Positions 1-53,999 of a DNA stretch of 53,999 nucleotides are shown piece after piece; within the stretch, counting starts at the first letter, position 1, and the number at the start of each line of letters is the position of its first letter. The translations under genes and the position numbers were made by a program. This DNA comes from a virus. Lineage: Duplodnaviria; Caudoviricetes. The notes under the pieces were generated by a model. It ran no database searches. It was not told the origin of the DNA and was given only the letters and a program-made list of their open reading frames with translations. Location of the stretch: the IMG/VR virus record IMGVR_UViG_3300034061_004173, positions 1 to 53,999 of that record. One strand, written 5' to 3'.

Positions 1-1
1 C

Positions 2-448
2 AATCCTGAAAGTCAAAGCGCACTTATTGCAGTCGGAAATCCCGCAGATAAAATAAAACTGTTGGGAAAACTACCTGAAAACACAAAGTTTTGGAATTAT
101 ATTTCTCCAAACGCCTATGTTAATAATTTGACGTTAGGAACAGGTAATTTTATTTGTGCGGGAGTTATTATTACAACTAATGTAAAGATTGGAAATCACG
201 TTCACTTAAACCTACAAACAACTATTGGACACGATTCAGTATTAGGGGATTTTGTAACAACCGCACCAAGCGTAAACATTAGCGGAAACGTTATTGTGGG
301 TAAAGGAGTTTATTTAGGAACTAAATCTTGCATTAGAGAGAAAATATCAATATGCGACAATGTTATATTGGGTATGAACGCAGGAGTAGTTAGCGACATA
401 CAAGAAAGTGGTGTTTATGTTGGAACACCTGCTAAAAAAATCAAGTAG
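2..448 (+). CDS. Hexapeptide-repeat sugar O/N-acetyltransferase (NeuD/PglD-like), 5'-truncated by window edge
   Basis: Frame open from base 2 (..ALIAVGNP..); LbH hexapeptide repeats (IGNHVHLN, IGHDSVLGDFV, VGKGVYLG); C-terminal YVGTPAK. Confidence 0.85.
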   Translation, partial: NPESQSALIAVGNPADKIKLLGKLPENTKFWNYISPNAYVNNLTLGTGNFICAGVIITTNVKIGNHVHLNLQTTIGHDSVLGDFVTTAPSVNISGNVIVGKGVYLGTKSCIREKISICDNVILGMNAGVVSDIQESGVYVGTPAKKIK

Positions 449-451
449 TTT

Positions 452-955
452 ATGATTGTTCAGCAGTTAGAAAAAAAAGAAGTAAGACCTTGTAAAGACT
501 ATCAGTTAAGGGTTTTGTTTCTTGACCCTAAACCAATTTACGACAGGATTAAAGTTGACCATTTTAAAAGAAATCAAGGTGTTGATTTTGCTTCTATGTT
601 TCCTAAAAATGGAAATATTTGTGGTTGTGGTTGTGGTGCGGAATTAACAGGTAAAAGAAGACGTTGGGCGACTGATGATTGTAAAAATTTTACCTATGCA
701 GTTTGGGCTATTATAAATGGTTATTCAGAAACAATATCAAGTTATCTAAAATTATATCACGGTATAATTGCCTGTGTTGAGTGCGGAATTACAGATGTTT
801 ATACAGAGTATAAAAACGGAGTATGTGTAAGTTCAATTCACAAAGACCACATCATACCTGTTTTTAAAGGCGGAGGCGGTTGTTGGTTGTCTAATTATCA
901 ATATCTTTGCGATACTTGTCATAAAGAAAAAACAAAAAACGATTTAAAAAAATAA
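452..955 (+). CDS. HNH endonuclease with Zn-binding Cys motifs
   Basis: CxxC..DHIIPVFKGGG..NYQYLCDTCHKEKT is an HNH signature; N-terminal CGCGCG. Confidence 0.8.
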   Translation: MIVQQLEKKEVRPCKDYQLRVLFLDPKPIYDRIKVDHFKRNQGVDFASMFPKNGNICGCGCGAELTGKRRRWATDDCKNFTYAVWAIINGYSETISSYLKLYHGIIACVECGITDVYTEYKNGVCVSSIHKDHIIPVFKGGGGCWLSNYQYLCDTCHKEKTKNDLKK

Positions 956-958
956 AAT

Positions 959-1603
959 ATGGAAATTAAAATCACACAACTTTCGTTGGATATGGTTAGA
1001 CAAATCGCTACTGAAGTAGCAACGTTCCACCATCATTATCACATACTTTACGACATCGCAAATACTTTTGGCGACAAGAAGATTAATTACGTTGAAATTG
1101 GTGCTTATGCGGGGGGTAGTTCTTGCTTAATGATGCAAAGACCTGACACAACAATTATAAGTATTGACTTGGGAGTGCCAATCCCTAAAGCGGTTGTTTT
1201 CGAGAATGTAATTAATTATAAAAGTAATAATAATTATTATAAATTTATTGAGGGAAATTCTCAATCTCAAACGACAAAAGACAAGGTTATCGAAACATTA
1301 AGCAATTCAAGAGTATTGGGCTATACTAATAAAATAGACATATTGTTTATTGACGGCGACCATAGTTTTGATGGGGTTTTTAATGATTTTTCAATGTACG
1401 AAGAATTAGTAAATGTTGGTGGGTATATTATCTTCGATGATTACAATGATAAAGAGTTTAGCCCTGAAGTTAAAAGCGCAGTAGATGGTTTAATACCAAG
1501 CCTTTCAAATTACGAAATCATTGGTACATTAGAAAATAAATTGGGCGCATATCCAAGCGAACTTAAAGAGGGTAATTGTTTTGTTATTAAAAAAATAAAA
1601 TAA
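959..1603 (+). CDS. Class I SAM-dependent methyltransferase (Methyltransf_24-like)
   Basis: YVEIGAYAGGS motif I; IDILFIDGDHS; GGYIIFDDY. Confidence 0.85.
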   Translation: MEIKITQLSLDMVRQIATEVATFHHHYHILYDIANTFGDKKINYVEIGAYAGGSSCLMMQRPDTTIISIDLGVPIPKAVVFENVINYKSNNNYYKFIEGNSQSQTTKDKVIETLSNSRVLGYTNKIDILFIDGDHSFDGVFNDFSMYEELVNVGGYIIFDDYNDKEFSPEVKSAVDGLIPSLSNYEIIGTLENKLGAYPSELKEGNCFVIKKIK

Positions 1604-2310
1604 TGACATTAGGAGTTACGATACATACATATCAAAGAGCGGACGGTCAAACCCCAAACTTGCTTTTAAAAACTATTCAAAGCGTAGCAAATCAGTCGTA
1701 CCAAAATTTTAAAATATTTATTGTTGGAGATAAATACGAAAACAATCAGGAATTTGAAGACATTATAAATGGATTTGTTGATATTGCCGATAAAGTAGTA
1801 TTTGAAAATTTACCTTTTGCCAACGAAAGAGATAAGTATTTAGGAGTTAATAATACTGCTCTTTGGAATTGTGGTGGCGCAAACGCATTAAATCACGCTA
1901 ATAATTTGGCTAAAGCACACGGAATTACTAAAGTATGCCACATCGACCACGATGATTTATGGTTGCCAAATCATTTAGAATTGATTGCCAAGACCATTGT
2001 CGAAAAACAAAACCCTGCTTTTATTTACACTTTAAGCAGATATTTAGACAATCCTGTATTTCCTCAAATGCCTACTGACAAGGAAGTTGTTGAGTCTTAT
2101 CCTGCATATTGCTCTTTAATCCATAGTTCTGTTTATTATGATTTAGAACAAATACATTTGCCGTATCGGGATTTATGGGCTGAAGAGGGTAGGTATTTTC
2201 CGAGTGACGGAGATTTATGGGACAGAATAGCAGAAAAATGTAAAAAAGAAAATTTAAAAAGTTACGTCATAAGAGAGGTAACTTGTATTCACGATAAAGA
2301 AAATCATTAA
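1603..2310 (+). CDS. Glycosyltransferase family 2 (GT-A)
   Basis: VTIHTYQR..IQSVANQSYQNFKIFIVGD; DHDD DxD-type motif; overlaps the upstream stop (TAATG). Confidence 0.8.
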   Translation: MTLGVTIHTYQRADGQTPNLLLKTIQSVANQSYQNFKIFIVGDKYENNQEFEDIINGFVDIADKVVFENLPFANERDKYLGVNNTALWNCGGANALNHANNLAKAHGITKVCHIDHDDLWLPNHLELIAKTIVEKQNPAFIYTLSRYLDNPVFPQMPTDKEVVESYPAYCSLIHSSVYYDLEQIHLPYRDLWAEEGRYFPSDGDLWDRIAEKCKKENLKSYVIREVTCIHDKENH

Positions 2311-2312
2311 TT

Positions 2313-2486
2313 ATGGAAAGAATGTTTACAGACATAGGTTTTGAGGTTACGAAATATGTCGCCAATAAAAGAACAAAATTTGTAGAGTCAAGAGAAGAAG
2401 CGTTAAAATTAACTGAAAAAGTAGGTTATTTTTATATGATTTTTGACGTAAAGAAAAATGCAATCGGTTACGGAATTCCTAACTAA
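2313..2486 (+). CDS. Hypothetical protein, 57 aa (not in ORF track)
   Basis: ATG 2313 to TAA 2486, MERMFTDIGFEV...GYGIPN, directly after the GT2 stop. Confidence 0.55.
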   Translation: MERMFTDIGFEVTKYVANKRTKFVESREEALKLTEKVGYFYMIFDVKKNAIGYGIPN

Positions 2487-2525
2487 AAAAAAACTAATTT
2501 ATTTTTTTAGTACCAAAATATTTTT

Positions 2526-2533
2526 TATATTTG
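2526..2533 (+). promoter_or_regulatory. Bacteroidota sigma70 -7 element TATATTTG
   Basis: Matches TAnnTTTG, 27 bp upstream of ATG 2561. Confidence 0.6.
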
Positions 2534-2560
2534 TAATCAAGAAACTTTATAAAAACAACA

Positions 2561-2887
2561 ATGGAAAAAACTCACACAATTATTTATGGTTCTTCTGACG
2601 ATTTAGTAGAAGTAAACGGACAAGTAGATGCCGAATACGACAACTACACACTTGCTAAAAGAGGAATACCTTTTGAATGTTCAGATGAAACAAAAGGAAC
2701 AATCACTTATGATGGGGATTGGAAAATAAAAATAGAAAAACAGGGTTCTCTGTTTCAAGAATTAAGACCAAACGTAGGGGACAATGGTAAACATACGGAT
2801 TTGGCTTTTAAATGCACCCCTTATAGTGATGTACTTATATTAAAAGACGGTATTTTTTGGGTTAAAATAAACGGCAAAAAAGTTTAG
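2561..2887 (+). CDS. Hypothetical phage protein
   Basis: ORF with A-rich leader; IYGSSDDLVEV N-terminus. Confidence 0.6.
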   Translation: MEKTHTIIYGSSDDLVEVNGQVDAEYDNYTLAKRGIPFECSDETKGTITYDGDWKIKIEKQGSLFQELRPNVGDNGKHTDLAFKCTPYSDVLILKDGIFWVKINGKKV

Positions 2888-2898
2888 TTTATATATTT

Positions 2899-3333
2899 AT
2901 GATTCAGCCAAAAGAATTAAGGATTGGAAATATTTTATATTTTTCGTTCACAGATGAATTTGTAGAAGTATTAGGTATAAATGCTCACGAACAAAATAAC
3001 GAAATAACTAATAGTATATCTTTCAAAAAAGATGCAAGTCTTTATTGTGAAAAAATAAGCGTACTGCAACCAATTAAATTAACTGAAGAAGTTTTTTTGA
3101 ATAATTTAGGTGGTCAAAAAGATAGCGATAATTGTGTTTTTACATATTTAGATGCTCGTTATGATTTGAGAATATACCCGCTTATTGATGAAAAAACAAA
3201 AGAAATTTTCGGTATATGTTTGTGTAAGGGTGCTTATGGGAAACTTGAAAGTCATTGTCATATAAAGTCTTTACATCAAGTTCAGAATTACTATTACATA
3301 AAAACAGGACAAGAACTAACAATAAAAAAATAA
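2899..3333 (+). CDS. Hypothetical phage protein (ELRIGN N-terminus, LHQxQN C-terminus)
   Basis: Terminal motifs resemble a Bacteroidota phage protein family (recollection). Confidence 0.6.
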   Translation: MIQPKELRIGNILYFSFTDEFVEVLGINAHEQNNEITNSISFKKDASLYCEKISVLQPIKLTEEVFLNNLGGQKDSDNCVFTYLDARYDLRIYPLIDEKTKEIFGICLCKGAYGKLESHCHIKSLHQVQNYYYIKTGQELTIKK

Positions 3334-3336
3334 ATT

Positions 3337-3711
3337 ATGAGTGAAGAAATTAAGTTTAAATCAGAACCCTCTTTAGAGGTAATGCAAATTGCTTTTGTTT
3401 GTCATCAAGCGAACAAGGCTTGGTGTGAAGCAAATGACGACAGAACACAAAAAGATTGGCACGGTGCAGAGGGTTGGCAACGTCAAAGCGCAATAAAAGG
3501 AGTAGTGTTTAGATTAGAAAATCCAAACGCAGGACACGATGCTCAACATAACGCTTGGTTGGAAGAAAAAGTAAATGACGGTTGGGTTTACGGAGAAATT
3601 AAAGATGCCGAAGCCAAAACACACCCTTGTATTGTTCCTTTTGAACAACTACCTGAATTCCAAAAGAAAAAAGACGCACTTTTCTGTGCTATTGTTGATT
3701 CACTAAAATAA
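3337..3711 (+). CDS. RyR-domain phage protein
   Basis: HNAWLEEKVNDGWVYGEIKDAEAKTHPCIVPFEQLPEFQKKKD matches the RyR repeat pattern. Confidence 0.75.
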   Translation: MSEEIKFKSEPSLEVMQIAFVCHQANKAWCEANDDRTQKDWHGAEGWQRQSAIKGVVFRLENPNAGHDAQHNAWLEEKVNDGWVYGEIKDAEAKTHPCIVPFEQLPEFQKKKDALFCAIVDSLK

Positions 3712-3716
3712 TAAAA

Positions 3717-4985
3717 ATGGCTACAAAACCACAAAAAATTACTAACCTATTATTCTTCGGGGATTTTGGGTGTACTACGGGATTCGGAAACGTATCAAAA
3801 GAACTTATTGACCATTGGTCAAAAGATAAAAATTTAAGAATAGTTGTTTTTGCAATTAACAACTTTGCGGAATCCCCTTATGACTATAAGGACAACGTAA
3901 AGGTATTACCTGCTATGACTATTTCAGAAAAAAAAGACGATGTTTATTGCCGAATTGAGTTCTTGAAAACCATTTACCAAAACGATTTTGATGTTATATT
4001 CTGTTTGAATGATATTGAGATTTTTAATGAAATGGGGGAGCATTTCTTAAACGTAAGAAACGAAAAAAGAAAAGAAAATAGAAAGAATTTTAAGTCTATG
4101 GTTTATTTCCCTATTGATAGTGAGCCAAGACCTGTCGATTTAAAAATATTAGACTTCTTTGACGAAGTAATTACTTATACGGAATACGCCAAAAAAGTAA
4201 TGACCCCATTGACTACAAAGTCAAACGCAAAAAAGATTAGAGTTATTCCTCACGGGTGTAATACTAATGAGTTTTACCCTTTAACAAACGAAGAGAAACT
4301 TGAAGCGAAATTAGAAATTTTAGGCGAAGCAGGAGATGCTGAAACTTATTTATTTGGTAGTGTAAATAGAAATTCTGCGAGAAAAGATTTGGCAAGTTTA
4401 ATATTAGGTTTTGCTACATTCAAGCACCATAATCAAGTAAAAGCCGTGTTGTATTTACATTGTAATCCGTTAGACCCATCAGGTATAAATATGTACCGTC
4501 TTTGCGAAAGAGTAGGTTTAAGAGTTGGGTTAGATGTCCTTTTTCCAAAAGAATTTTCTGAAAACAAAGGTTGTGATAACGTTCAGTTAAATAGAATTTA
4601 CAATGCTTTTAACTGCTTCATTACAACTACTACGGCAGAGGGTTGGGGTCTTACAGTTACAGAGGCTATGGCTACAAAAACATTAGTTATTTGCCCTAAA
4701 CATACTTCTTTAACAGAAATAACAAATAATGGCGACTTAACATTAAACTTTATGTTTATGCAACCTGCCGTTTTTGTTAACGATTTTGAAAAGATAAGAT
4801 TTACTTGTAATCCAAGTGAAGTAAACACTTTGTTAGGAGTTGCTTACAATTTAATTAATGACGAGGAAGAGTTACAATTTATGGTTGCTGAAAAAATCGA
4901 AAAGGCTTACGAAAAAGTAAGAGGTATGAAATGGGAAAATATCGCAAAACAATTTAAGTTAAAAATAGATAAACTTGCAAAATAG
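3717..4985 (+). CDS. Glycosyltransferase family 4 (GT-B)
   Basis: TGFGNV N-terminal motif; VIPHG; NRNSARK; EGWGLTVTEAMA (EX7E). Confidence 0.85.
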   Translation: MATKPQKITNLLFFGDFGCTTGFGNVSKELIDHWSKDKNLRIVVFAINNFAESPYDYKDNVKVLPAMTISEKKDDVYCRIEFLKTIYQNDFDVIFCLNDIEIFNEMGEHFLNVRNEKRKENRKNFKSMVYFPIDSEPRPVDLKILDFFDEVITYTEYAKKVMTPLTTKSNAKKIRVIPHGCNTNEFYPLTNEEKLEAKLEILGEAGDAETYLFGSVNRNSARKDLASLILGFATFKHHNQVKAVLYLHCNPLDPSGINMYRLCERVGLRVGLDVLFPKEFSENKGCDNVQLNRIYNAFNCFITTTTAEGWGLTVTEAMATKTLVICPKHTSLTEITNNGDLTLNFMFMQPAVFVNDFEKIRFTCNPSEVNTLLGVAYNLINDEEELQFMVAEKIEKAYEKVRGMKWENIAKQFKLKIDKLAK

Positions 4986-4991
4986 ATTATT

Positions 4992-5216
4992 ATGAAAAAG
5001 AAACTAATAAGTTTAGACGAACATAATACTACAAATTCAACTTTTCATTGGGGAATGATGGCGCAAAGCCCTGTTCCCAATGGAATTGCTTGTCCTAAAT
5101 GCGGAGAAGAATTACTTGATACTCAACCTAACGTAACTCTAACTTCAATGCCACCAAAAAAGAATGTTGGTTGCTCAAGTGAAAAGTGCGACTATACAGG
5201 GTATAGAATTGCTTAA
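4992..5216 (+). CDS. Small Zn-ribbon protein
   Basis: CPKCG ... CSSEKC. Confidence 0.6.
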   Translation: MKKKLISLDEHNTTNSTFHWGMMAQSPVPNGIACPKCGEELLDTQPNVTLTSMPPKKNVGCSSEKCDYTGYRIA

Positions 5217-5227
5217 TAAAGAAACCA

Positions 5228-5531
5228 AGAACCCTATTGCAAGGTAAAGTGCTATAAATACTATGGAGATTAAAATAGATTACAAACCCGATGAACAAGG
5301 TAAGTTTGGTACAGATGAAATAACTATAAACATAAAAAATGTTTCTACATCTGCTTTGTTGATACTTAAAAGAGAATTAAAAGAACTTTTTGAAAAAAAC
5401 AAGGAACAAGATTCTTTTAATTGGTTAAGTTTTGCTGATTTATGTTTTGAATTAAGTAATTCTTTAGAAGCAGAAAAAAAATTGAAATTATAGAACCCGA
5501 TTGCAAGGATAAGTGCTATAAATACTATGGA
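5228..5531 (+). repeat. 40-bp direct repeat pair (5228-5267, 5492-5531) ending in the start codons of two adjacent genes
   Basis: agaaccc(t/g)attgcaagg(ta/at)aagtgctataaatactATGGA, 37/40 identical, period 264 bp. Confidence 0.9.
5263..5493 (+). CDS. Hypothetical protein
   Basis: ORF bracketed by the 40-bp repeats. Confidence 0.6.
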   Translation: MEIKIDYKPDEQGKFGTDEITINIKNVSTSALLILKRELKELFEKNKEQDSFNWLSFADLCFELSNSLEAEKKLKL

Positions 5532-5790
5532 TAATCAAGTTGAAAGAGAATTAACTTTCGGAGAAAAAGCGGTTGGATTAACGTTTAATCCATCAGGCGA
5601 TGAAAAAGTAAACAGAGCAAAAAGGCTAATGGCAGATGCTTTAGATTTGCTAAAAGAAGTTGAAGCGGAAAAAACTGACGGCGGAAAAGCGATTTCAAGT
5701 TGGGAAGCAAATGTTTTTAGAACCAACGCTTTCAATAAAATAATTGATGCTCAAATGGCTTTAGTTAAGTATATTACTTGGAATAACTAA
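5527..5790 (+). CDS. Putative Acb2/Tad1-like helical-hairpin nucleotide-sponge protein
   Basis: LTFGEKAVGLTFNPSG..AKRLMADALDLL..AQMALVKYITW pattern and 87-aa size; family assignment from recollection. Confidence 0.5.
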   Translation: MDNQVERELTFGEKAVGLTFNPSGDEKVNRAKRLMADALDLLKEVEAEKTDGGKAISSWEANVFRTNAFNKIIDAQMALVKYITWNN

Positions 5791-5811
5791 AACATAAATC
5801 TTATATTAAAT

Positions 5812-5852
5812 AAAAAACCCACCCTTTTAATAAAGAGTGGGTTATTTTTTTT
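5812..5852. terminator. Bidirectional intrinsic terminator
   Basis: A-tract, AACCCAC..GTGGGTT stem, T-tract; lies between convergent genes. Confidence 0.75.
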
Positions 5853-5866
5853 CAAATTAGCAAGAA

Positions 5867-5989
5867 TTATGCTCTTTTGAATAATCCAACTTTGTAGGCG
5901 ATTCCAAGTGATAATGCAATTATAATTACATTATGTACATTGTTACCTCCAAGAAAATTAGGACTTTTGATGTCTAAAACTCCACTCAT
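5867..5989 (-). CDS. 40-aa single-TM peptide; only credible minus-strand gene (not in ORF track)
   Basis: MSGVLDIKSPNFLGGNNVHNVIIIALSLGIAYKVGLFKRA*; has its own promoter and the terminator downstream. Confidence 0.65.
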   Translation of the reverse strand: MSGVLDIKSPNFLGGNNVHNVIIIALSLGIAYKVGLFKRA

Positions 5990-6021
5990 AATCTTTTTTT
6001 TAATTATTAATTAATAAGACA

Positions 6022-6054
6022 CAAATGTAAACAATTATTTTTTACATTTACAAA
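6022..6054 (-). promoter_or_regulatory. Bacteroidota promoter (-33 TTTG, 21 nt, -7 TACATTTG) for the minus-strand peptide
   Basis: Reverse complement of caaatgta (6022-6029) and caaa (6051-6054). Confidence 0.65.
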
Positions 6055-6144
6055 TTATTATGCAGATAAATATTATTAATCAAAAATATGCAAAAATTTA
6101 GGTGCTTAACGAAAGTGTTTAAAAATTATTATTTATAATAAGAT

Positions 6145-6175
6145 TTTGAAGTTTCGTTTCGATTTATTATATTTG
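6145..6175 (+). promoter_or_regulatory. Bacteroidota promoter (-33 TTTG, 19 nt, -7 TATATTTG) heading the toxin/polyprotein operon
   Basis: TTTG 6145-6148, TATATTTG 6168-6175, ATG at 6195. Confidence 0.75.
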
Positions 6176-6194
6176 TACATTAATCTTTAAGATA

Positions 6195-7142
6195 ATGAAA
6201 GACAATCATATAGACTATTCAGATTACTACGCAGAGGGTGGAAAAGTCGATAACAATATTCCTTTAAAAATTAGAAAAGAAATTTACGACAAGGACGGGG
6301 AAAGACGTATAGACGAAAGAGCAATCGAAGTTCTTACTAACTATGCCGAAAACTTACCTCAAACAAAAGACCTAAATACAAGTAAAACAACAGGGGATTA
6401 CTACCCTGAAAGAAAAAAACTTCACGAAAAAATAATGGATTCATTCAAGGCTGACTTGATTTGTATTCAAAATGACGAACCAATCGCTATCCTTATGGGT
6501 GGTTCTCCTGCGAGTGGTAAAAGTACATTCTTGAGAAAATACGCTCCTTATTTGCTAAAAGAAGAAATTTTAAAAGTTGATGCTGATGAGATTAGAGCAA
6601 AACTTCCTGAATATAAAGGTTGGAATGCAACTCAAACGCACCAAGAAACCAAAGATATTGTTAATACTCTTTTGAGTGATAGAACTATCGGAATTCCTTG
6701 TAAATACGATATTATTTATGACGGAACTATGAATAGCACCAAGAGTTATTTTCCATTAATTGCTCTATTGAAAAAGTTAGGTTACAAAATATTCATTGTT
6801 TACATTGACAAAGTTGAAGAGGAAGTAATTAAAAAACGTGCTTTAGAAAGGTACAAAAAGAGTGGGCGATTTGTCCCAATGGCAGTAATTGACGATTTCT
6901 TCACGAGGGGCAAAAGCGCACTTAACGAATTGAAAGACAAAGCAGACGGATATATGGTAATTGACGGTTCAGACGGAGAATACCGAATAGTTGAGCGTGG
7001 AGGAATGAAATTACCTAAACGCCGTGCTTATTCAAAATTGGGAGTTCCGATTGCAAAGTTGGAAAAACAAAGCAAAATGGAAGAGGGTGGTATTACTCAA
7101 AGTGGTACGCCTGACTATTTAAGAATGTTTTTAGGTAAATAA
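6195..7142 (+). CDS. Zeta-toxin (PezT-like) P-loop kinase with YAEGG and MEEGG motifs and a PDYLRMFLGK tail
   Basis: GGSPASGKST Walker A; VDADEIRAKLPEY; IIYDGTM; ERYKKSGRFVP. Confidence 0.8.
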   Translation: MKDNHIDYSDYYAEGGKVDNNIPLKIRKEIYDKDGERRIDERAIEVLTNYAENLPQTKDLNTSKTTGDYYPERKKLHEKIMDSFKADLICIQNDEPIAILMGGSPASGKSTFLRKYAPYLLKEEILKVDADEIRAKLPEYKGWNATQTHQETKDIVNTLLSDRTIGIPCKYDIIYDGTMNSTKSYFPLIALLKKLGYKIFIVYIDKVEEEVIKKRALERYKKSGRFVPMAVIDDFFTRGKSALNELKDKADGYMVIDGSDGEYRIVERGGMKLPKRRAYSKLGVPIAKLEKQSKMEEGGITQSGTPDYLRMFLGK

Positions 7143-7804
7143 ATTATGGCAAAACAGTTATTAGCACCTAACGGAAAACCAAGCAACCTTAATGCTACGC
7201 AGTACGAATTAGTTCGTACTCCTGCGTTTAAAAAGTGGTTTGGGGATTGGGAAAAAAAGCCTGATGATAATATGCTTGTAGATGAAAATGGAGAGCCTCT
7301 TATTTTTTGGCACACAGGCGGTAATTGGACGGAATTAGATGTATCAAGAGGAAGTGGGTTGATGTTTGCTTTCACAAAAGATACTCCTGCTTATTCGGCA
7401 AAAGAAAAGATAACAAGACCCTTTTTTATAAAATCGGATTTCATTTATATTGTAAAGTACGAACAAAGGGACAGTCCAAAAAAATATTTAAAACCTACAA
7501 AGCATAAAAATCCTGTATATTTTGTTCAGGCTTACGGTGGTTTTATTATTGTTCACAACCCAACGCAAATAAAAATTGCTGATGGAACAAATACAACTTT
7601 TGATTCAAGTAATGATGATATTAGATTTGAAGAGGGCGGTATTAGCCAAATTGGTACGCCTGACTATTTAAGAATGTTTTTAGGGAAATAAATTATGGCA
7701 AAAGAATTATTAGCACCTAACGGAAAACCAAGCAACCTAACTACCGAGCAATATAAATTAGTTCGTACTCCTGCGTTTAAAAAGTGGTTTGGGGATTGGG
7801 AAAA
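7080..7804 (+). repeat. About 175-bp direct repeat (7080-7255 / 7629-7804) spanning gene end, spacer and next gene start
   Basis: gaagaggg.ggtatta...cctgactatttaagaatgtttttagg.aaataaattatggcaaaa...ttagcacctaacggaaaaccaagcaacct...tggggattgggaaaa; period 549 bp. Confidence 0.9.
7146..7691 (+). CDS. Short/divergent ART-PolyVal-like ADP-ribosyltransferase domain protein
   Basis: RTPAFKKWFGDWE..VDENGEPLIFWH..QIKIADGTNTTFD..DIRF; paralog of the next gene. Confidence 0.6.
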   Translation: MAKQLLAPNGKPSNLNATQYELVRTPAFKKWFGDWEKKPDDNMLVDENGEPLIFWHTGGNWTELDVSRGSGLMFAFTKDTPAYSAKEKITRPFFIKSDFIYIVKYEQRDSPKKYLKPTKHKNPVYFVQAYGGFIIVHNPTQIKIADGTNTTFDSSNDDIRFEEGGISQIGTPDYLRMFLGK

Positions 7805-8951
7805 CGACCCCGATAATGCAAGTAAAGTTATTGACGAAAACGGAGAGCCACTTATAGTGTATCACGGAAGAAGTTCTGATTTTGCAATTTTTTCAGACCG
7901 CTATGCAGGTAAATATACAACTGAAACGGGTAAGTTAGGTTTCTTTTTTACAAATTCTTTTGATTTAGCAAAAATGTTTACTAAAACAAAATGGGCTTCT
8001 CCTACCTCAAAACAAAGAAAAGGCGCAAATATTATTGAAGTTTTTTTAAATATAAAAAATCCTAAAACAATAGATGGTAGGCAATTTACTTTGATTAATA
8101 ATCCTTTTGATTATAGATTAAGACAAATACAAAACAACTTTGATGGTATCATAATAAACCCAATGCCTGAAGAAGATATTGAAAGTTGGTTGAGAATTTT
8201 TGGAAGCAGAGGTATAGAAGAATTTAAAGCAACTCAATATGTTTCTTTTTATAGTAATCAAATAAAACTTGCTGACGGAACAAATACAACTTTTGATTCA
8301 AGTAATGATGATATTAGGTTTGAAAAAGGCGGTCGCACAATAGCCCAAACACCTGCTCCAAAGAAAGACCAAATTAAAGGTAGTGATATAAATAAAAAAA
8401 GTTCTTCAAAAGATTTATCAAGCGCAAAATTGATTAAATTTGACGATAAGACTATTGTTGCTATAAAAAATAAAGTTAAGGAACATAACGCAGAAAACCC
8501 TGATAAGAAAATAAATCTGTCGAGTGCTAAAGCAGTTGTTCGTAGAGGAATGGGTGCTTATTCTAAATCTTACAGACCAACTATTTCAGGCGGAAAGCCA
8601 AACAGTAGATTGGCTTGGGGATTGGCAAGATTAAATGCCTTTACATACAAAATTGTAAATGGTAAAAGCAAGTCAGGGAAATATAGTCAAGACGATGATT
8701 TGATTAATGAGTTAGGTTTCAAGGTTGCTAATTATAATAATGGCGGAGAAATGAGTAAAGATATAAGATGTATCAACTGCGGTTGGGAATGGAATAAAAA
8801 AGATTCTGAATTATGGGATATGTACGTTTGTCATAAATGCGGTTTCGACAATACAACGTTTTATACCTCAATTCCTATAAATAATTATAGTAGAGGAGGA
8901 CAAACAGAAAAAACAAACCCTGATTATTTAAAAATGTTTTTAGATTTATAA
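7695..8951 (+). CDS. Multidomain protein: ART-PolyVal-like ADP-ribosyltransferase, RRGMGAY..AWGLARLNAF domain, Zn ribbon, separated by xxxGG motifs
   Basis: DENGEPLIVYHG..GFFFT..VFLNIKNP..FDGII..QIK; FEKGG, YNNGG, YSRGG; CINC..CHKC; PDYLKMFL tail. Confidence 0.7.
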   Translation: MAKELLAPNGKPSNLTTEQYKLVRTPAFKKWFGDWENDPDNASKVIDENGEPLIVYHGRSSDFAIFSDRYAGKYTTETGKLGFFFTNSFDLAKMFTKTKWASPTSKQRKGANIIEVFLNIKNPKTIDGRQFTLINNPFDYRLRQIQNNFDGIIINPMPEEDIESWLRIFGSRGIEEFKATQYVSFYSNQIKLADGTNTTFDSSNDDIRFEKGGRTIAQTPAPKKDQIKGSDINKKSSSKDLSSAKLIKFDDKTIVAIKNKVKEHNAENPDKKINLSSAKAVVRRGMGAYSKSYRPTISGGKPNSRLAWGLARLNAFTYKIVNGKSKSGKYSQDDDLINELGFKVANYNNGGEMSKDIRCINCGWEWNKKDSELWDMYVCHKCGFDNTTFYTSIPINNYSRGGQTEKTNPDYLKMFLDL

Positions 8952-8956
8952 AAAAT

Positions 8957-11900
8957 ATGGAAAAAGGTAAAATTACATTAACACAAAAAGATGCAGAAAA
9001 CGCTCCCGCAGGTGGAGTAGTTGTTGGTAAAAGAGATGGTCAAACTATGATTTATGACGATGCTTCTCTTGGCGGATATTTTGTGGGTAAACTACATAAA
9101 GACGGTGGTATTAAAATGGTTAATAAGTCAACGGGTCAACCTCTTGAAGTTCAAGGCTCGGAAGTTATTATTACTGCTCCTGCCGTAAACGACCAAACTA
9201 AACGTGAGTTTGAGGGTAAAATGATGACTAATCGTGAAATACTTTCAAAAATTAATTCAGACGGAGGTGGAGTATCATTTGCCGATGGTGGCGACATACC
9301 TGCTAAAATCCATACAACTGATTGTGAATACAAATTTGGTGGTAAATTAGTTAAAGACACCGACATAGCACACTCATTAGGTATGAACTCTACTTTGAAA
9401 AAAGGTAAACAACAATTTTCGTCAGGAGATACAACTTATGATGTAGATGCTATCTATAATGCTATCAAAAAAGGAAAACTTCGTTTAAAAACTAAAGAGG
9501 TTGAAACATTCCCAATGAAGCACCCTGTGTACGATAAAAATTATGCAGAAAACCACAAAATAGATTTCAGAAAACCAAATGGTATTACTGTTCGCACAGA
9601 AAGTGGCGAAGATGTTTTGATTGACGGTAATCATAGAATGAACAATGCCTACTTAAACGGTAGAAAAACTATGAAAACTTACTATGTAGAAGACCCAAAA
9701 CAAATTGCCAAGTTCACTAAAAAGAACAAATTTGAATTAGGTGGAGAAAATAAAATGGGCGGTCATTTGTCAAAAGGAAAGTCATTAAAACAAATTGCTG
9801 AAATGCACAATGTTTCTTTGGCTCACATAAACGAAGAACTTGCTAAAGGGTTGGAAGTAGAGAAAGAACACTTTACTGATTTTAAAGAGCGTACAAGAGT
9901 TGCTAAAGACCATTTAGTTGAAAACCCTGATTACTACACAATTCTTGAAAAAGCAGGTCTTAAAAATGGCGGACATATTCAAAGTCAAAAATTAGTTAGA
10001 AAATCTAAAAAAGAAGATATATCTTCAAGAGATTTAGACGAATATAATGACGTTTTAGATGTACAGGCTGATGAGGTAGTAGGCGGAGATAGTGGATTGG
10101 CTTTTGCTGATGGTGGAAGTGTAAATTCTAAAAAAGATAAAACTTACGAACTAAAATTAGATTACAGAATTGGTCAGACTTTTGAAAAAGATAAATTAGG
10201 CGGTAAATATACTTGTCGAATTTTGGCAATGGATTTTAATGTAAATGAAAATGGCGAGGTAAATCATAATTCATATTATATTCATTATTTCGATGGGGAT
10301 TCTAATTCGGAACAATCAAGTCATTACTCTTTTTTAAAACATTTAAAAAAAGAACCAAATCAAGTAAAAATTAATGTCCCTTATTCAATTGGTAGTAATA
10401 TTTACTATGAATCATCTGAATATGGTAAGGAATCTTTAAGTCTTTTAAAATCTAATGTTGTTGGATTTCAAGTTATGTATTATGGACAAAGAGTAGGGTG
10501 GTTTGATTATTATTTAGACAGTAAAGAAAGTGTTGATAGTAAAGACGCATATAGTAGTGTTGAAAATTATCTTAATAAAGTATCTTCAGAAATAACAAGT
10601 ACTAAATTAAGCAGTTTAAAGAAACTAAATCAATTTGTAGAACCTACAAGTGAAAAAATAAATGTTAAAGTAGATTATTTTATAGGTCAAAAATTCAAAC
10701 TGCCTGTTATGGGCGGATTTGAAGATGCCGAAATTATTGGTATTGATTTGCGTTTTGACAAAGACAAAACTTATCCAAATTCTGAAAGAAGCGTAATTCA
10801 TTACAAAGAAGAAGACGGTAGAATTAGAGAGCGAGAATTAAAATATTTCATTGAAGAAACAAAGCAACAAAAACCTAATGAAATTGAGGTTATTGTAAAG
10901 GCAAAGGTTAAAGATGACGTTCTTATTCTTCATCGTTATATGGGTGGCTCAAAGTTACAAATAACTCAAGTTCAAGGGTATGTACTAAAGTTAAATGATT
11001 CGGGTGTAAATTTAGAATATTGCGTGAGTGATGACTGCTACAACGAAAAATCAGTTTATACTTCAATTGAAAATTTTAAAGAATCAATTATAAGAAAAAA
11101 TAAGAAGAAAATAGATGAAGTAGATGACATTTCTGAATTATTAGAAATGGTTAAATCAGGTAATTACGCTAATGGCGGAATTACACCCTATGATGCAAAT
11201 ATAGAGGGAGATTCAGTCGATATTATTGAAAACGAATTTGCTAATGGCGGTGGTGTAGAATTACCTAAAGTTTCTTATGTTACTGTAAGTGGAACGGGTT
11301 CTTCTTTAGAAAAATTGATTGGAAATAGGTATAATAGTTATATAGAATTTGCGGAAAGCGTAGAATATGCTTACAAAGAATTAGGAAAAAAAGTAAGAAG
11401 TTATGTTCAATTACAAGCGTTTGACGAAAATAGTATTGCATTAATTGATGTAACTACATATATTTCAGACCAAAAAAACACGATTAAGAATTTTAATCCT
11501 TTAACGGGTAATTATAAAAATTTAGAAAAATCTTTAGCAAATTCAAGACCAAGAAGTTTTCAAAAATTTAATTGGCAAGATTGGTTGCTTTCAAAAGTAA
11601 CTCCAAGTGTTCAAACGACTAATTTAACTAATAAAAGTGCTTCAACTTCGGCTCAATCACAATACCCTGAATATTACGAATATGTAGGTAATACTGTTAA
11701 TAGTTTTACTAAAGGTAAAATTTATAAAATAAATTATCCTAATGACCTTGAAGCAGAGGGTAATTTTATTGATAATAATGGTTATACAGATGGTTTTAGT
11801 GGAAGTAATTATGAAAAATTTAAACCATCAACCAAAGAAGCGTTTTTATTGCAACAAAACTTTACTTCTTCAAACAATTCAAGTTCAGCAGAACCTAAAA

Positions 11901-13960
11901 TTGTAGATGCCGTTAACGTAGAATTTATTTATCCTAATGGAAGAATAGAAACAAGTACTACTATAAATATTTCAAATCTTAAAAATGCTTTGGCTAATTT
12001 TTGGAATATCGTAGATAAAAAATCTTGGGAAGTTCTTATTACACCTTTTGAAAATCAGTTTACCCCATTTGCGGTAAAGGAATTAATTATAGGAAGTGAT
12101 TTCGCAGAGTTTAATCCCGAAACTTTTTCTGAAGAACAACTTGGGAATAAGTTAAAATCACTTTATCCTGATTTAGATTGGTCTTATTTTTTAAAAGAAA
12201 AAACAACTACCTCAACAAATGCTTTAAATTCGGCTCAAAAATTTGATTTTACTGATACTAAAATAGATGTTGAGGACAATCCTGATTTATCATTAAGGGT
12301 TCAGAAAAAAGCATTTGAAGAGGGTTGGGAATGGGAAAATGGCGGAGGCAAAACTCTTGATTACGATGATTTTAATTATTTGTATTTTACAAAGACAAGT
12401 GTTTCTTATGGTAATATAACAAGTAGTTTTCTAAAAAGCCCTAAAAGAAAAATAACAGAAGAGGAAATATTTGGAAGTCAGCCATCTTCTTCAATTAAAA
12501 CAACTGCTATTTCAAATGAGGTAACTCACATAAATTTAAGATACGAAAAAAACGGAACTCAAACCTATTATAGTGGTTTAGCAGGAGGTAAAGAATTTAT
12601 AGAAGCAATAAATAGTATTGAACAAGCAAATCCAATACAAGAAGTTTCGGTAAATGTTGCAGTAAGTTATAAAGCGGATAATAGAATTGGGGGTTCTACA
12701 ACGGAAAAATTAGTAGAGAATATTAATTTTGGAAAAGGTGCGTTTCAACCAAGTAATTTTAATGTTTCTGAAATTAAATCAATAGTTGAAAATGATTGGT
12801 TTGATGGAAAATTAGATTTTAATGATTTTTTCAGAGATATAGTTTCTACGGTTTCGACATCAACTATACCTACTTCAAATTCTGCCGTACCAAAAACGGT
12901 TGAGAATGCTATTTATAATTTAGATTTGGCAGTTCAGAAATTAGAGAAAGCATCTTCTACCGTAGTTACTGAATACAATAAGGAAATTTATGATAAGTCT
13001 TTGAAGTTTTTGTACGATACAAAAGCAACATACGAATTGGCTCTTAAATTTACTCCTGAATCAGCCTTTATGTATGAGCGTTTGGATATATTGAAAAAAT
13101 TGGCTGACATAGAAAAGAATATCAAGAAAATTGAAGATATGAAGAAAGGTGGAACTTTCTATATGTTGGCTAAAATTTTAGAAAAACTTGAACGTGGGGA
13201 AAATTGGAAGCAATCCGAAAGTGCAGAAGACGTTATTACAAACCATATACCTAAATCTGAAATTGAGATTATAATTAGAAGTCAAAAATTTAAAAATTGG
13301 TTTGGGGATTGGGAAAAAGCATTAATAAACGATGAATACGACAATGTTAGTAAAGCATTGACAGACGGAATACCAAGTGTTTATCATCACGGAGCAAGAA
13401 GAATTAAATATACCTACCGTGAGGTTTCAAACGGGGTGTTGTATTTAGCAGAGAATATTTCTTATGCTTTATGGTTTAGTCAAAATTCTACCGCACAATC
13501 AGAAGAGGGGAATTATTTAACAGAATGTTTTGTAAACATCAAAAACCCTATCGACTTAACTGCTTTTAATGTTAATGAAATAGATTTTGGGGATTTAATA
13601 AGGTATATAGATGCTATTTACCCAATGGCTAATATTTATGATTTTGTTGGAACTCAAGTAGCGTTATTGGTTAAATCGAATCAACCAACTAATATTATAA
13701 TGAGGGCTTGGCAATTAATCAGAAAGTATGCTAAATTTGTAAAACACGTCAAAGAAAATACGCCTTACGATGGGTTTTTGTATTACGAAAACAATCCTGA
13801 TGACAAAGTGATAAATCCTACTACGGGTCAATTAGAGCAAAATGTAACTAAAGCGGTTGCAATATTCAAGTCGCACCAAGTTAAGGTTGTAGATGCAGTT
13901 TTATTTGACGGTGGATTAGATGATTGGAGATTTGAAAACGGAGGAAAAATAAAAAATTAA
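8957..13960 (+). CDS. 1667-aa polyvalent protein with xxxGG linkers: ParB-like domain, EKEH..AKDHL domain, C-terminal ART-PolyVal-like domain
   Basis: VLIDGNHRM (ParB/Srx); GLEVEKEH..AKDHLVENPDYY; FKNWFGDWE..YHHG..FVNIKNP..YDG; FADGG/YKFGG/FELGG/LKNGG/YANGG/FANGG/FENGG. Confidence 0.7.
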   Translation: MEKGKITLTQKDAENAPAGGVVVGKRDGQTMIYDDASLGGYFVGKLHKDGGIKMVNKSTGQPLEVQGSEVIITAPAVNDQTKREFEGKMMTNREILSKINSDGGGVSFADGGDIPAKIHTTDCEYKFGGKLVKDTDIAHSLGMNSTLKKGKQQFSSGDTTYDVDAIYNAIKKGKLRLKTKEVETFPMKHPVYDKNYAENHKIDFRKPNGITVRTESGEDVLIDGNHRMNNAYLNGRKTMKTYYVEDPKQIAKFTKKNKFELGGENKMGGHLSKGKSLKQIAEMHNVSLAHINEELAKGLEVEKEHFTDFKERTRVAKDHLVENPDYYTILEKAGLKNGGHIQSQKLVRKSKKEDISSRDLDEYNDVLDVQADEVVGGDSGLAFADGGSVNSKKDKTYELKLDYRIGQTFEKDKLGGKYTCRILAMDFNVNENGEVNHNSYYIHYFDGDSNSEQSSHYSFLKHLKKEPNQVKINVPYSIGSNIYYESSEYGKESLSLLKSNVVGFQVMYYGQRVGWFDYYLDSKESVDSKDAYSSVENYLNKVSSEITSTKLSSLKKLNQFVEPTSEKINVKVDYFIGQKFKLPVMGGFEDAEIIGIDLRFDKDKTYPNSERSVIHYKEEDGRIRERELKYFIEETKQQKPNEIEVIVKAKVKDDVLILHRYMGGSKLQITQVQGYVLKLNDSGVNLEYCVSDDCYNEKSVYTSIENFKESIIRKNKKKIDEVDDISELLEMVKSGNYANGGITPYDANIEGDSVDIIENEFANGGGVELPKVSYVTVSGTGSSLEKLIGNRYNSYIEFAESVEYAYKELGKKVRSYVQLQAFDENSIALIDVTTYISDQKNTIKNFNPLTGNYKNLEKSLANSRPRSFQKFNWQDWLLSKVTPSVQTTNLTNKSASTSAQSQYPEYYEYVGNTVNSFTKGKIYKINYPNDLEAEGNFIDNNGYTDGFSGSNYEKFKPSTKEAFLLQQNFTSSNNSSSAEPKIVDAVNVEFIYPNGRIETSTTINISNLKNALANFWNIVDKKSWEVLITPFENQFTPFAVKELIIGSDFAEFNPETFSEEQLGNKLKSLYPDLDWSYFLKEKTTTSTNALNSAQKFDFTDTKIDVEDNPDLSLRVQKKAFEEGWEWENGGGKTLDYDDFNYLYFTKTSVSYGNITSSFLKSPKRKITEEEIFGSQPSSSIKTTAISNEVTHINLRYEKNGTQTYYSGLAGGKEFIEAINSIEQANPIQEVSVNVAVSYKADNRIGGSTTEKLVENINFGKGAFQPSNFNVSEIKSIVENDWFDGKLDFNDFFRDIVSTVSTSTIPTSNSAVPKTVENAIYNLDLAVQKLEKASSTVVTEYNKEIYDKSLKFLYDTKATYELALKFTPESAFMYERLDILKKLADIEKNIKKIEDMKKGGTFYMLAKILEKLERGENWKQSESAEDVITNHIPKSEIEIIIRSQKFKNWFGDWEKALINDEYDNVSKALTDGIPSVYHHGARRIKYTYREVSNGVLYLAENISYALWFSQNSTAQSEEGNYLTECFVNIKNPIDLTAFNVNEIDFGDLIRYIDAIYPMANIYDFVGTQVALLVKSNQPTNIIMRAWQLIRKYAKFVKHVKENTPYDGFLYYENNPDDKVINPTTGQLEQNVTKAVAIFKSHQVKVVDAVLFDGGLDDWRFENGGKIKN

Positions 13961-13961
13961 A

Positions 13962-15536
13962 ATGGAAAACAAAGAACAATTATTAGCGAATTTTTTGGCT
14001 TTCAAGGATATACCTTTTGGAGATTATAAAAATATTATAACTACGCCAAAAGCAATGGAGTTTTATGCTAAAAACACACCAATAGACCAACTTCAAAGTA
14101 TGTTTGTTTCAGCAGGTTTTCAACAACCTGAAACTATTAATCAAGCATCAAGTGTTTTGAAAAAAGTTTATAATGACTTACAGACTATTGATGAATCAAA
14201 TTATGCGGGTGCTTACAAGACTGAAAGAGATACGCAGGAGTTAGAGAAAACTTTAAGAGAACTTAAAGGCGAAGTCGAAGAAGATGAAGATGAGCAAGTA
14301 AGCGATGATGATGGTCTTGGGGGTTTTTTTGACGAAAGCGGTACGGGTGGCTCTGATATAGAAAAAGCATTAGAAAGGTTTAATGAAGCAATCGCTAATG
14401 GTACAGGCGGAGATAATGAAACTACTTTTGACGAACTTTTAGGAAAAAATAAAGGTAAAGGAAACGGTAAAGGTCAAGGTCAAGGAGAGGGCGAGGGTCA
14501 AGGAGAGGGTCAAGGCGAGGGTCAAGGCGAGGGTCAAGGTCAAGGCGAGGGTCAAGGCGAGGGTCAAGGCGAGGGTCAAGGCGAGGGTCAAGGGCAAGGA
14601 CAAGGTCAAGGTCAAGGACAAGGTCAAGGTCAAGGCGATGGTCAAGGCGAGGGTCAAGGTCAGGGCGAGGGTCAGGGTCAGGGCGAGGGTCAAGGTCAAG
14701 GCGAGGGTCAAGGCGAGGGTCAAGGCGAGGGTCAAGGGCAAGGACAAGGACAAGGTCAAGGACAAGGTCAAGGACAAGGCGAGGGTCAAGGTCAAGATGG
14801 AGAACAAGAACAAAATCAAAAAGAAAAAGAAAAAAAAGAGCAACAAAACGCTTCTTTAGAAAGAGAAATTCAATTATGTTCGGAAGAGATTAATAGTCTT
14901 AATGAAGATAAAGAAATGTTGGAATTTATTTCAGAAAGAACTCAAGAGCAAGAAGATAGAATTGTTGAAATTAATAATACTATTGATGATTTAGAGATGC
15001 AAATTGCTAATATGTTTGGTGCTATAAATGCCGATGTTGTTTTAGGCAATGATGTTCAGTTTCCCGAAAATAGACTTCCGAGATATGTTAGTTCTCAATT
15101 ACCTGAATTAGTTAAAAGAGTAAAAGACGAAAGCAAAAAACGTTTGGAAGACCCTGATTATCAATTCAAATATAAATTAGAGGACAAGGAACGTAGAAAT
15201 TCTTTAATTTCAGAAAGAGTTAAGAACGATGTAACTTATTTTGCTTTTGAAAAACTGAAAAAGGAAAATGCTTTAAGTGAACTTTACCTTACTAAAAAAG
15301 ATATTGAAAAAATAATGTTTGAAATGCCTTTAGGTGGCGATATTCCTGAAAAAATTGTAATACATTCTAAAATCGAGGGAGATACAGTAGTGATAGACAA
15401 CGCAATAAGTATCGACACCTTTATTTACCAAATGAATAATTTAGAAAAAGATTTGGAATTAGTTAATAAAGAGAACAATATAAAACTTATTTTTGACACA
15501 ATTAAAAACGAACTGTTTAATAAATTTATAATATAA
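13962..15536 (+). CDS. Acidic coiled-coil protein with a central (GQ/GE)n tract
   Basis: About 108-aa G-x tract; translationally coupled to the AAA ATPase (TAATG). Confidence 0.7.
   Translation: MENKEQLLANFLAFKDIPFGDYKNIITTPKAMEFYAKNTPIDQLQSMFVSAGFQQPETINQASSVLKKVYNDLQTIDESNYAGAYKTERDTQELEKTLRELKGEVEEDEDEQVSDDDGLGGFFDESGTGGSDIEKALERFNEAIANGTGGDNETTFDELLGKNKGKGNGKGQGQGEGEGQGEGQGEGQGEGQGQGEGQGEGQGEGQGEGQGQGQGQGQGQGQGQGDGQGEGQGQGEGQGQGEGQGQGEGQGEGQGEGQGQGQGQGQGQGQGQGEGQGQDGEQEQNQKEKEKKEQQNASLEREIQLCSEEINSLNEDKEMLEFISERTQEQEDRIVEINNTIDDLEMQIANMFGAINADVVLGNDVQFPENRLPRYVSSQLPELVKRVKDESKKRLEDPDYQFKYKLEDKERRNSLISERVKNDVTYFAFEKLKKENALSELYLTKKDIEKIMFEMPLGGDIPEKIVIHSKIEGDTVVIDNAISIDTFIYQMNNLEKDLELVNKENNIKLIFDTIKNELFNKFII
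14472..14795 (+). repeat. Coding tandem repeat of 6-bp units (ggtcaa/ggcgag/ggacaa)
   Basis: Directly visible; encodes GQGEGQG... Confidence 0.95.
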
Positions 15537-16942
15537 TGGATAATAACGTACAAAAAAGAATAGAAGACCTTGAACAATTAGTTCTTAATGCACCTGACGA
15601 TACTGTTAGAAAAATCGCTCAAGAACAATTAGATAAAGTTAAGGAACGTCAAAAAATAAATGTTGACAAAGATTTTTCAGGAGTAATTACTGCAATTAAC
15701 TCACTAATTGAAAAAACCTATAATTCATCAACCGTAATGTCAAATCAGCAAATTGATGAAGTCATTGCTGAAAGATTGAAAAAATTAAAAATCAATGAAA
15801 AAAATCTATCAAGTGAATTAAAAGAACTTATAGGTCAAACCAAAACAACCGTTATACAAATTAACGAAGTTAAAGTATCATCTACTTCAGGAACAAGAGG
15901 TAGAAGATTAGAAGATGTTTTGCTTTCTGATTTAGAAGCACAAAACAATGTTTATTTGTATGGCGAGGCAGGAACAGGTAAAACTTTTATTGCGGGAGAA
16001 ATTGCTAAAAAAGTGAATTATAAATTAATCACATTAAACTGTAATCAATTTACTTCTCCATTAGATATTGTGGGTGGTCAAACCATTGAGGGATATAAAG
16101 AGGGTAGATTAACAGAGGCTTGGGGTAATATTGATTTAGGAACAAACCCACTTGGAGAGCCTTACGTTGGCGCACTTTTACTTTTGGACGAGTTACCTAA
16201 AATTGACCCAAATACTGCGGGTATTTTAAATGACGGTCTTGCTAAAATTAAAGACGGAGTTAAAAAGTACGAGGGTAATGGAAAAACAGTTTTTGTACCG
16301 CCTACTATTATGAATGGTAATGGGGAATTGATTGAAAAGAAAAAAATATATGTTATAGCAACAGGTAACTCATTGTTAAACGAAACTAATAAAGATTATG
16401 AGGCTAACTTCAAACAGGATTTGTCTTTACAAGACCGTTTTGCAGGAAGTTGTTATAAAATTACATATAATTACAAGTTTGAGTATGAAAAGATTATGAC
16501 TAAAATTAGTACTAAATCATTACCAAATGTAATAATTGACTTGACTTTTGCATTTAATTTCCTTTCGCAATTGCGTATGAAAATTGTTGAATTGGAACTT
16601 ACAGGAGTTGCTTTCGTATCTACTCGTTTAATGATTGTATCAAGAGATACATTTGTTGCTTACATTGCTAACAGAGAATTAGCACCTAATAATATTGCAG
16701 AACCTAAAAAAATAAGTGAAGTTGTTAAATCATTTATGTCTTTATTTAAAAAAGACCAAAGAGAAAAAATCGAAAACGAATTAAGTGCTGAATTTAAAGA
16801 GTTTTATGATATGTGTGCCGTTAAAGAAGCGTTGCCTCTTGACCAATTGAATGAATCTACTAAAGAACAAAGAGATTTGGCGACATTAATTATTGACAAC
16901 GCAGAGGCAAATTACGCAAGAGATAACGCAATTCCACTATAA
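15536..16942 (+). CDS. MoxR/CobS-like AAA+ ATPase
   Basis: GEAGTGKT Walker A; LLLLDE Walker B; IATGN sensor I; LQDRF arginine finger; STR sensor II. Confidence 0.85.
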   Translation: MDNNVQKRIEDLEQLVLNAPDDTVRKIAQEQLDKVKERQKINVDKDFSGVITAINSLIEKTYNSSTVMSNQQIDEVIAERLKKLKINEKNLSSELKELIGQTKTTVIQINEVKVSSTSGTRGRRLEDVLLSDLEAQNNVYLYGEAGTGKTFIAGEIAKKVNYKLITLNCNQFTSPLDIVGGQTIEGYKEGRLTEAWGNIDLGTNPLGEPYVGALLLLDELPKIDPNTAGILNDGLAKIKDGVKKYEGNGKTVFVPPTIMNGNGELIEKKKIYVIATGNSLLNETNKDYEANFKQDLSLQDRFAGSCYKITYNYKFEYEKIMTKISTKSLPNVIIDLTFAFNFLSQLRMKIVELELTGVAFVSTRLMIVSRDTFVAYIANRELAPNNIAEPKKISEVVKSFMSLFKKDQREKIENELSAEFKEFYDMCAVKEALPLDQLNESTKEQRDLATLIIDNAEANYARDNAIPL

Positions 16943-16945
16943 AAA

Positions 16946-18529
16946 ATGGGAAGAGATTTTAGAACGCTAAAAGACAAATTAGAAATTTATTTTTTCAATT
17001 CACAGGAACAAATGATTCGTACTGTGGAGGATTATCTTGCGCAATACCCTAACCAAGTCGATTCTATAAACAGACAAGGAACAACTGACGATAACATACG
17101 GTCAAACCCGAGTTTTTACGGATATGACCCAAATAGCAGTATGTCAATTGCGGAACAATACTCTTATGACCAATTAAGAAATTTTCCTGATATGCCTTTG
17201 CTTTCAGAGGCTATTAATAAATTTGAAGTTATTAAAAAAGGATTGGATTTGGGTGGAGATTTTGATGCTTCAAAAATAAAATTCACGTCTTTACCGAGAG
17301 GGGTATTTAATTTCGGTTTAGCATCTAAAGGTCTAATAAGAAAAAAAGAGTTTTACGATGTTGAAGCAAAAGAAGTTATTGACGAAAAAATAGTAAAAGA
17401 GGAAAAGTTAAATAATATTAAGATTTTTTACTATCTGAAAAACGGTGTTAAACATTTTGTTAGAAAACAACAAAAAGGCACTATGTTGGTAAAAGACAAT
17501 TTTTTAGACGTAGAGGTAAATTATGACGAAAATCAGAAAATTTGGCTACCATACAAAGACGGAAAAGTTTTTAATGGTAAAGGCAAAAATATGTTGAGTT
17601 ATGCCACTACTACTAAAAAGGTTTATATGTATCGTGAAAAACTTGGTGGCGGTGTTTCTCCTTATGTTGATTTGTTTGTTGGGGTTAATGGTTTAGCGGA
17701 TTTAGATACTGAAAATATGTTGGCTAAAAACCTTTCTGCTTTCATTGTTGCTGATATTTTAGAAAAAGCAGGGGTTAAAGTTAGAATTTACGGATTAAGA
17801 ACATACGTTGAGGAAAGAGAAGAGTTATCAAGCGGTAAAGTAGTTGATAAAGGACAAGCAGTTTTTATTGCTTATGCTATAAAAGAATACGGAGAACAAA
17901 TAGATTTTGCCCGTCTTGCCTCTTTTACTTCTGATAAACGTTTTTTTAGAGTAAATTTATGGAGAGTTGCTTCTGCTTTGAGAAAAATGGAAACAGGAGC
18001 GTATAAAGTAGGTAAGGCTTATTCTTTATATGGTGGAGAAGATGATTTATACAATACTTTTTCGATGTTTAAGAATTGGGTTTTCAATCAAAAAGGGACA
18101 GTTAAATTTGACACTAAAATAAATGATAAAAATTTAATGGTTTTAAGTGGTTTGCCGACAGTTGATAATAGCGATAAATTAACAGGGGTAAATGCTGATG
18201 CAACATTTAGAAAAATAGAAAAAGAGGTTTATAGAACTTTGGATTATGTAGGTATGCTTTTAACTAAAAACCCAAAAGCATTTGTGAGTAAAATTTACAA
18301 AAGAGAAATAGAAACGCCAAAAATAGAGCAATATTATTCAAATCCTAAACAAGAAATCCGTGATTATTTAGAGAGTTTAATTACAAGTAATTTAACTATT
18401 GTTCCTCAATATGACCTTGCTGATAAAGATTCTCCTGATAATAGATTTAGCACACCTTTGAATGAAGAACCAAGAATTACTGAAAGAACAAACGAATTGA
18501 TTGAGGTTATTAACAATGTAATCGTATAA
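16946..18529 (+). CDS. Putative vWA-like partner of the AAA+ ATPase
   Basis: Follows a MoxR-type ATPase; VDLFVGVN..AFIVADILEKAGVKVRIYG resembles CobT/vWA cores; no canonical DxSxS. Confidence 0.5.
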   Translation: MGRDFRTLKDKLEIYFFNSQEQMIRTVEDYLAQYPNQVDSINRQGTTDDNIRSNPSFYGYDPNSSMSIAEQYSYDQLRNFPDMPLLSEAINKFEVIKKGLDLGGDFDASKIKFTSLPRGVFNFGLASKGLIRKKEFYDVEAKEVIDEKIVKEEKLNNIKIFYYLKNGVKHFVRKQQKGTMLVKDNFLDVEVNYDENQKIWLPYKDGKVFNGKGKNMLSYATTTKKVYMYREKLGGGVSPYVDLFVGVNGLADLDTENMLAKNLSAFIVADILEKAGVKVRIYGLRTYVEEREELSSGKVVDKGQAVFIAYAIKEYGEQIDFARLASFTSDKRFFRVNLWRVASALRKMETGAYKVGKAYSLYGGEDDLYNTFSMFKNWVFNQKGTVKFDTKINDKNLMVLSGLPTVDNSDKLTGVNADATFRKIEKEVYRTLDYVGMLLTKNPKAFVSKIYKREIETPKIEQYYSNPKQEIRDYLESLITSNLTIVPQYDLADKDSPDNRFSTPLNEEPRITERTNELIEVINNVIV

Positions 18530-18533
18530 AATT

Positions 18534-18809
18534 ATGTTACAGAAAACAGTTGAAAGAAAAAAATATTACAAAGATTTAGGCGGGGAAAACAATGTGGTTT
18601 TGGAAGATTTAAGAGTTTTAAAGCACTCACAAATTCCAAATGCCTATTTTGTTCACGTTAAATATTTGATAGGAGATGGTGGTATATATAATAACTACGA
18701 AGTCTTGGAGAGTTTAGATGAAAATGGAGAGTGGATTGATATGAAAAAAGACCTGACTAAATTAGAATATGGTGCTTTTTTAAAGGATTGCGAGGTTAGC
18801 AATTTTTAA
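18534..18809 (+). CDS. Hypothetical protein
   Basis: ORF in operon. Confidence 0.6.
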   Translation: MLQKTVERKKYYKDLGGENNVVLEDLRVLKHSQIPNAYFVHVKYLIGDGGIYNNYEVLESLDENGEWIDMKKDLTKLEYGAFLKDCEVSNF

Positions 18810-18826
18810 TTTAATATTTTTGTAAA

Positions 18827-19894
18827 ATGGAGTTGAATTTTGATTATAAAGAGGGTTGTTATTTATTTAACGGAACAAGTTTCCCCGAAGTAGTAATACA
18901 TAAAACTATCTATAAGTTAGTTACTATTACATTTCAGGAATTTGGCGATTATAAGCCTTTTGGGTTTAGAGTTTATGATTTAACTAATAAGTTAGACATA
19001 GAACTTTTAAATGAAAAATATACAAAAACAATGGCTGAACAAGACCCTGATAATAGGTATGGTGTTCAGTTAGGGGCAATAATAGAATATGATTACAAGG
19101 ACTTGATTTATTTAAGAATTATTGATAAAAAAATATTATCTTTCGTACTTCAAAGACCTTTGTTGTTTGATTATATAAAGGCAAGAGATAAGTATTTAGT
19201 TGCGGACGCTTTAGATAGAGTTAATGGTTTACAAGCAGAATTTTCGGCTACTTGGCAACAATATTTTTTTACGCCTTTAGAAAGCCAAGAAAACATTGAT
19301 TGGGATATAAAATTTCCTCCAATTGATTTAAAGCCTAATATTAATGAGAACTTGTTAAAAGACGAGTTTGGCGATAGTTTTACCGATTCAATAACTGTTT
19401 ATGATTTTTTAGGCGTAATAGATACTGATACTTTTAATAAAATACCTAACGAGGAGTTAAAAGACGAAATTTCTAAATTAATTAAAAAGACTTTAGAAAT
19501 AGCAAAAGAAAATCAGGCTATCGGAAAAGAAGACCCGAATAAGAAAATTAAAGAGCCTACAAGTAAATTCTTTGTTGAGTTGACATACAACGAAAACGGA
19601 GAACAAACTTCAGAAGCCGTAGAGGTGTTTGCGAGAAATCAATTTGACGCTCTTGAAATAGCGAAAAACGAATTTCTTGAAAAATATAAAGGGGATAGTA
19701 CATACGAACTACTTTTTATCAGTCCGATTGAAAACAAAGATTCAGTAGTACCAATAAGTGTTGGGGAAGAAATTTTTGAAAAAGCGGTAAAAGAGAAAAG
19801 AAGTAGAAACAATAAAAAAACACAGGAACAAATATTTAAAGAAATTGACGAGGTTGACCCCGAAGATTTGTTATCACTAATAAACGAAATTTAA
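18827..19894 (+). CDS. Hypothetical acidic protein
   Basis: 355-aa ORF in operon. Confidence 0.7.
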   Translation: MELNFDYKEGCYLFNGTSFPEVVIHKTIYKLVTITFQEFGDYKPFGFRVYDLTNKLDIELLNEKYTKTMAEQDPDNRYGVQLGAIIEYDYKDLIYLRIIDKKILSFVLQRPLLFDYIKARDKYLVADALDRVNGLQAEFSATWQQYFFTPLESQENIDWDIKFPPIDLKPNINENLLKDEFGDSFTDSITVYDFLGVIDTDTFNKIPNEELKDEISKLIKKTLEIAKENQAIGKEDPNKKIKEPTSKFFVELTYNENGEQTSEAVEVFARNQFDALEIAKNEFLEKYKGDSTYELLFISPIENKDSVVPISVGEEIFEKAVKEKRSRNNKKTQEQIFKEIDEVDPEDLLSLINEI

Positions 19895-19915
19895 AATAAA
19901 TTAAAGATTAAAGAT

Positions 19916-22900
19916 ATGAGCGAATTACTTAAAAAATACGAAAGTATAGACCAATCTAAATTAAACGAGGGGGCTATTAAAATACTTAACAGAGTTAAAA
20001 CTATAACTTCTGACTTTACTACCGATGATGCAAAAAATAACAAAATTGCTGATGAGGTATTAAATGAGATTATGAAAAAGTTTCCTGACTCTGTAAAAAT
20101 TGTTAAGCGTACTCCAAAAGCAAAACCTGCACCAAAAAAAGTTGCTAAAGCAAAAAAAACTGCGACTACTTCAACTGCTAAAAAATCAGGTAACAACATA
20201 ATGTCTGTTGCTAAAGAAATTCAAAAAGCAGGGGAGTCTTGGAAAGATGCTATGGAACGTGCGAAACAAGTTTTAAAAGAACGTAGAGAGCAAGTAATTC
20301 AAAAACAAAAAACAGAATTAGAAAAACTTTATGCTCTTGTTAAAACTAAAAAAGAGTTACAAGGTTTTGCTTTCGGCAAATCCGATATTGAGCGTGATTC
20401 AGTAAGAGAATCAAAATCAAAAGGGTCAAGAGTTGTAACAAGAGAGGGTTTTACATCTAATCAATATAAACGAAATGTTCCAAATAAATTAGGTAGAAAA
20501 TATTGGGAATCTCGTGAAAACCGTTCTGACCGTTTAGCACCTAATTACCAAAAAGATATGCCTTTGTTGGCAAGTGGTGGTGGGGTAGATGAAATAGAAA
20601 ATATTGATTTAGGTAATAATTTTGAAATTAAATTAGAAAAATTATTTTATGAAAGTGGCGATTTTACTTATGGTACATCTTTGTATTATAAAAATAAGTT
20701 ATTTAAGTTTTTTACCGTTATTCCAAATGCAACAAAAAAAGAGGCTATTGACAATGTATATAAATATTTAAAAACATTGTCAGTTTCTCAAGAAGTTAAT
20801 GAAACAAAACAATATGTAGGAAATAAAATAGAACCGCTTTATACAATTTTTTATAATGACAGAGGGGGCGAACATTTAAGAAAAGCAAACTTTAAAAAAG
20901 AAATTGAGCAATTTATAACTGATGTTAATGCGATTAATTCTAAAAAATTCGCTAACGGCGGTTCTGTAAATATGGATAAGCACGTTTGGGAGGGTTGGAC
21001 TGTTGGAGATTTTATCGAAGAATTAGAGCCTACATTCAATCAAATTATGAGCGGTCGTTCTTGGCAAAAACCGTTTAAAACTAAAGAAGAAGTTAAAGCG
21101 TGGGCTATGGATAATCAATCATACTACAAAAAGAATATTCCTGAAGTAGTAAATTATTTTTGGGCTAAAGCGCAAAGTAAAGACAACTATGCTGACGGAG
21201 GCGACATAAAAAAACTTGAAAGTTCTTTGTTAAATGCAGAGAAAAAGTATCGTAAAGCAATTTTGTCTGAACAAGTTGGAATTATTTCTCCTGAAGAATT
21301 AAAGAGAGAAAAAATAAAATTGGAAGATATAAGAGCAAAAGTCAATGAGTGGTATGCTACAAAACCTATTGGTAAAAAAATGGCTGACGGCGGAATGAAC
21401 AATTTAACAATACAAAATGTTTCTTTTGCTAAAGGCGGTAAAATTCAACATACTTTTAAAGTGGGAGAAATTGTTTCTTTTCCAACTCAAAAAAACCGTT
21501 ATATGGATAAACCGATATTAGATATGATTAATCATTTTTCTAATAAAGAACTCGTTATTGAAAAAATTAACGAAGACAAACCATATAATCTTGCAGATGT
21601 TTATATTAAGGAAACGGGAGAAAAATTAAGAGATTTAATTTTAAATCCAAAAGTTTTAAAAATTTATCCTGATAATGTTGAAGATGAAAAAAGTGTAAAA
21701 ATTAAAGATTGGTATTTAGAAAATTATCCAAGTGATGATTTAGGCGAAGAACTGAATGATGAAGTTACGTTTGAAGATATGTGGAATGAAGATTATAAAA
21801 AATATGACATTTATCAAGTTATGGGTGTTGGAGATAGCCTTATAAGAGAAAGACTTTTTGAGCATTTAGCCGAAATAAAAGGGGTTAGTTATGATGTTGT
21901 TTACAGAAAATTATTTTCAAATATAGAATATGCAAAAGGCGGTTCGGTTAGCAACGAAAGAATGTACAACTTCTTACAAGACGATTTGCAGAAATTAGAA
22001 GAATCAATTAAAAGTGCGGATATGGAAGAAGTAAACAGATTCTTTTCATATTGGCTTGGAAGTTCAAATCACTTAAAATCACTTGAAACTAAAACTAATG
22101 AAAGAATGTATAATTTCTTAAAAGACGATTTAGAGAAATTAGAAAATGCGGTTGAAAATAATGATACTGAAGAAGTAGAAAGATTTTTCTCTTATTGGGG
22201 GCAACACTTGGAATCATTAAAAATGGCTAACGGTGGCTCACTTCAATATTTGACAGACCCTAACTTTGGAAACTTCCAAAATACAGGTGCTTTTGAAAAA
22301 GGAGGAAATATAGACGGAACAATGACCTTTTACCAAAATGATTATGACAAGTTAATTGGAGATTCGTCTGAAGATTATCCTTTTTTCTCTGTTAAATCAG
22401 GAAGTTATTGGGAGATAAAGAAAGATAAAGATGAAAAAACTGTTGCTAAATGGTTTCCTAAATCAAGTTTGTTAAAAATTACAAGACCTCAAGATAAAGA
22501 TTTAGTAGAATGGTTAAATAGAAATAGTTATTTATCTCAAGATGAATATGAAAAATTTGAACTTGGTGGTGCATTAGAATTTTCTGATGTTAAAAAGTAT
22601 TATAATGAAAATTGGGAAGATTTAAAAAGTAAAGGGTACAGTCCTTTACAAATTTTAGATGATAAAGCACAGGTAAAAGGTATCAAAAAATATTTGGATA
22701 GCGGAGAAATTATAATCTCAAAAAATCCGTCAGGACACTATGTTACTTGGGCTAAAAATTCTTTTGAACTTGGTGGCGCATTTATGACAACTGATTTAGC
22801 AGGTCATTCAGGCGGAGGAACAGGCGGTTTAAATGCCAACTTACCTTTAAGCGGGGTTTCAGGAACATACTATACAGGTCTTGTTGGAGAAACAGGTACT

Positions 22901-25900
22901 ATGTCAAGCGGAGAATTGTTTATGGACGGTGGGGCTATGGCTCAAAACCAACAATTAATTGATGGTGCTTCTCAATCTTATGCAAATTACTATTTGACTA
23001 ATGATGGTATAAGTCAGGCTTCTTTCAAAAAAGGTGGTGTAATTAAAAATCAATACAAAGACAGAACGGATAAAGATATTTGGAATAGTTTTTCTATTAC
23101 ACAAAGACAACATTTTTTAAAAGACCATTTTGAAGAAATTCAGACAGTTGCAACAAATAGTGGTGTAAACAACATTAACCATTTTGGAAACCTTATTGGT
23201 TGGGCTAATAGAGATTATGAAGACTTACCAACATATATTAAATCCCCATTTAATTACCATACAGAAAGTGGTCAATACGCAAGTGGTGGAGTTATGGAAA
23301 AAAACCAACAAGTAATTGATGATGCATCTCAATCATATATTAACTACTATTTGGGCGAGGGCGCAAGTCAAGGTATTTATAAAGACGGTGGTTCTTTATA
23401 TGATAAGGCAACAAAAAGTCAATATTTAGAAAAATACTCTAAAAATGGTAATTTAGTAAGAACTGCGGAACAATTTGATAGTGGTAGTTGGGTTGTAAGC
23501 GTTTATAGTGGTATTGACATTTCAGGAGAGTATTCAAATGAAGAGTTTAACAAAAGAATAAAAAAATATTTTAGTAATTACGAAAATGGTGGTTCTATTC
23601 CGAATAATTACGAGGGAAGAACTCCTGCAAATATTTGGAAAATTTGGACAGAAGAGCAAAGAGAACAATTTTTAATTGACCATTTGATTACAGATAGAAA
23701 TTTAAACAAAAGTACAGAAGATTTTTTAATTCAGTTTAAATATTATCCATATTCAAATTTACCACCATTAGCAAAAACTAAATTAAGATACCATATTCAA
23801 AATGGTCAATACGCAAAAGGTGGTTCTATTCCTAACAATTACGAGGGTAGAACTCCTGAAGATGTTTGGAATAATTGGACTTCCGAACAAAAGACACATT
23901 TTATGCAAGACCATAAATATAACATTTTTGGCGACAGACAAATATCTAAAGAAGATAGAGAAAAATTTCTTATGACTAAATTTAAGGATTTATCAAGAGA
24001 TTTAAGAATTATAGTAGAAGACCACGTTCAAGAGGGTCAATACGCTTATGGTGGAAAGACTAAAAGCAGACCATCTATGAGAGAACTTTATATTGAGCAA
24101 ATTGCTTATTTAACAAATACAAGAGAAGTGGGAGTTGATGCTTTTGCTAAAGAGCATAATCTAACTGATTCAGAATTATCCAATTTAATGTCAGGTCTTG
24201 GTAGAAAAATGATAAGCCAAAGCGACTTTATTACTGCTTTAGTAGGAAATAAAAACAACCCTAAACAAAAAGAAGTTATTGCTTTTGCAAAATCTGATAA
24301 AGCATATAAAATGGCTGACGGTGGAGATTTAGGTTACTTTGACAATATGAGTGAAGAAGAAATCTTTAAGTCAACTGTTGTTTTTGACAACAACGGGAAG
24401 TCTTACGATAGATATACTGTTTTCACTCCTGACGACTCTGTTTTTGGAATGAGCGAAGACGCAAAAGGTTTTAATCTGTACATTGGCGATAAAAGTGAAA
24501 TTCCTATGGGGAAACATTTAGGTAAAAAACTTACTTCTGTTCCTCAAGGAATAAGAATGGCGGTGCTTAATAGAATGAAAGAAGAATATGCTGACGGCGG
24601 TGCATTAAAATTCAAAGTAGGTCAAGGAGAAAAATACTTTGATAAAAAAGAAAAAATGCAACTATCAATAGGAAAAGAAAGTGATATTCCTAATGTGTAT
24701 AATGTAATTTGGGAAGACGGAGAACATTCTATTTATTCTGCTGACAACATTAATTTCTTTATAAGTAAAGGGATTTGGAAAAAATTAGATAAAATGGCTG
24801 ACGGTGGCGGAATTCGTTCTAAAGAAGAATTGAAAAAAATATTTTCTGAAAAAGAAGCGATAGTTAAAAATCTTACTCCAAAACAAATTGCTGAAATGTG
24901 GAACGAAAACAGTTTTGGCGTAAAAGAGGGTATAAGTAAACCAATTACTATTGAAGAGGCAAAAAGACCGAGTATGAAAATTTATTTGGAAAACTTGCTT
25001 ATTGAAAACGAGTTAACTGAAGATGAACAGGCTCAATATTTTGCTAAAGGCGGATTTGTTGCAACAGTTGAATTTAACGTAGGGGATATAGTTTGGGATA
25101 AAGGAAATAAAACTTACGGAACTGTTATGAATAATTTCGGCGACCCTATTAATGGAGATGGCGGAGAATTAAGATTGGATTCGGACGGTATGCAAGTAAT
25201 TTTCTTATACGACAAGAGTTACGAAAACAGAATAGGCTATAATCTTGTAAAATTAGGAGATAAAGGCGATACAGGAAAATTTACCCCCGTTGTACTTGAT
25301 GAACTAAAAGCAAGTGCTGAAAGAATGATTAAGTATAGAAGAGATGCAAAAGACAAAGAGGGAGTTAAGATTTATCAAGAAATATACAAAAGAACTCTTG
25401 ACGGAGAATTCGATTCTATGGTGGGTCGTGCTAAAGCGACTACTTCTAACAAAAAAGGTTCAGTCGATTATACTTATGTTCCTAATAAAGATGTTAAGGA
25501 ATTGAGCGTTGTAGTTAAAGGCGAATTAAAGAAATTAATGGGTTCTGATATACTTGACGGGGTTTACGTTAAAAATTCAGCGAAATCTACTGCAAAAGTA
25601 GATGTTAATGCCGTGTTCGCTAAAATTCTTAAAGATGCTAAAGAGGCAAAAAGCGGAAAGACGAAAATGTTTACCGCTACTGATTTAAAGAAATTAAATC
25701 TTGAAATGGTTCAAAAACTTGTAGAGGCAGGTTATACCGAACAACAAATAAGAAATATTATTTTTGGATATGCTTTTGATAACGAAATTGTGGCTGACAA
25801 CGAACTTGAATACGATAAGGGTATTTTCTCTTACGAAGACACTTATGTTAAAAGTAAAATAGAGGGTTTAGTCGAGGCTCAAAAAAATAAAGAGTTTGCG

Positions 25901-28426
25901 GTTGGTATTGAATACCCTGACTTTGATTGGCAAGGTATCATAAAGAAATATAAAATATCTTCAAAACCTAAAGACATAACTGAAAAACAAAAAGGTACTT
26001 CAGGTTCTACCGAGAACTACTATGAAGTTTTTGTTGGAGAAAATATAGTGATAGGTCATAATTACGGATATAAATGGCTTGATGCTGACGGAAAAGTGTT
26101 AAGTAATTATATGGAAGAGGATAAAAAAGTTTCTGACCCTACTAAACAAAATGCTTGGCAAAAAGAAAGAGGACAAAAAGCAGGTTTCAACGGAGGTTGG
26201 TGGACTATTATTTCTTCTAAAATAGAAATTATTGACGATGTATTGAAAACTTTACTTGCTCAAAAGGGTAGTTACTGTAAAGAGATACAATTTTATGACG
26301 ATTCCTTACCTAAAACTTTAAAGGAAAACAAAATTGATTTTGCTGACGGTGGAGAGTTAAACAAGGACAACGTTAAGGTTGGAGATGTTTTAGTGGCTAA
26401 TACAGGTGTTGAGGTAAAGGTTGTGGAATTTGACCCTAAATTCGGTGGAAGAATTAGGGCGGTTAGACTTGACGAGTATGCGACAGGCAAAGCATCTCAA
26501 TTTATGCCTCTAAATAAATTTACTCGCAAAACAAACAGTAAAATGGCTGACGGCGGATTTATGAACAATGTTTATTCTCACGGCGGACAAATGGAAGTAA
26601 ATGACATTAATTCTGAATTAGAGGATTTTGATTTAGATAATTTAGACCCTTTTGAAACAATGCAATACGAAAACTACTCAAAAAGTATGAGTAAAGTTGA
26701 TGCGTTACAAGTTTTAATAAATACTGTTGAGGGCGACTATTCTCAATTAAGCCCTGAATTGGCTGAATTGGCTGAAATGCAAATATCGCAGGAACAATGG
26801 GACGAAGCATCAAGAGAGATGTACGGTTATGCTAACGGCGGATTTATGAATAATGTTTACGCTAAAGGCGGAAGTTTAAATGTTGGGGAAGAGAGAGAAT
26901 TAAAAACTTTTGTAAATTCATTATTTAATCGAGCAAAGAATAAAATAGCCAATGACAAAGGTAATTCGCTTTTTGTGCTTTCAAATACTGTAATTGCAAG
27001 TAAAGACTCGTTAGGAAATCCAAGTTTTTATTTAGGTGTTAAAAAAGTTCAAAATTCAAGACCAACTTATGTGGTTGGTAGTGGTTTTTTAAGTTCAGAT
27101 ATGTTGGTTTACGAATCTTATAAAAAAGATTCAAGATTTTTAGAAACACAATCAATAGTTGAAGCAAAAAAATTCTTAACTGACAAAGTTAAAAAACAAA
27201 TTTTACATTTAAGAAATAGAAGTGTAATGGCTGACGGTGGGTTTATGAATAATGTTTATGCTGACGGCGGATTTATGAATGATGTTTACGCTGATGGTGG
27301 AAATATAGAAAAGGGAAGCACTATAACTTTAAAAAATGATGTTTATGCTTCATACACAAATGAATTAATACCAAAAGGAACTAAATTAAGGTTGATTGCT
27401 ACGCCTCCAAAAGTATATGGAAAAAACGCTTATTTTGTTTATGCAAAAACATTAGATAATAAAGAAGAAATTAGAACTGACAAGTCAAATTTTGTCGAAA
27501 AAATAAAAGAGTTAGAAAGTTATTTTGCAGACGGCGGAGAATTAAAAGGTAAATTTTTAGCAGAAATTAAAGTTCCTTACAATTTTGAAGATGTTGTTGA
27601 AAACGAATTTGAATTTACTGAATTTTTATCAAAAGTATTAACTAAAAAATGGTTTGGTAATGGTATTTGGGGTGTTAAAATAGTAAAACCATTATTTGAA
27701 AGAGATTATTCAAAAAGAATTGTTGTTGAAATTGAAATTCCCGTAGGAGTTACTCAAGGCGGTGGTTTAGACAAATTTGACGTAGGAGAGTTCATATCTA
27801 AAACATTAACTAAAAAATGGTTTGGTAATGGTATTTGGGGCGTTGATATAGTTAAAGGTTATGCTGACGGCGGGTTTATGAATAATGTTTACGCTAAAGG
27901 TGGGGGTGTAGAAGATATTTCAAAATCTTTGAGCGTTAATGAACTTTATGACCAAGACGGAAATTTAATGGGATATACTATTAAAGATAAATACAATGTA
28001 AATGGTAAATATACATTATCTAAAACCAAAGAAAGAGCAGAAGAAAATTTACAATATTTAATTGATAACCCAAGCAGATTGGCTTATTATCGTAAAAATG
28101 AATATGCTGACGGCGGAATGTTTGAGGAGAATGACGGATTTATGAGAGCAGATAACGAATTCAATTACAGATACCCTACAAAAGACGTTTATATCGAAAC
28201 ACTTGATGAGCCAATTGATTTAACAAGTACAGTTACTATTAAAAGTAATGAAGTAGTTATAAGTCCAATAGATGAAAATATCGACTTAAATGACGATAAT
28301 AGAATTAGAGCAATAATGACTCAATCAAACAGAGGTTCTGCTGAAAACTTTGGAAAGATAAACCCAAGAGCATTTGAATTTATTGATTTACCAATGCCTA
28401 CATCAAACAAACATAAAAACGATTAA
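19916..28426 (+). CDS. 2836-aa putative polyprotein: small domains separated by about 33 [YFML]-x-x-G-G motifs
   Basis: Hand count of about 33 motifs (YADGG, MADGG, FADGG, YAKGG, FAKGG, YANGG, FELGG...); basic N-terminus; internal duplicated modules. Confidence 0.8.
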   Translation: MSELLKKYESIDQSKLNEGAIKILNRVKTITSDFTTDDAKNNKIADEVLNEIMKKFPDSVKIVKRTPKAKPAPKKVAKAKKTATTSTAKKSGNNIMSVAKEIQKAGESWKDAMERAKQVLKERREQVIQKQKTELEKLYALVKTKKELQGFAFGKSDIERDSVRESKSKGSRVVTREGFTSNQYKRNVPNKLGRKYWESRENRSDRLAPNYQKDMPLLASGGGVDEIENIDLGNNFEIKLEKLFYESGDFTYGTSLYYKNKLFKFFTVIPNATKKEAIDNVYKYLKTLSVSQEVNETKQYVGNKIEPLYTIFYNDRGGEHLRKANFKKEIEQFITDVNAINSKKFANGGSVNMDKHVWEGWTVGDFIEELEPTFNQIMSGRSWQKPFKTKEEVKAWAMDNQSYYKKNIPEVVNYFWAKAQSKDNYADGGDIKKLESSLLNAEKKYRKAILSEQVGIISPEELKREKIKLEDIRAKVNEWYATKPIGKKMADGGMNNLTIQNVSFAKGGKIQHTFKVGEIVSFPTQKNRYMDKPILDMINHFSNKELVIEKINEDKPYNLADVYIKETGEKLRDLILNPKVLKIYPDNVEDEKSVKIKDWYLENYPSDDLGEELNDEVTFEDMWNEDYKKYDIYQVMGVGDSLIRERLFEHLAEIKGVSYDVVYRKLFSNIEYAKGGSVSNERMYNFLQDDLQKLEESIKSADMEEVNRFFSYWLGSSNHLKSLETKTNERMYNFLKDDLEKLENAVENNDTEEVERFFSYWGQHLESLKMANGGSLQYLTDPNFGNFQNTGAFEKGGNIDGTMTFYQNDYDKLIGDSSEDYPFFSVKSGSYWEIKKDKDEKTVAKWFPKSSLLKITRPQDKDLVEWLNRNSYLSQDEYEKFELGGALEFSDVKKYYNENWEDLKSKGYSPLQILDDKAQVKGIKKYLDSGEIIISKNPSGHYVTWAKNSFELGGAFMTTDLAGHSGGGTGGLNANLPLSGVSGTYYTGLVGETGTMSSGELFMDGGAMAQNQQLIDGASQSYANYYLTNDGISQASFKKGGVIKNQYKDRTDKDIWNSFSITQRQHFLKDHFEEIQTVATNSGVNNINHFGNLIGWANRDYEDLPTYIKSPFNYHTESGQYASGGVMEKNQQVIDDASQSYINYYLGEGASQGIYKDGGSLYDKATKSQYLEKYSKNGNLVRTAEQFDSGSWVVSVYSGIDISGEYSNEEFNKRIKKYFSNYENGGSIPNNYEGRTPANIWKIWTEEQREQFLIDHLITDRNLNKSTEDFLIQFKYYPYSNLPPLAKTKLRYHIQNGQYAKGGSIPNNYEGRTPEDVWNNWTSEQKTHFMQDHKYNIFGDRQISKEDREKFLMTKFKDLSRDLRIIVEDHVQEGQYAYGGKTKSRPSMRELYIEQIAYLTNTREVGVDAFAKEHNLTDSELSNLMSGLGRKMISQSDFITALVGNKNNPKQKEVIAFAKSDKAYKMADGGDLGYFDNMSEEEIFKSTVVFDNNGKSYDRYTVFTPDDSVFGMSEDAKGFNLYIGDKSEIPMGKHLGKKLTSVPQGIRMAVLNRMKEEYADGGALKFKVGQGEKYFDKKEKMQLSIGKESDIPNVYNVIWEDGEHSIYSADNINFFISKGIWKKLDKMADGGGIRSKEELKKIFSEKEAIVKNLTPKQIAEMWNENSFGVKEGISKPITIEEAKRPSMKIYLENLLIENELTEDEQAQYFAKGGFVATVEFNVGDIVWDKGNKTYGTVMNNFGDPINGDGGELRLDSDGMQVIFLYDKSYENRIGYNLVKLGDKGDTGKFTPVVLDELKASAERMIKYRRDAKDKEGVKIYQEIYKRTLDGEFDSMVGRAKATTSNKKGSVDYTYVPNKDVKELSVVVKGELKKLMGSDILDGVYVKNSAKSTAKVDVNAVFAKILKDAKEAKSGKTKMFTATDLKKLNLEMVQKLVEAGYTEQQIRNIIFGYAFDNEIVADNELEYDKGIFSYEDTYVKSKIEGLVEAQKNKEFAVGIEYPDFDWQGIIKKYKISSKPKDITEKQKGTSGSTENYYEVFVGENIVIGHNYGYKWLDADGKVLSNYMEEDKKVSDPTKQNAWQKERGQKAGFNGGWWTIISSKIEIIDDVLKTLLAQKGSYCKEIQFYDDSLPKTLKENKIDFADGGELNKDNVKVGDVLVANTGVEVKVVEFDPKFGGRIRAVRLDEYATGKASQFMPLNKFTRKTNSKMADGGFMNNVYSHGGQMEVNDINSELEDFDLDNLDPFETMQYENYSKSMSKVDALQVLINTVEGDYSQLSPELAELAEMQISQEQWDEASREMYGYANGGFMNNVYAKGGSLNVGEERELKTFVNSLFNRAKNKIANDKGNSLFVLSNTVIASKDSLGNPSFYLGVKKVQNSRPTYVVGSGFLSSDMLVYESYKKDSRFLETQSIVEAKKFLTDKVKKQILHLRNRSVMADGGFMNNVYADGGFMNDVYADGGNIEKGSTITLKNDVYASYTNELIPKGTKLRLIATPPKVYGKNAYFVYAKTLDNKEEIRTDKSNFVEKIKELESYFADGGELKGKFLAEIKVPYNFEDVVENEFEFTEFLSKVLTKKWFGNGIWGVKIVKPLFERDYSKRIVVEIEIPVGVTQGGGLDKFDVGEFISKTLTKKWFGNGIWGVDIVKGYADGGFMNNVYAKGGGVEDISKSLSVNELYDQDGNLMGYTIKDKYNVNGKYTLSKTKERAEENLQYLIDNPSRLAYYRKNEYADGGMFEENDGFMRADNEFNYRYPTKDVYIETLDEPIDLTSTVTIKSNEVVISPIDENIDLNDDNRIRAIMTQSNRGSAENFGKINPRAFEFIDLPMPTSNKHKND

Positions 28427-31400
28427 TTTACAATTACTATGAAGTTATTTAATAAAACAATAGACAGACAATTATTCAAACAATATTCACTTGGTAGCGA
28501 CCTCTCTAAACAAGAGGTTGTTGTCAAGATTTTCAATCCGACAGGCGCAGGAAATTGGTTCATATTAAACTCTGACCCTGAAGACCCTGATTACCTTTGG
28601 GCTATTGTTGATTTAGGATATGGTGCTGAAGTAGGTTCAGTAAGCCGTAACGACCTTGAAACTTATAGAGGAAGATTTGGATTAGGTTTTGAACGTGATT
28701 TAGGGTTTGACCCTATAAACGCAGAAGAACTTTATCAAGGACTTCGTAACGGGGAATACTATGCTGACGGTGGAGAAATTGAAGTTGTTTATGAGCGTTC
28801 GGTAGGTTCAAAAAAACCAATTAAATTGCTTCTTTTGAATAAAGGTAAAGAGCAAAAAGGATATACTTTTAGTGGCAAAGACCAAGTTGCGGTTCTTGAA
28901 AATTACAATCGTAATAAGCAAGAGGATTTAGAAAGACTTTGGAACTTAAAAGGTTACGAAACTAAATATGCTGATGGCGGGGAAGTATCTTCTCGTTTAT
29001 CAAATAATTTTCTTATTGTGAAAATAAAAGGTAAGACATATAAAACGTGGTTTCCTAATTGGTTATCTATAAATAAAAATTTCCTTGAAAAACTTAATAA
29101 AGAAAACAAAAGTGTTTTAATTGTAGAAGAAGAAAATGGAAATAGTAAACAGTTTGAAGTTCCAAATAGAGATTTAATGGATATTTGGCTAAATGATAAA
29201 TCTGATAAAAAAACAAGAGATGTTTTGATTCAAAAAGCAATAGAGTATAATAATAATTCTTTTGCTGACGGTGGGAGTTTTGATGAAAATATAGAATTTA
29301 AAGATGTTTCTGATGAATATGGAGAAAAATATGAAGTTTTTGTAAATGGAATTTTACAAGGAAATATATCCAAATCTGATGATAAATATTTTGTAAATAG
29401 CGCATCAACAAGAGGAGGCAAATCATATCCAAGTAAGTTTTTTGAATCAAAAGATAAGGCAAAAAAATATATTTATTCTAAAACTAAAGAATTATATGGG
29501 ATAGGCTCTGTTAAAAAACTAATGGGTTATGCTAAAGGCGGAAACATCGCTGATTTTACCGACAATCAACAAATGATTATGAATCAAAATGTTGAGTTAG
29601 AACATCATCACGAGGAATTGGAAGATATTTTAGAAGATAAAGTACCTGTTCCTGCTTGGGTAGTTGCAAAAATGGAAACTGCAACGCAAAACCTTTCAGA
29701 CATTACTCACTACCTTGACGGGCAAAAAGAAATAATGGAAGACCAATTAGAAGAAGATGATGACGATGACGATGATGAAGAAATGGAAACCGAAGAAATT
29801 GAAAACAAAGAAGTTGTCGAACCAATAGTTGTTACTGCGGGAGATAAAACAGAAATTACAAAAAACTTTACAGACGATGCTTGGGATAACTTGAGAGGGT
29901 TCTTGAAAGGAATGGAGGGTATTGACTTACGAGATGACTATACGTTTGATTACAAGGACGAACAGTATGAAGTTGAGCCAATCATTAACTCTGACGAAAA
30001 TGGGGTTTCAAATGCCGTGTTTACGATTTTTGACGGGGACGGAGAAGAAGTAGGAGATATTTCTTATATCCGTGAGGGTGGAAAACAAAAGTTTAATGCT
30101 AACTCGGAATTCTTTAGTTGGAATAATGCGAAGTTTGAAGACGGTGGTTTTATGAATAATGTTTATGCTGACGGGGGATATTTTGATGGTGCAATTCCAA
30201 AAACTTCAAGTTATATGAATACTTATGCTGATGGTGGTAATACCGCAATAGACAACTTAAATAAAAATACAGAATTAAGAGAAAAGATGATTTCTTATAT
30301 TGTGAATATGAAATCCACAAGTCGAATGTCTGATAGACAATATGATGCTTTAGAAAAAAGAATTTCCGAAAAGTCATTTGCTCAATTAAAAAAAGAATAC
30401 GATGCTTTAAAAGGAAATAGTTCTTACGATAAAGGCGGAAGTTTAAGTGAAAAAGAACAAATATTGGAAGCATTAGAAAGTTATGATTCTTTTAATAATG
30501 AATTTGAAGAAGACCAACAATTTTTCGTTACTGATGATTTATTAGGTTTCATTAGAAGTTTAAAAGTTTCTGATAAAGAATCAATTGTTGAAGCGTTATC
30601 TGACTACGATGGAGATGATTTTGTAGTGACATCGCCTTTATTGTCTTTTGTTGAAAATATTAATGTTAGTGGTAATTACGCCAAAGGTGGAAGTTTAGGA
30701 ACTGTAAATCCAAAATACAAAAATTCAATTTTAAGTATGATTAACTATAAAATCGACAAGCGTATTGGAGATTCTATGTCTGATATATCATATACAGAGG
30801 CTTTGAATTTAAAAAACAAAATAAATAAAGACGAGCCTATTTCAAGCAAAGAAAAAAATTATATATCTGAAATGGCTTCTTATTTAAGTTCAAAAAGATT
30901 ACTTGATAAGGTGGCTAATATTTCATATACTGAAAGTTTCGATTTCTTTGATAATATAGTTTCAATGGCTAAAGGCGGAATGGTTGTTACATCTGTAAAA
31001 GATATACCAAATTTCAAAGAAAGACTTAAACAAGGTAGAATTACTTATCGTGGGTTAGGTATGGGAAAATTGGCTAATGATTTTTATAAATTAGCAGGTA
31101 CTTCAGGAACAAGAATTAAAGTTGACAAAAAAGAATATTTTATAACAGACGAAGAGTTTGATATGTTCTCAAGAGATTCTGACGGGAAAATGATTATAAA
31201 ATTTGAAGCACCTGCAAGAAAAGGCTATGCTGATGGTGGTTTTATGAATGGTGTTTATGAAGACGGTGGTTTTCTTGACAAATACGAAGTTGATAGATTC
31301 AAACAAGTTATGAATGGTAAAGCAATCGCAAAATACATTGTAAGATTGCAAGATTCATTCGGAAATAAAGAAACTTATGTTTTTGGAATTAAATTAAAAG

Positions 31401-32068
31401 ACCAATTTAAAGGTTGTGAGTTAGTTCCATACGAAGTTCTTTATGGAAGTTGGTCTGATTCAGGAACTCCTTTTGCTTTAAGTAATTTACAAGTTAAAAG
31501 ATTAGTTCCAAATAGTTTTTCTAATATTGAATTAGACGAACAGGAAACAGAAATGCTTGTGAATAAATTAGTAAATAAAAATCAAGCAGGTGTTGAGAAA
31601 TTTTTAAACTCTCAATTCTTCTATTTAAACTACAATCAAACATTTAAAGATGTTTTAAGAGGACACCTTGCTCTTTCTATTGCAAGAGTTTCAAGTATTG
31701 AATTTGAAATCGTACAAAAATTTGCTGACGGTGGTCAGGTTAGAAGTTTTGATGGCATTTTTGGTAAAGAAATAATTTTCAAAGAAGAACAAGTTGGAAA
31801 ATTTACAATAGGAATTAGTAGTGGGTTTAATAACAGAAGACACGTCTTTATATATGAGGGAGAAGTAGGAAGATATGGTGGAAAAGGATTGCCAAAAGAT
31901 TTTAATATGTCGCCACAACTTTCTGCTGAATTCGCTGATAACTTTTATTCTAATTTAAAACGAAAAGTTGAAAACAATCAAGATTTAACACCTTTTGAAT
32001 TAATAAAAGAAGTAAAGTTTTTGTTTGCTGACGGTGGTTTTATGAATGACGTTTACGCTAAAGGCGGT
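26543..32068 (+). repeat. Dispersed 30-bp coding unit GGFMN[NDG]VYxxGG, 8 copies across two genes
   Basis: Copies near 26543, 26828, 27227 (x2 tandem), 27860, 30134, 31226, 32024; third codon positions vary. Confidence 0.9.
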
Positions 32069-33307
32069 TCTATAAAAAAAGATTGGTGGCAAACTGTTGT
32101 CAATCCAAATGAGGATTTCCATAATTACGACAACAGAAAACCTATTGATTGGGAAGTTGATGATTTTAAAGAATGGGTTGTAAGCAATTCAGATTTAGAC
32201 GGTAACGTAGATAAAGAGGTTTTAGATGTTATAAAAATGCCTAAAAGCAAATTAACTGTTGAGTACTTAAATAAAAACGGAAGTGGTAAAAACAATAACG
32301 AATACTATAAAGAATTTGGAAATTGGCAATCTGCTTTGTATGATATTTTTACTCAAATGAAAAAAGACTATTTGTTTAAAAAATCAAGAAAATATATTCT
32401 TAAAGCAGATATAAAAACCGTTACAGTTAAACGTAAAGGTAAAGAACTTACTTATAATGCCTCTGACGTTTTAAATGGTGCTTATGTACTTGCTAAAGGT
32501 GGGGATATGACTTCCAAAGCAAACTATGTTGGTAAAAATGATGTTGTTGAAGTTGAGTTGAAAGATGGAAGCAAAGTTAAACCTGCTAACGGGTATTGGA
32601 TTAAGAAAGGTGCTGAACCTATTGGGGCAGAACCAACGCCTACTACTTCAGGAAAATCAGAGCCTAAAGTTGGACAAACTTATATCAGAAAAGATATGAG
32701 AGGTAATTGGAAAGCAGAAACTAACGTTGATAATTTTAATGATTACGATTGGAGAGTTTCTACAATTAAAACTTATAGCGGTAAATTGATTTCTTCTGCT
32801 CAAGGTGGAAAAACTGAACTAACAGGTAGTAAAGGTATTGTAATGTTTAAGTACACTATGTACGAAGACCCAAACTATACTTTAGAAGTTTCACAACCAA
32901 GTCGTTTAACTGAAAAGGTTGTTACTGAACAACACGAAAAAGCGTTGGCTAAATTCAAAAAGTTTATGGAAACAGGAATGTTCAAAGGTGGAGGTAAAAT
33001 TTCAAACTTTGACAAACTTTCTGCTAAAGTAGCAAAACAGTACGAGGGAAAACCTGTAAAGAGCCAATACCAAGAAGAGTATGGTAAATTCTACTCAAAA
33101 GAAGAAGCCCAAGAGGTTGGCGACAAAGTTGCAGGAAAAGTAAAAGCAATGCAACCTGCTAAAAAAGAAATGGGTGGCGAAACTAAAAAAATGAGTAATG
33201 GTCGTGAAATGCTAATAAAAGCAAATCAATTGGCTAAAGAAATTCGTAAGGACGGGGAAAGTTGGAATGACGCTAAAAAAAGAGCATTTGCACAATTAAA
33301 AAAGTAA
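28439..33307 (+). CDS. 1622-aa putative polyprotein: N-terminal DUF2958-like domain and about 17 xxxGG-delimited segments
   Basis: VVKIFNPTGAGNWF..VDLGYGAEVGSVS..ERDLGF; YADGG/FADGG/YAKGG/MAKGG/FEDGG repeats. Confidence 0.8.
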   Translation: MKLFNKTIDRQLFKQYSLGSDLSKQEVVVKIFNPTGAGNWFILNSDPEDPDYLWAIVDLGYGAEVGSVSRNDLETYRGRFGLGFERDLGFDPINAEELYQGLRNGEYYADGGEIEVVYERSVGSKKPIKLLLLNKGKEQKGYTFSGKDQVAVLENYNRNKQEDLERLWNLKGYETKYADGGEVSSRLSNNFLIVKIKGKTYKTWFPNWLSINKNFLEKLNKENKSVLIVEEENGNSKQFEVPNRDLMDIWLNDKSDKKTRDVLIQKAIEYNNNSFADGGSFDENIEFKDVSDEYGEKYEVFVNGILQGNISKSDDKYFVNSASTRGGKSYPSKFFESKDKAKKYIYSKTKELYGIGSVKKLMGYAKGGNIADFTDNQQMIMNQNVELEHHHEELEDILEDKVPVPAWVVAKMETATQNLSDITHYLDGQKEIMEDQLEEDDDDDDDEEMETEEIENKEVVEPIVVTAGDKTEITKNFTDDAWDNLRGFLKGMEGIDLRDDYTFDYKDEQYEVEPIINSDENGVSNAVFTIFDGDGEEVGDISYIREGGKQKFNANSEFFSWNNAKFEDGGFMNNVYADGGYFDGAIPKTSSYMNTYADGGNTAIDNLNKNTELREKMISYIVNMKSTSRMSDRQYDALEKRISEKSFAQLKKEYDALKGNSSYDKGGSLSEKEQILEALESYDSFNNEFEEDQQFFVTDDLLGFIRSLKVSDKESIVEALSDYDGDDFVVTSPLLSFVENINVSGNYAKGGSLGTVNPKYKNSILSMINYKIDKRIGDSMSDISYTEALNLKNKINKDEPISSKEKNYISEMASYLSSKRLLDKVANISYTESFDFFDNIVSMAKGGMVVTSVKDIPNFKERLKQGRITYRGLGMGKLANDFYKLAGTSGTRIKVDKKEYFITDEEFDMFSRDSDGKMIIKFEAPARKGYADGGFMNGVYEDGGFLDKYEVDRFKQVMNGKAIAKYIVRLQDSFGNKETYVFGIKLKDQFKGCELVPYEVLYGSWSDSGTPFALSNLQVKRLVPNSFSNIELDEQETEMLVNKLVNKNQAGVEKFLNSQFFYLNYNQTFKDVLRGHLALSIARVSSIEFEIVQKFADGGQVRSFDGIFGKEIIFKEEQVGKFTIGISSGFNNRRHVFIYEGEVGRYGGKGLPKDFNMSPQLSAEFADNFYSNLKRKVENNQDLTPFELIKEVKFLFADGGFMNDVYAKGGSIKKDWWQTVVNPNEDFHNYDNRKPIDWEVDDFKEWVVSNSDLDGNVDKEVLDVIKMPKSKLTVEYLNKNGSGKNNNEYYKEFGNWQSALYDIFTQMKKDYLFKKSRKYILKADIKTVTVKRKGKELTYNASDVLNGAYVLAKGGDMTSKANYVGKNDVVEVELKDGSKVKPANGYWIKKGAEPIGAEPTPTTSGKSEPKVGQTYIRKDMRGNWKAETNVDNFNDYDWRVSTIKTYSGKLISSAQGGKTELTGSKGIVMFKYTMYEDPNYTLEVSQPSRLTEKVVTEQHEKALAKFKKFMETGMFKGGGKISNFDKLSAKVAKQYEGKPVKSQYQEEYGKFYSKEEAQEVGDKVAGKVKAMQPAKKEMGGETKKMSNGREMLIKANQLAKEIRKDGESWNDAKKRAFAQLKK

Positions 33308-33308
33308 T

Positions 33309-33989
33309 ATGAATAAGAAAATATTTTACACAGTAACGTCATTGATTGGAATTACAATCATATACTTTACAGTAAAGAAATTCTTCGGCAAAAAGGCGCA
33401 ACCTGTTGGTAGCGTTCTTTTTGTCGGGGATTCTATTACTGCAATCGAAAGCGGTGGAAAGCCCGTAACTTCAACTTATCCAAACGTCATAAAAAAAGAA
33501 TTAGAACCTAAAGGGGTTAAAGTTGATGTTGTGGCGCAGGTAGGTAAAAAAACTGATTGGATATTAGCAAATCTTACTGAAAAGTTAAAAACCAATAAAT
33601 ACGATAGGGTTTATATCTATGGTGGTATAAATGATATGTTTAGCGGAGTTTCAAAGCAAAGAGCATTACAGAACGTTCAAAAAATGGTAGATTTAATCAA
33701 AAGCAAAGGTGCAGAGCCTTTTGTAATAATTGGTTATGATGCTAAAAGATTTATGGACGAAAACAAGTTAAAGCCATCAACAAATGTTCCTACAAAAGCA
33801 GGAATGATTGAGTTGAAAAACAAATATGTTGATTATCAAAATTCAATAAAAACAACTATTAAAAACGCTACTATTGTTGATAAGTTCAATATTCCAAGTA
33901 GTATGACAAGCGATGCAATACACCCGACACCAAGCGGACAAAAAATCATTGCTAATAGTTTGTTAGAAGACTTGTTAAAAAACATATAA
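33309..33989 (+). CDS. SGNH/GDSL hydrolase with N-terminal TM anchor
   Basis: GDSIT, GGIND and DAIHP catalytic blocks. Confidence 0.85.
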   Translation: MNKKIFYTVTSLIGITIIYFTVKKFFGKKAQPVGSVLFVGDSITAIESGGKPVTSTYPNVIKKELEPKGVKVDVVAQVGKKTDWILANLTEKLKTNKYDRVYIYGGINDMFSGVSKQRALQNVQKMVDLIKSKGAEPFVIIGYDAKRFMDENKLKPSTNVPTKAGMIELKNKYVDYQNSIKTTIKNATIVDKFNIPSSMTSDAIHPTPSGQKIIANSLLEDLLKNI

Positions 33990-34031
33990 ATAAAAACAAG
34001 ATAATAATTATTAGTATTTGTAATATTTTTT

Positions 34032-34039
34032 TATATTTG
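34032..34039 (+). promoter_or_regulatory. Bacteroidota -7 element TATATTTG
   Basis: Intergenic, 33 bp before ATG 34073. Confidence 0.6.
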
Positions 34040-34072
34040 TAGATTAAAATAACTTTATTAAATTAAAACACT

Positions 34073-34579
34073 ATGGAAACAATTAATGATTTGTTAAAAG
34101 CATTGGACAACAGAGTACCTGCTTCGATTGGGAAAAGATTAGACGGTTTAACTAAACTTAATGAAAAATTAGCAGTATCGAGAGCGGAACACGAAGCAAA
34201 TCCAACAGAGGAATCGCAAGAACAATTAGATGAGATTACTGAATTCATTACGGACACCCAAAATGATTTAAGAGATGATTTAAAAGAACTTGTTCAGAAA
34301 AAAAGACAAGAAGCGGAAGTAAAAAGCCGTGAAATTGCTAAAAAAAGAGCAGATTTAAAAGCGAAAACGGAACAGGAACAAGCAGATAAATTAGCCCTTG
34401 AAGCAAAGGAAAAAGAAGAGTTAGAGCAGAAAGAATTATTAGAAAAAGAAGCACTTGAAAACAAACCTCCAAGTGACCCTGAAAAAAAATCAGGAATCGG
34501 TTGGGGTGGTTTAGTAGTAGGTGGTGCTTTACTGATACTTTCAGCAGGTGCAATCAATTATTTTGGAAAAAGACGATAA
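34073..34579 (+). CDS. Coiled-coil protein with C-terminal TM anchor
   Basis: E/K-rich helix followed by GIGWGGLVVGGALLILSAGAINYFGKRR. Confidence 0.7.
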   Translation: METINDLLKALDNRVPASIGKRLDGLTKLNEKLAVSRAEHEANPTEESQEQLDEITEFITDTQNDLRDDLKELVQKKRQEAEVKSREIAKKRADLKAKTEQEQADKLALEAKEKEELEQKELLEKEALENKPPSDPEKKSGIGWGGLVVGGALLILSAGAINYFGKRR

Positions 34580-34747
34580 ATGACCAAAGCGAAAAAAATT
34601 TTATTAATAGTAGGCATTATAGGTGTCGCAATCGGAGGCTTCGCTCTTACGAAGTATCTTACTCGTAACGTTAGAAGAATTAGAGGCGGAACAATTACTT
34701 TACAAGAGTATGAAACACCTGTCGATGAAAAACCTTTAAGCGAATAA
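34580..34747 (+). CDS. 55-aa N-terminal TM peptide (not in ORF track)
   Basis: MTKAKKILLIVGIIGVAIGGFALTKYL... Confidence 0.6.
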   Translation: MTKAKKILLIVGIIGVAIGGFALTKYLTRNVRRIRGGTITLQEYETPVDEKPLSE

Positions 34748-34751
34748 TATT

Positions 34752-35459
34752 ATGGGAAAGTACACTAAAGTAGAGATGAAAGTCCCTGACGTTAATAGAA
34801 GTTTTTCGCAAGGGAATTTTAAATATTCAGATAAGGGGGTTATTAAAGGCAATAAATCTTTGTTAGATAAAGTTCTTAAAGATTACTCTAAATTTATTAC
34901 CACTTGGGGAGAAGAATTTGAAATCGACAATTCAATAATTGCAGGTTTTATATGCACAGAAAGTGGCGTTACTAATGCACCGCCTAATAGATTTGATGCA
35001 ACGGGTCTTATGCAAGTTACTCCAAATACTGTTTGGGAAATACTTGCTAAATGGCAAGTTATGGTTAAATCCCCTCTTTCGGATAAAGCCAAATCTTTTT
35101 TCAACAAAGCAATTCCGTCAAGTAAAAGTTATAATCCAAATAAATTACCAACATCGGCAATAAGAAGCGAAATACGGGTAGCACTACAAAGAAATTCTGA
35201 ATTCAATATAGCAATTGGTACTGCGGTTTTAAGATGGCTTTTAGAGGCGTTTAAAGACGGAGATGTCGCACACTTAAACAAGGTAATGGTTTCTTACAAC
35301 GCAGGTTACTACTCTATGAGAAATAAAGTTAAAGGTAAAATGACAACGGAGCAACTATTAAATAACAGAACCATACCTTTAGAGAGTAGAGGTTATTTGT
35401 TAAAAATGTTAGGCGTAAATGGGTTTTTAGATTTGTGGTTTAAAAACGATTATAAATAA
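34752..35459 (+). CDS. Lytic transglycosylase (SLT, lysozyme fold)
   Basis: ICTESG (catalytic E), ATGLMQV, SYNAG. Confidence 0.85.
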   Translation: MGKYTKVEMKVPDVNRSFSQGNFKYSDKGVIKGNKSLLDKVLKDYSKFITTWGEEFEIDNSIIAGFICTESGVTNAPPNRFDATGLMQVTPNTVWEILAKWQVMVKSPLSDKAKSFFNKAIPSSKSYNPNKLPTSAIRSEIRVALQRNSEFNIAIGTAVLRWLLEAFKDGDVAHLNKVMVSYNAGYYSMRNKVKGKMTTEQLLNNRTIPLESRGYLLKMLGVNGFLDLWFKNDYK

Positions 35460-35474
35460 TTAAAATTAAATGTT

Positions 35475-35600
35475 ATGAATAAAGGTTATATTATTGCAGG
35501 GATAGTTGTTATAGGTGCTATTGTTTTTATTTGGAATAGCACACCTAAAAAAAACAAAGATGGCTTTTATAGTGCAAGTGGTTGTGGTTGTGGAGAATAA
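35475..35600 (+). CDS. 41-aa TM peptide, paralog of the 49719/50006/50390 family (not in ORF track)
   Basis: MNKGYIIAGIVVIGAIVFIWNSTPKKNKDGFYSASGCGCGE. Confidence 0.65.
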   Translation: MNKGYIIAGIVVIGAIVFIWNSTPKKNKDGFYSASGCGCGE

Positions 35601-35893
35601 TGGCTTATAAAATTTTACCATATTCAAAAGCACAGGCAGATATATTGAGGGTTGAAATAAAGCCCTCAACTAACAGGCTGAAAAAAATTGATGTTTTTAA
35701 GAATGGTAAAAAAGTTGCTTCAATAGGGGCTTTGGGTATGAATGATTACCCGACCTACTTGGAGAAAGAAAAGAAAGGGTATTTTCCGAAAGGATATGCT
35801 AAAGAAAGACGTAGGTTGTACAAGCAAAGACACGAAAAAGACCGACACAAAGTCGGAACAAACGGTTGGTATGCTGATAAAATATTGTGGTAA
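35600..35893 (+). CDS. Basic protein, DUF5754-like; true start is probably ATG 35600
   Basis: KKIDVF..IGALGMNDYPTY..RRRLYKQRH..WYADKILW. Confidence 0.55.
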   Translation: MAYKILPYSKAQADILRVEIKPSTNRLKKIDVFKNGKKVASIGALGMNDYPTYLEKEKKGYFPKGYAKERRRLYKQRHEKDRHKVGTNGWYADKILW

Positions 35894-36538
35894 ATGGTTT
35901 TGATATACGAAGATAAAGTACCTGCTTCTTATAGGAGTGGTTTTATAAAAAAAGTTAAGGAGGTTTCAAGTAAGTTGCAAATTGACCCAAATTGGTTAAT
36001 GGCAATTATGTATTTTGAAACTGCAAGAACCTTTAGTCCATCGAAAGGCAATAATATTGGTTGTTATGGTTTAATTCAATTTTGTCCCGATAAAGGAAAA
36101 AACTATAAAACAATAAACGGTAAACGATATTTTATTTCAGACATTGCTAAAATGAATTATTCTGAACAATTAGATTTAGTTTTCGAGTATTATAAGCGTT
36201 ACGCAGGTAAGTTAAAAAACTATACAGATACATATTTTGTAACATTTTTTCCTATTGCAATTGGAAAACCTGACGATTGGGTTATTCAGGGATTAGGTTT
36301 GTCGGCAGGTGCAATTTATAACGCAAATCCTGCTTTCCGTCAAGTAAAAGACGGTAAATTAAGAGTTTGGGAAGTAAAGAAAAAAATATTAGAACAACTA
36401 CCGAGCGAATGGCTTAAAGAGGGAAGTTTTGGTTTAGCAGTTAAAGCATACAAAAATTACATAGCGGTTGGTGTTTTATCAATAATCGCAGGAGCAACAT
36501 TATTTTATTATAGTTATGGAAGAAGCAGTTCAAAATAG
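35894..36538 (+). CDS. Lysozyme-fold muralytic enzyme with C-terminal TM anchor (probably virion-associated)
   Basis: LMAIMYFET..GLIQF..EQLDLV; hydrophobic C-terminus. Confidence 0.7.
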   Translation: MVLIYEDKVPASYRSGFIKKVKEVSSKLQIDPNWLMAIMYFETARTFSPSKGNNIGCYGLIQFCPDKGKNYKTINGKRYFISDIAKMNYSEQLDLVFEYYKRYAGKLKNYTDTYFVTFFPIAIGKPDDWVIQGLGLSAGAIYNANPAFRQVKDGKLRVWEVKKKILEQLPSEWLKEGSFGLAVKAYKNYIAVGVLSIIAGATLFYYSYGRSSSK

Positions 36539-36707
36539 TCAAGTAGGCACTCAAAATCCCTCAAATGACGAAAAAAATAAGCAACAAACGCAATCAAAAA
36601 CACATCAGCATTTATCTACAATATTTGTTGTAGTTGGTATTGTGTCTTTTACATTAGGGGCTATTGTTAATTATTACACGATTAAAAGAATAACAGGAGG
36701 GAAATAA
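36516..36707 (+). CDS. Small C-terminal TM protein
   Basis: IFVVVGIVSFTLGAIVNYY. Confidence 0.6.
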   Translation: MEEAVQNSQVGTQNPSNDEKNKQQTQSKTHQHLSTIFVVVGIVSFTLGAIVNYYTIKRITGGK

Positions 36708-36709
36708 TA

Positions 36710-37144
36710 ATGAAGATATTTGGACAAGTTTTAGATACTCATAATCAGCCAATGGCTTTGGCTAACATTGTTATTGTTACTGAAGATAAATCGAATGAAA
36801 TTGGGGAACAATCAGACTTGGACGGAAATTTTGTTTTAGATAGTGAAATGATAAATTCTGATTCAGAGTTTAAAGTTTCTTATATTGGCTATGTTTCTCA
36901 AATTTTTAAGGCAAGTGAACTTCAAGGTAAAAAAATAAAGTTGAAAAATGAAGATGAGGTTATTGATAATTCAGTAATTGAATTAGGGGTAATCGGAAAG
37001 CCTAAAAATAACGAAAGTAAAGAGTTAAGTTCTAACAAAGGTAAGTTTGTTGAGCATTTACAAAAACATAGATTTATTTATGGTGGATTAGGTGCTTTGG
37101 CGGGAATAATCTTAATAGTAAGAGCATTTAAAAATAAAAAATAG
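36710..37144 (+). CDS. Carboxypeptidase-regulatory-like (transthyretin-fold) domain with C-terminal TM
   Basis: IFGQVLD..PMALANI..SDLDGNF..VSYIGY. Confidence 0.7.
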   Translation: MKIFGQVLDTHNQPMALANIVIVTEDKSNEIGEQSDLDGNFVLDSEMINSDSEFKVSYIGYVSQIFKASELQGKKIKLKNEDEVIDNSVIELGVIGKPKNNESKELSSNKGKFVEHLQKHRFIYGGLGALAGIILIVRAFKNKK

Positions 37145-37149
37145 GAATT

Positions 37150-37860
37150 ATGAATGTAGCAAAACTATCCGCAAGTACAAGAATGGCATTAAATAATAAT
37201 TTCGGATTTCCAAAAGGGGAAAACGGAACTATTGGTGCATTTGTTAAGGTAAGTAAAAACATCGACAAAGAATTAAAAGATTTAGGGGCTACTATTCCAA
37301 GTGATTTTTTTGGTCAAGCAAGAGGAGAACTTTTTGGAATTCGTTTCCCAATTAATTCACTTGATAAAATATCAGAAATTGATGGTCTTGTTAATCTTGA
37401 AATTGAACAAAAATTAACTATGAACCCTCCGAGAACAAATTCGCAAATAGATAATGATTTAAACAAACAGTATCAAGATGCTAAAAATCAGCAAATTAGA
37501 AAATATAAAGTTAATAAAAGAACTGATATTCTAAAAGTTAATCCAAATAAAAAAGATATATTTGGAGATGCGGGAACTGATGTTATTGGCACTCTTGAAG
37601 CAGGAGATGTCATTGAAATTGCAAAAACAGGTGGCGGAGGTCGTGGTGCAGTAATGACACCATATCTTATTTTTTCTGATGATACTTATATTATAGGCTA
37701 TGATGCAGATAAAGTAGATGATTCAACCCCGTTGACTTCTAAATTAATTTTAGAAACAAGATTAAAACCAATTTCATTTTTACAAAAAAACAAAACTAAT
37801 TTACTAATAGTTGGTGCATTAGTTTTAGGATATTTAGCATATAAAAAGTTTAATAAGTAA
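37150..37860 (+). CDS. Membrane-anchored protein: S8-prodomain-like N-terminus, SH3-like domain, shared C-terminal anchor
   Basis: KLS..AFVKV..LKDLGA..IRFPINSLDKISEIDGL; VIGTLEAGDVIEI; KNKTNLLIVGALVLGYLAYKKFNK. Confidence 0.55.
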   Translation: MNVAKLSASTRMALNNNFGFPKGENGTIGAFVKVSKNIDKELKDLGATIPSDFFGQARGELFGIRFPINSLDKISEIDGLVNLEIEQKLTMNPPRTNSQIDNDLNKQYQDAKNQQIRKYKVNKRTDILKVNPNKKDIFGDAGTDVIGTLEAGDVIEIAKTGGGGRGAVMTPYLIFSDDTYIIGYDADKVDDSTPLTSKLILETRLKPISFLQKNKTNLLIVGALVLGYLAYKKFNK

Positions 37861-37866
37861 AAATTT

Positions 37867-38211
37867 ATGGAAAAATATAAATTAAAAGAAGATATAGTTT
37901 GGGGTCTTTTACAAAATGGCGACCCAAATATAATTTTCAAAAAAGGAGATGTTATACAAGGCATAGAAATTGAAAAATTTGTTTTCAATCAAATGACTAA
38001 AGGAATTGAGTCAAAACCTACTGTTGCAACCGCAAAAGTAAGAACATCAGATGGTTTAGCGTTTGTTCCACTTTCAAGTATTGAAAAAATAAATGAAACT
38101 CCAAGTACTGAACTTGCGCCACAAACATTTTTAGAAAAAAACAAAACTAATTTGCTAATAGTTGGCGTATTGGTTTTAGGATATTTAGCATATAAAAAAT
38201 TTAATAAATAA
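37867..38211 (+). CDS. Beta-barrel (SH3-like) protein with the same C-terminal anchor
   Basis: FKKGDVIQG..FVPLSSIEK; KNKTNLLIVGVLVLGYLAYKKFNK. Confidence 0.6.
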   Translation: MEKYKLKEDIVWGLLQNGDPNIIFKKGDVIQGIEIEKFVFNQMTKGIESKPTVATAKVRTSDGLAFVPLSSIEKINETPSTELAPQTFLEKNKTNLLIVGVLVLGYLAYKKFNK

Positions 38212-38217
38212 AATATT

Positions 38218-38544
38218 ATGGAAACAGAAGTAGCAGTAGCACCCGTTGCAACCGCACCCGTAGCACCTGCACCCGTTGCAACCGCACCCGTAGCACCGTC
38301 AGGCGGTGGAGATGACGTATTTGAAAGTATGGGGTCGCAAAAACCAATGGATTTTAAAAGTTTGCTTGTATTCGGGCTTTTGATTGCGTTTTCAGTATAT
38401 GGAATTACATATTACAGAAAAGCAATTGCAAAACTGAATGAAGACCAAAAACCAAACGATGAATTCCTCAATTTAGTTGATGACGTTGAAGAAGTTAAAT
38501 ACAACGTTAAAAAAGCGTTGGGTAAAAAGTATTCAACAACTTAA
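38218..38544 (+). CDS. Single-TM protein with an APVATAPVAP x2 N-terminus
   Basis: 30-bp tandem repeat at about 38239-38297; LLVFGLLIAFSVYGITYY. Confidence 0.65.
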   Translation: METEVAVAPVATAPVAPAPVATAPVAPSGGGDDVFESMGSQKPMDFKSLLVFGLLIAFSVYGITYYRKAIAKLNEDQKPNDEFLNLVDDVEEVKYNVKKALGKKYSTT

Positions 38545-38554
38545 TAATTAGGTT

Positions 38555-38758
38555 ATGGCAACTGAATCAAATAATGGTAAAGTAGTTTTATTAGCAGTAC
38601 CTTTAGGTCTTGCTATTTACTCTTACTCTAAAGGTTATAGTATTGGTAAAGGCGCTTTAATTACCGTTTTAGGAAGTATAGTAGTTGGCGTTGCATTAGG
38701 AGTAACTTCTGTCGCTTATATGAGTTACAAATTAGCAAACAAAGATTATTTAAAATAA
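38555..38758 (+). CDS. Small two-TM protein
   Basis: Two hydrophobic segments. Confidence 0.6.
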   Translation: MATESNNGKVVLLAVPLGLAIYSYSKGYSIGKGALITVLGSIVVGVALGVTSVAYMSYKLANKDYLK

Positions 38759-38785
38759 CACCAAGTAAATTAACAACAAATTACT

Positions 38786-38968
38786 ATGGAAAAAAGTAAA
38801 GGATTAGGCGATACTGTTGCAAAAATTACTAAATTTACAGGAATTAAAATGATTGTAGATTCAATAACAGAAGATTGCGGTTGTGAAGCAAGACAAGATT
38901 GGTTAAATGGGAAAGTCCCGTATGACGGAAAAAACGTTCAAAGAGTTTTGAAATTTTTTAAAAAATAA
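38786..38968 (+). CDS. Small phage protein (GLGDT..TGIK..CGC)
   Basis: SKGLGDTVAKITKFTGIK..DCGCEARQDWLN. Confidence 0.6.
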   Translation: MEKSKGLGDTVAKITKFTGIKMIVDSITEDCGCEARQDWLNGKVPYDGKNVQRVLKFFKK

Positions 38969-38987
38969 AAGTAAAAACTTTAAAAAT

Positions 38988-39203
38988 ATGAAAATAAACG
39001 AAATTAGAACAGAAACGATAGAAGAATTTCAAAAGAGCCAAGCAATTAGGGTTATTGATGTTTTTGTTATTGCTCCAATTTGTGTTTATGCAGGATTAAA
39101 AGGTAAAACATTGCCAAAATTTATACAATTAAGTTTAATTGTTATTGGAGTTTCTACTTTTTATTATAACGGAAAAAATTATTTAAAAAACAAAAACAAT
39201 TAA
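38988..39203 (+). CDS. Small two-TM protein
   Basis: IRVIDVFVIAP..LIVIGVSTFYYNGKNY. Confidence 0.6.
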   Translation: MKINEIRTETIEEFQKSQAIRVIDVFVIAPICVYAGLKGKTLPKFIQLSLIVIGVSTFYYNGKNYLKNKNN

Positions 39204-39214
39204 AAACAGAAATT

Positions 39215-39352
39215 ATGGCAAAAGCGGTAAACGGGTATTTCAAAGCAATGTTGGAAGCCAAAAAGAACAATTCAGCATCATTTACTTATAACGGTAAAAC
39301 GTATGTAGCATCAAAAACCAAAACAGGTATGACTGTTTACAAAGCAAAATAA
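39215..39352 (+). CDS. 45-aa basic protein, possibly DNA-binding (not in ORF track)
   Basis: MAKAVNGYFKAMLEAKKNNSASFTYNGKTYVASKTKTGMTVYKAK. Confidence 0.6.
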   Translation: MAKAVNGYFKAMLEAKKNNSASFTYNGKTYVASKTKTGMTVYKAK

Positions 39353-39374
39353 TTAATTCTTAAAATTAAAAATT

Positions 39375-39647
39375 ATGAATACAAGAGATATAGTTTTAGT
39401 AGGAGCAGGAGTAGTATTTGGCTATTTATTGGTTGGTTATTTAAAAAAATCAAAAGACAATTCAGGTTCTACTGATGAAATTGTAACAACAGACGCAATT
39501 CTTCCCGCACCCGACCAAGCGACAATAGACGCTTGTAATAAAGAAGCGGACGATTTTATGGCAACAATTAGACCATCAGCAGGAGCAGATTTAGGTCAGA
39601 TAAGAAAAGAAAAATTTGAATCTTGTATCGCAAGTAAACAAGTTTAA
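39375..39647 (+). CDS. N-terminal TM protein with a 2-Cys C-terminal domain
   Basis: Paralog of the next gene. Confidence 0.65.
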   Translation: MNTRDIVLVGAGVVFGYLLVGYLKKSKDNSGSTDEIVTTDAILPAPDQATIDACNKEADDFMATIRPSAGADLGQIRKEKFESCIASKQV

Positions 39648-39656
39648 AGATTAGTA

Positions 39657-39980
39657 ATGGATAAAAGAACAATAATTTTATTTGGTGCAGGATTTGTAGT
39701 TGGTTACTTTTTAATTAAAATGAGAAGTAATAAAAATGCTACGGCATCAATTAATAAAGCGTTTCCTGATAGTTCAAGTCAGACAGAACCACCTAAAGTT
39801 TTAGGTGGGGAAATTGACGAATCAGTAGAAGAAAAAAAAAATGAAGAAGTTATTGACCCAAGAATAGACCCTTGTAAAGAAAAATGGCTAAAGTTTTCAA
39901 GTACTGTAAAATTTACTTCTCAAGAACAAATGCAAAGTACTTATAATAATTATATGACTACCTGTGTAGCGCAATCTTAA
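39657..39980 (+). CDS. N-terminal TM protein with a 2-Cys C-terminal domain
   Basis: RTIILFGAGFVVGYFLI; IDPC..TCVA. Confidence 0.65.
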   Translation: MDKRTIILFGAGFVVGYFLIKMRSNKNATASINKAFPDSSSQTEPPKVLGGEIDESVEEKKNEEVIDPRIDPCKEKWLKFSSTVKFTSQEQMQSTYNNYMTTCVAQS

Positions 39981-39992
39981 TTTAAAGATACT

Positions 39993-40637
39993 ATGGAATT
40001 TAATGACATAACATACGGAAATCCAACTCAAGACCAATTAGCATTCATAAATGGTACTTGTTTAGTAGATGACCTATTTGATACTTTTAAGGATTTAGTA
40101 ATACCTAAAAACGATTCTGAATTAGTTAAGGACGAACTTAACGAAATTAAAGATAGTATTGATATTGTTTTGCAACCTGAAAACCAAAACTATCTAAAAA
40201 GATATTTAGCGTATGATAGGCATTTAATTCAAGCAATATCAAGCATATTTAAACAAAAAGATATTGAGGTTGAAGAATTGATTACAGAAATAGTTAAAGA
40301 CATTCAAAATTTAATTTTTAAACTTAAATTTCATTATCAAAGACCAAGACCTTTTCAGTTGGCTCAATATTATAAGTTAAAACTTTTTCCTTATAAAAGT
40401 CTTTCTGCTAATACGCCATCATATCCGTCAGGACATACAATTCAATCAATAGTGATTCTAAATGTAATTGGTAATAAGTACCCAACGGAATATCAATATT
40501 GTAAAGAATTAATTGAAGATATTACTTATAGTCGTATTTATTTAGGAGTTCATTTCCCAAGCGATAATGATGGGGGCAGGGAAATAGGAAAAGCGATTTT
40601 AAAGCACCCTGAATTCACGAAAAAATACGGAATTTAA
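39993..40637 (+). CDS. PAP2 / haloperoxidase-superfamily phosphatase
   Basis: KFHYQRPRP, PSYPSGH and SRIYLGVHFPSD, all three motifs present. Confidence 0.9.
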   Translation: MEFNDITYGNPTQDQLAFINGTCLVDDLFDTFKDLVIPKNDSELVKDELNEIKDSIDIVLQPENQNYLKRYLAYDRHLIQAISSIFKQKDIEVEELITEIVKDIQNLIFKLKFHYQRPRPFQLAQYYKLKLFPYKSLSANTPSYPSGHTIQSIVILNVIGNKYPTEYQYCKELIEDITYSRIYLGVHFPSDNDGGREIGKAILKHPEFTKKYGI

Positions 40638-40664
40638 TAACCAAGAACAATAACAACAACAACA

Positions 40665-41051
40665 ATGAAACACGAGGAATATGAACTACAAAAATCAGTA
40701 GCACGTTATTTATCTTACCAATATCCTGATGTTGATTTTTTATCAGATACAATAGCATCTGTAAAATTAACTGAAAGACAAGCGGGTAGAAATAAACTTG
40801 TTCAGAAAAATGGTTTTAAATGCCCTGACGTTTTAATTCTTGAACCACGAAAAGGTTTTTGTGGGCTTTTTATAGAATTAAAAATAGATACGCCTTTTAA
40901 AAAGGACGGTACAATTAAGGCTTCTTCTAAAGACCACTTAAAACTACAACACGAATGTTTGCAAAAACTATCCCTAAAAGGCTATAAGGCTGAATTTTCG
41001 TGGTCTTTTGATATGACTAAACAAATCATAGACGAATACTTAAACGGATAG
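40665..41051 (+). CDS. PD-(D/E)xK nuclease, VRR-NUC/resolvase-like
   Basis: PDVLIL..GLFIELK..Q..L..KGYKA. Confidence 0.75.
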   Translation: MKHEEYELQKSVARYLSYQYPDVDFLSDTIASVKLTERQAGRNKLVQKNGFKCPDVLILEPRKGFCGLFIELKIDTPFKKDGTIKASSKDHLKLQHECLQKLSLKGYKAEFSWSFDMTKQIIDEYLNG

Positions 41052-41053
41052 AT

Positions 41054-41497
41054 ATGGATAACCAAAACAACAACGTGTCTATTGTCTTTAAGGAATTAGA
41101 CAAGACAATTCAAATAATCGGAACGGACAAACTAATTGAAATTTTAAAATACTCAAGAAAAAATCCACCAACTCTAAATCAAGAGCAAATAGAACAAGCA
41201 TTGAAGTTAGTTCAGGTGGTTTGTGATGAATTTAAAATATCATTAGAAGATATTTTTGATATGAAACGAAAAAACAATCGAAGAATATCAATAGGCGTTT
41301 GCGCATTTGTTATACAGAAAGAATTAAATCTTGATAACTCAAACATATCATACATTTTGAAAAAACCTGACACTTTAGTATCTTTGTACAAACAAGAAAT
41401 TTTAAGGTTAAATTCAAAACACCCGTCAGACAGACAAATTTTAGAAAAGATTGACAAAATTAATGCTAACATAGATAAATTATTTAAAAATGATTAA
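41054..41497 (+). CDS. Helical protein, possibly DnaA C-terminal-like HTH
   Basis: VVCDEFKISLEDI..RR..ISYILKK pattern. Confidence 0.45.
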   Translation: MDNQNNNVSIVFKELDKTIQIIGTDKLIEILKYSRKNPPTLNQEQIEQALKLVQVVCDEFKISLEDIFDMKRKNNRRISIGVCAFVIQKELNLDNSNISYILKKPDTLVSLYKQEILRLNSKHPSDRQILEKIDKINANIDKLFKND

Positions 41498-42599
41498 CCA
41501 AGAAAACTTTGAAAACATAGAGGACGCTGAAATTATCAATGACGATTTCTCGCCTTTAGACGCACCTGTAAAACAAAGGTCGTACACACAACACAAATTA
41601 GGGGATTTAGAAGAAATGGGGGAATTGGAAGAACCTACTTTTGAAAGACCAAGTTTCGCAGACCTTGACGGAGATAGCGAAGAGGCATCTGCTGAACCCG
41701 AAAGACCTTTTAATGAAAGTTTTTCTCAATTAGACGGTAAGGAAAAAACTATGGGGGCTGAAATGATGGCTGAAATGACTTTGGACATTTATGAAAAAGG
41801 TTGTTTCTATATGGGTAAAATCCCTGAAATCAGCGAATCTAAAATTGATAAATTAATTGCAGAGGGGGAAATTGACCCGTCAATCCAACTTCAAACAGAA
41901 GCGGGTGCAATGCCTATTAAAGATTTCGCAGTAGAATTTAATGATAGCATTAAAGAAGCGTTTGTTGTAACAGATGAATTTAAGGATAAAGTAAAAGCCC
42001 CATTAATCCGTGTTTTCAAAAAACGTGGTATCGGAATGACTGATGAGCAATTGTTGATGTACTACTTTGGTACTGACATTGCTACAAAAGGCGCACAAGC
42101 ATTTATGTTGAAGAAAACAACTAATAGCATTTTAGATTCTTTAAGAGAAAATACTATGGCTATGAGAGAGCAACAAGTGAGAACTGAAACACCAAGACCT
42201 CCTCAACCTGAACCTTTTAGAGATACAACTTCAAGACCGAGAAATATAAACGAAACTGATGCTGAACCAACATATAATGACGATGTTTCTTACACAGATG
42301 ATATTGCCGAAGTTATGTCAGAGCCTATTGAAAGAACACCAAGAAAACGTGAAAGAAGTGCGCCTAAAACTAATTTAGACGAACAATTGGCTTATTTTGA
42401 ACCTGAAGAACAAGGCGTTTATAGTAATTTAAAAGATAACGGCGGATTTACTGATGATTTCCAAGAAGTAGCAGGTATGCCACAATTCGGCGACCCCGCA
42501 ATACTTTCTGAATTAGAAAGATTAAGCGGTAACGACCCAAGCAAACCTGTAAGAAAGAAAAGAACAACCGCAGTTAAAAAACCAAGAGGTAAAAAATAA
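41490..42599 (+). CDS. Acidic hypothetical protein with a basic C-terminal tail, upstream of the packaging ATPase
   Basis: 369-aa ORF. Confidence 0.7.
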   Translation: MINQENFENIEDAEIINDDFSPLDAPVKQRSYTQHKLGDLEEMGELEEPTFERPSFADLDGDSEEASAEPERPFNESFSQLDGKEKTMGAEMMAEMTLDIYEKGCFYMGKIPEISESKIDKLIAEGEIDPSIQLQTEAGAMPIKDFAVEFNDSIKEAFVVTDEFKDKVKAPLIRVFKKRGIGMTDEQLLMYYFGTDIATKGAQAFMLKKTTNSILDSLRENTMAMREQQVRTETPRPPQPEPFRDTTSRPRNINETDAEPTYNDDVSYTDDIAEVMSEPIERTPRKRERSAPKTNLDEQLAYFEPEEQGVYSNLKDNGGFTDDFQEVAGMPQFGDPAILSELERLSGNDPSKPVRKKRTTAVKKPRGKK

Positions 42600-42717
42600 T
42601 GGCAACCAACGTTACGAATAATCAAAACAACAATAACAATCCTTTTTGGGTTGTTTTGTTGTTGTTATTTATTTGGTTTGTGTATATTATTTACAAACTA
42701 TACAACACTATTTAATT

Positions 42718-43536
42718 ATGGAAATTAGAGAACCAAAATTAGGCGTTGCGGTAGGAAGAAAAGGTTGTGGAAAAACCTATACAACTACCAAGATGATTAA
42801 ACAATATGTTTTAGGAAATCCCGCAAAAGGTGTTCCTGCAAGACGTGCATTAATACTTGACGTTAATGATGAATTTGAAGATATTAAAGCATTAAAACAA
42901 TCAGATATTGTTAGGTTTTCGGCGCACCCTAAAATTGAAGCAAGAAGAATAAGACCGTTTCACGATAACGGAGTTAGAATGACTTTAAGAGAAATTCAAG
43001 AAGTATTATTTAAAATATTAAACGATTATAGAGGTGGATTATTACTTATCGAAGACATTAACAGGTATGTTTCGGATTATCTTCCGAATGACCTTGTTGG
43101 CGCAATCTGTACTAACAGACACACGGACACAGACATTATTCTTCACTTTCAGTCAATAGGTAGGATTTCTCCTAAAATTTGGCAGAATTTGAATTGGATT
43201 AGATTTCATAAAATTACAGATGATGTAATTAAGCACAGGAATAAGTTTGAGGAAAAATTAGAATTACTTTTATTAGTAGAATCTTATATTAATACGCAGT
43301 ACGAAGAGGGCGACAAAAGAGTTTTTACTTATGTAGATATTGACGATGAAAAGGTATTAGTTAAAGATAGAGCAAGGTTTGAAAAAATAATTGAAACTTA
43401 TCTTATTGCTAATCAAAAGAAACTTTTAGTTCCTTTGACATTAAAAAATCCGCTTGTCAAGAACTCTAAACCCTTAACACTTGAGGGAGCGTTAAAACAT
43501 AAGACACAATTACTTATGAAACAGTATGTAGGATAA
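42718..43536 (+). CDS. FtsK-HerA superfamily genome-packaging ATPase (A32 / PRD1-P9 / STIV-B204 type); true start is probably ATG 42718
   Basis: GRKGCGKT Walker A near the N-terminus; LLLIED Walker B; NRH..IILHFQ..ISPKIWQN matches the A32-type RH..Q motif; about 270 aa with no nuclease domain. Confidence 0.7.
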   Translation: MEIREPKLGVAVGRKGCGKTYTTTKMIKQYVLGNPAKGVPARRALILDVNDEFEDIKALKQSDIVRFSAHPKIEARRIRPFHDNGVRMTLREIQEVLFKILNDYRGGLLLIEDINRYVSDYLPNDLVGAICTNRHTDTDIILHFQSIGRISPKIWQNLNWIRFHKITDDVIKHRNKFEEKLELLLLVESYINTQYEEGDKRVFTYVDIDDEKVLVKDRARFEKIIETYLIANQKKLLVPLTLKNPLVKNSKPLTLEGALKHKTQLLMKQYVG

Positions 43537-43573
43537 AAAAATAGCGAGGTTTTGCATAAATCTCGCTTTTTTT
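43536..43573 (+). terminator. Intrinsic terminator
   Basis: AGCGAG..CTCGCT stem followed by a T-tract. Confidence 0.7.
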
Positions 43574-43583
43574 ACTAATTTTG
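43551..43583 (+). promoter_or_regulatory. Bacteroidota promoter for the lysis cassette, overlapping the terminator
   Basis: TTTG 43551-43554, 21 nt, TAATTTTG 43576-43583. Confidence 0.55.
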
Positions 43584-43657
43584 ATATAAATTACAACTTT
43601 GTAATTTACGCAACCAAGAAACTTTAATTTATTAATAAACAATTAAAAATTAAAGTT

Positions 43658-43936
43658 ATGCAAAAAAAAGAACAAGAAAAAAGATGGCTTATCACAAAGT
43701 TTTTTTGTGAAAAAAACGAACCAAGTTCTAAAAGACTCGTAGGTATTTTTGGTTCATTCTCATTATTCGTAACACTTTTTGCGAATAGTTTCTCTCACGT
43801 TGACAAAGCACCGAGCGATGGTTTAGTTCAAGCAGTTGCGCTTTTATCATTTGGCGCATTAGGTATCACAGGTTTTGAAAGAATATTTTCAAAGAAAGAG
43901 CCTGTTGCTAAAAACGAAGAAAATTCTCCTGAATAA
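43658..43936 (+). CDS. Putative holin (two TM)
   Basis: SSKR followed by two TM helices, directly before the endolysin. Confidence 0.6.
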   Translation: MQKKEQEKRWLITKFFCEKNEPSSKRLVGIFGSFSLFVTLFANSFSHVDKAPSDGLVQAVALLSFGALGITGFERIFSKKEPVAKNEENSPE

Positions 43937-43964
43937 AACAATCAACAATTAAAAATTAAAAATT

Positions 43965-44432
43965 ATGAAATTATCAGAACATTTAGACTTGTCAGAAGTT
44001 ACTCGTAGCGATATGGCAAAAAGAAGAGGGTTAAGCAATATGCCTACTCCTGAACACATTGAAAACTTTAAAATTTTGGCAGAAAATATTTTTGAGCCAA
44101 TTCGTAAACATTTTGGCGTACCAATATTTGTGTCGTCAGGGTACAGAAGCAAGGCTCTTAATACTGCTATTGGCGGGAGTTTGACAAGCCAACATTGCTT
44201 GGGTCAAGCCCTTGACCTTGATATGGACGGAACTAAAAATGGTGTAACAAATAAAATGGTTTTTGATTACATCAAAGCAAATTTAAACTACGACCAATTA
44301 ATTTGGGAATTTGGAACTAAAGACAATCCTGATTGGGTACACGTTTCTTATAATCCAAAAGGTAAGCAACGTAAACAAACTTTACGAGCAATTAAATCAG
44401 GTGGAAAAACCGCATATCAACCTTATGCCTAA
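43965..44432 (+). CDS. Peptidase M15 endolysin
   Basis: SSGYRS..N..IGG..SQHCLGQALD..WVHVS. Confidence 0.9.
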   Translation: MKLSEHLDLSEVTRSDMAKRRGLSNMPTPEHIENFKILAENIFEPIRKHFGVPIFVSSGYRSKALNTAIGGSLTSQHCLGQALDLDMDGTKNGVTNKMVFDYIKANLNYDQLIWEFGTKDNPDWVHVSYNPKGKQRKQTLRAIKSGGKTAYQPYA

Positions 44433-44805
44433 TATAGAAGACATTTCAAAAAAATTCACTCCGATATATTTTTTCGGAGTGATTTTTATGCTTTTGCTTT
44501 TTTACATTATGTTTAATGGTTTAGTTTCAAATCATAATGTAAAAGATTTAAAGAACCAAATAAACACTATCCAAGAAAACGTAGATGGTATTTATAAAGA
44601 GAACGAAAAAATCGACAAGAAAATTGACGGTTTCAAATCTGTTATAACACAGATAGACAAAGACATCACTATAAACAACACGAAAATTGATAATCTAAAG
44701 AAATATGAAAAAGACACAAAAGATTCTTTTAGGACTTATGATGCTGATATGTGGGAACGCTATTTCGCAGACAGGTACGCAGACAAAGGACAACAAGGAG
44801 AATAA
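44425..44805 (+). CDS. Spanin-like TM plus coiled-coil protein; true start is probably ATG 44425
   Basis: IYFFGVIFMLLLFYIMF followed by a coiled coil; overlaps the endolysin stop. Confidence 0.55.
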   Translation: MPNIEDISKKFTPIYFFGVIFMLLLFYIMFNGLVSNHNVKDLKNQINTIQENVDGIYKENEKIDKKIDGFKSVITQIDKDITINNTKIDNLKKYEKDTKDSFRTYDADMWERYFADRYADKGQQGE

Positions 44806-45143
44806 GAACCTCATTCGTATAGATACAATCATAGCGAAAAAAGATAGCAAACGACCTTGTTAGTGGAGATGTTTGTAAAGAAGAAATTAAGTTAGTTAAA
44901 GAGAATTTATCGCTTACTGAAAAAAAGGTAGTTGTAAAAGATAGCATAATAAAAGGATTAGAAGAACAAAAATTTAATCTTAATGCAATCATTTCTGAAA
45001 AAGACAAACAGTTTCAATTACAAAAAGACATATCGGACTCTTTTAGAAAAGATTTGTCCAAACAAAAAAGAACTACTTTTATGTATAAGGCTTTGTCTTT
45101 AATAGGGATTGCTTCAACAGGTATTTTAATCCTTACAAAATAA
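44705..45143 (+). pseudogene. Second spanin-like gene (signal peptide, coiled coil, C-terminal TM) interrupted by a +1 frameshift in the A6 run at 44837-44842
   Basis: MKKTQKILLGLMMLICGNAISQT..IIAKK, then +1 frame IANDLVSGDVCKEE..ALSLIGIASTGILILTK*. Confidence 0.7.
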
Positions 45144-45194
45144 TTTAAAATAGTTTGAAAAAAATTAGTTTAAGATAAAGTAGGCGTTAACATA

Positions 45195-45224
45195 TTGATA
45201 ACGTAAATTTATATTATACTTTTG
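45195..45224 (+). promoter_or_regulatory. Bacteroidota promoter upstream of the capsid unit
   Basis: TTG 45195-45197, 19 nt, TACTTTTG 45217-45224. Confidence 0.55.
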
Positions 45225-45289
45225 ACTTGATATTATTTCTGTAAATAATTATCATTAAAAATAAGTTTAATCAAAAAAATCATTCTGTA

Positions 45290-45418
45290 ATGAAAAACGA
45301 AATTGTTCCTTTATTGAAAAGTGTTGCCGTAGTTGTTGTAGGTGTTTTAGTTGCGAATTATGTTCAAACAACATTATTGGCGAAAAAAACTACTGCTCCT
45401 GCTTCTACAACAGTATAA
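45290..45418 (+). CDS. 42-aa TM peptide preceding the capsid candidate (not in ORF track)
   Basis: MKNEIVPLLKSVAVVVVGVLVANYVQTTLLAKKTTAPASTTV. Confidence 0.65.
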   Translation: MKNEIVPLLKSVAVVVVGVLVANYVQTTLLAKKTTAPASTTV

Positions 45419-45472
45419 TTTGGTGTCAAACCGAGTTTAAAAAGAGTTATTAAATTATAAAAACAAAACAAA

Positions 45473-46174
45473 ATGTCAAACGTAAGAAGATATTTAAGTA
45501 ATGCACGTCAGAGTGCAATGGAATCTTTCTCAAATGCAGACGGATTTATCGACCAAGACTTGTCGTTCACAGGAGATGATTTCTTCAGAGCAGACGGTGG
45601 AATGTCAATGGGTGGAGATATTCAAACATCTCAACCATATATTATCAACGTGACTTCTACATCAGGGTCAGCAGTTGCTAATTTTGACGTATTAGGTTCA
45701 TACCAATACATCAACAACGCAGGTTTCCAAACAAATGGAAATTTAGTTATCGGTTCTATAACAATTAGTTCAGGAATCCCTAACATTAACTACCAAGAGA
45801 TGTTGTATCAATTTATGAACAACCCATATTCTGTTGGTTTAACTTACATTCAATCGGCTACTGCTAACCAAGTGTTACAAACATTAGCGGTTAACACGAG
45901 AGATGCGAATGGTAACTTGGCGCAAAAAACATTAGTGCCAACAATTGACCCATATCAGTTACAGACTACAATTATCGCAATGAAGTATGCTTACAGAATT
46001 GATGGTTTCACAAAAATCACAATTGCTCAAGTGTTAGCAAACGCTACTGTATCGTTATACTTCTACCCTGCTGATAACATCAACCTTGCGAGAGCATTAG
46101 GTGGACAACCTGTAAGCAGACAATTCGGAACGCCTCCTGTAACTAATGGTCAAACTATTAAGTTAAGAGCGTAA
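45473..46174 (+). CDS. Candidate major capsid protein (beta-rich, single jelly-roll sized) with an N-terminal leader ending in FSNADG/FFRADGG
   Basis: Alternating beta-strand pattern; low charge; C-ending codons (ttc, aac, atc, tac) enriched as in highly expressed genes; own promoter and terminator; close to the packaging ATPase. Confidence 0.55.
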   Translation: MSNVRRYLSNARQSAMESFSNADGFIDQDLSFTGDDFFRADGGMSMGGDIQTSQPYIINVTSTSGSAVANFDVLGSYQYINNAGFQTNGNLVIGSITISSGIPNINYQEMLYQFMNNPYSVGLTYIQSATANQVLQTLAVNTRDANGNLAQKTLVPTIDPYQLQTTIIAMKYAYRIDGFTKITIAQVLANATVSLYFYPADNINLARALGGQPVSRQFGTPPVTNGQTIKLRA

Positions 46175-46212
46175 CTATCAGAAATGATATAACGAATTAA
46201 TGTATAATTTAG

Positions 46213-46250
46213 AAAGAGAGCAAGTGATTCATTTCTACTTGCTCTTTTTT
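46213..46250 (+). terminator. Intrinsic terminator after the capsid candidate
   Basis: AGAGCAAGT..ACTTGCTCT followed by a T-tract. Confidence 0.8.
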
Positions 46251-46268
46251 GCTTAAAAAATAAAAATT

Positions 46269-46694
46269 ATGAACGTATTCAAATATGTTGCAGAGTCTAA
46301 TCCGAATGGTGCGGTGCAAATAATCAATTCATTTGGTTATGATGTTACAAGCAATTCTGATTTAGGCAAGAGTTTGAGTGAGTTAGTAGCCGAAGTGGGA
46401 GAACCTGCTTTTAAGAAAGTTATAGACAACCACCCCGACAAAGATGTTATTTTAGAATTATACGCAAGTGAAAATACTAAAGATAAAGATAAAGAATGTG
46501 ATTGTGATAGTTGCAGAAGTAAAAGAATGATAAATGACCATTTACAATATCTTAATGTAACAGGTAGTGGTAAATTTGCTGATGAAAAATCATCAAATTC
46601 TTCAACAAACACTCATTTATTAGCAAATCAAACAAACGTTATTTTAGTAGTTTCTGCTTTGTTCATAGCGACTGCATTAATCTTAAAAAAATAA
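46269..46694 (+). CDS. C-terminal TM protein with a Cys cluster
   Basis: CDCDSC; YLNVTG; ILVVSALFIATALILKK. Confidence 0.65.
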   Translation: MNVFKYVAESNPNGAVQIINSFGYDVTSNSDLGKSLSELVAEVGEPAFKKVIDNHPDKDVILELYASENTKDKDKECDCDSCRSKRMINDHLQYLNVTGSGKFADEKSSNSSTNTHLLANQTNVILVVSALFIATALILKK

Positions 46695-46697
46695 AAA

Positions 46698-47420
46698 ATG
46701 GAAAATAAAATCAAACCAAGTATTCAGACAGGAGCAATGACTTTAGTATTGCTTGTTCAAAATTATAGAAGTCAAATGATTGCTTTGTTGTTGAAAAATG
46801 GTGTTACTGTTAAAAGCGGTGCTTCAAATCAACAAATTGCTCTAATTATGGCTAATCTTTTAAAGATTTCAAAATCTTTTTCAAGAGATTTACAAATGTT
46901 TATTCAAAATCCAAAAGTTGTTGAAGTTCTTGCAGGTGGTCTTATTCAAAATACTGAATATTTTAGAGCAAGTGGATTCGCAGATAAAAATAACGATAAC
47001 TCTAAATACTTTAGAGCAGATGGCTTTATGAATTATCAAGGAAGTAGATACGGCTTTGAAGATGTTTCTTTTAAACCCGATGATTCTGAAACTGAAACTT
47101 CAGGAACACCACCAAAAGCATCATTTTGGTCAGGATTAAACTTTGCTGATTTACTTAACAAAGGTTTACAAACTTTTGGTAATATAGACAAGAATAAAAC
47201 TGACAGAGCAATTGCAAATGCACAAGCACAAGTAGGCGCAAATGTAGGAGCGTTTAATGTAGGTTCAGGTTCAGGTTCAGGTTCAGGTTCAGGTTCAGGT
47301 TCAGGAGATAATGATGGCGATGGCGATGGAATTAGTACTACTACAATTGTTGTATTAAGTTTAGTAGGTGTTGCAGTAATAGGAACTATCATATATTTTG
47401 TAACAAGACCTAAAACCTAA
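46698..47420 (+). CDS. C-terminal TM protein with YFRASG/YFRADG motifs and a (GS)7 linker
   Basis: ggttca x7 at 47262-47303; IVVLSLVGVAVIGTIIYFV. Confidence 0.7.
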   Translation: MENKIKPSIQTGAMTLVLLVQNYRSQMIALLLKNGVTVKSGASNQQIALIMANLLKISKSFSRDLQMFIQNPKVVEVLAGGLIQNTEYFRASGFADKNNDNSKYFRADGFMNYQGSRYGFEDVSFKPDDSETETSGTPPKASFWSGLNFADLLNKGLQTFGNIDKNKTDRAIANAQAQVGANVGAFNVGSGSGSGSGSGSGSGDNDGDGDGISTTTIVVLSLVGVAVIGTIIYFVTRPKT

Positions 47421-47432
47421 AAAAAATTAGTT

Positions 47433-47660
47433 ATGGTTATTGATGAACAAATGTTATCAAATATAATTGGGAGTTCTGTTGGAATTTACCCAAATGACGT
47501 AGCAAATATGCTTGTAAAAAATAATGTACTTGCACCCGCTCCCGAATACACGCTTGACCAATTGGTAGAGGGTGTTTTTGTCGGTTTAAATCAAAATCCA
47601 AGTTTTGCTCAAGAATATGCTTCTTGGTTAGAACAAATCGTAACCACATTAACTTTTTAA
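47433..47660 (+). CDS. Small helical protein similar to the N-terminus of 46698
   Basis: MLVKNNV..NPSFAQEY versus LLLKNGV..SKSFSRDL. Confidence 0.6.
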   Translation: MVIDEQMLSNIIGSSVGIYPNDVANMLVKNNVLAPAPEYTLDQLVEGVFVGLNQNPSFAQEYASWLEQIVTTLTF

Positions 47661-47671
47661 ATAAATAAGAT

Positions 47672-47977
47672 ATGAGTTGGGATATTGGAGGAATAGTAAA
47701 AGCAATTGCACCTGCCGTTGTAGGTTTAGGAGCAAGTTTGGTTATGAATAATCAAGCAGTTAAAAACGCTCAAGGACAGGCAAATGCTCAACAAGAAGCA
47801 CTTAATGCGCAGTATGCAATTGCGCAACAAAACGCAAAGAACATTGAGTTGATGAAACAATTGGGGAAAGAACCCCCTAAAGAAAAAAGCAAATTACCTC
47901 TTTACATAGGTTTAGGTGTTGGTGGGGTTTTAGTAGTTGGTGTTATAATTTTTGCGGTTACAAGAAATAAATCTTAA
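47672..47977 (+). CDS. Membrane protein (A/Q-rich helix, C-terminal TM)
   Basis: LYIGLGVGGVLVVGVIIFAV. Confidence 0.65.
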   Translation: MSWDIGGIVKAIAPAVVGLGASLVMNNQAVKNAQGQANAQQEALNAQYAIAQQNAKNIELMKQLGKEPPKEKSKLPLYIGLGVGGVLVVGVIIFAVTRNKS

Positions 47978-47988
47978 TAATTTTAAAT

Positions 47989-48201
47989 ATGGATTTTTTA
48001 GCACAAGCAAAAGATATTGCAAGTAAAGACAAAAGAGAAGTTCTTATGATAACTACAAAAGCATCTGTAAATGGTGCGGTTACAGGACTTGTTTTAGGAC
48101 TTATGCTTGGTTATTGGAAAAACAAAAACATTTACATTACAGGTCTTGTCGGTGCGGTAATCGGCGGAGTTGCAACAAGTATAATAGTTAATAAAAAGTA
48201 A
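47989..48201 (+). CDS. Glycine-zipper two-TM protein
   Basis: GAVTGLVLGLMLG; GLVGAVIGG. Confidence 0.65.
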   Translation: MDFLAQAKDIASKDKREVLMITTKASVNGAVTGLVLGLMLGYWKNKNIYITGLVGAVIGGVATSIIVNKK

Positions 48202-48202
48202 G

Positions 48203-48745
48203 ATGAAAAAATCAAACTTAATAATTGGAATTGGAATTATATCTTTAGGCGTAATAGGTTTTTTTATTTTTAAAAACAAGAAAAAACAAGGTAGCGAAAT
48301 TGAAACAGATGAAGAAGTAGCATTTGAAAGTGCTGATGGAAAAACATCAAAAAGCACAACAATTAAACCTACAAAAATCGTAAAAATAAAAGATTATCAA
48401 AATTTATTATTAAATACGAATGTTGAAAAACTAAAAAAAGATTTAATTGGTAAAAATATTTATACTTTTATTCCAAATGTTATAGTTAGAAATAAGCCTT
48501 ACGTTGATGATATTGGTATCTTTAATTCAAAAAGGTTTAAAATAAAAAATAAAGGAAGTTTTATTGGTCAAGTTGCTGACGTAATGTTAGAAAAAAATGG
48601 CACAAAGTATTTTTTAGCAATAAGCGAAAAAAATTACAATAAAAATTTAGATGGATATTTATTTCCATTTTTTAACCCTCGAAATAGACCAACAAAATAT
48701 AAAAATTGGGTAAGAACTACTGATGTAGTTGTAGATACGAACTAA
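48203..48745 (+). CDS. N-terminal TM protein with an FESADG motif
   Basis: LIIGIGIISLGVIGFFIF. Confidence 0.65.
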   Translation: MKKSNLIIGIGIISLGVIGFFIFKNKKKQGSEIETDEEVAFESADGKTSKSTTIKPTKIVKIKDYQNLLLNTNVEKLKKDLIGKNIYTFIPNVIVRNKPYVDDIGIFNSKRFKIKNKGSFIGQVADVMLEKNGTKYFLAISEKNYNKNLDGYLFPFFNPRNRPTKYKNWVRTTDVVVDTN

Positions 48746-48762
48746 TAAAAAATAAAATAGTT

Positions 48763-49569
48763 ATGGATTCAGCAAAATTATTAATAATAGGAGGAGTAGC
48801 ATTAGGAGGTTTTTACCTTTTTAATAAAAGCAAAAAAGATAGAGAAAATTCTCAAATATTAGTGTTACAAAACACTCAACCGCAAACTGCAACACTATCA
48901 CAGTTAGAGTTAGAAAGCAAACCTAACGGTAAAGAAATTGTTACTCCAAAAGAAGCAACAGTTTATGCTACAAAAACGATAGCAGAAGTTAATTCTCTTA
49001 TGGTTAAATATCCGCTACTTACAAAGCAAGAGTTTGTGGATAATTATAATAGTTCATACAAAACGGATTTAATTATTGATACTGACGGAAATATAGTTGC
49101 GAAAAAATCAACGGTTTCTCCGCCAATAATTCAAGGTAATGGACTTCAAGGTTTAGTAAATCAATTAGTGATAATAAGAACATTAGATGGCACGGCTTCA
49201 AACGTTAATAACACATTTAAAGGTCAGCAAATGATATATGCTCGTTGGAAATCAGACTTTTCTACTGTTTATAGTGATTTGAAAAATTATTATTCTACTT
49301 TAACAAAAGAACAAGCAGATTTTATAATAAAATATTTGCCAAAAATGATTATTAAAGCATTTATGGGAGATAATGACCCAAGAGTAAGGGCTAATGATTT
49401 TTATTCTCAAGAAGAAATTATTGATTTCATTGATAATAGTTTTGTAAAAGACGAAGATAAACTTTTAGAGTTTGCTTTAGGTAATTTCTTTAGGAATTAT
49501 CAAATGTCAATTGGGGCATATTCAGGAATTAAGACCGCTATTGGTACAAAAACGCCTATATATAATTAA
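48763..49569 (+). CDS. N-terminal TM hypothetical protein
   Basis: LLIIGGVALGGFYLF. Confidence 0.65.
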   Translation: MDSAKLLIIGGVALGGFYLFNKSKKDRENSQILVLQNTQPQTATLSQLELESKPNGKEIVTPKEATVYATKTIAEVNSLMVKYPLLTKQEFVDNYNSSYKTDLIIDTDGNIVAKKSTVSPPIIQGNGLQGLVNQLVIIRTLDGTASNVNNTFKGQQMIYARWKSDFSTVYSDLKNYYSTLTKEQADFIIKYLPKMIIKAFMGDNDPRVRANDFYSQEEIIDFIDNSFVKDEDKLLEFALGNFFRNYQMSIGAYSGIKTAIGTKTPIYN

Positions 49570-49582
49570 AAATTAAAAAAAA

Positions 49583-49693
49583 ATGAAAAAACCAAATATT
49601 TTATTAGCAGTAGTAGGATTAGTAGTTTCTCTTGGAGTAGTTTATGGATATACCTACATTATTGGAAAGTCTTGGAAAGCAAGTCAAAAATAA
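49583..49693 (+). CDS. 36-aa TM peptide (not in ORF track)
   Basis: MKKPNILLAVVGLVVSLGVVYGYTYIIGKSWKASQK; paralog of 50618. Confidence 0.6.
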   Translation: MKKPNILLAVVGLVVSLGVVYGYTYIIGKSWKASQK

Positions 49694-49718
49694 TTAACAA
49701 TTAAAATCAAAAAAAAAG

Positions 49719-49961
49719 ATGAAAAAAGAGTATATTGTTGGCGGTTTAGCAATAGTAGGTGCAATTGCATTGATTACCTATTATAATAAGCCAAAAAGAA
49801 ATTCAGAGGGATTTTTTGGAGCAAGTGGTAAAGTAACGAGTATAGGTCAAGCCCCAAAAGGAAATTGTGCTTGGTGTAAAGATAGTGAGGGAGTAACCTA
49901 TCATACAGGGAAAGGCAGAAGTTGTGATAGTGGCGACAGATGTATTACACGATACGCATAA
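49719..49961 (+). CDS. TM-anchor family member with a Cys-rich tail
   Basis: YIVGGLAIVGAIAL..RNSEGFFGASG. Confidence 0.65.
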   Translation: MKKEYIVGGLAIVGAIALITYYNKPKRNSEGFFGASGKVTSIGQAPKGNCAWCKDSEGVTYHTGKGRSCDSGDRCITRYA

Positions 49962-50005
49962 TTTATTTTAAATTAAAAAAAGTATTAATATTAAAATTTA
50001 AAACA

Positions 50006-50377
50006 ATGCAAAAAAAGTATATCATCGGAGGTTTAGCAGTAGTAGGTGCAATTGCATTATTTACTTATTTAAAACCTAAAAAGAAACTAAATTCAGATGG
50101 TTTTTATGGTGCGCACGGAGTAAGTAGTTTTCCAAACTTAACAACAAATCCATTTGTACCAAGTTCTTTTACAAGACAAGATAGATTTTGTAAAGTTTGT
50201 GTGCAGTATGATAAAAAACCATCGCCTAAAGGGGGATTTTTATATATGAAAAGTCTTTACAACCCAAATAATCAAATTAACGAATTATTTAGCATAACGG
50301 AACAAGAGTTTACAATGGCATTTACTAAAAATGGATTTTGTGGGAAAACTCCACCAAAACAAAACATTTATAAATAA
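50006..50377 (+). CDS. TM-anchor family member; true start is probably ATG 50006
   Basis: YIIGGLAVVGAIAL..LNSDGFYGAHG. Confidence 0.65.
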   Translation: MQKKYIIGGLAVVGAIALFTYLKPKKKLNSDGFYGAHGVSSFPNLTTNPFVPSSFTRQDRFCKVCVQYDKKPSPKGGFLYMKSLYNPNNQINELFSITEQEFTMAFTKNGFCGKTPPKQNIYK

Positions 50378-50389
50378 ACAATTAAAAAA

Positions 50390-50578
50390 ATGGAAAAGAA
50401 GTATATCATTGGAGGTTTAGCAATCGTAGGAGCAATTGCGTTATTTATGTATTTAAAACCTAAAAAGAAACGTAATTCAGAGGGTTTTTACGGAGCAGAT
50501 GGTGGAAAAAAATATGCAACTATCGGTAGTGATGATGGTCGAACTGCACCTCCAAGAAGTATGGGAGGAAGAGGTTAA
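50390..50578 (+). CDS. TM-anchor family member
   Basis: YIIGGLAIVGAIAL..RNSEGFYGADGG. Confidence 0.65.
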   Translation: MEKKYIIGGLAIVGAIALFMYLKPKKKRNSEGFYGADGGKKYATIGSDDGRTAPPRSMGGRG

Positions 50579-50617
50579 ACATAAAAAAAAAATACTAACA
50601 ATTAAAATTTTATAAAG

Positions 50618-50752
50618 ATGGGAACATTTTATGATGAAAAAGACAATTCAATAACAACAAGTAACTTGGTGTACATTGGAGTATCAGCATTGGCTCTTTT
50701 TGGAGTAGTTTACCTTGTAGGTCGTGCTTGGAAAAAAAGTCAAACTGCGTAA
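50618..50752 (+). CDS. 44-aa TM peptide (not in ORF track)
   Basis: ..LVYIGVSALALFGVVYLVGRAWKKSQTA. Confidence 0.6.
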   Translation: MGTFYDEKDNSITTSNLVYIGVSALALFGVVYLVGRAWKKSQTA

Positions 50753-50781
50753 TTATATTAAGAACGCAAAAAAAAAAATTT

Positions 50782-51042
50782 ATGAATAAGAATACGATGT
50801 TATATGGATTATTAGTTGCGGGTGGATTACTTGCTTACTATGCTTGGAAAAAAAACAAAGCAAATACTGAAAAAACGATGACAAGTCCAACTTCAACATC
50901 GGGTACTTTTGTAGATGATGTTAGTGTTTTAGAAATTGGTACAGGAGGTATTAAACCACCAAGACCTATTTTAAAAAGCCAAATCGTTGAGCCTTTAATT
51001 GCAGAAAATAAAAAATTAGATTTATCAGGTCAATTAATGTAA
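50782..51042 (+). CDS. N-terminal TM protein; true start is probably ATG 50782
   Basis: MNKNTMLYGLLVAGGLLAYYAWKK. Confidence 0.6.
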   Translation: MNKNTMLYGLLVAGGLLAYYAWKKNKANTEKTMTSPTSTSGTFVDDVSVLEIGTGGIKPPRPILKSQIVEPLIAENKKLDLSGQLM

Positions 51043-51061
51043 TCTTAAAAAACAATAACTT

Positions 51062-51214
51062 ATGAACACTAAAAAAATCATAGGAATAGTAATATTAGGG
51101 GCTTCGGTAGGATTATTAGTTTATATCTACAAAGGCTTCTTACAACCAAGAATGGAAGTTGATGCCGAAATAAAAAGCGGTAAAACTTCTCCAACAACAA
51201 CAACAACAAAATAA
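51062..51214 (+). CDS. 50-aa TM peptide (not in ORF track)
   Basis: MNTKKIIGIVILGASVGLLVYIYKG.. Confidence 0.6.
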   Translation: MNTKKIIGIVILGASVGLLVYIYKGFLQPRMEVDAEIKSGKTSPTTTTTK

Positions 51215-51217
51215 ATT

Positions 51218-51553
51218 ATGGAAACAAAACAGAAAAGTCCAAATAGGCTTTGGCGAGAAAGCGGAACTTCTTTAAGTTTTGCAGATTGGATTCAGAGAGA
51301 AAAGGATAAGGGTGCTTTTTTAGCAAATAAAAAATTTGATAATTTTTCAAATGTAAATGGTTTTATAGATAATGATACTTGGATTGAACAACTTAAAAGT
51401 CAAGCAAGAATAAATTTAGGCATTGACAAAGTTGTTTCTGACAAAAAGAAGAAAAATAATACTTTTGTAGGTTTGAATAAAAATATTTTGATTTTATCAG
51501 GAATAATTATTATTGGGGCAATAGGCTATAAAATTTATCAAAATAGAAAGTAA
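51218..51553 (+). CDS. C-terminal TM protein with an FSNVNG motif
   Basis: ILILSGIIIIGAIGYKIY. Confidence 0.65.
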   Translation: METKQKSPNRLWRESGTSLSFADWIQREKDKGAFLANKKFDNFSNVNGFIDNDTWIEQLKSQARINLGIDKVVSDKKKKNNTFVGLNKNILILSGIIIIGAIGYKIYQNRK

Positions 51554-51554
51554 T

Positions 51555-52340
51555 ATGAACTTAAGGTTAGATACAAGATACGAAGAAATGTGCTTGGTGG
51601 TAAAAGTAGCAGTTACAATGCCTACCAAAGTCAGAATTAAAATTTTTGACGAACAGAAACCAAAAATCGTTTTTACAGATAGATACAAAACTGTTACTTC
51701 TGACTATACTTTTTATGTTCGTATGCCAATTACGTCAAAAAGCATTATAATTTCCGTCTATGATGATAAAAAGGGAAATACTCCTCAATCAGAAGACAAA
51801 AATATTAAAGTTGTTTCGGTGGATAAAACACCTTTGCAAAAGAGAATTGACGTAGTTGATATTCACAACCCTACTATTGCTTATTTTGTTGATTTCGCAC
51901 AAAGATTTTGTTATAACGCACCATATTTAGAGGCAAATAAATCATACCAATCGGATAACGGTGGTTTTATGATTGAGTATTTACCAACAATAATTGATGC
52001 AAAAGGAAAAGAACTTACAACACCTGCAAGAATATCAAGGATTTCAGGTCGTATTCAGGTTTCAAAAAAACAATTTGACCGATACACAGTACCTATGAGA
52101 TTTGCAATTCTTTGTCACGAATTTAGTCACTTCTACGTTAATGAAGATATGACTGACGAAAGTGAAGCAGATATGAATGGATTATTGATTTATTTAGGAC
52201 TTGGTTATCCTCGAATAGAGGCTTTTGAAGCATTTTTAGAAGTTTTTGAGCATTACCCAAGCCAAGAGAATAAAAGACGTTACGATAAGATTAAAAACTT
52301 TATCGACAACTTTGAAAAAGATAATATAGTATTTAGATAA
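51555..52340 (+). CDS. Zincin (HExxH) metallopeptidase-like protein with a beta-rich N-domain
   Basis: FAILCHEFSHF..ESEAD. Confidence 0.7.
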   Translation: MNLRLDTRYEEMCLVVKVAVTMPTKVRIKIFDEQKPKIVFTDRYKTVTSDYTFYVRMPITSKSIIISVYDDKKGNTPQSEDKNIKVVSVDKTPLQKRIDVVDIHNPTIAYFVDFAQRFCYNAPYLEANKSYQSDNGGFMIEYLPTIIDAKGKELTTPARISRISGRIQVSKKQFDRYTVPMRFAILCHEFSHFYVNEDMTDESEADMNGLLIYLGLGYPRIEAFEAFLEVFEHYPSQENKRRYDKIKNFIDNFEKDNIVFR

Positions 52341-52353
52341 AAAAAATATAGGT

Positions 52354-53331
52354 ATGGAAAATTATAAAAATTTGGTTTTACAAAATGAAATTGATAATGC
52401 ACAAATGATACGACCAATTAGTAAAGATGGGATTTCTATTATAGACACATATCCTTTGGACGTTATTGAAAGATTAGGTAAATATCAATTTATTTTTGAT
52501 TATTCTGCCAATAGTTCTACTTCTTCATACAATATGAATAATTGGGTTAATTTTTCAAAAGGAGATGTAGTTGAAGTGGTTAGTTTTCAACTTGGAAGTG
52601 CTATGATTAATAACCCAAATTATAAAGAATACGCACCAATAAATAATACTGCTCCAAAAACAGGTTTCTTTTCAGGAATAAATTTTGGAGAACTAGTAAA
52701 AGGGTTAAATGGTGGAAATAGAAAAGAATTAGAAATACCTAAAGAATACTTGCAAAAAGTTGATGATTCTACTTCAGTAACAATTCCAACGGGTGTTAAT
52801 TTTGGTGCTAATCCAAAACCACAACCTATTAGTATTAAGCCAATTGGGATAGGAAGAGAACCAAGTTCAGATGTAATACTTGAAGAAAACGCAACTTTTT
52901 CATTAGTAAAGCCTTTTACTTATTTAACATCTTATACAAAAGGAAGACCTCTTTACGAGTTAGGTGGTGCGGGTATGCTTCAATATGAACAAACACCAAA
53001 TTACGAAACCATTCCTGCGGGAACTAAAGTGACGGGAAGATTATTTAAAAGTATTGCTAATCAAAAGGTAATTAGTGCTATTTCAGGAGTAAGCAATTCA
53101 ATGATTCGACCTACTGTAATTGAAAAAGATTTTCTTGCGGTAAAAGGCTACGGTTCGACAGGCTCAATTAATATTCCATCAGAGTATTTAACGAGAGAAA
53201 TTACTACCAATACAAACAATAATAACGGTAATGTTGTTCCCGTAGCAAATGACAACAAAAATTTATTGATGATTGTAGGTGCTTTTTTAGTAGGGTATGT
53301 ATTATTCAGTAAAGAAACACCATCAACTTAA
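52354..53331 (+). CDS. Protein with duplicated beta domains and a C-terminal TM anchor
   Basis: LEIPKEYL / INIPSEYL; NKNLLMIVGAFLVGYVLF, similar to the 37150/37867 anchor. Confidence 0.65.
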   Translation: MENYKNLVLQNEIDNAQMIRPISKDGISIIDTYPLDVIERLGKYQFIFDYSANSSTSSYNMNNWVNFSKGDVVEVVSFQLGSAMINNPNYKEYAPINNTAPKTGFFSGINFGELVKGLNGGNRKELEIPKEYLQKVDDSTSVTIPTGVNFGANPKPQPISIKPIGIGREPSSDVILEENATFSLVKPFTYLTSYTKGRPLYELGGAGMLQYEQTPNYETIPAGTKVTGRLFKSIANQKVISAISGVSNSMIRPTVIEKDFLAVKGYGSTGSINIPSEYLTREITTNTNNNNGNVVPVANDNKNLLMIVGAFLVGYVLFSKETPST

Positions 53332-53340
53332 AAAGAAATT

Positions 53341-53999
53341 ATGGCAAATTCAATTAATATAAATAAAGCATTATTACTTGTTCATTTCAATAATTTAATT
53401 CTTGGGGAATTAAGAAGAAATGGAATAAACAGTTGGATAGCAGGTGGGGCATTAAGAGATTATTTCTTGAGCAAACCACTAAAATCTGACTGCGATATTT
53501 TCTTTCCAAATCTTTCTGAATTTAATAAAGCAAAAGATTATTTTATGTCAAAAGGGGCTAAAATAATTTGGGAAAGTGAAAACGGAATGAAAATTACATA
53601 CAAGGGTAAGACTTTTGATTTGATAAAAATATTTAATTCAAGTCCTATTGCTACTATAAGCCGTTTTGATTTTACGATTTCTATGTTGGCTACTGACGGA
53701 AAAGACGTTTTTATGGGCGATAAAACGCTTAAAGACTTACAAGACAGAAAATTAGTAATTAACACTATTGTTAATCCTTTAAGTACTCTAAAAAGAGTTT
53801 TAAAGCATTACAAAAAAGGATTTACTATGTCTGCTGAAGAAACAAAAAAACTATATGGTTTTTTAAATAATTTGCCTTATGATGAGTCAGACGATTTATT
53901 AAGTGCAAATGGAAGTTCAGGAGAGGGTTTTACTCCAAATTATTCAGTTACAAAAGATTTGACTGTAATTGAAGAAAAACCTGATTATTTAAGATATGC
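53341..53999 (+). CDS. CCA-adding / poly(A) polymerase-like nucleotidyltransferase, 3'-truncated (not in ORF track)
   Basis: WIAGGALRDYFL..SDCDIF; SRFDFTISMLA; frame open to the window end (..EKPDYLRY). Confidence 0.8.
   Translation, partial: MANSININKALLLVHFNNLILGELRRNGINSWIAGGALRDYFLSKPLKSDCDIFFPNLSEFNKAKDYFMSKGAKIIWESENGMKITYKGKTFDLIKIFNSSPIATISRFDFTISMLATDGKDVFMGDKTLKDLQDRKLVINTIVNPLSTLKRVLKHYKKGFTMSAEETKKLYGFLNNLPYDESDDLLSANGSSGEGFTPNYSVTKDLTVIEEKPDYLRY

What the first reader, a model, noticed from the sequence alone, without database searches (positions are those of the whole stretch)
19916..33307. Giant 'GG-motif' polyproteins: about 50 small segments strung together by a [YFML]-[AE]-x-G-G linker
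Seen: the 2836-aa and 1622-aa ORFs carry about 33 and about 17 copies (hand count) of a YADGG/MADGG/FADGG/YAKGG-type pentapeptide, usually followed by x-[ILVM]. Most copies are 50-130 aa apart, about one small domain, and the segments between them are mostly unrelated. Third codon positions vary between copies, which points to selection on the peptide. Known: ASFV pp220/pp62 and adenovirus precursors are cleaved after Gly-Gly by adenain/Ulp1-type proteases. Inference: these are polyproteins packaged as one chain and cut into dozens of effector proteins (host takeover or anti-defence). I am not aware of this being described at this scale for a bacterial virus.
Basis: partly seen in the sequence, partly recalled or inferred. 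Interest (0 to 1): 0.93.

Follow-up and report, generated by a model that had tools for sequence, protein, structure and literature searches.

The report
Mosaic giant phage proteins, GG junctions
Two giant phage genes encode chains of about fifty mostly unrelated small protein modules joined by one conserved five-residue junction ending in Gly-Gly, which looks like a delivery package of anti-host proteins that may be cut apart at the junctions, though cutting is not shown.

Summary
[YFM][AE]xGG occurs 28 and 14 times in the 2836-aa and 1622-aa ORFs, against 0.29 and 0.19 in shuffles. It also marks four upstream ORFs at 6195-13960.

The proteins belong to Aravind-type "polyvalent" phage proteins. 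Zeta-toxin, ART-PolyVal and DUF2958 are in the window; LPD11, ArdA and RelA/SpoT are in relatives. The family is large: 1715 clusters at 50% identity.

The motif sits at module borders:
- Similarity breakpoints between relatives fall on it, 68-75% against 18% for random sites.
- ArdA starts 6-8 residues after GG in 4 of 4 relatives.
- No motif lies inside any of 8 Pfam domain matches.
- Small effector ORFs end with GG plus a conserved 16-residue tail.

Cleavage is plausible but unproven. No C48, C5, C39, S78, S77, S49, ClpP or MPTase protease was found on the phage contigs. One unclassified protein with an invariant HExxH (51555-52340) is a candidate. No structure model could be made.

Synonymous codons at the junction are skewed, which hints at a DNA-level or translation-level constraint as well.

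Verdict: a new variant of a known kind, interest about 0.7.

The parts
6195..7142 (+). Zeta-toxin-domain ORF (315 aa). It has a junction motif at residues 12-16 (YAEGG) and another at 295-299 (MEEGG), followed by a 16-residue tail ending PDYLRMFLGK.
   Evidence: Pfam Zeta_toxin E 1e-24; motif positions; tail
7146..7691 (+). Small ORF (181 aa) related to the ART-PolyVal ORF. It ends FEEGG plus the same 16-residue PDYLRMFLGK tail, and lies in frame with its neighbours, separated from each by a stop codon plus one codon.
   Evidence: 38% identity to the 7695 ORF; tail
7695..8951 (+). ART-PolyVal ORF (418 aa). FEKGG lies just after the ART domain, and the ORF ends YSRGG plus a 16-residue tail ending PDYLKMFLDL.
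   Evidence: Pfam ART-PolyVal E 8.8e-18, aa 47-200
8957..13960 (+). Third giant (1667 aa, called C-type here) with 10 loose motifs and a DUF5661 domain. It ends FENGGKIKN; orthologues end DWRFExGGKVN.
13962..15536 (+). 524-aa ORF with a long (GQGE)n low-complexity stretch and no motif. It is the first gene of a 4-gene block kept between the giants in three relatives.
15536..16942 (+). MoxR/AAA_5-type ATPase, no motif.
   Evidence: Pfam AAA_5 E 3.6e-12. 69% identical copy in the Sediminibacterium MAG contig. Absent from two more distant loci.
16946..18529 (+). 527-aa ORF with a weak DUF7192 match.
   Evidence: Pfam DUF7192 E 1.3e-4, below the cut-off; Atlas feature hits at 0.89-0.90 to viral DUF7192 clusters
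18827..19894 (+). Conserved 355-aa ORF of unknown function. It has no invariant Cys, His or Ser among 5 homologues.
19916..28426 (+). A-type giant (2836 aa): 28 strict or 32 loose junction motifs, about 30 modules, 1 Cys.
19916..20581 (+). Conserved, basic N-terminal module of the A-type giant (aa 1-222), ending LLASGG. It is shared by most relatives.
27230..27301 (+). Tandem 30-nt repeat encoding the decamer junction (ADGG-FMNNVY-ADGG-FMNDVY-ADGG). Single decamers occur at six more places in the two giants.
28118..28426 (+). Conserved C-terminal module of the A-type giant (aa 2735-2836), ending ...PMPTSNKHKND.
28439..33307 (+). B-type giant (1622 aa): 14 strict or 17 loose junction motifs, 1 Cys.
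28514..28714 (+). DUF2958 domain (aa 26-92), the conserved N-terminal module of B-type giants. A junction motif follows 15 residues later.
33224..33307 (+). Conserved C-terminal helix of B-type giants (LAKEIRKDGESWNDAKKRAFAQLKK). A similar helix occurs at aa 98-121 of the A-type giant.
51555..52340 (+). Unclassified 261-aa protein with an invariant HExxH (HEFSH) and invariant acidic residues downstream. It is a candidate zincin-type peptidase; a link to the giants is not shown.
   Evidence: No Pfam, PHROG or PDB match.

Best explanation
Shown or well supported:
- The 2836-aa and 1622-aa ORFs, the 1667-aa ORF and three small ORFs upstream form a block of phage 'polyvalent' effector proteins.
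- These are mosaics of small, independently evolving modules (median about 70-90 aa).
- The modules are joined by a conserved junction, [YFM]-A-[DK]-G-G-x-[ILMV].
- The junction lies in the short linker between modules, and modules are gained, lost and swapped between relatives exactly there.

Inferred mechanism, about 45% likely:
- The chains are loaded into the capsid as whole polypeptides through their conserved terminal modules.
- For the small ORFs, loading would use the conserved 16-residue tail after the last GG.
- An endopeptidase then cuts at the junctions, in the capsid or after ejection. This would release some 50-60 small proteins and trim off the loading tails, much as T4 internal proteins lose their targeting peptide (recalled).
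- The protease is unknown. It is not of the C48, C5 or C39 type. The conserved HExxH protein at 51555-52340 is the only candidate seen.

The host is probably a member of the Bacteroidota.
For: Motif enrichment:
- 28 and 14 strict copies against 0.29 and 0.19 in shuffles.
- 925 copies in 130,497 residues of 134 further family representatives, against 13 after shuffling.

Module borders:
- Of internal BLASTP alignment starts and ends on P0001, 68% and 75% lie within 8 residues of a motif. Random site sets gave a mean of 18% and a maximum of 48-50% in 1000 trials.
- The same holds on the subject side: 50% and 65% against 16%.
- The best-matched stretches in the 1.84-billion-protein search end at motif positions.
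- ArdA starts at profile position 1, 6-8 residues after GG, in 4 of 4 relatives. ART-PolyVal ends 8 residues before a motif and DUF2958 ends 15 before. There are 0 motifs inside the 8 domain matches.

Class membership: Zeta_toxin, ART-PolyVal, DUF2958 and DUF5661 in the window. LPD11 at E 3.6e-31 in 3 of 17 giants.

Pointers to recognition and trimming:
- GG columns are 82-83% identical, against about 45% in the flanks, in alignments that span a site.
- Pro at P1' is 0.1% against a 2.6% background, over 2,879 GG sites.
- All 11 small effector ORFs in the four genomes end with GG plus 16 residues (19 once) ending ...PDYL.MFLGK or a close variant.
- The Zeta ORF also has a motif at residues 12-16.
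- In one relative the same tail is internal and fused to further modules.
- One relative has an in-frame stop 2 residues after a junction.
- Modules move between the A and B giants.
- A 1,670-aa SNF2-helicase ORF in the same gene block of distant relatives has 0 motifs.
- The motif-bearing ORFs hold 0.18% Cys against 0.86% in 37 other ORFs, p 4e-9. This fits proteins that travel unfolded.

Host: 3 of 42 gene starts have an SD-like sequence. The one hit among species genomes is a Sediminibacterium MAG contig.
Against: No cleavage product, virion proteome or structure model is available.

No known protease family was found on the phage contigs:
- C48, C5, C39, S78, S77 and MPTase-PolyVal: 0 of 5.
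- S49, ClpP, S78, C39 and C48 matched only non-phage contigs of the MAG.
- Pfam on 37 and 10 window ORFs, and on 76 ORFs of the 132-kb relative, found only cell-wall peptidases and a weak LRAT match.
- These negatives carry little weight. Searches for the Phage_capsid and Gp23 capsid families matched none of these contigs, and no capsid, portal or protease family appeared in the Pfam and PHROG lists I saw. Part of the relatives' genomes was not scanned, and the summary lists were cut at 25 families.

Other points against:
- The motif is lost in 16-23% of spanning alignments.
- Some module borders, such as the one near aa 587 of P0001, have no motif.
- Tandem decamers would yield useless 10-residue peptides if cut.
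- The codon skew at the junction shows that something besides the peptide may be under constraint.
- Packaging in the virion is an inference.
Confidence: 0.45

Rival explanations
1. Uncleaved beads on a string. The giants act as intact multi-domain chains. The junction is a recognised short linear motif or a hinge. It could be a docking peptide that binds the inner capsid surface, a chaperone or the MoxR-type ATPase, in the manner of encapsulin cargo-loading peptides (recalled). Or it could be a tight turn whose two hydrophobic anchors (P5 and the second residue after GG) pack together, so that each small module folds on its own after passage through the tail.
For: No protease found. Hydrophobic residues flank the turn-prone D-G-G. 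Tandem decamers look like strand-turn units. Known giant ejected proteins such as N4 vRNAP are packaged unprocessed (PMC5512222 passage). Other C-terminal tails in the family (...YSIGGL) resemble hydrophobic-Gly loading peptides (the resemblance is recalled).
Against: A plain hinge needs no conserved Tyr/Phe-Ala-Asp. In the small ORFs the motif is followed by a second conserved element, the 16-residue tail. This suggests two separate functions rather than one docking peptide. Other polyvalent giants do not carry the motif above chance: Bacteroides phage BF1-TP2 gp68 has 3 loose copies against 1.57 in shuffles, and the crAss-like cr85_1 2518-aa protein has 0. So it is not a general need of ejected giants. 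ArdA acts as a free dimer (recalled), which is awkward inside a 1000-aa chain.
Confidence: 0.3
2. Recombination joint. The junction is kept mainly because its coding DNA (consensus GCT GAC/AAA GGY GGN, and 30-36 nt at decamers) is a microhomology. In-frame module exchange happens there, possibly through the phage's RecT-type annealing protein. The peptide would then be a tolerated linker.
For: Similarity breakpoints fall on the motif. Synonymous codons are skewed: Ala GCT 87% against 44% in the same dipeptide context outside the motif, p 6e-23. Asp GAC and first-Gly GGC are also higher than in context controls. The 11-mer GCTGACGGYGG occurs 14 times, all in the giants, against 0.02 expected. 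RecT is encoded in the 132-kb relative.
Against: The Tyr/Phe codons and the second Gly codon show no skew. YADGG has 9 DNA versions in 11 copies. 11-15 nt is short for homologous exchange. P5 varies among Y, F and M, and P3 between D and K, in ways that keep the chemistry but not the DNA. The hydrophobic residue two places after GG is conserved with free codon choice. Breakpoints at linkers are also expected from selection alone. This reading can coexist with either of the others.
Confidence: 0.15
3. Translation-level signal. The junction is a site of internal initiation, ribosome pausing or peptide-bond skipping, so that separate products arise without a protease.
For: Codon-specific skew at Ala, Asp and the first Gly. 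GGC is a rare codon (11%) used in 37-43% of first-Gly positions.
Against: The codon two places after GG shows no enrichment of start codons: TTG 7% against 20%, GTG 3% against 6%. These genes do not use Shine-Dalgarno sequences, 3 of 42. No bacterial peptide-bond-skipping element is known to me (recalled).
Confidence: 0.05

Closest known systems
Polyvalent proteins of phages and conjugative elements (Iyer, Burroughs, Anand, de Souza, Aravind 2017, PMC5512222; abstract and passages read)
   Same: Giant multi-domain proteins of phages that combine ART, Zeta-like kinase, ArdA, RelA/SpoT and 'LPD' domains. They are thought to be packaged in the head and injected with the DNA, and processing by peptidases is proposed. 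Pfam families defined from that work match here: ART-PolyVal in the window, LPD11 in relatives.
   Different: That paper gives 2 to 15 domains per polypeptide. Here about 30 modules sit in one chain, and most match no known family. The paper does not contain the words 'linker' or 'glycine', so no junction motif is described there. The MPTase domain it proposes for processing is absent here, 0 of 5 contigs.
crAss-like phage virion proteins fused into a 'huge polyprotein' (preprint 10.1101/2020.03.07.982082, passage read)
   Same: Phages of Bacteroidota; giant virion-packaged proteins; cleavage into components suggested; a zincin-like protease is named as candidate. The window's ART ORF is 38% identical to part of a crAss-like giant.
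   Different: Three components, not fifty. No junction motif: the cr85_1 giant has 0 copies.
ASFV pp220/pp62 and adenovirus precursors cut after Gly-Gly by pS273R or adenain (recalled; the abstract of PMC10308890, seen in the search listing, speaks of proteolytic products of polyproteins pp220 and pp62)
   Same: A Gly-Gly site repeated in large virion precursor proteins.
   Different: Those have a few sites per protein, structural products, and a cognate CE-clan cysteine protease. No C5 or C48 family member is on these phage contigs.
Prohead-protease processing of ejected head proteins in T4 and giant phages such as SPN3US (PMC10052503, abstract and passages read; the T4 capsid targeting sequence is recalled)
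   Same: Internal or ejected proteins carry short targeting propeptides that are removed at a short consensus site after loading.
   Different: SPN3US has 14 sites in nine proteins, with motif A-X-E, and 13 of the 14 sites come from removal of N-terminal propeptides. Here there are about 60 sites in six ORFs, the motif ends in GG, the sites are internal, and the tails are C-terminal. S77 and S78 prohead proteases were not found.
Double-glycine leader peptides cut by C39 peptidases (recalled)
   Same: Cleavage after GG that removes a short signal peptide.
   Different: Those are N-terminal leaders of exported peptides, with hydrophobic residues at P4, P7 and P12. No C39 domain is on the phage contigs.

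Membership tests
Polyvalent proteins (Iyer et al. 2017) | Several unrelated effector-type domains from the polyvalent repertoire in one polypeptide | tested here: met
   For the gene block and the family: Zeta_toxin, ART-PolyVal, DUF5661 and DUF2958 in window ORFs. LPD11 in 3 of 17 giants. ArdA, RelA_SpoT, ART-PolyVal and a DNA polymerase III beta domain in relatives that share modules with P0001. P0001 itself matches no Pfam or PHROG family.
Polyvalent proteins (Iyer et al. 2017) | Encoded by a phage or conjugative element | tested here: met
   The window is an IMG/VR virus record. Tail fibre, baseplate hub and a weak large-terminase match are present in the window or relatives.
Polyvalent proteins (Iyer et al. 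2017) | Packaged in the virion and injected with the DNA | not testable with these tools
   Only indirect signs. Homologous domains sit in proteins annotated minor head protein or DarB-like. Cys is depleted.
Polyvalent proteins (Iyer et al. 2017) | Zincin-like MPTase domain for processing (a common theme, not obligatory) | tested here: not met
   PF18818 matched 0 of 5 contigs. No HExxH in the giants; the only HExxH in the 47 window ORFs scanned is in the separate ORF 51555-52340.
Viral polyproteins cut at Gly-Gly (ASFV pp220/pp62, adenovirus) | Gly-Gly sites at the borders of the mature products | tested here: inconclusive
   GG motifs lie at module and domain borders, but no mature products are known.
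Viral polyproteins cut at Gly-Gly (ASFV pp220/pp62, adenovirus) | Cognate CE-clan cysteine protease (C5, C48 or C63 type) in the genome | tested here: not met
   C48 and C5 matched 0 of 5 phage contigs. C48 matched only non-phage contigs of the MAG: one a 3.5-kb contig at 41% GC, the other weak on a host-like contig. C63 was not searched.
Prohead-protease substrates (T4 or SPN3US type) | S77, S78 or S49-type prohead protease, and its consensus site in the capsid proteins too | tested here: not met
   S77 and S78 matched 0 of 5 or 6 phage contigs, and S49 and ClpP matched none. Outside the polyvalent block the loose motif occurs in only 5 ORFs of the 132-kb relative, which by my rough estimate is no more than chance.
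Zincin metallopeptidases (for ORF 51555-52340) | HExxH with a third metal ligand downstream, and a zincin fold | tested here: inconclusive
   HExxH is invariant in 118 of 118 homologues, together with E202, E204 and D206. There is no match to any Pfam, PHROG or PDB sequence, and no structure model could be made.

The most novel reading that the evidence does not exclude
The junction is dual-coded. As a peptide it is the cutting site of a true phage polyprotein system. One loading signal per chain would deliver some 50-60 different small anti-host proteins, which an unclassified protease then sets free. As DNA, its skewed codons (GCT GAC/AAA GGY GG) form a microhomology at which whole modules are exchanged in frame between phages and between the A, B and C giants. 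The arsenal would then be a self-shuffling cassette array. The family of at least 1,715 clusters would be a ready-delimited catalogue of thousands of unknown injected effector domains.
Probability: 0.15. Interest if true: 0.9.

Novelty: new variant of a known kind. Interest (0 to 1): 0.7.

Why it matters
Injected phage proteins act before any phage gene is expressed and are a main route for defeating bacterial immunity, yet few are known. Here a simple pentapeptide marks the borders of dozens of small modules per protein. The family is large: 1,715 clusters at 50% identity match the first 1,200 residues alone.

If the modules are independent effectors, the motif gives a rule for cutting these giants into testable units of about 70-90 aa. 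Among them sit known anti-restriction (ArdA), ADP-ribosyltransferase, Zeta-kinase and RelA/SpoT domains.

If the junctions are really cut, this would be, as far as my searches show, the first polyprotein strategy on this scale in a bacterial virus, with a new protease specificity to find.

The link between junctions, recombination breakpoints and skewed codons also bears on how phage arsenals diversify.

Tried and rejected
Internal translation starts at the junction: rejected. The codon two places after GG is not enriched for TTG or GTG, and only 3 of 42 gene starts have an SD-like sequence.

A Chi-like or genome-wide DNA site: rejected. The 11-mer occurs only inside the giants.

Large module aa 1714-2146 of P0001 as a hidden protease: no conserved Cys/His/Ser pattern.

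355-aa ORF 18827-19894 as protease: no invariant Cys, His or Ser in 5 homologues. No Pfam, PHROG, PDB or Atlas lead.

MoxR ATPase and DUF7192 as obligatory partners: present in the closer relatives, absent from two more distant motif-bearing loci within the 10-kb flanks held.

Host C48 peptidase: the strong hit in the MAG is on a 3.5-kb contig at 41% GC, in a 795-aa frame that looks to me like a foreign transposon-type protein (my reading, not tested). It has no similarity to the phage. The other hit is weak.

Gap profile around the motif: flat, 7-15% at all offsets, so uninformative.

Sequence searches of the three giants against solved structures: nothing usable.

GenBank phages hold no close relative: megablast found none, and tblastn found only single modules.

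The decamer DNA pattern is limited to 8 IMG/VR contigs of the same clade.

The search for capsid, portal and prohead protease genes in relatives led nowhere. Limits of that search:
- In the summary lists only 25 of 27 Pfam families and 25 of 45 PHROG families were shown.
- G001 at 1-19 kb and 45-65 kb, and the MAG contig at 100-132 kb, were not scanned by family libraries.

Supplements of papers were not opened.

Full report
**What is there.** The window is the whole of a 53,999-bp IMG/VR virus record. Its G+C is 28-35%, all long ORFs lie on the + strand, and CheckV puts it at 77% complete. ORF 19916-28426 encodes 2836 aa (P0001) and ORF 28439-33307 encodes 1622 aa (P0002).

**The motif.** The strict pattern [YFM][AE]xGG occurs 28 and 14 times. 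In 2000 shuffles of each protein the means were 0.29 (max 4) and 0.19 (max 2). A looser pattern gives 32 and 17 copies. The logo of the 49 sites is [YFM]-A-[DK]-G-G-x-[ILMVF]. At seven places the junction is doubled as GG-FMNNVY-A[DK]-GG, once in tandem. Splitting at the motif gives 41 modules of at least 25 aa, median 89 aa. Only 5 pairs among them are alike by BLASTP.

**It extends beyond the given coordinates.** The Zeta-toxin ORF 6195-7142, ORF 7146-7691, the ART-PolyVal ORF 7695-8951 and the 1667-aa ORF 8957-13960 carry the motif too. The four ORFs in between, 13962-19894, have none or a single weak loose match.

**What kind of proteins these are.**
- P0001 matches no Pfam or PHROG family. 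P0002 has DUF2958 at its N-terminus.
- The neighbours carry Zeta_toxin and ART-PolyVal ('ADP-ribosyltransferase in polyvalent proteins').
- Among 17 giants from the window and from related IMG/VR contigs, 9 have DUF2958, 3 have LPD11 ('large polyvalent protein-associated domain 11', E 3.6e-31) and 1 has DUF5661.
- Shorter relatives that share modules with P0001 carry ArdA, RelA_SpoT, ART-PolyVal or a DNA polymerase III beta domain.

This places the block among the polyvalent proteins of Iyer et al. 2017 (PMC5512222). Those are multi-domain proteins thought to be packaged in the phage head and injected with the DNA. They are described as having 2 to 15 domains, with processing by zincin-like peptidases proposed (passages). 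That paper does not use the words 'linker' or 'glycine'.

**How widespread it is.**
- Related loci with the same gene order and motif density were found in 12 and 6 IMG/VR loci.
- A search of 1.84 billion cluster representatives with P0001 aa 1-1200 gave 1715 proteins at E <= 1e-3, 591 at <= 1e-10 and 120 at <= 1e-30.
- In the 134 new representatives among the best 150, the strict motif occurs 925 times in 130,497 residues, against 13 after shuffling. 100 of the 134 have at least 0.5 per 100 aa, and 11 have none.
- Over 210 family proteins, 45% of 2,879 GG sites stand in the strict context and 60% in the loose one. The median spacing is 70 aa. Pro at the residue after GG is 0.1% against 2.6% overall.
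- The motif is not a general trait of polyvalent giants. Bacteroides phage BF1-TP2 gp68 (3633 aa) has 3 loose copies against 1.57 in shuffles. A crAss-like 2518-aa protein has none.

**The motif marks module borders.**
- BLASTP of P0001 against 91 relatives gave 322 alignments. Of the internal starts and ends, 68% and 75% lie within 8 residues of a motif. Random site sets gave a mean of 18% and a maximum of 48-50% in 1000 trials.
- For P0002 the effect is weaker, 44% and 38% against 17%, close to the maximum of the random sets.
- On the subject side of 298 alignments to the 134 representatives the figures are 50% and 65% against 16%.
- Known domains agree. ArdA starts at profile position 1, 6-8 residues after GG, in 4 of 4 relatives. 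ART-PolyVal ends 8 residues before a motif. DUF2958 ends 15 residues before one in 2 of 2. RelA_SpoT lies 88 residues after one motif and 47 before the next. None of the 8 domain matches contains a motif.
- Modules also move between the A and B giants of different phages.
- Not every border has the motif. A widely shared module starts near aa 587 of P0001 without one.
- In alignments that span a site with 20 residues on each side, GG is kept in 77% of 702 instances (P0001) and 84% of 117 (P0002). Column identity is 0.82-0.83 against about 0.45 in the flanks.

**Conserved ends.** A-type giants share an N-terminal basic module (aa 1-222, ending LLASGG) and a C-terminal module ending ...PMPTSNKHKND. 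B-type giants share DUF2958 and a C-terminal helix. In the window and three related genomes, all 11 small effector ORFs of the Zeta or ART type end with a GG motif followed by 16 residues (19 in one) ending ...PDYL.MFLGK or a close variant. All four C-type giants end DWRFExGG plus 3-4 residues. In one relative the PDYL tail is internal and continues into further modules. In the Sediminibacterium MAG contig the A-type giant is split by an in-frame stop two residues after FADGG. The motif-bearing ORFs are poor in Cys: 13 in 7,039 residues, against 72 in 8,373 in 37 other ORFs, p 4e-9.

**Codons.**
- At the junction Ala is GCT in 84-87%, against 42-44% elsewhere.
- Asp is GAC in 84-89%, against 35-38%.
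- The first Gly is GGC in 37-43%, against 11%, and GGA in 6-10%, against 38%.
- The Tyr, Phe and second-Gly codons are not skewed. These figures come from 49 window sites and 250 sites in 15 related ORFs.
- A context control shows that Asp before Gly, and the first Gly of any GG, are already shifted: GAC 68%, GGC 28%. The motif still exceeds these (p 7e-5 and 3e-3), and the Ala skew is motif-specific (p 6e-23).
- As read from the sequence, GCT followed by GAC or AAA puts TGA or TAA in the -1 frame.

I cannot explain the skew. It fits a role of the DNA in module exchange, or selection on translation.

**Search for a protease.**
- Pfam on 10 plus 37 window ORFs found only Peptidase_M15_3, a cell-wall enzyme.
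- Targeted family searches in the window and four related contigs, two of them rated complete, found none of C48, S78, C39, C5, MPTase-PolyVal or S77.
- In the MAG, the S49, ClpP, S78, C39 and C48 matches lie on contigs other than the phage contig.
- Pfam and PHROGs on 76 ORFs of that 132-kb contig, and PHROGs on 38 ORFs of the 102-kb relative, showed tail fibres, baseplate hub, RecT and nucleases. No capsid, portal or protease family appeared in the lists, which were cut at 25 families.
- The Phage_capsid and Gp23 capsid families matched none of these contigs either, and parts of the relatives were not scanned. These negatives are therefore weak.
- A regular-expression scan found one HExxH among the 47 window ORFs scanned, in ORF 51555-52340.
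- That 261-aa protein has no Pfam, PHROG or PDB match. It has 926 homologue clusters of near-constant length.
- Its HExxH is invariant in 118 of 118 homologues, with invariant E202, E204 and D206.
- It is present at 66-92% identity in 8 of 9 contigs that carry motif giants. The miss is a 17-kb fragment.
- It is a candidate zincin-type enzyme. It could equally be just a conserved core gene.

**Structure.** Two alignments were prepared, A4 and A8. No model exists, so the question whether the motif lies inside folds rests on domain borders and breakpoints only.

**Host and genome.** Gene starts lack Shine-Dalgarno sequences, 3 of 42, and have A-rich leaders. This is typical of Bacteroidota (recalled). 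The only hit among 185,579 species genomes is a 132,486-bp contig of a Sediminibacterium MAG with the same gene order.

**Reading.**
- Shown: the motif, its enrichment, its place at module and domain borders, the mosaic evolution, the conserved ends and tails, the Cys depletion, and membership of the gene block in the polyvalent class.
- Inferred: packaging, ejection and cutting.
- I favour cutting, at about 45%. A short, strictly kept peptide implies recognition by a macromolecule. In the small ORFs it is followed by a second conserved element that looks like a removable loading tail. Free-standing domains such as ArdA begin right after it. Pro is excluded after GG.
- An uncleaved docking or hinge motif (about 30%) and a mainly DNA-level recombination joint (about 15%) remain open. 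The last can coexist with either of the others.

**Comparison and novelty.**
- The nearest printed ideas are the polyvalent proteins and the suggested crAss-like 'huge polyprotein' of three virion proteins (preprint 10.1101/2020.03.07.982082, passage).
- Prohead-protease trimming of ejected proteins is known, for example 14 A-X-E sites in nine SPN3US proteins (PMC10052503).
- Six literature searches found no description of this junction motif or of a phage polyprotein on this scale. Subscription journals and supplements were not covered.
- I rate it a new variant of a known kind.

Noticed in passing
L039:1-60 and L045 last 60 bases (ends of the 132,486-bp Sediminibacterium MAG contig related to the window): The two contig ends are inverted copies of a tandem 11-mer (GGGAATTTCGT repeated at least four times). 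This looks like terminal inverted repeats of a complete linear genome. Genes point outward-in from a switch near 34.5 kb.
   Followed up: no
window 14466-14796 (in ORF 13962-15536): About 330 nt of imperfect 12/18-nt repeats encode a (GQGE)n stretch of roughly 110 residues. The gene sits between the giants and is conserved in position in three relatives.
   Followed up: partly
window 51555-52340: A 261-aa protein with an invariant HExxH and no family assignment. It is very conserved (66-92% identity across the clade) and has 926 database clusters of near-constant length.
   Followed up: partly
window 6195-8951: Three consecutive effector ORFs lie in the same reading frame. Each is separated from the next by a stop codon plus one codon before the next ATG. 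A relative (P0072) has the equivalent junction fused into one ORF, so genes here fuse and split by gain or loss of a stop.
   Followed up: partly
window 19916-33307: The giants are almost free of cysteine: 1 in 2836 aa and 1 in 1622 aa.
   Followed up: yes
L052:4373-9373 and L053:4963-9981: In more distant relatives the MoxR/DUF7192 block was not found in the loci held. Between the motif-bearing ORFs sits a 1667-1673-aa ORF with SNF2-helicase similarity and no junction motif.
   Followed up: partly
P0067, P0174, P0188 (family representatives): A different conserved C-terminal ending, GG + 7-9 residues + YSIGGL-stop, occurs in some family members. It suggests several kinds of terminal tails after the last junction.
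   Followed up: no
window 452-955 and 959-1603: An HNH endonuclease and a DNA methyltransferase-like ORF lie near the start of the window. No tRNA genes and no Rfam matches were found in the whole window.
   Followed up: partly

Follow-up and report, generated by a model that had tools for sequence, protein, structure and literature searches.

The stretch of viral DNA analysed here (53,999 nucleotides, hereafter the window) belongs to an uncultured and apparently tailless virus of bacteria; tblastn against cultured-phage records gave no match, and our search of the published literature found no description of the virus group or of the motif considered below. The block at 6195..33307, which like all features described here lies on the + strand, includes six polyvalent cargo-type proteins (6195, 7146, 7695, 8957, 19916 and 28439), and the Pfam domains recognized within it are Zeta_toxin, ART-PolyVal, DUF5661 and DUF2958. 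A capsid candidate is encoded at 45473..46174. This protein of 233 aa consists of an N-terminal helix (residues 2-16), a disordered leader (about residues 17-50) and a predicted jelly-roll core (residues 56-217); its AF2 model is a confident beta-sandwich (pLDDT 87.6) whose best Foldseek matches in the PDB are jelly-roll capsid proteins, at the level of weak similarity (E at least 1.2e-3, TM at most 0.40). Foldseek matches overall were weak and of the single-jelly-roll kind (E at least 1e-3, TM at most 0.35). The coat family is large, with 1936 homologs when clustered at 90% identity and 542 clusters at 50% identity. Three candidate separate lineages of this family (L063, a 17-kb fragment, L018_6784 and L021_7724) proved instead to be leaderless paralogs within the same virus group.

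The leader of the coat candidate carries two copies of a six-residue motif, FSNADG at residues 19-24 (45527..45544) and FFRADG at residues 37-42 (45581..45598), the second followed by G43, and both copies fall in low-confidence stretches of the AF2 model (pLDDT <50; residues 18-35 and 37-40). Conservation in capsid homologs had been put forward in the original prediction as a check on the motif: site 1 is kept in 32/32 distinct locus orthologs and in 120/120 close homologs, while at site 2 the aromatic residue, A and G are kept in 32/32 orthologs, with the strict pattern present in 32 of the 120 close homologs and E, G, A or T standing before G in the other 88. Among 116 divergent, unalignable leaders (clusters at 50% identity or less), ADG is the top 3-mer (56 versus 5.1, or 11-fold), NADG and SADG are the top 4-mers, and the strict motif occurs in 42 leaders versus 2.2 in shuffles; even a relaxed pattern finds no motif in 47 of the 116. 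The G of the first motif in distant leaders lies at a median of residue 24. Leaders contain from 0 to 4 copies, and some have arrays of W-x-x-A-D units, as multivalent binding would give. Such repetition favours the main rival to a processing signal, a possible though doubtful reading in which the motif is an uncut docking signal: a small hairpin-like peptide would plug into one hub (a scaffold, or the inside of the jelly-roll shell), and one pocket would serve both the coat arm and the membrane-protein tails, tying the internal membrane to the shell. The leader is also hypervariable and acidic, however, and in this respect resembles a removable propeptide, which speaks against docking.

The motif recurs in other proteins of the window, and every carrier except the coat protein is membrane-anchored, a further feature expected of docking between membrane and shell. 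In the 46269 protein, YLNVTG (46548..46565) lies 17 residues ahead of a C-terminal anchor; the aromatic, the A/V/M/I position and G are kept in 28/31 orthologs, and identity is 0.76 in the motif columns versus 0.16 in the flanks. The 46698 protein has two sites, YFRASG (46959..46976), with three positions kept in 17/22 orthologs and identities of 0.80 in the motif columns and 0.23 in the flanks, and YFRADG (47007..47024), which is followed by FMN as in the polyproteins and is kept in 3/22 orthologs. FESADG (48323..48340), located 18 residues past the N-terminal anchor of the 48203 protein, retains the three positions in 5/12 orthologs in an uncertain alignment, and the weakest site, FSNVNG (51344..51361) of the 51218 protein, retains them in 5/28. 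Several sites belong to small membrane proteins: FFGASG (49812..49829) of 49719, set inside a conserved anchor-KPKK-NS[ED]GF module and kept in 11/11 relatives; FYGADG(G) (50486..50503) of 50390, kept in 9/9; FYGAHG (50102..50119) of their paralog 50006 (ORF 49940-50377), which has H before G and fits the family consensus; and FYSASG (35565..35582) of the 41-aa ORF 35475, which belongs with the small-anchor proteins, kept in 7/8. A borderline case is LLSANG (53896..53913) in the nucleotidyltransferase-like 53341 protein (a match to phrog_4400, E = 7e-20), in which the aromatic is absent and LL[SN]A[NR]G is kept in 6/6 orthologs. Orthologs retain seven of the ten window sites while the flanks around them drift; the poorly kept three are the second 46698 site and those of 51218 and 48203. 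The motif was originally described as often lying between a membrane anchor or leader and the payload, and in the nine motif proteins with a hydrophobic anchor it does separate the anchor from the rest of the protein; it occurs on either side of the anchor at distances of 10-110 residues, C-terminal anchors being 17-110 residues off. Some small-anchor members in relatives (L013_654, L012_192 and L002_14363) stop 1-5 residues past the motif. Such minimal ORFs leave nothing that a cut could release, which counts against cutting and again favours docking.

All 12 strings quoted in the original prediction are present in the ORFs named for them, but its pattern, [FY]-x-x-[AV]-[DSN]-G, fits nine of the 12, drawn from seven proteins (45473 and 46698 twice each, 48203, 49719, 50390, 51218 and 35475); YLNVTG (with T), FYGAHG (with H) and LLSANG (without the aromatic) fall outside it. 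The consensus drawn from relatives, [FY]-x-[N/G/S/R]-[A/V/M]-x-G, is an improvement; it frequently has [N/S]-E-[G/N] ahead of it and can be numbered as aromatic(-5)-x-N-A(-2)-x-G(0). E occupies -7, a flank position outside the search pattern, in 31% of the capsid set and 31% of the non-capsid set. The proposal that these sites have an A-D-G core in common with the polyproteins holds for the five of 11 window sites with ADG, but the residue before G varies across relatives (D, S, N, T, E or G), and a second G follows the motif in just 2/11 window sites. Conserved positions are spread across the six residues and not placed beside one bond, as befits a docking peptide. Moreover, the neighbours of the invariant G are variable on both sides, which counts against cutting because selectivity beside the cut is common among proteases. 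Codons differ among the motif copies (TTC/TTT, GAC/GAT, GGA/GGT/GGC); selection therefore acts on the protein, and a repeat at the level of DNA is ruled out.

The predicted excess over background was borne out: the original pattern, picked after inspecting the sequence, occurs eight times in the 18 proteins (2,691 aa) encoded at 45-54 kb versus a shuffle mean of 0.41 (0/300 shuffles reach eight), and with three paralogs merged the motif is present in 5/17 groups versus 0.46 (0/2000 shuffles reach five). All seven A[DS]G tripeptides in this region have F or Y three residues ahead of A. The region at 33-45 kb (1 versus 0.46) and that at 0-6 kb (1 versus 0.19) show no enrichment. Across 35 related loci, 120 matches versus 15.4 (shuffle maximum 23) fall in the capsid gene and the sequence downstream of it, taken to about 10.7 kb at most, and the 10 kb upstream of the capsid gene shows no comparable excess (16 versus 11.2); within these loci, enrichment is restricted to the capsid-side block. 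A blind reduced-alphabet pattern search confined to the window did not rank the motif first, the pattern aromatic-aromatic-x-A-x-G coming third among four-position patterns. That indecisive result leaves some room for a reading without any common partner, in which a favoured turn (Asx/Ser-Gly after a small residue) has arisen repeatedly through local duplication, linker recombination or shared composition. FSNADGFIDQD of the capsid candidate and FSNVNGFIDND of 51218 do seem to be one shared stretch, paralogy links the small-anchor proteins, and three sites are unconserved. We nevertheless consider this origin improbable, given that in unrelated families conservation is far stronger in the motif columns than in the flanks, that ADG is so strongly enriched in leaders that cannot be aligned, and that the enrichment is specific to one gene block.

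The motif is a short linear signal, carried in flexible linkers by the coat candidate and by five or more unrelated, membrane-anchored products of the particle block. It lies in disordered or linker segments (at pLDDT <50 in the capsid candidate, and between anchors and conserved parts in the other proteins), and it recurs in unrelated proteins both in the window and in the 35 loci. The common signal of the original prediction, on the coat candidate and several unrelated membrane proteins, is supported by ortholog conservation, the large family and enrichment limited to the block. Since relatives keep the motif, one partner probably reads it. Three familiar classes of sequence were considered and rejected. 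An EF-hand loop begins with Asp and carries an acidic residue at position 12; an EF-hand or DxDxDG calcium loop does not fit here because a conserved aromatic occupies loop position 1 and the downstream acidic residues hold no fixed positions. Asn-dependent self-cleavage occurs in the coat proteins of nodaviruses and picornaviruses, and Asn is missing from 8/11 window sites. Sortase and rhombosortase sorting signals directly abut a C-terminal anchor with a basic tail; signals of this type and of the signal-peptidase type were rejected on grounds of spacing, and also because the motif follows N-terminal anchors.

The viral protein that may read the motif is encoded within the same block by 51555 (51555..52340; 261 aa), with HEFSH at 52116-52130. 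HExxH is present in 25/25 distinct orthologs, and a homolog was found in 29/29 loci in which over 4.7 kb of sequence follows the capsid gene; that this conserved protein always accompanies the block argues against simple docking. Invariant residues of the family are H188, E189, H192, E202 and E204, the last two sitting on the helix that follows the HExxH helix, and the AF2 model (pLDDT 90.3) has a zincin-like layout composed of a backing helix, a sheet, the HExxH helix and a next helix with Glu. Foldseek gave weak matches to M48-type peptidases (E at least 7e-3, TM at most 0.34), among them 3c37, a putative Zn peptidase (probability 0.99, E = 7e-3, TM 0.30/0.34), and 6sar, or BepA (probability 0.96). 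Sub-threshold Pfam matches in the family are to SprT-like (6/24 members), M48 (2/24) and M56 (1/24); the copy in the window matches no Pfam family at E <= 0.1, an atlas comparison offered only leads, at 0.84 and 0.82, and a profile search of PDB sequences with the 51555 family returned nothing relevant. A PDB sequence search with the ATPase likewise gave nothing useful.

The original prediction had also suggested folding motif peptides with the capsid or the 51555 protease. The predicted complex of 51555, Zn and leader residues 1-60 scored 0.35, above the best of three controls (0.02), but this is a pass of the weak kind, which by the tool's own statement is more often wrong than right unless the pairing was likely beforehand. 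The mark is reached by 58/80 solved complexes and 2/110 mismatched pairs, and scores of 0.60 or less include seven of the 80 solved complexes together with both passing mismatches; runs of the 51555-leader complex agree in at least 46% of contacts, with a partner pLDDT of at least 45. This weak signal points to the protease and away from an uncut docking hub. We infer that 51555 may be an active protease, may bind the motif and may cut there. The weak assignment of a viral protease could alternatively be taken to favour a host factor (a protease, a chaperone or membrane-insertion machinery) as the reader, and most carriers are indeed membrane proteins that need host insertion machinery. We give this possibility little credence, as the enrichment is found only in the viral gene block and is absent from the 10 kb upstream, and as the broad range of anchor distances, on either side of the anchor, is unlike that of signal-peptidase or sortase-type signals.

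How the motif compares with established processing signals depends on the system considered. The adenovirus protease (AVP) cuts several virion precursors at (M/I/L)-X-G-G|X and (M/I/L)-X-G-X|G. As with AVP, one short consensus here marks several unrelated particle proteins of a jelly-roll-type virus, a hydrophobic residue lies upstream and Gly at the end, and there are two related consensus types, corresponding to the two motifs of this virus. The present motif differs from the AVP sites in having an aromatic at -5 and Ala at -2, and the candidate enzyme, whose cutting we infer, is an HExxH protein. Vaccinia I7 cuts at A-G|X, a site shared by core and membrane precursors. The original prediction drew an analogy with I7 that did not survive comparison: although a site composed of a small residue and Gly is common to several precursors in both cases, the arrangement here is A-x-G, with A and G one residue apart, and a search for clan CE cysteine proteases of the adenain (PF00770) and Ulp1 (PF02902) types found none in five of five complete relatives at E <= 0.1. 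A site of the adenain, I7 or pS273R type was rejected, as the motif lacks the G-G, G-x-G or A-G that such sites have directly at the cut, with a hydrophobic P4. Among tailed phages, the T4 capsid targeting sequence and gp21 sites (L/I-x-E) and the phiKZ/SPN3US prohead protease sites (S/A/G-x-E) are signals that are removed during maturation and also load cargo, in systems built on HK97-fold capsids and serine proteases with Glu at the cut. What the motif has in common with them is that many head proteins bear a short signal close to the N-terminus or within linkers; no Glu, however, holds a fixed position beside the G of the motif, and PF05065 and PF03237 are absent from 5/5 complete relatives.

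The six polyvalent proteins carry a related motif, [FY]-A/E-x-G-G. Within the 6195..33307 block, [FYW]A[DENKQS]GG occurs 33 times versus 0.11 expected, and there are 50 aromatic-x-x-GG sites. The proposed link between structural proteins and cargo stands insofar as A-D-G-(G) is common to both and F-M-N follows it in one protein, but the aromatic is in another register, immediately preceding A in the polyprotein motif. A zincin (MPTase) has been proposed to process polyvalent proteins into units (Iyer et al. 2017, PMC5512222), and the virus described here resembles that system in encoding polyvalent proteins, with the four Pfam domains given above. Unlike the MPTase, which is a polyprotein domain, the HExxH protein here is a separate gene in the structural block, and the passages of Iyer et al. 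that deal with MPTase processing name no linker motif.

Weighing these lines of evidence, we favour a shared processing signal cut by the HExxH protein 51555, to which we assign a probability of roughly 0.4. According to this proposal, the conserved, zincin-like protein would be the one viral partner that reads the motif, and during particle maturation it would cut at or beside it. The coat protein would thereby lose its variable acidic leader and keep about 10-14 residues as an arm ahead of the first strand, and membrane proteins would have their folded parts released from the anchors. This activity, or a similar one, might also cut the giant polyvalent proteins at their [FY]-A-x-G-G sites. 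A more ambitious version, which we think unlikely as a whole, is of a bacterial, tailless, membrane-lined virus of 70-100 kb with adenovirus-like maturation, in which a zinc protease would replace the cysteine protease; a single enzyme would recognize a code of six residues in the coat arm, in some six membrane proteins and, via [FY]-A-x-G-G, in the giant polyvalent cargo, which it would cut into units within the particle ahead of delivery. Codes for processing or loading that several proteins share are familiar from tailed phages (T4, phiKZ), adenovirus, poxvirus and ASFV, but to our knowledge not from tailless, membrane-containing bacterial viruses. Given a simple code, it would be easier to predict, across a very large family, which proteins become part of the particle and the positions of their mature ends.

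All 12 strings quoted in the original prediction for the motif [FY]-x-x-[AV]-[DSN]-G are present in the window, and nine of them meet this pattern as written, although YLNVTG, FYGAHG and LLSANG do not. The 18 proteins encoded at 45-54 kb contain the pattern 8 times, compared with 0.41 in residue shuffles, none of 300 of which reach 8; with three paralogs merged, the motif is found in 5/17 groups vs 0.46 (0/2000 shuffles reach 5), and each of the 7 A[DS]G tripeptides in these proteins has F or Y three residues ahead of the A. Because the pattern was picked after inspection of the sequence, and because a blind reduced-alphabet search of the window placed aromatic-aromatic-x-A-x-G third among four-position patterns, the window by itself is suggestive, not decisive. 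Codons vary between motif instances, so selection of the repeat acts at the protein level.

The comparison set comprised 35 related loci, with coat proteins that share 60-99% identity with that of the window (the capsid candidate 45473, 233 residues, 45473..46174 on the + strand). Counted over the coat gene and as much as ~10.7 kb downstream of it, the strict pattern appears 120 times, against 15.4 expected (shuffle maximum 23); in the 10 kb upstream it appears 16 times vs 11.2. When ortholog alignment columns were scored jointly for retention of the aromatic residue, A/V/M/I and G, both coat sites (FSNADG, residues 19-24, and FFRADG, residues 37-42) were kept in 32/32 distinct orthologs, the site of protein 46269 in 28/31 (identity 0.76 in motif columns vs 0.16 in flanks), the first site of 46698 in 17/22 (0.80 vs 0.23) and the sites of a family of small anchored proteins in 11/11, 9/9 and 7/8. 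Poorly kept sites were the second of 46698 (3/22), that of 51218 (5/28) and that of 48203 (5/12, the alignment being uncertain). All 120 close coat homologs have the strict pattern at site 1. At site 2 it is present in 32/120, the G being preceded by E, G, A or T in the remaining 88, so that [DSN] is too narrow for this position.

The analysis also covered 116 distant leaders, representatives of clusters at 50% identity that are not alignable with each other. ADG is their top enriched 3-mer (56 vs 5.1), the leading 4-mers are NADG (18 vs 0.6) and SADG (15 vs 0.4), and the strict motif is present in 42 leaders vs 2.2 in shuffles; a relaxed pattern occurs in one to four copies in 69/116 and is lacking in 47/116. 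In the first copy the G falls at median residue 24, right behind the N-terminal helix, and a median of 14 residues separates the last copy from the conserved SQPY at the start of the core. Flank positions beyond the search pattern also match between coat and non-coat instances, with E at -7 in 31% of each set and N or S at -8, yielding the consensus [N/S]-E-[G/N]-[FY]-x-[N/G/S/R]-[A/V/M]-x-G. Outside these counts, protein 41490, which is acidic, probably disordered, equipped with a basic C-terminal tail and encoded directly upstream of an ATPase gene, contains SFADLDG (41655-41672) and SFSQLDG (41721-41738); this aromatic-x-x-L-D-G variant is possibly related to the motif, and most of 32 orthologs retain its second copy, inside FNES[FY]SELDGKEK.

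A conserved linker peptide common to unrelated particle proteins implies one reader, and we consider it improbable that the motif lacks a common partner. Our leading interpretation, to which we assign a probability of about 0.4, is that the motif is a processing signal cut by the putative zincin 51555 (51555..52340, + strand). This 261-residue protein carries HEFSH, with HExxH in 25/25 distinct orthologs and H188, E189, H192, E202 and E204 invariant. Of the loci whose sequence runs more than 4.7 kb past the coat gene, 29/29 encode a homolog, at a distance of 3.2-8.1 kb downstream; the six loci without a match have at most 2.3 kb. Its AF2 model (pLDDT 90.3) comprises an N-terminal beta-sandwich (1-93), a helix (106-124), a sheet (129-170), the HExxH helix (179-194) and a further helix from E202; helix, sheet, HExxH helix and further helix is the usual zincin order. 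Foldseek matches are weak (3c37, a putative Zn peptidase, E = 7e-3, TM 0.30/0.34; 6sar, BepA, E = 2.3e-2), the window's copy has no Pfam match at E <= 0.1, and sub-threshold matches among 24 orthologs are to SprT-like (6), M48 (2) and M56 (1). Atlas leads all score below 0.9 (DUF4344 at 0.84; a cluster with M48 on 25% of its members at 0.82). Five complete relatives yielded neither an adenain-type nor a Ulp1-type protease. A host factor as reader seems to us rather improbable.

Folding 51555 together with zinc and residues 1-60 of the coat leader, one of the pairings proposed originally, gave a weakly supported complex scoring 0.35 (runs 0.45, 0.35 and 0.34) vs 0.02 for the best of three controls, and no interface was reported; contact agreement between runs was at least 46% and partner pLDDT at least 45. 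The mark applied is passed by 58/80 solved complexes and 2/110 mismatched pairs, and at scores of 0.60 or less by only 7 of the 80 and by both passing mismatches. We take the modeled complex as no more than a small nudge toward this pairing.

In 46269, 46698 and 51218 an N-terminal part is followed by the motif and then a C-terminal anchor, and in 48203, 49719, 50006, 50390 and 35475 an N-terminal anchor and basic stretch precede it. The last four make up one family, in which the module anchor-KPKK-NS[ED]GF[FY]-x-[A/V/M]-x-G is conserved and the C-terminal part behind it varies. Members in three relatives (L013:654-779, L012:192-320 and L002:14363-14488) are minimal anchor-plus-motif proteins, since their ORFs stop 1-5 residues past the motif, and these argue against a purely payload-releasing role. 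ORFs devoid of payload, the variable copy number and the want of fixed residues beside one bond all favor a docking signal that remains uncut, the main rival, which we judge somewhat less likely than cleavage by 51555. A literature search covering main texts found no description of the motif or of the virus group.

The virion motif was also proposed to share its A-D-G core with the polyprotein motif. The six large polyvalent proteins (within 6195-33307) contain 50 aromatic-x-x-GG sites; [FYW]A[DENKQS]GG occurs 33 times at 6-33 kb vs 0.11 expected. The aromatic-x-x-GG sites recur every ~80-120 residues in 19916, frequently as the tandem unit YADGGFMNxVYA[DK]GG. Around known Pfam domains they take flanking positions: they follow ART-PolyVal in 7695 and DUF2958 in 28439, and Zeta_toxin in 6195 has them on either side. 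They look like domain boundaries or cleavage sites. FFRADGG, FYGADGG and YFRADGFMN (compare YADGGFMN) bridge the two motifs, but the polyprotein form has its aromatic immediately before A and ends in GG, whereas the virion form has it three positions before A and a single G; the two look related yet distinguishable. Proteins 6195, 7146 and 7695 end in G-G-x(4-6)-[TN]PDYL[RK]MFL (7053-7142, 7602-7691 and 8862-8951), the nucleotidyltransferase-like frame 53341 reads KPDYLRY (53908-53997) where it is still open at the window end, and five of its orthologs have KPD[YN][LA]KY at or near the C-terminus; such an end may be a shared tag, perhaps a particle-loading signal. Protein 13962 (524 aa) has a ~170-residue low-complexity (G-Q-G-E)n run (14400-14900).

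The IMG/VR record, taken whole (53,999 bases, classed linear, CheckV completeness estimate 77%), has ~31% GC and every long ORF on the + strand. Its 6-33 kb block encodes, among others, the six large proteins with the polyvalent-type domains Zeta_toxin, ART-PolyVal, DUF5661 and DUF2958; this protein class is described in PMC5512222. The 33-54 kb block holds ~45 mostly small ORFs, in ~23 of which a simple hydropathy scan marks one or two hydrophobic anchors; it also encodes a P-loop ATPase whose HerA-type matches are weak. A GDSL lipase (33309-33989), an SLT transglycosylase (34752-35459), a CarboxypepD_reg-like domain with C-terminal anchor (36710-37144), a PAP2 phosphatase (39993-40637) and an M15 peptidase (43965-44432) are compatible with a membrane-containing particle having its own entry and exit enzymes. 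Phage_capsid (PF05065) and Terminase_6N (PF03237) were each found in 0/5 complete relatives (73-102 kb), which fits, and does not prove, a tailless virus.

The coat candidate's AF2 model is confident (pLDDT 87.6), with a helix (2-16) and a beta-sandwich (56-217) flanking a leader whose residues 18-35 and 37-40 fall below 50. Top Foldseek matches are single jelly-roll capsid proteins (CPMV small subunit, picornavirus VP3, STMV) and C1q/TNF-like or CBM-like sandwiches, all weak (E >= 1.2e-3, TM <= 0.40); a viral structure library yielded nothing firmer, and cultured-phage records no match. The family is very large: a search of sequences clustered at 90% identity gives 1936 proteins at E <= 1e-3, and at 50% identity there are 542 clusters. 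Representatives P0221 and P0259 replace the leader with a twin-arginine-like signal (RRxFLK, then a hydrophobic stretch), so some members of the family may be secreted or cellular. A second jelly-roll paralog, with a basic, hydrophobic N-terminus in place of the motif-bearing leader, is encoded by relatives (L018:6784-7437, L021:7724-8305, L063:605-1267), and one locus has a tandem coat duplication (L030:9276-9977). In two proteins, P0128 (397 aa) and P0165 (411 aa), a single chain joins two jelly-roll copies, and these fusions bear on the possible origin of double jelly-roll proteins.
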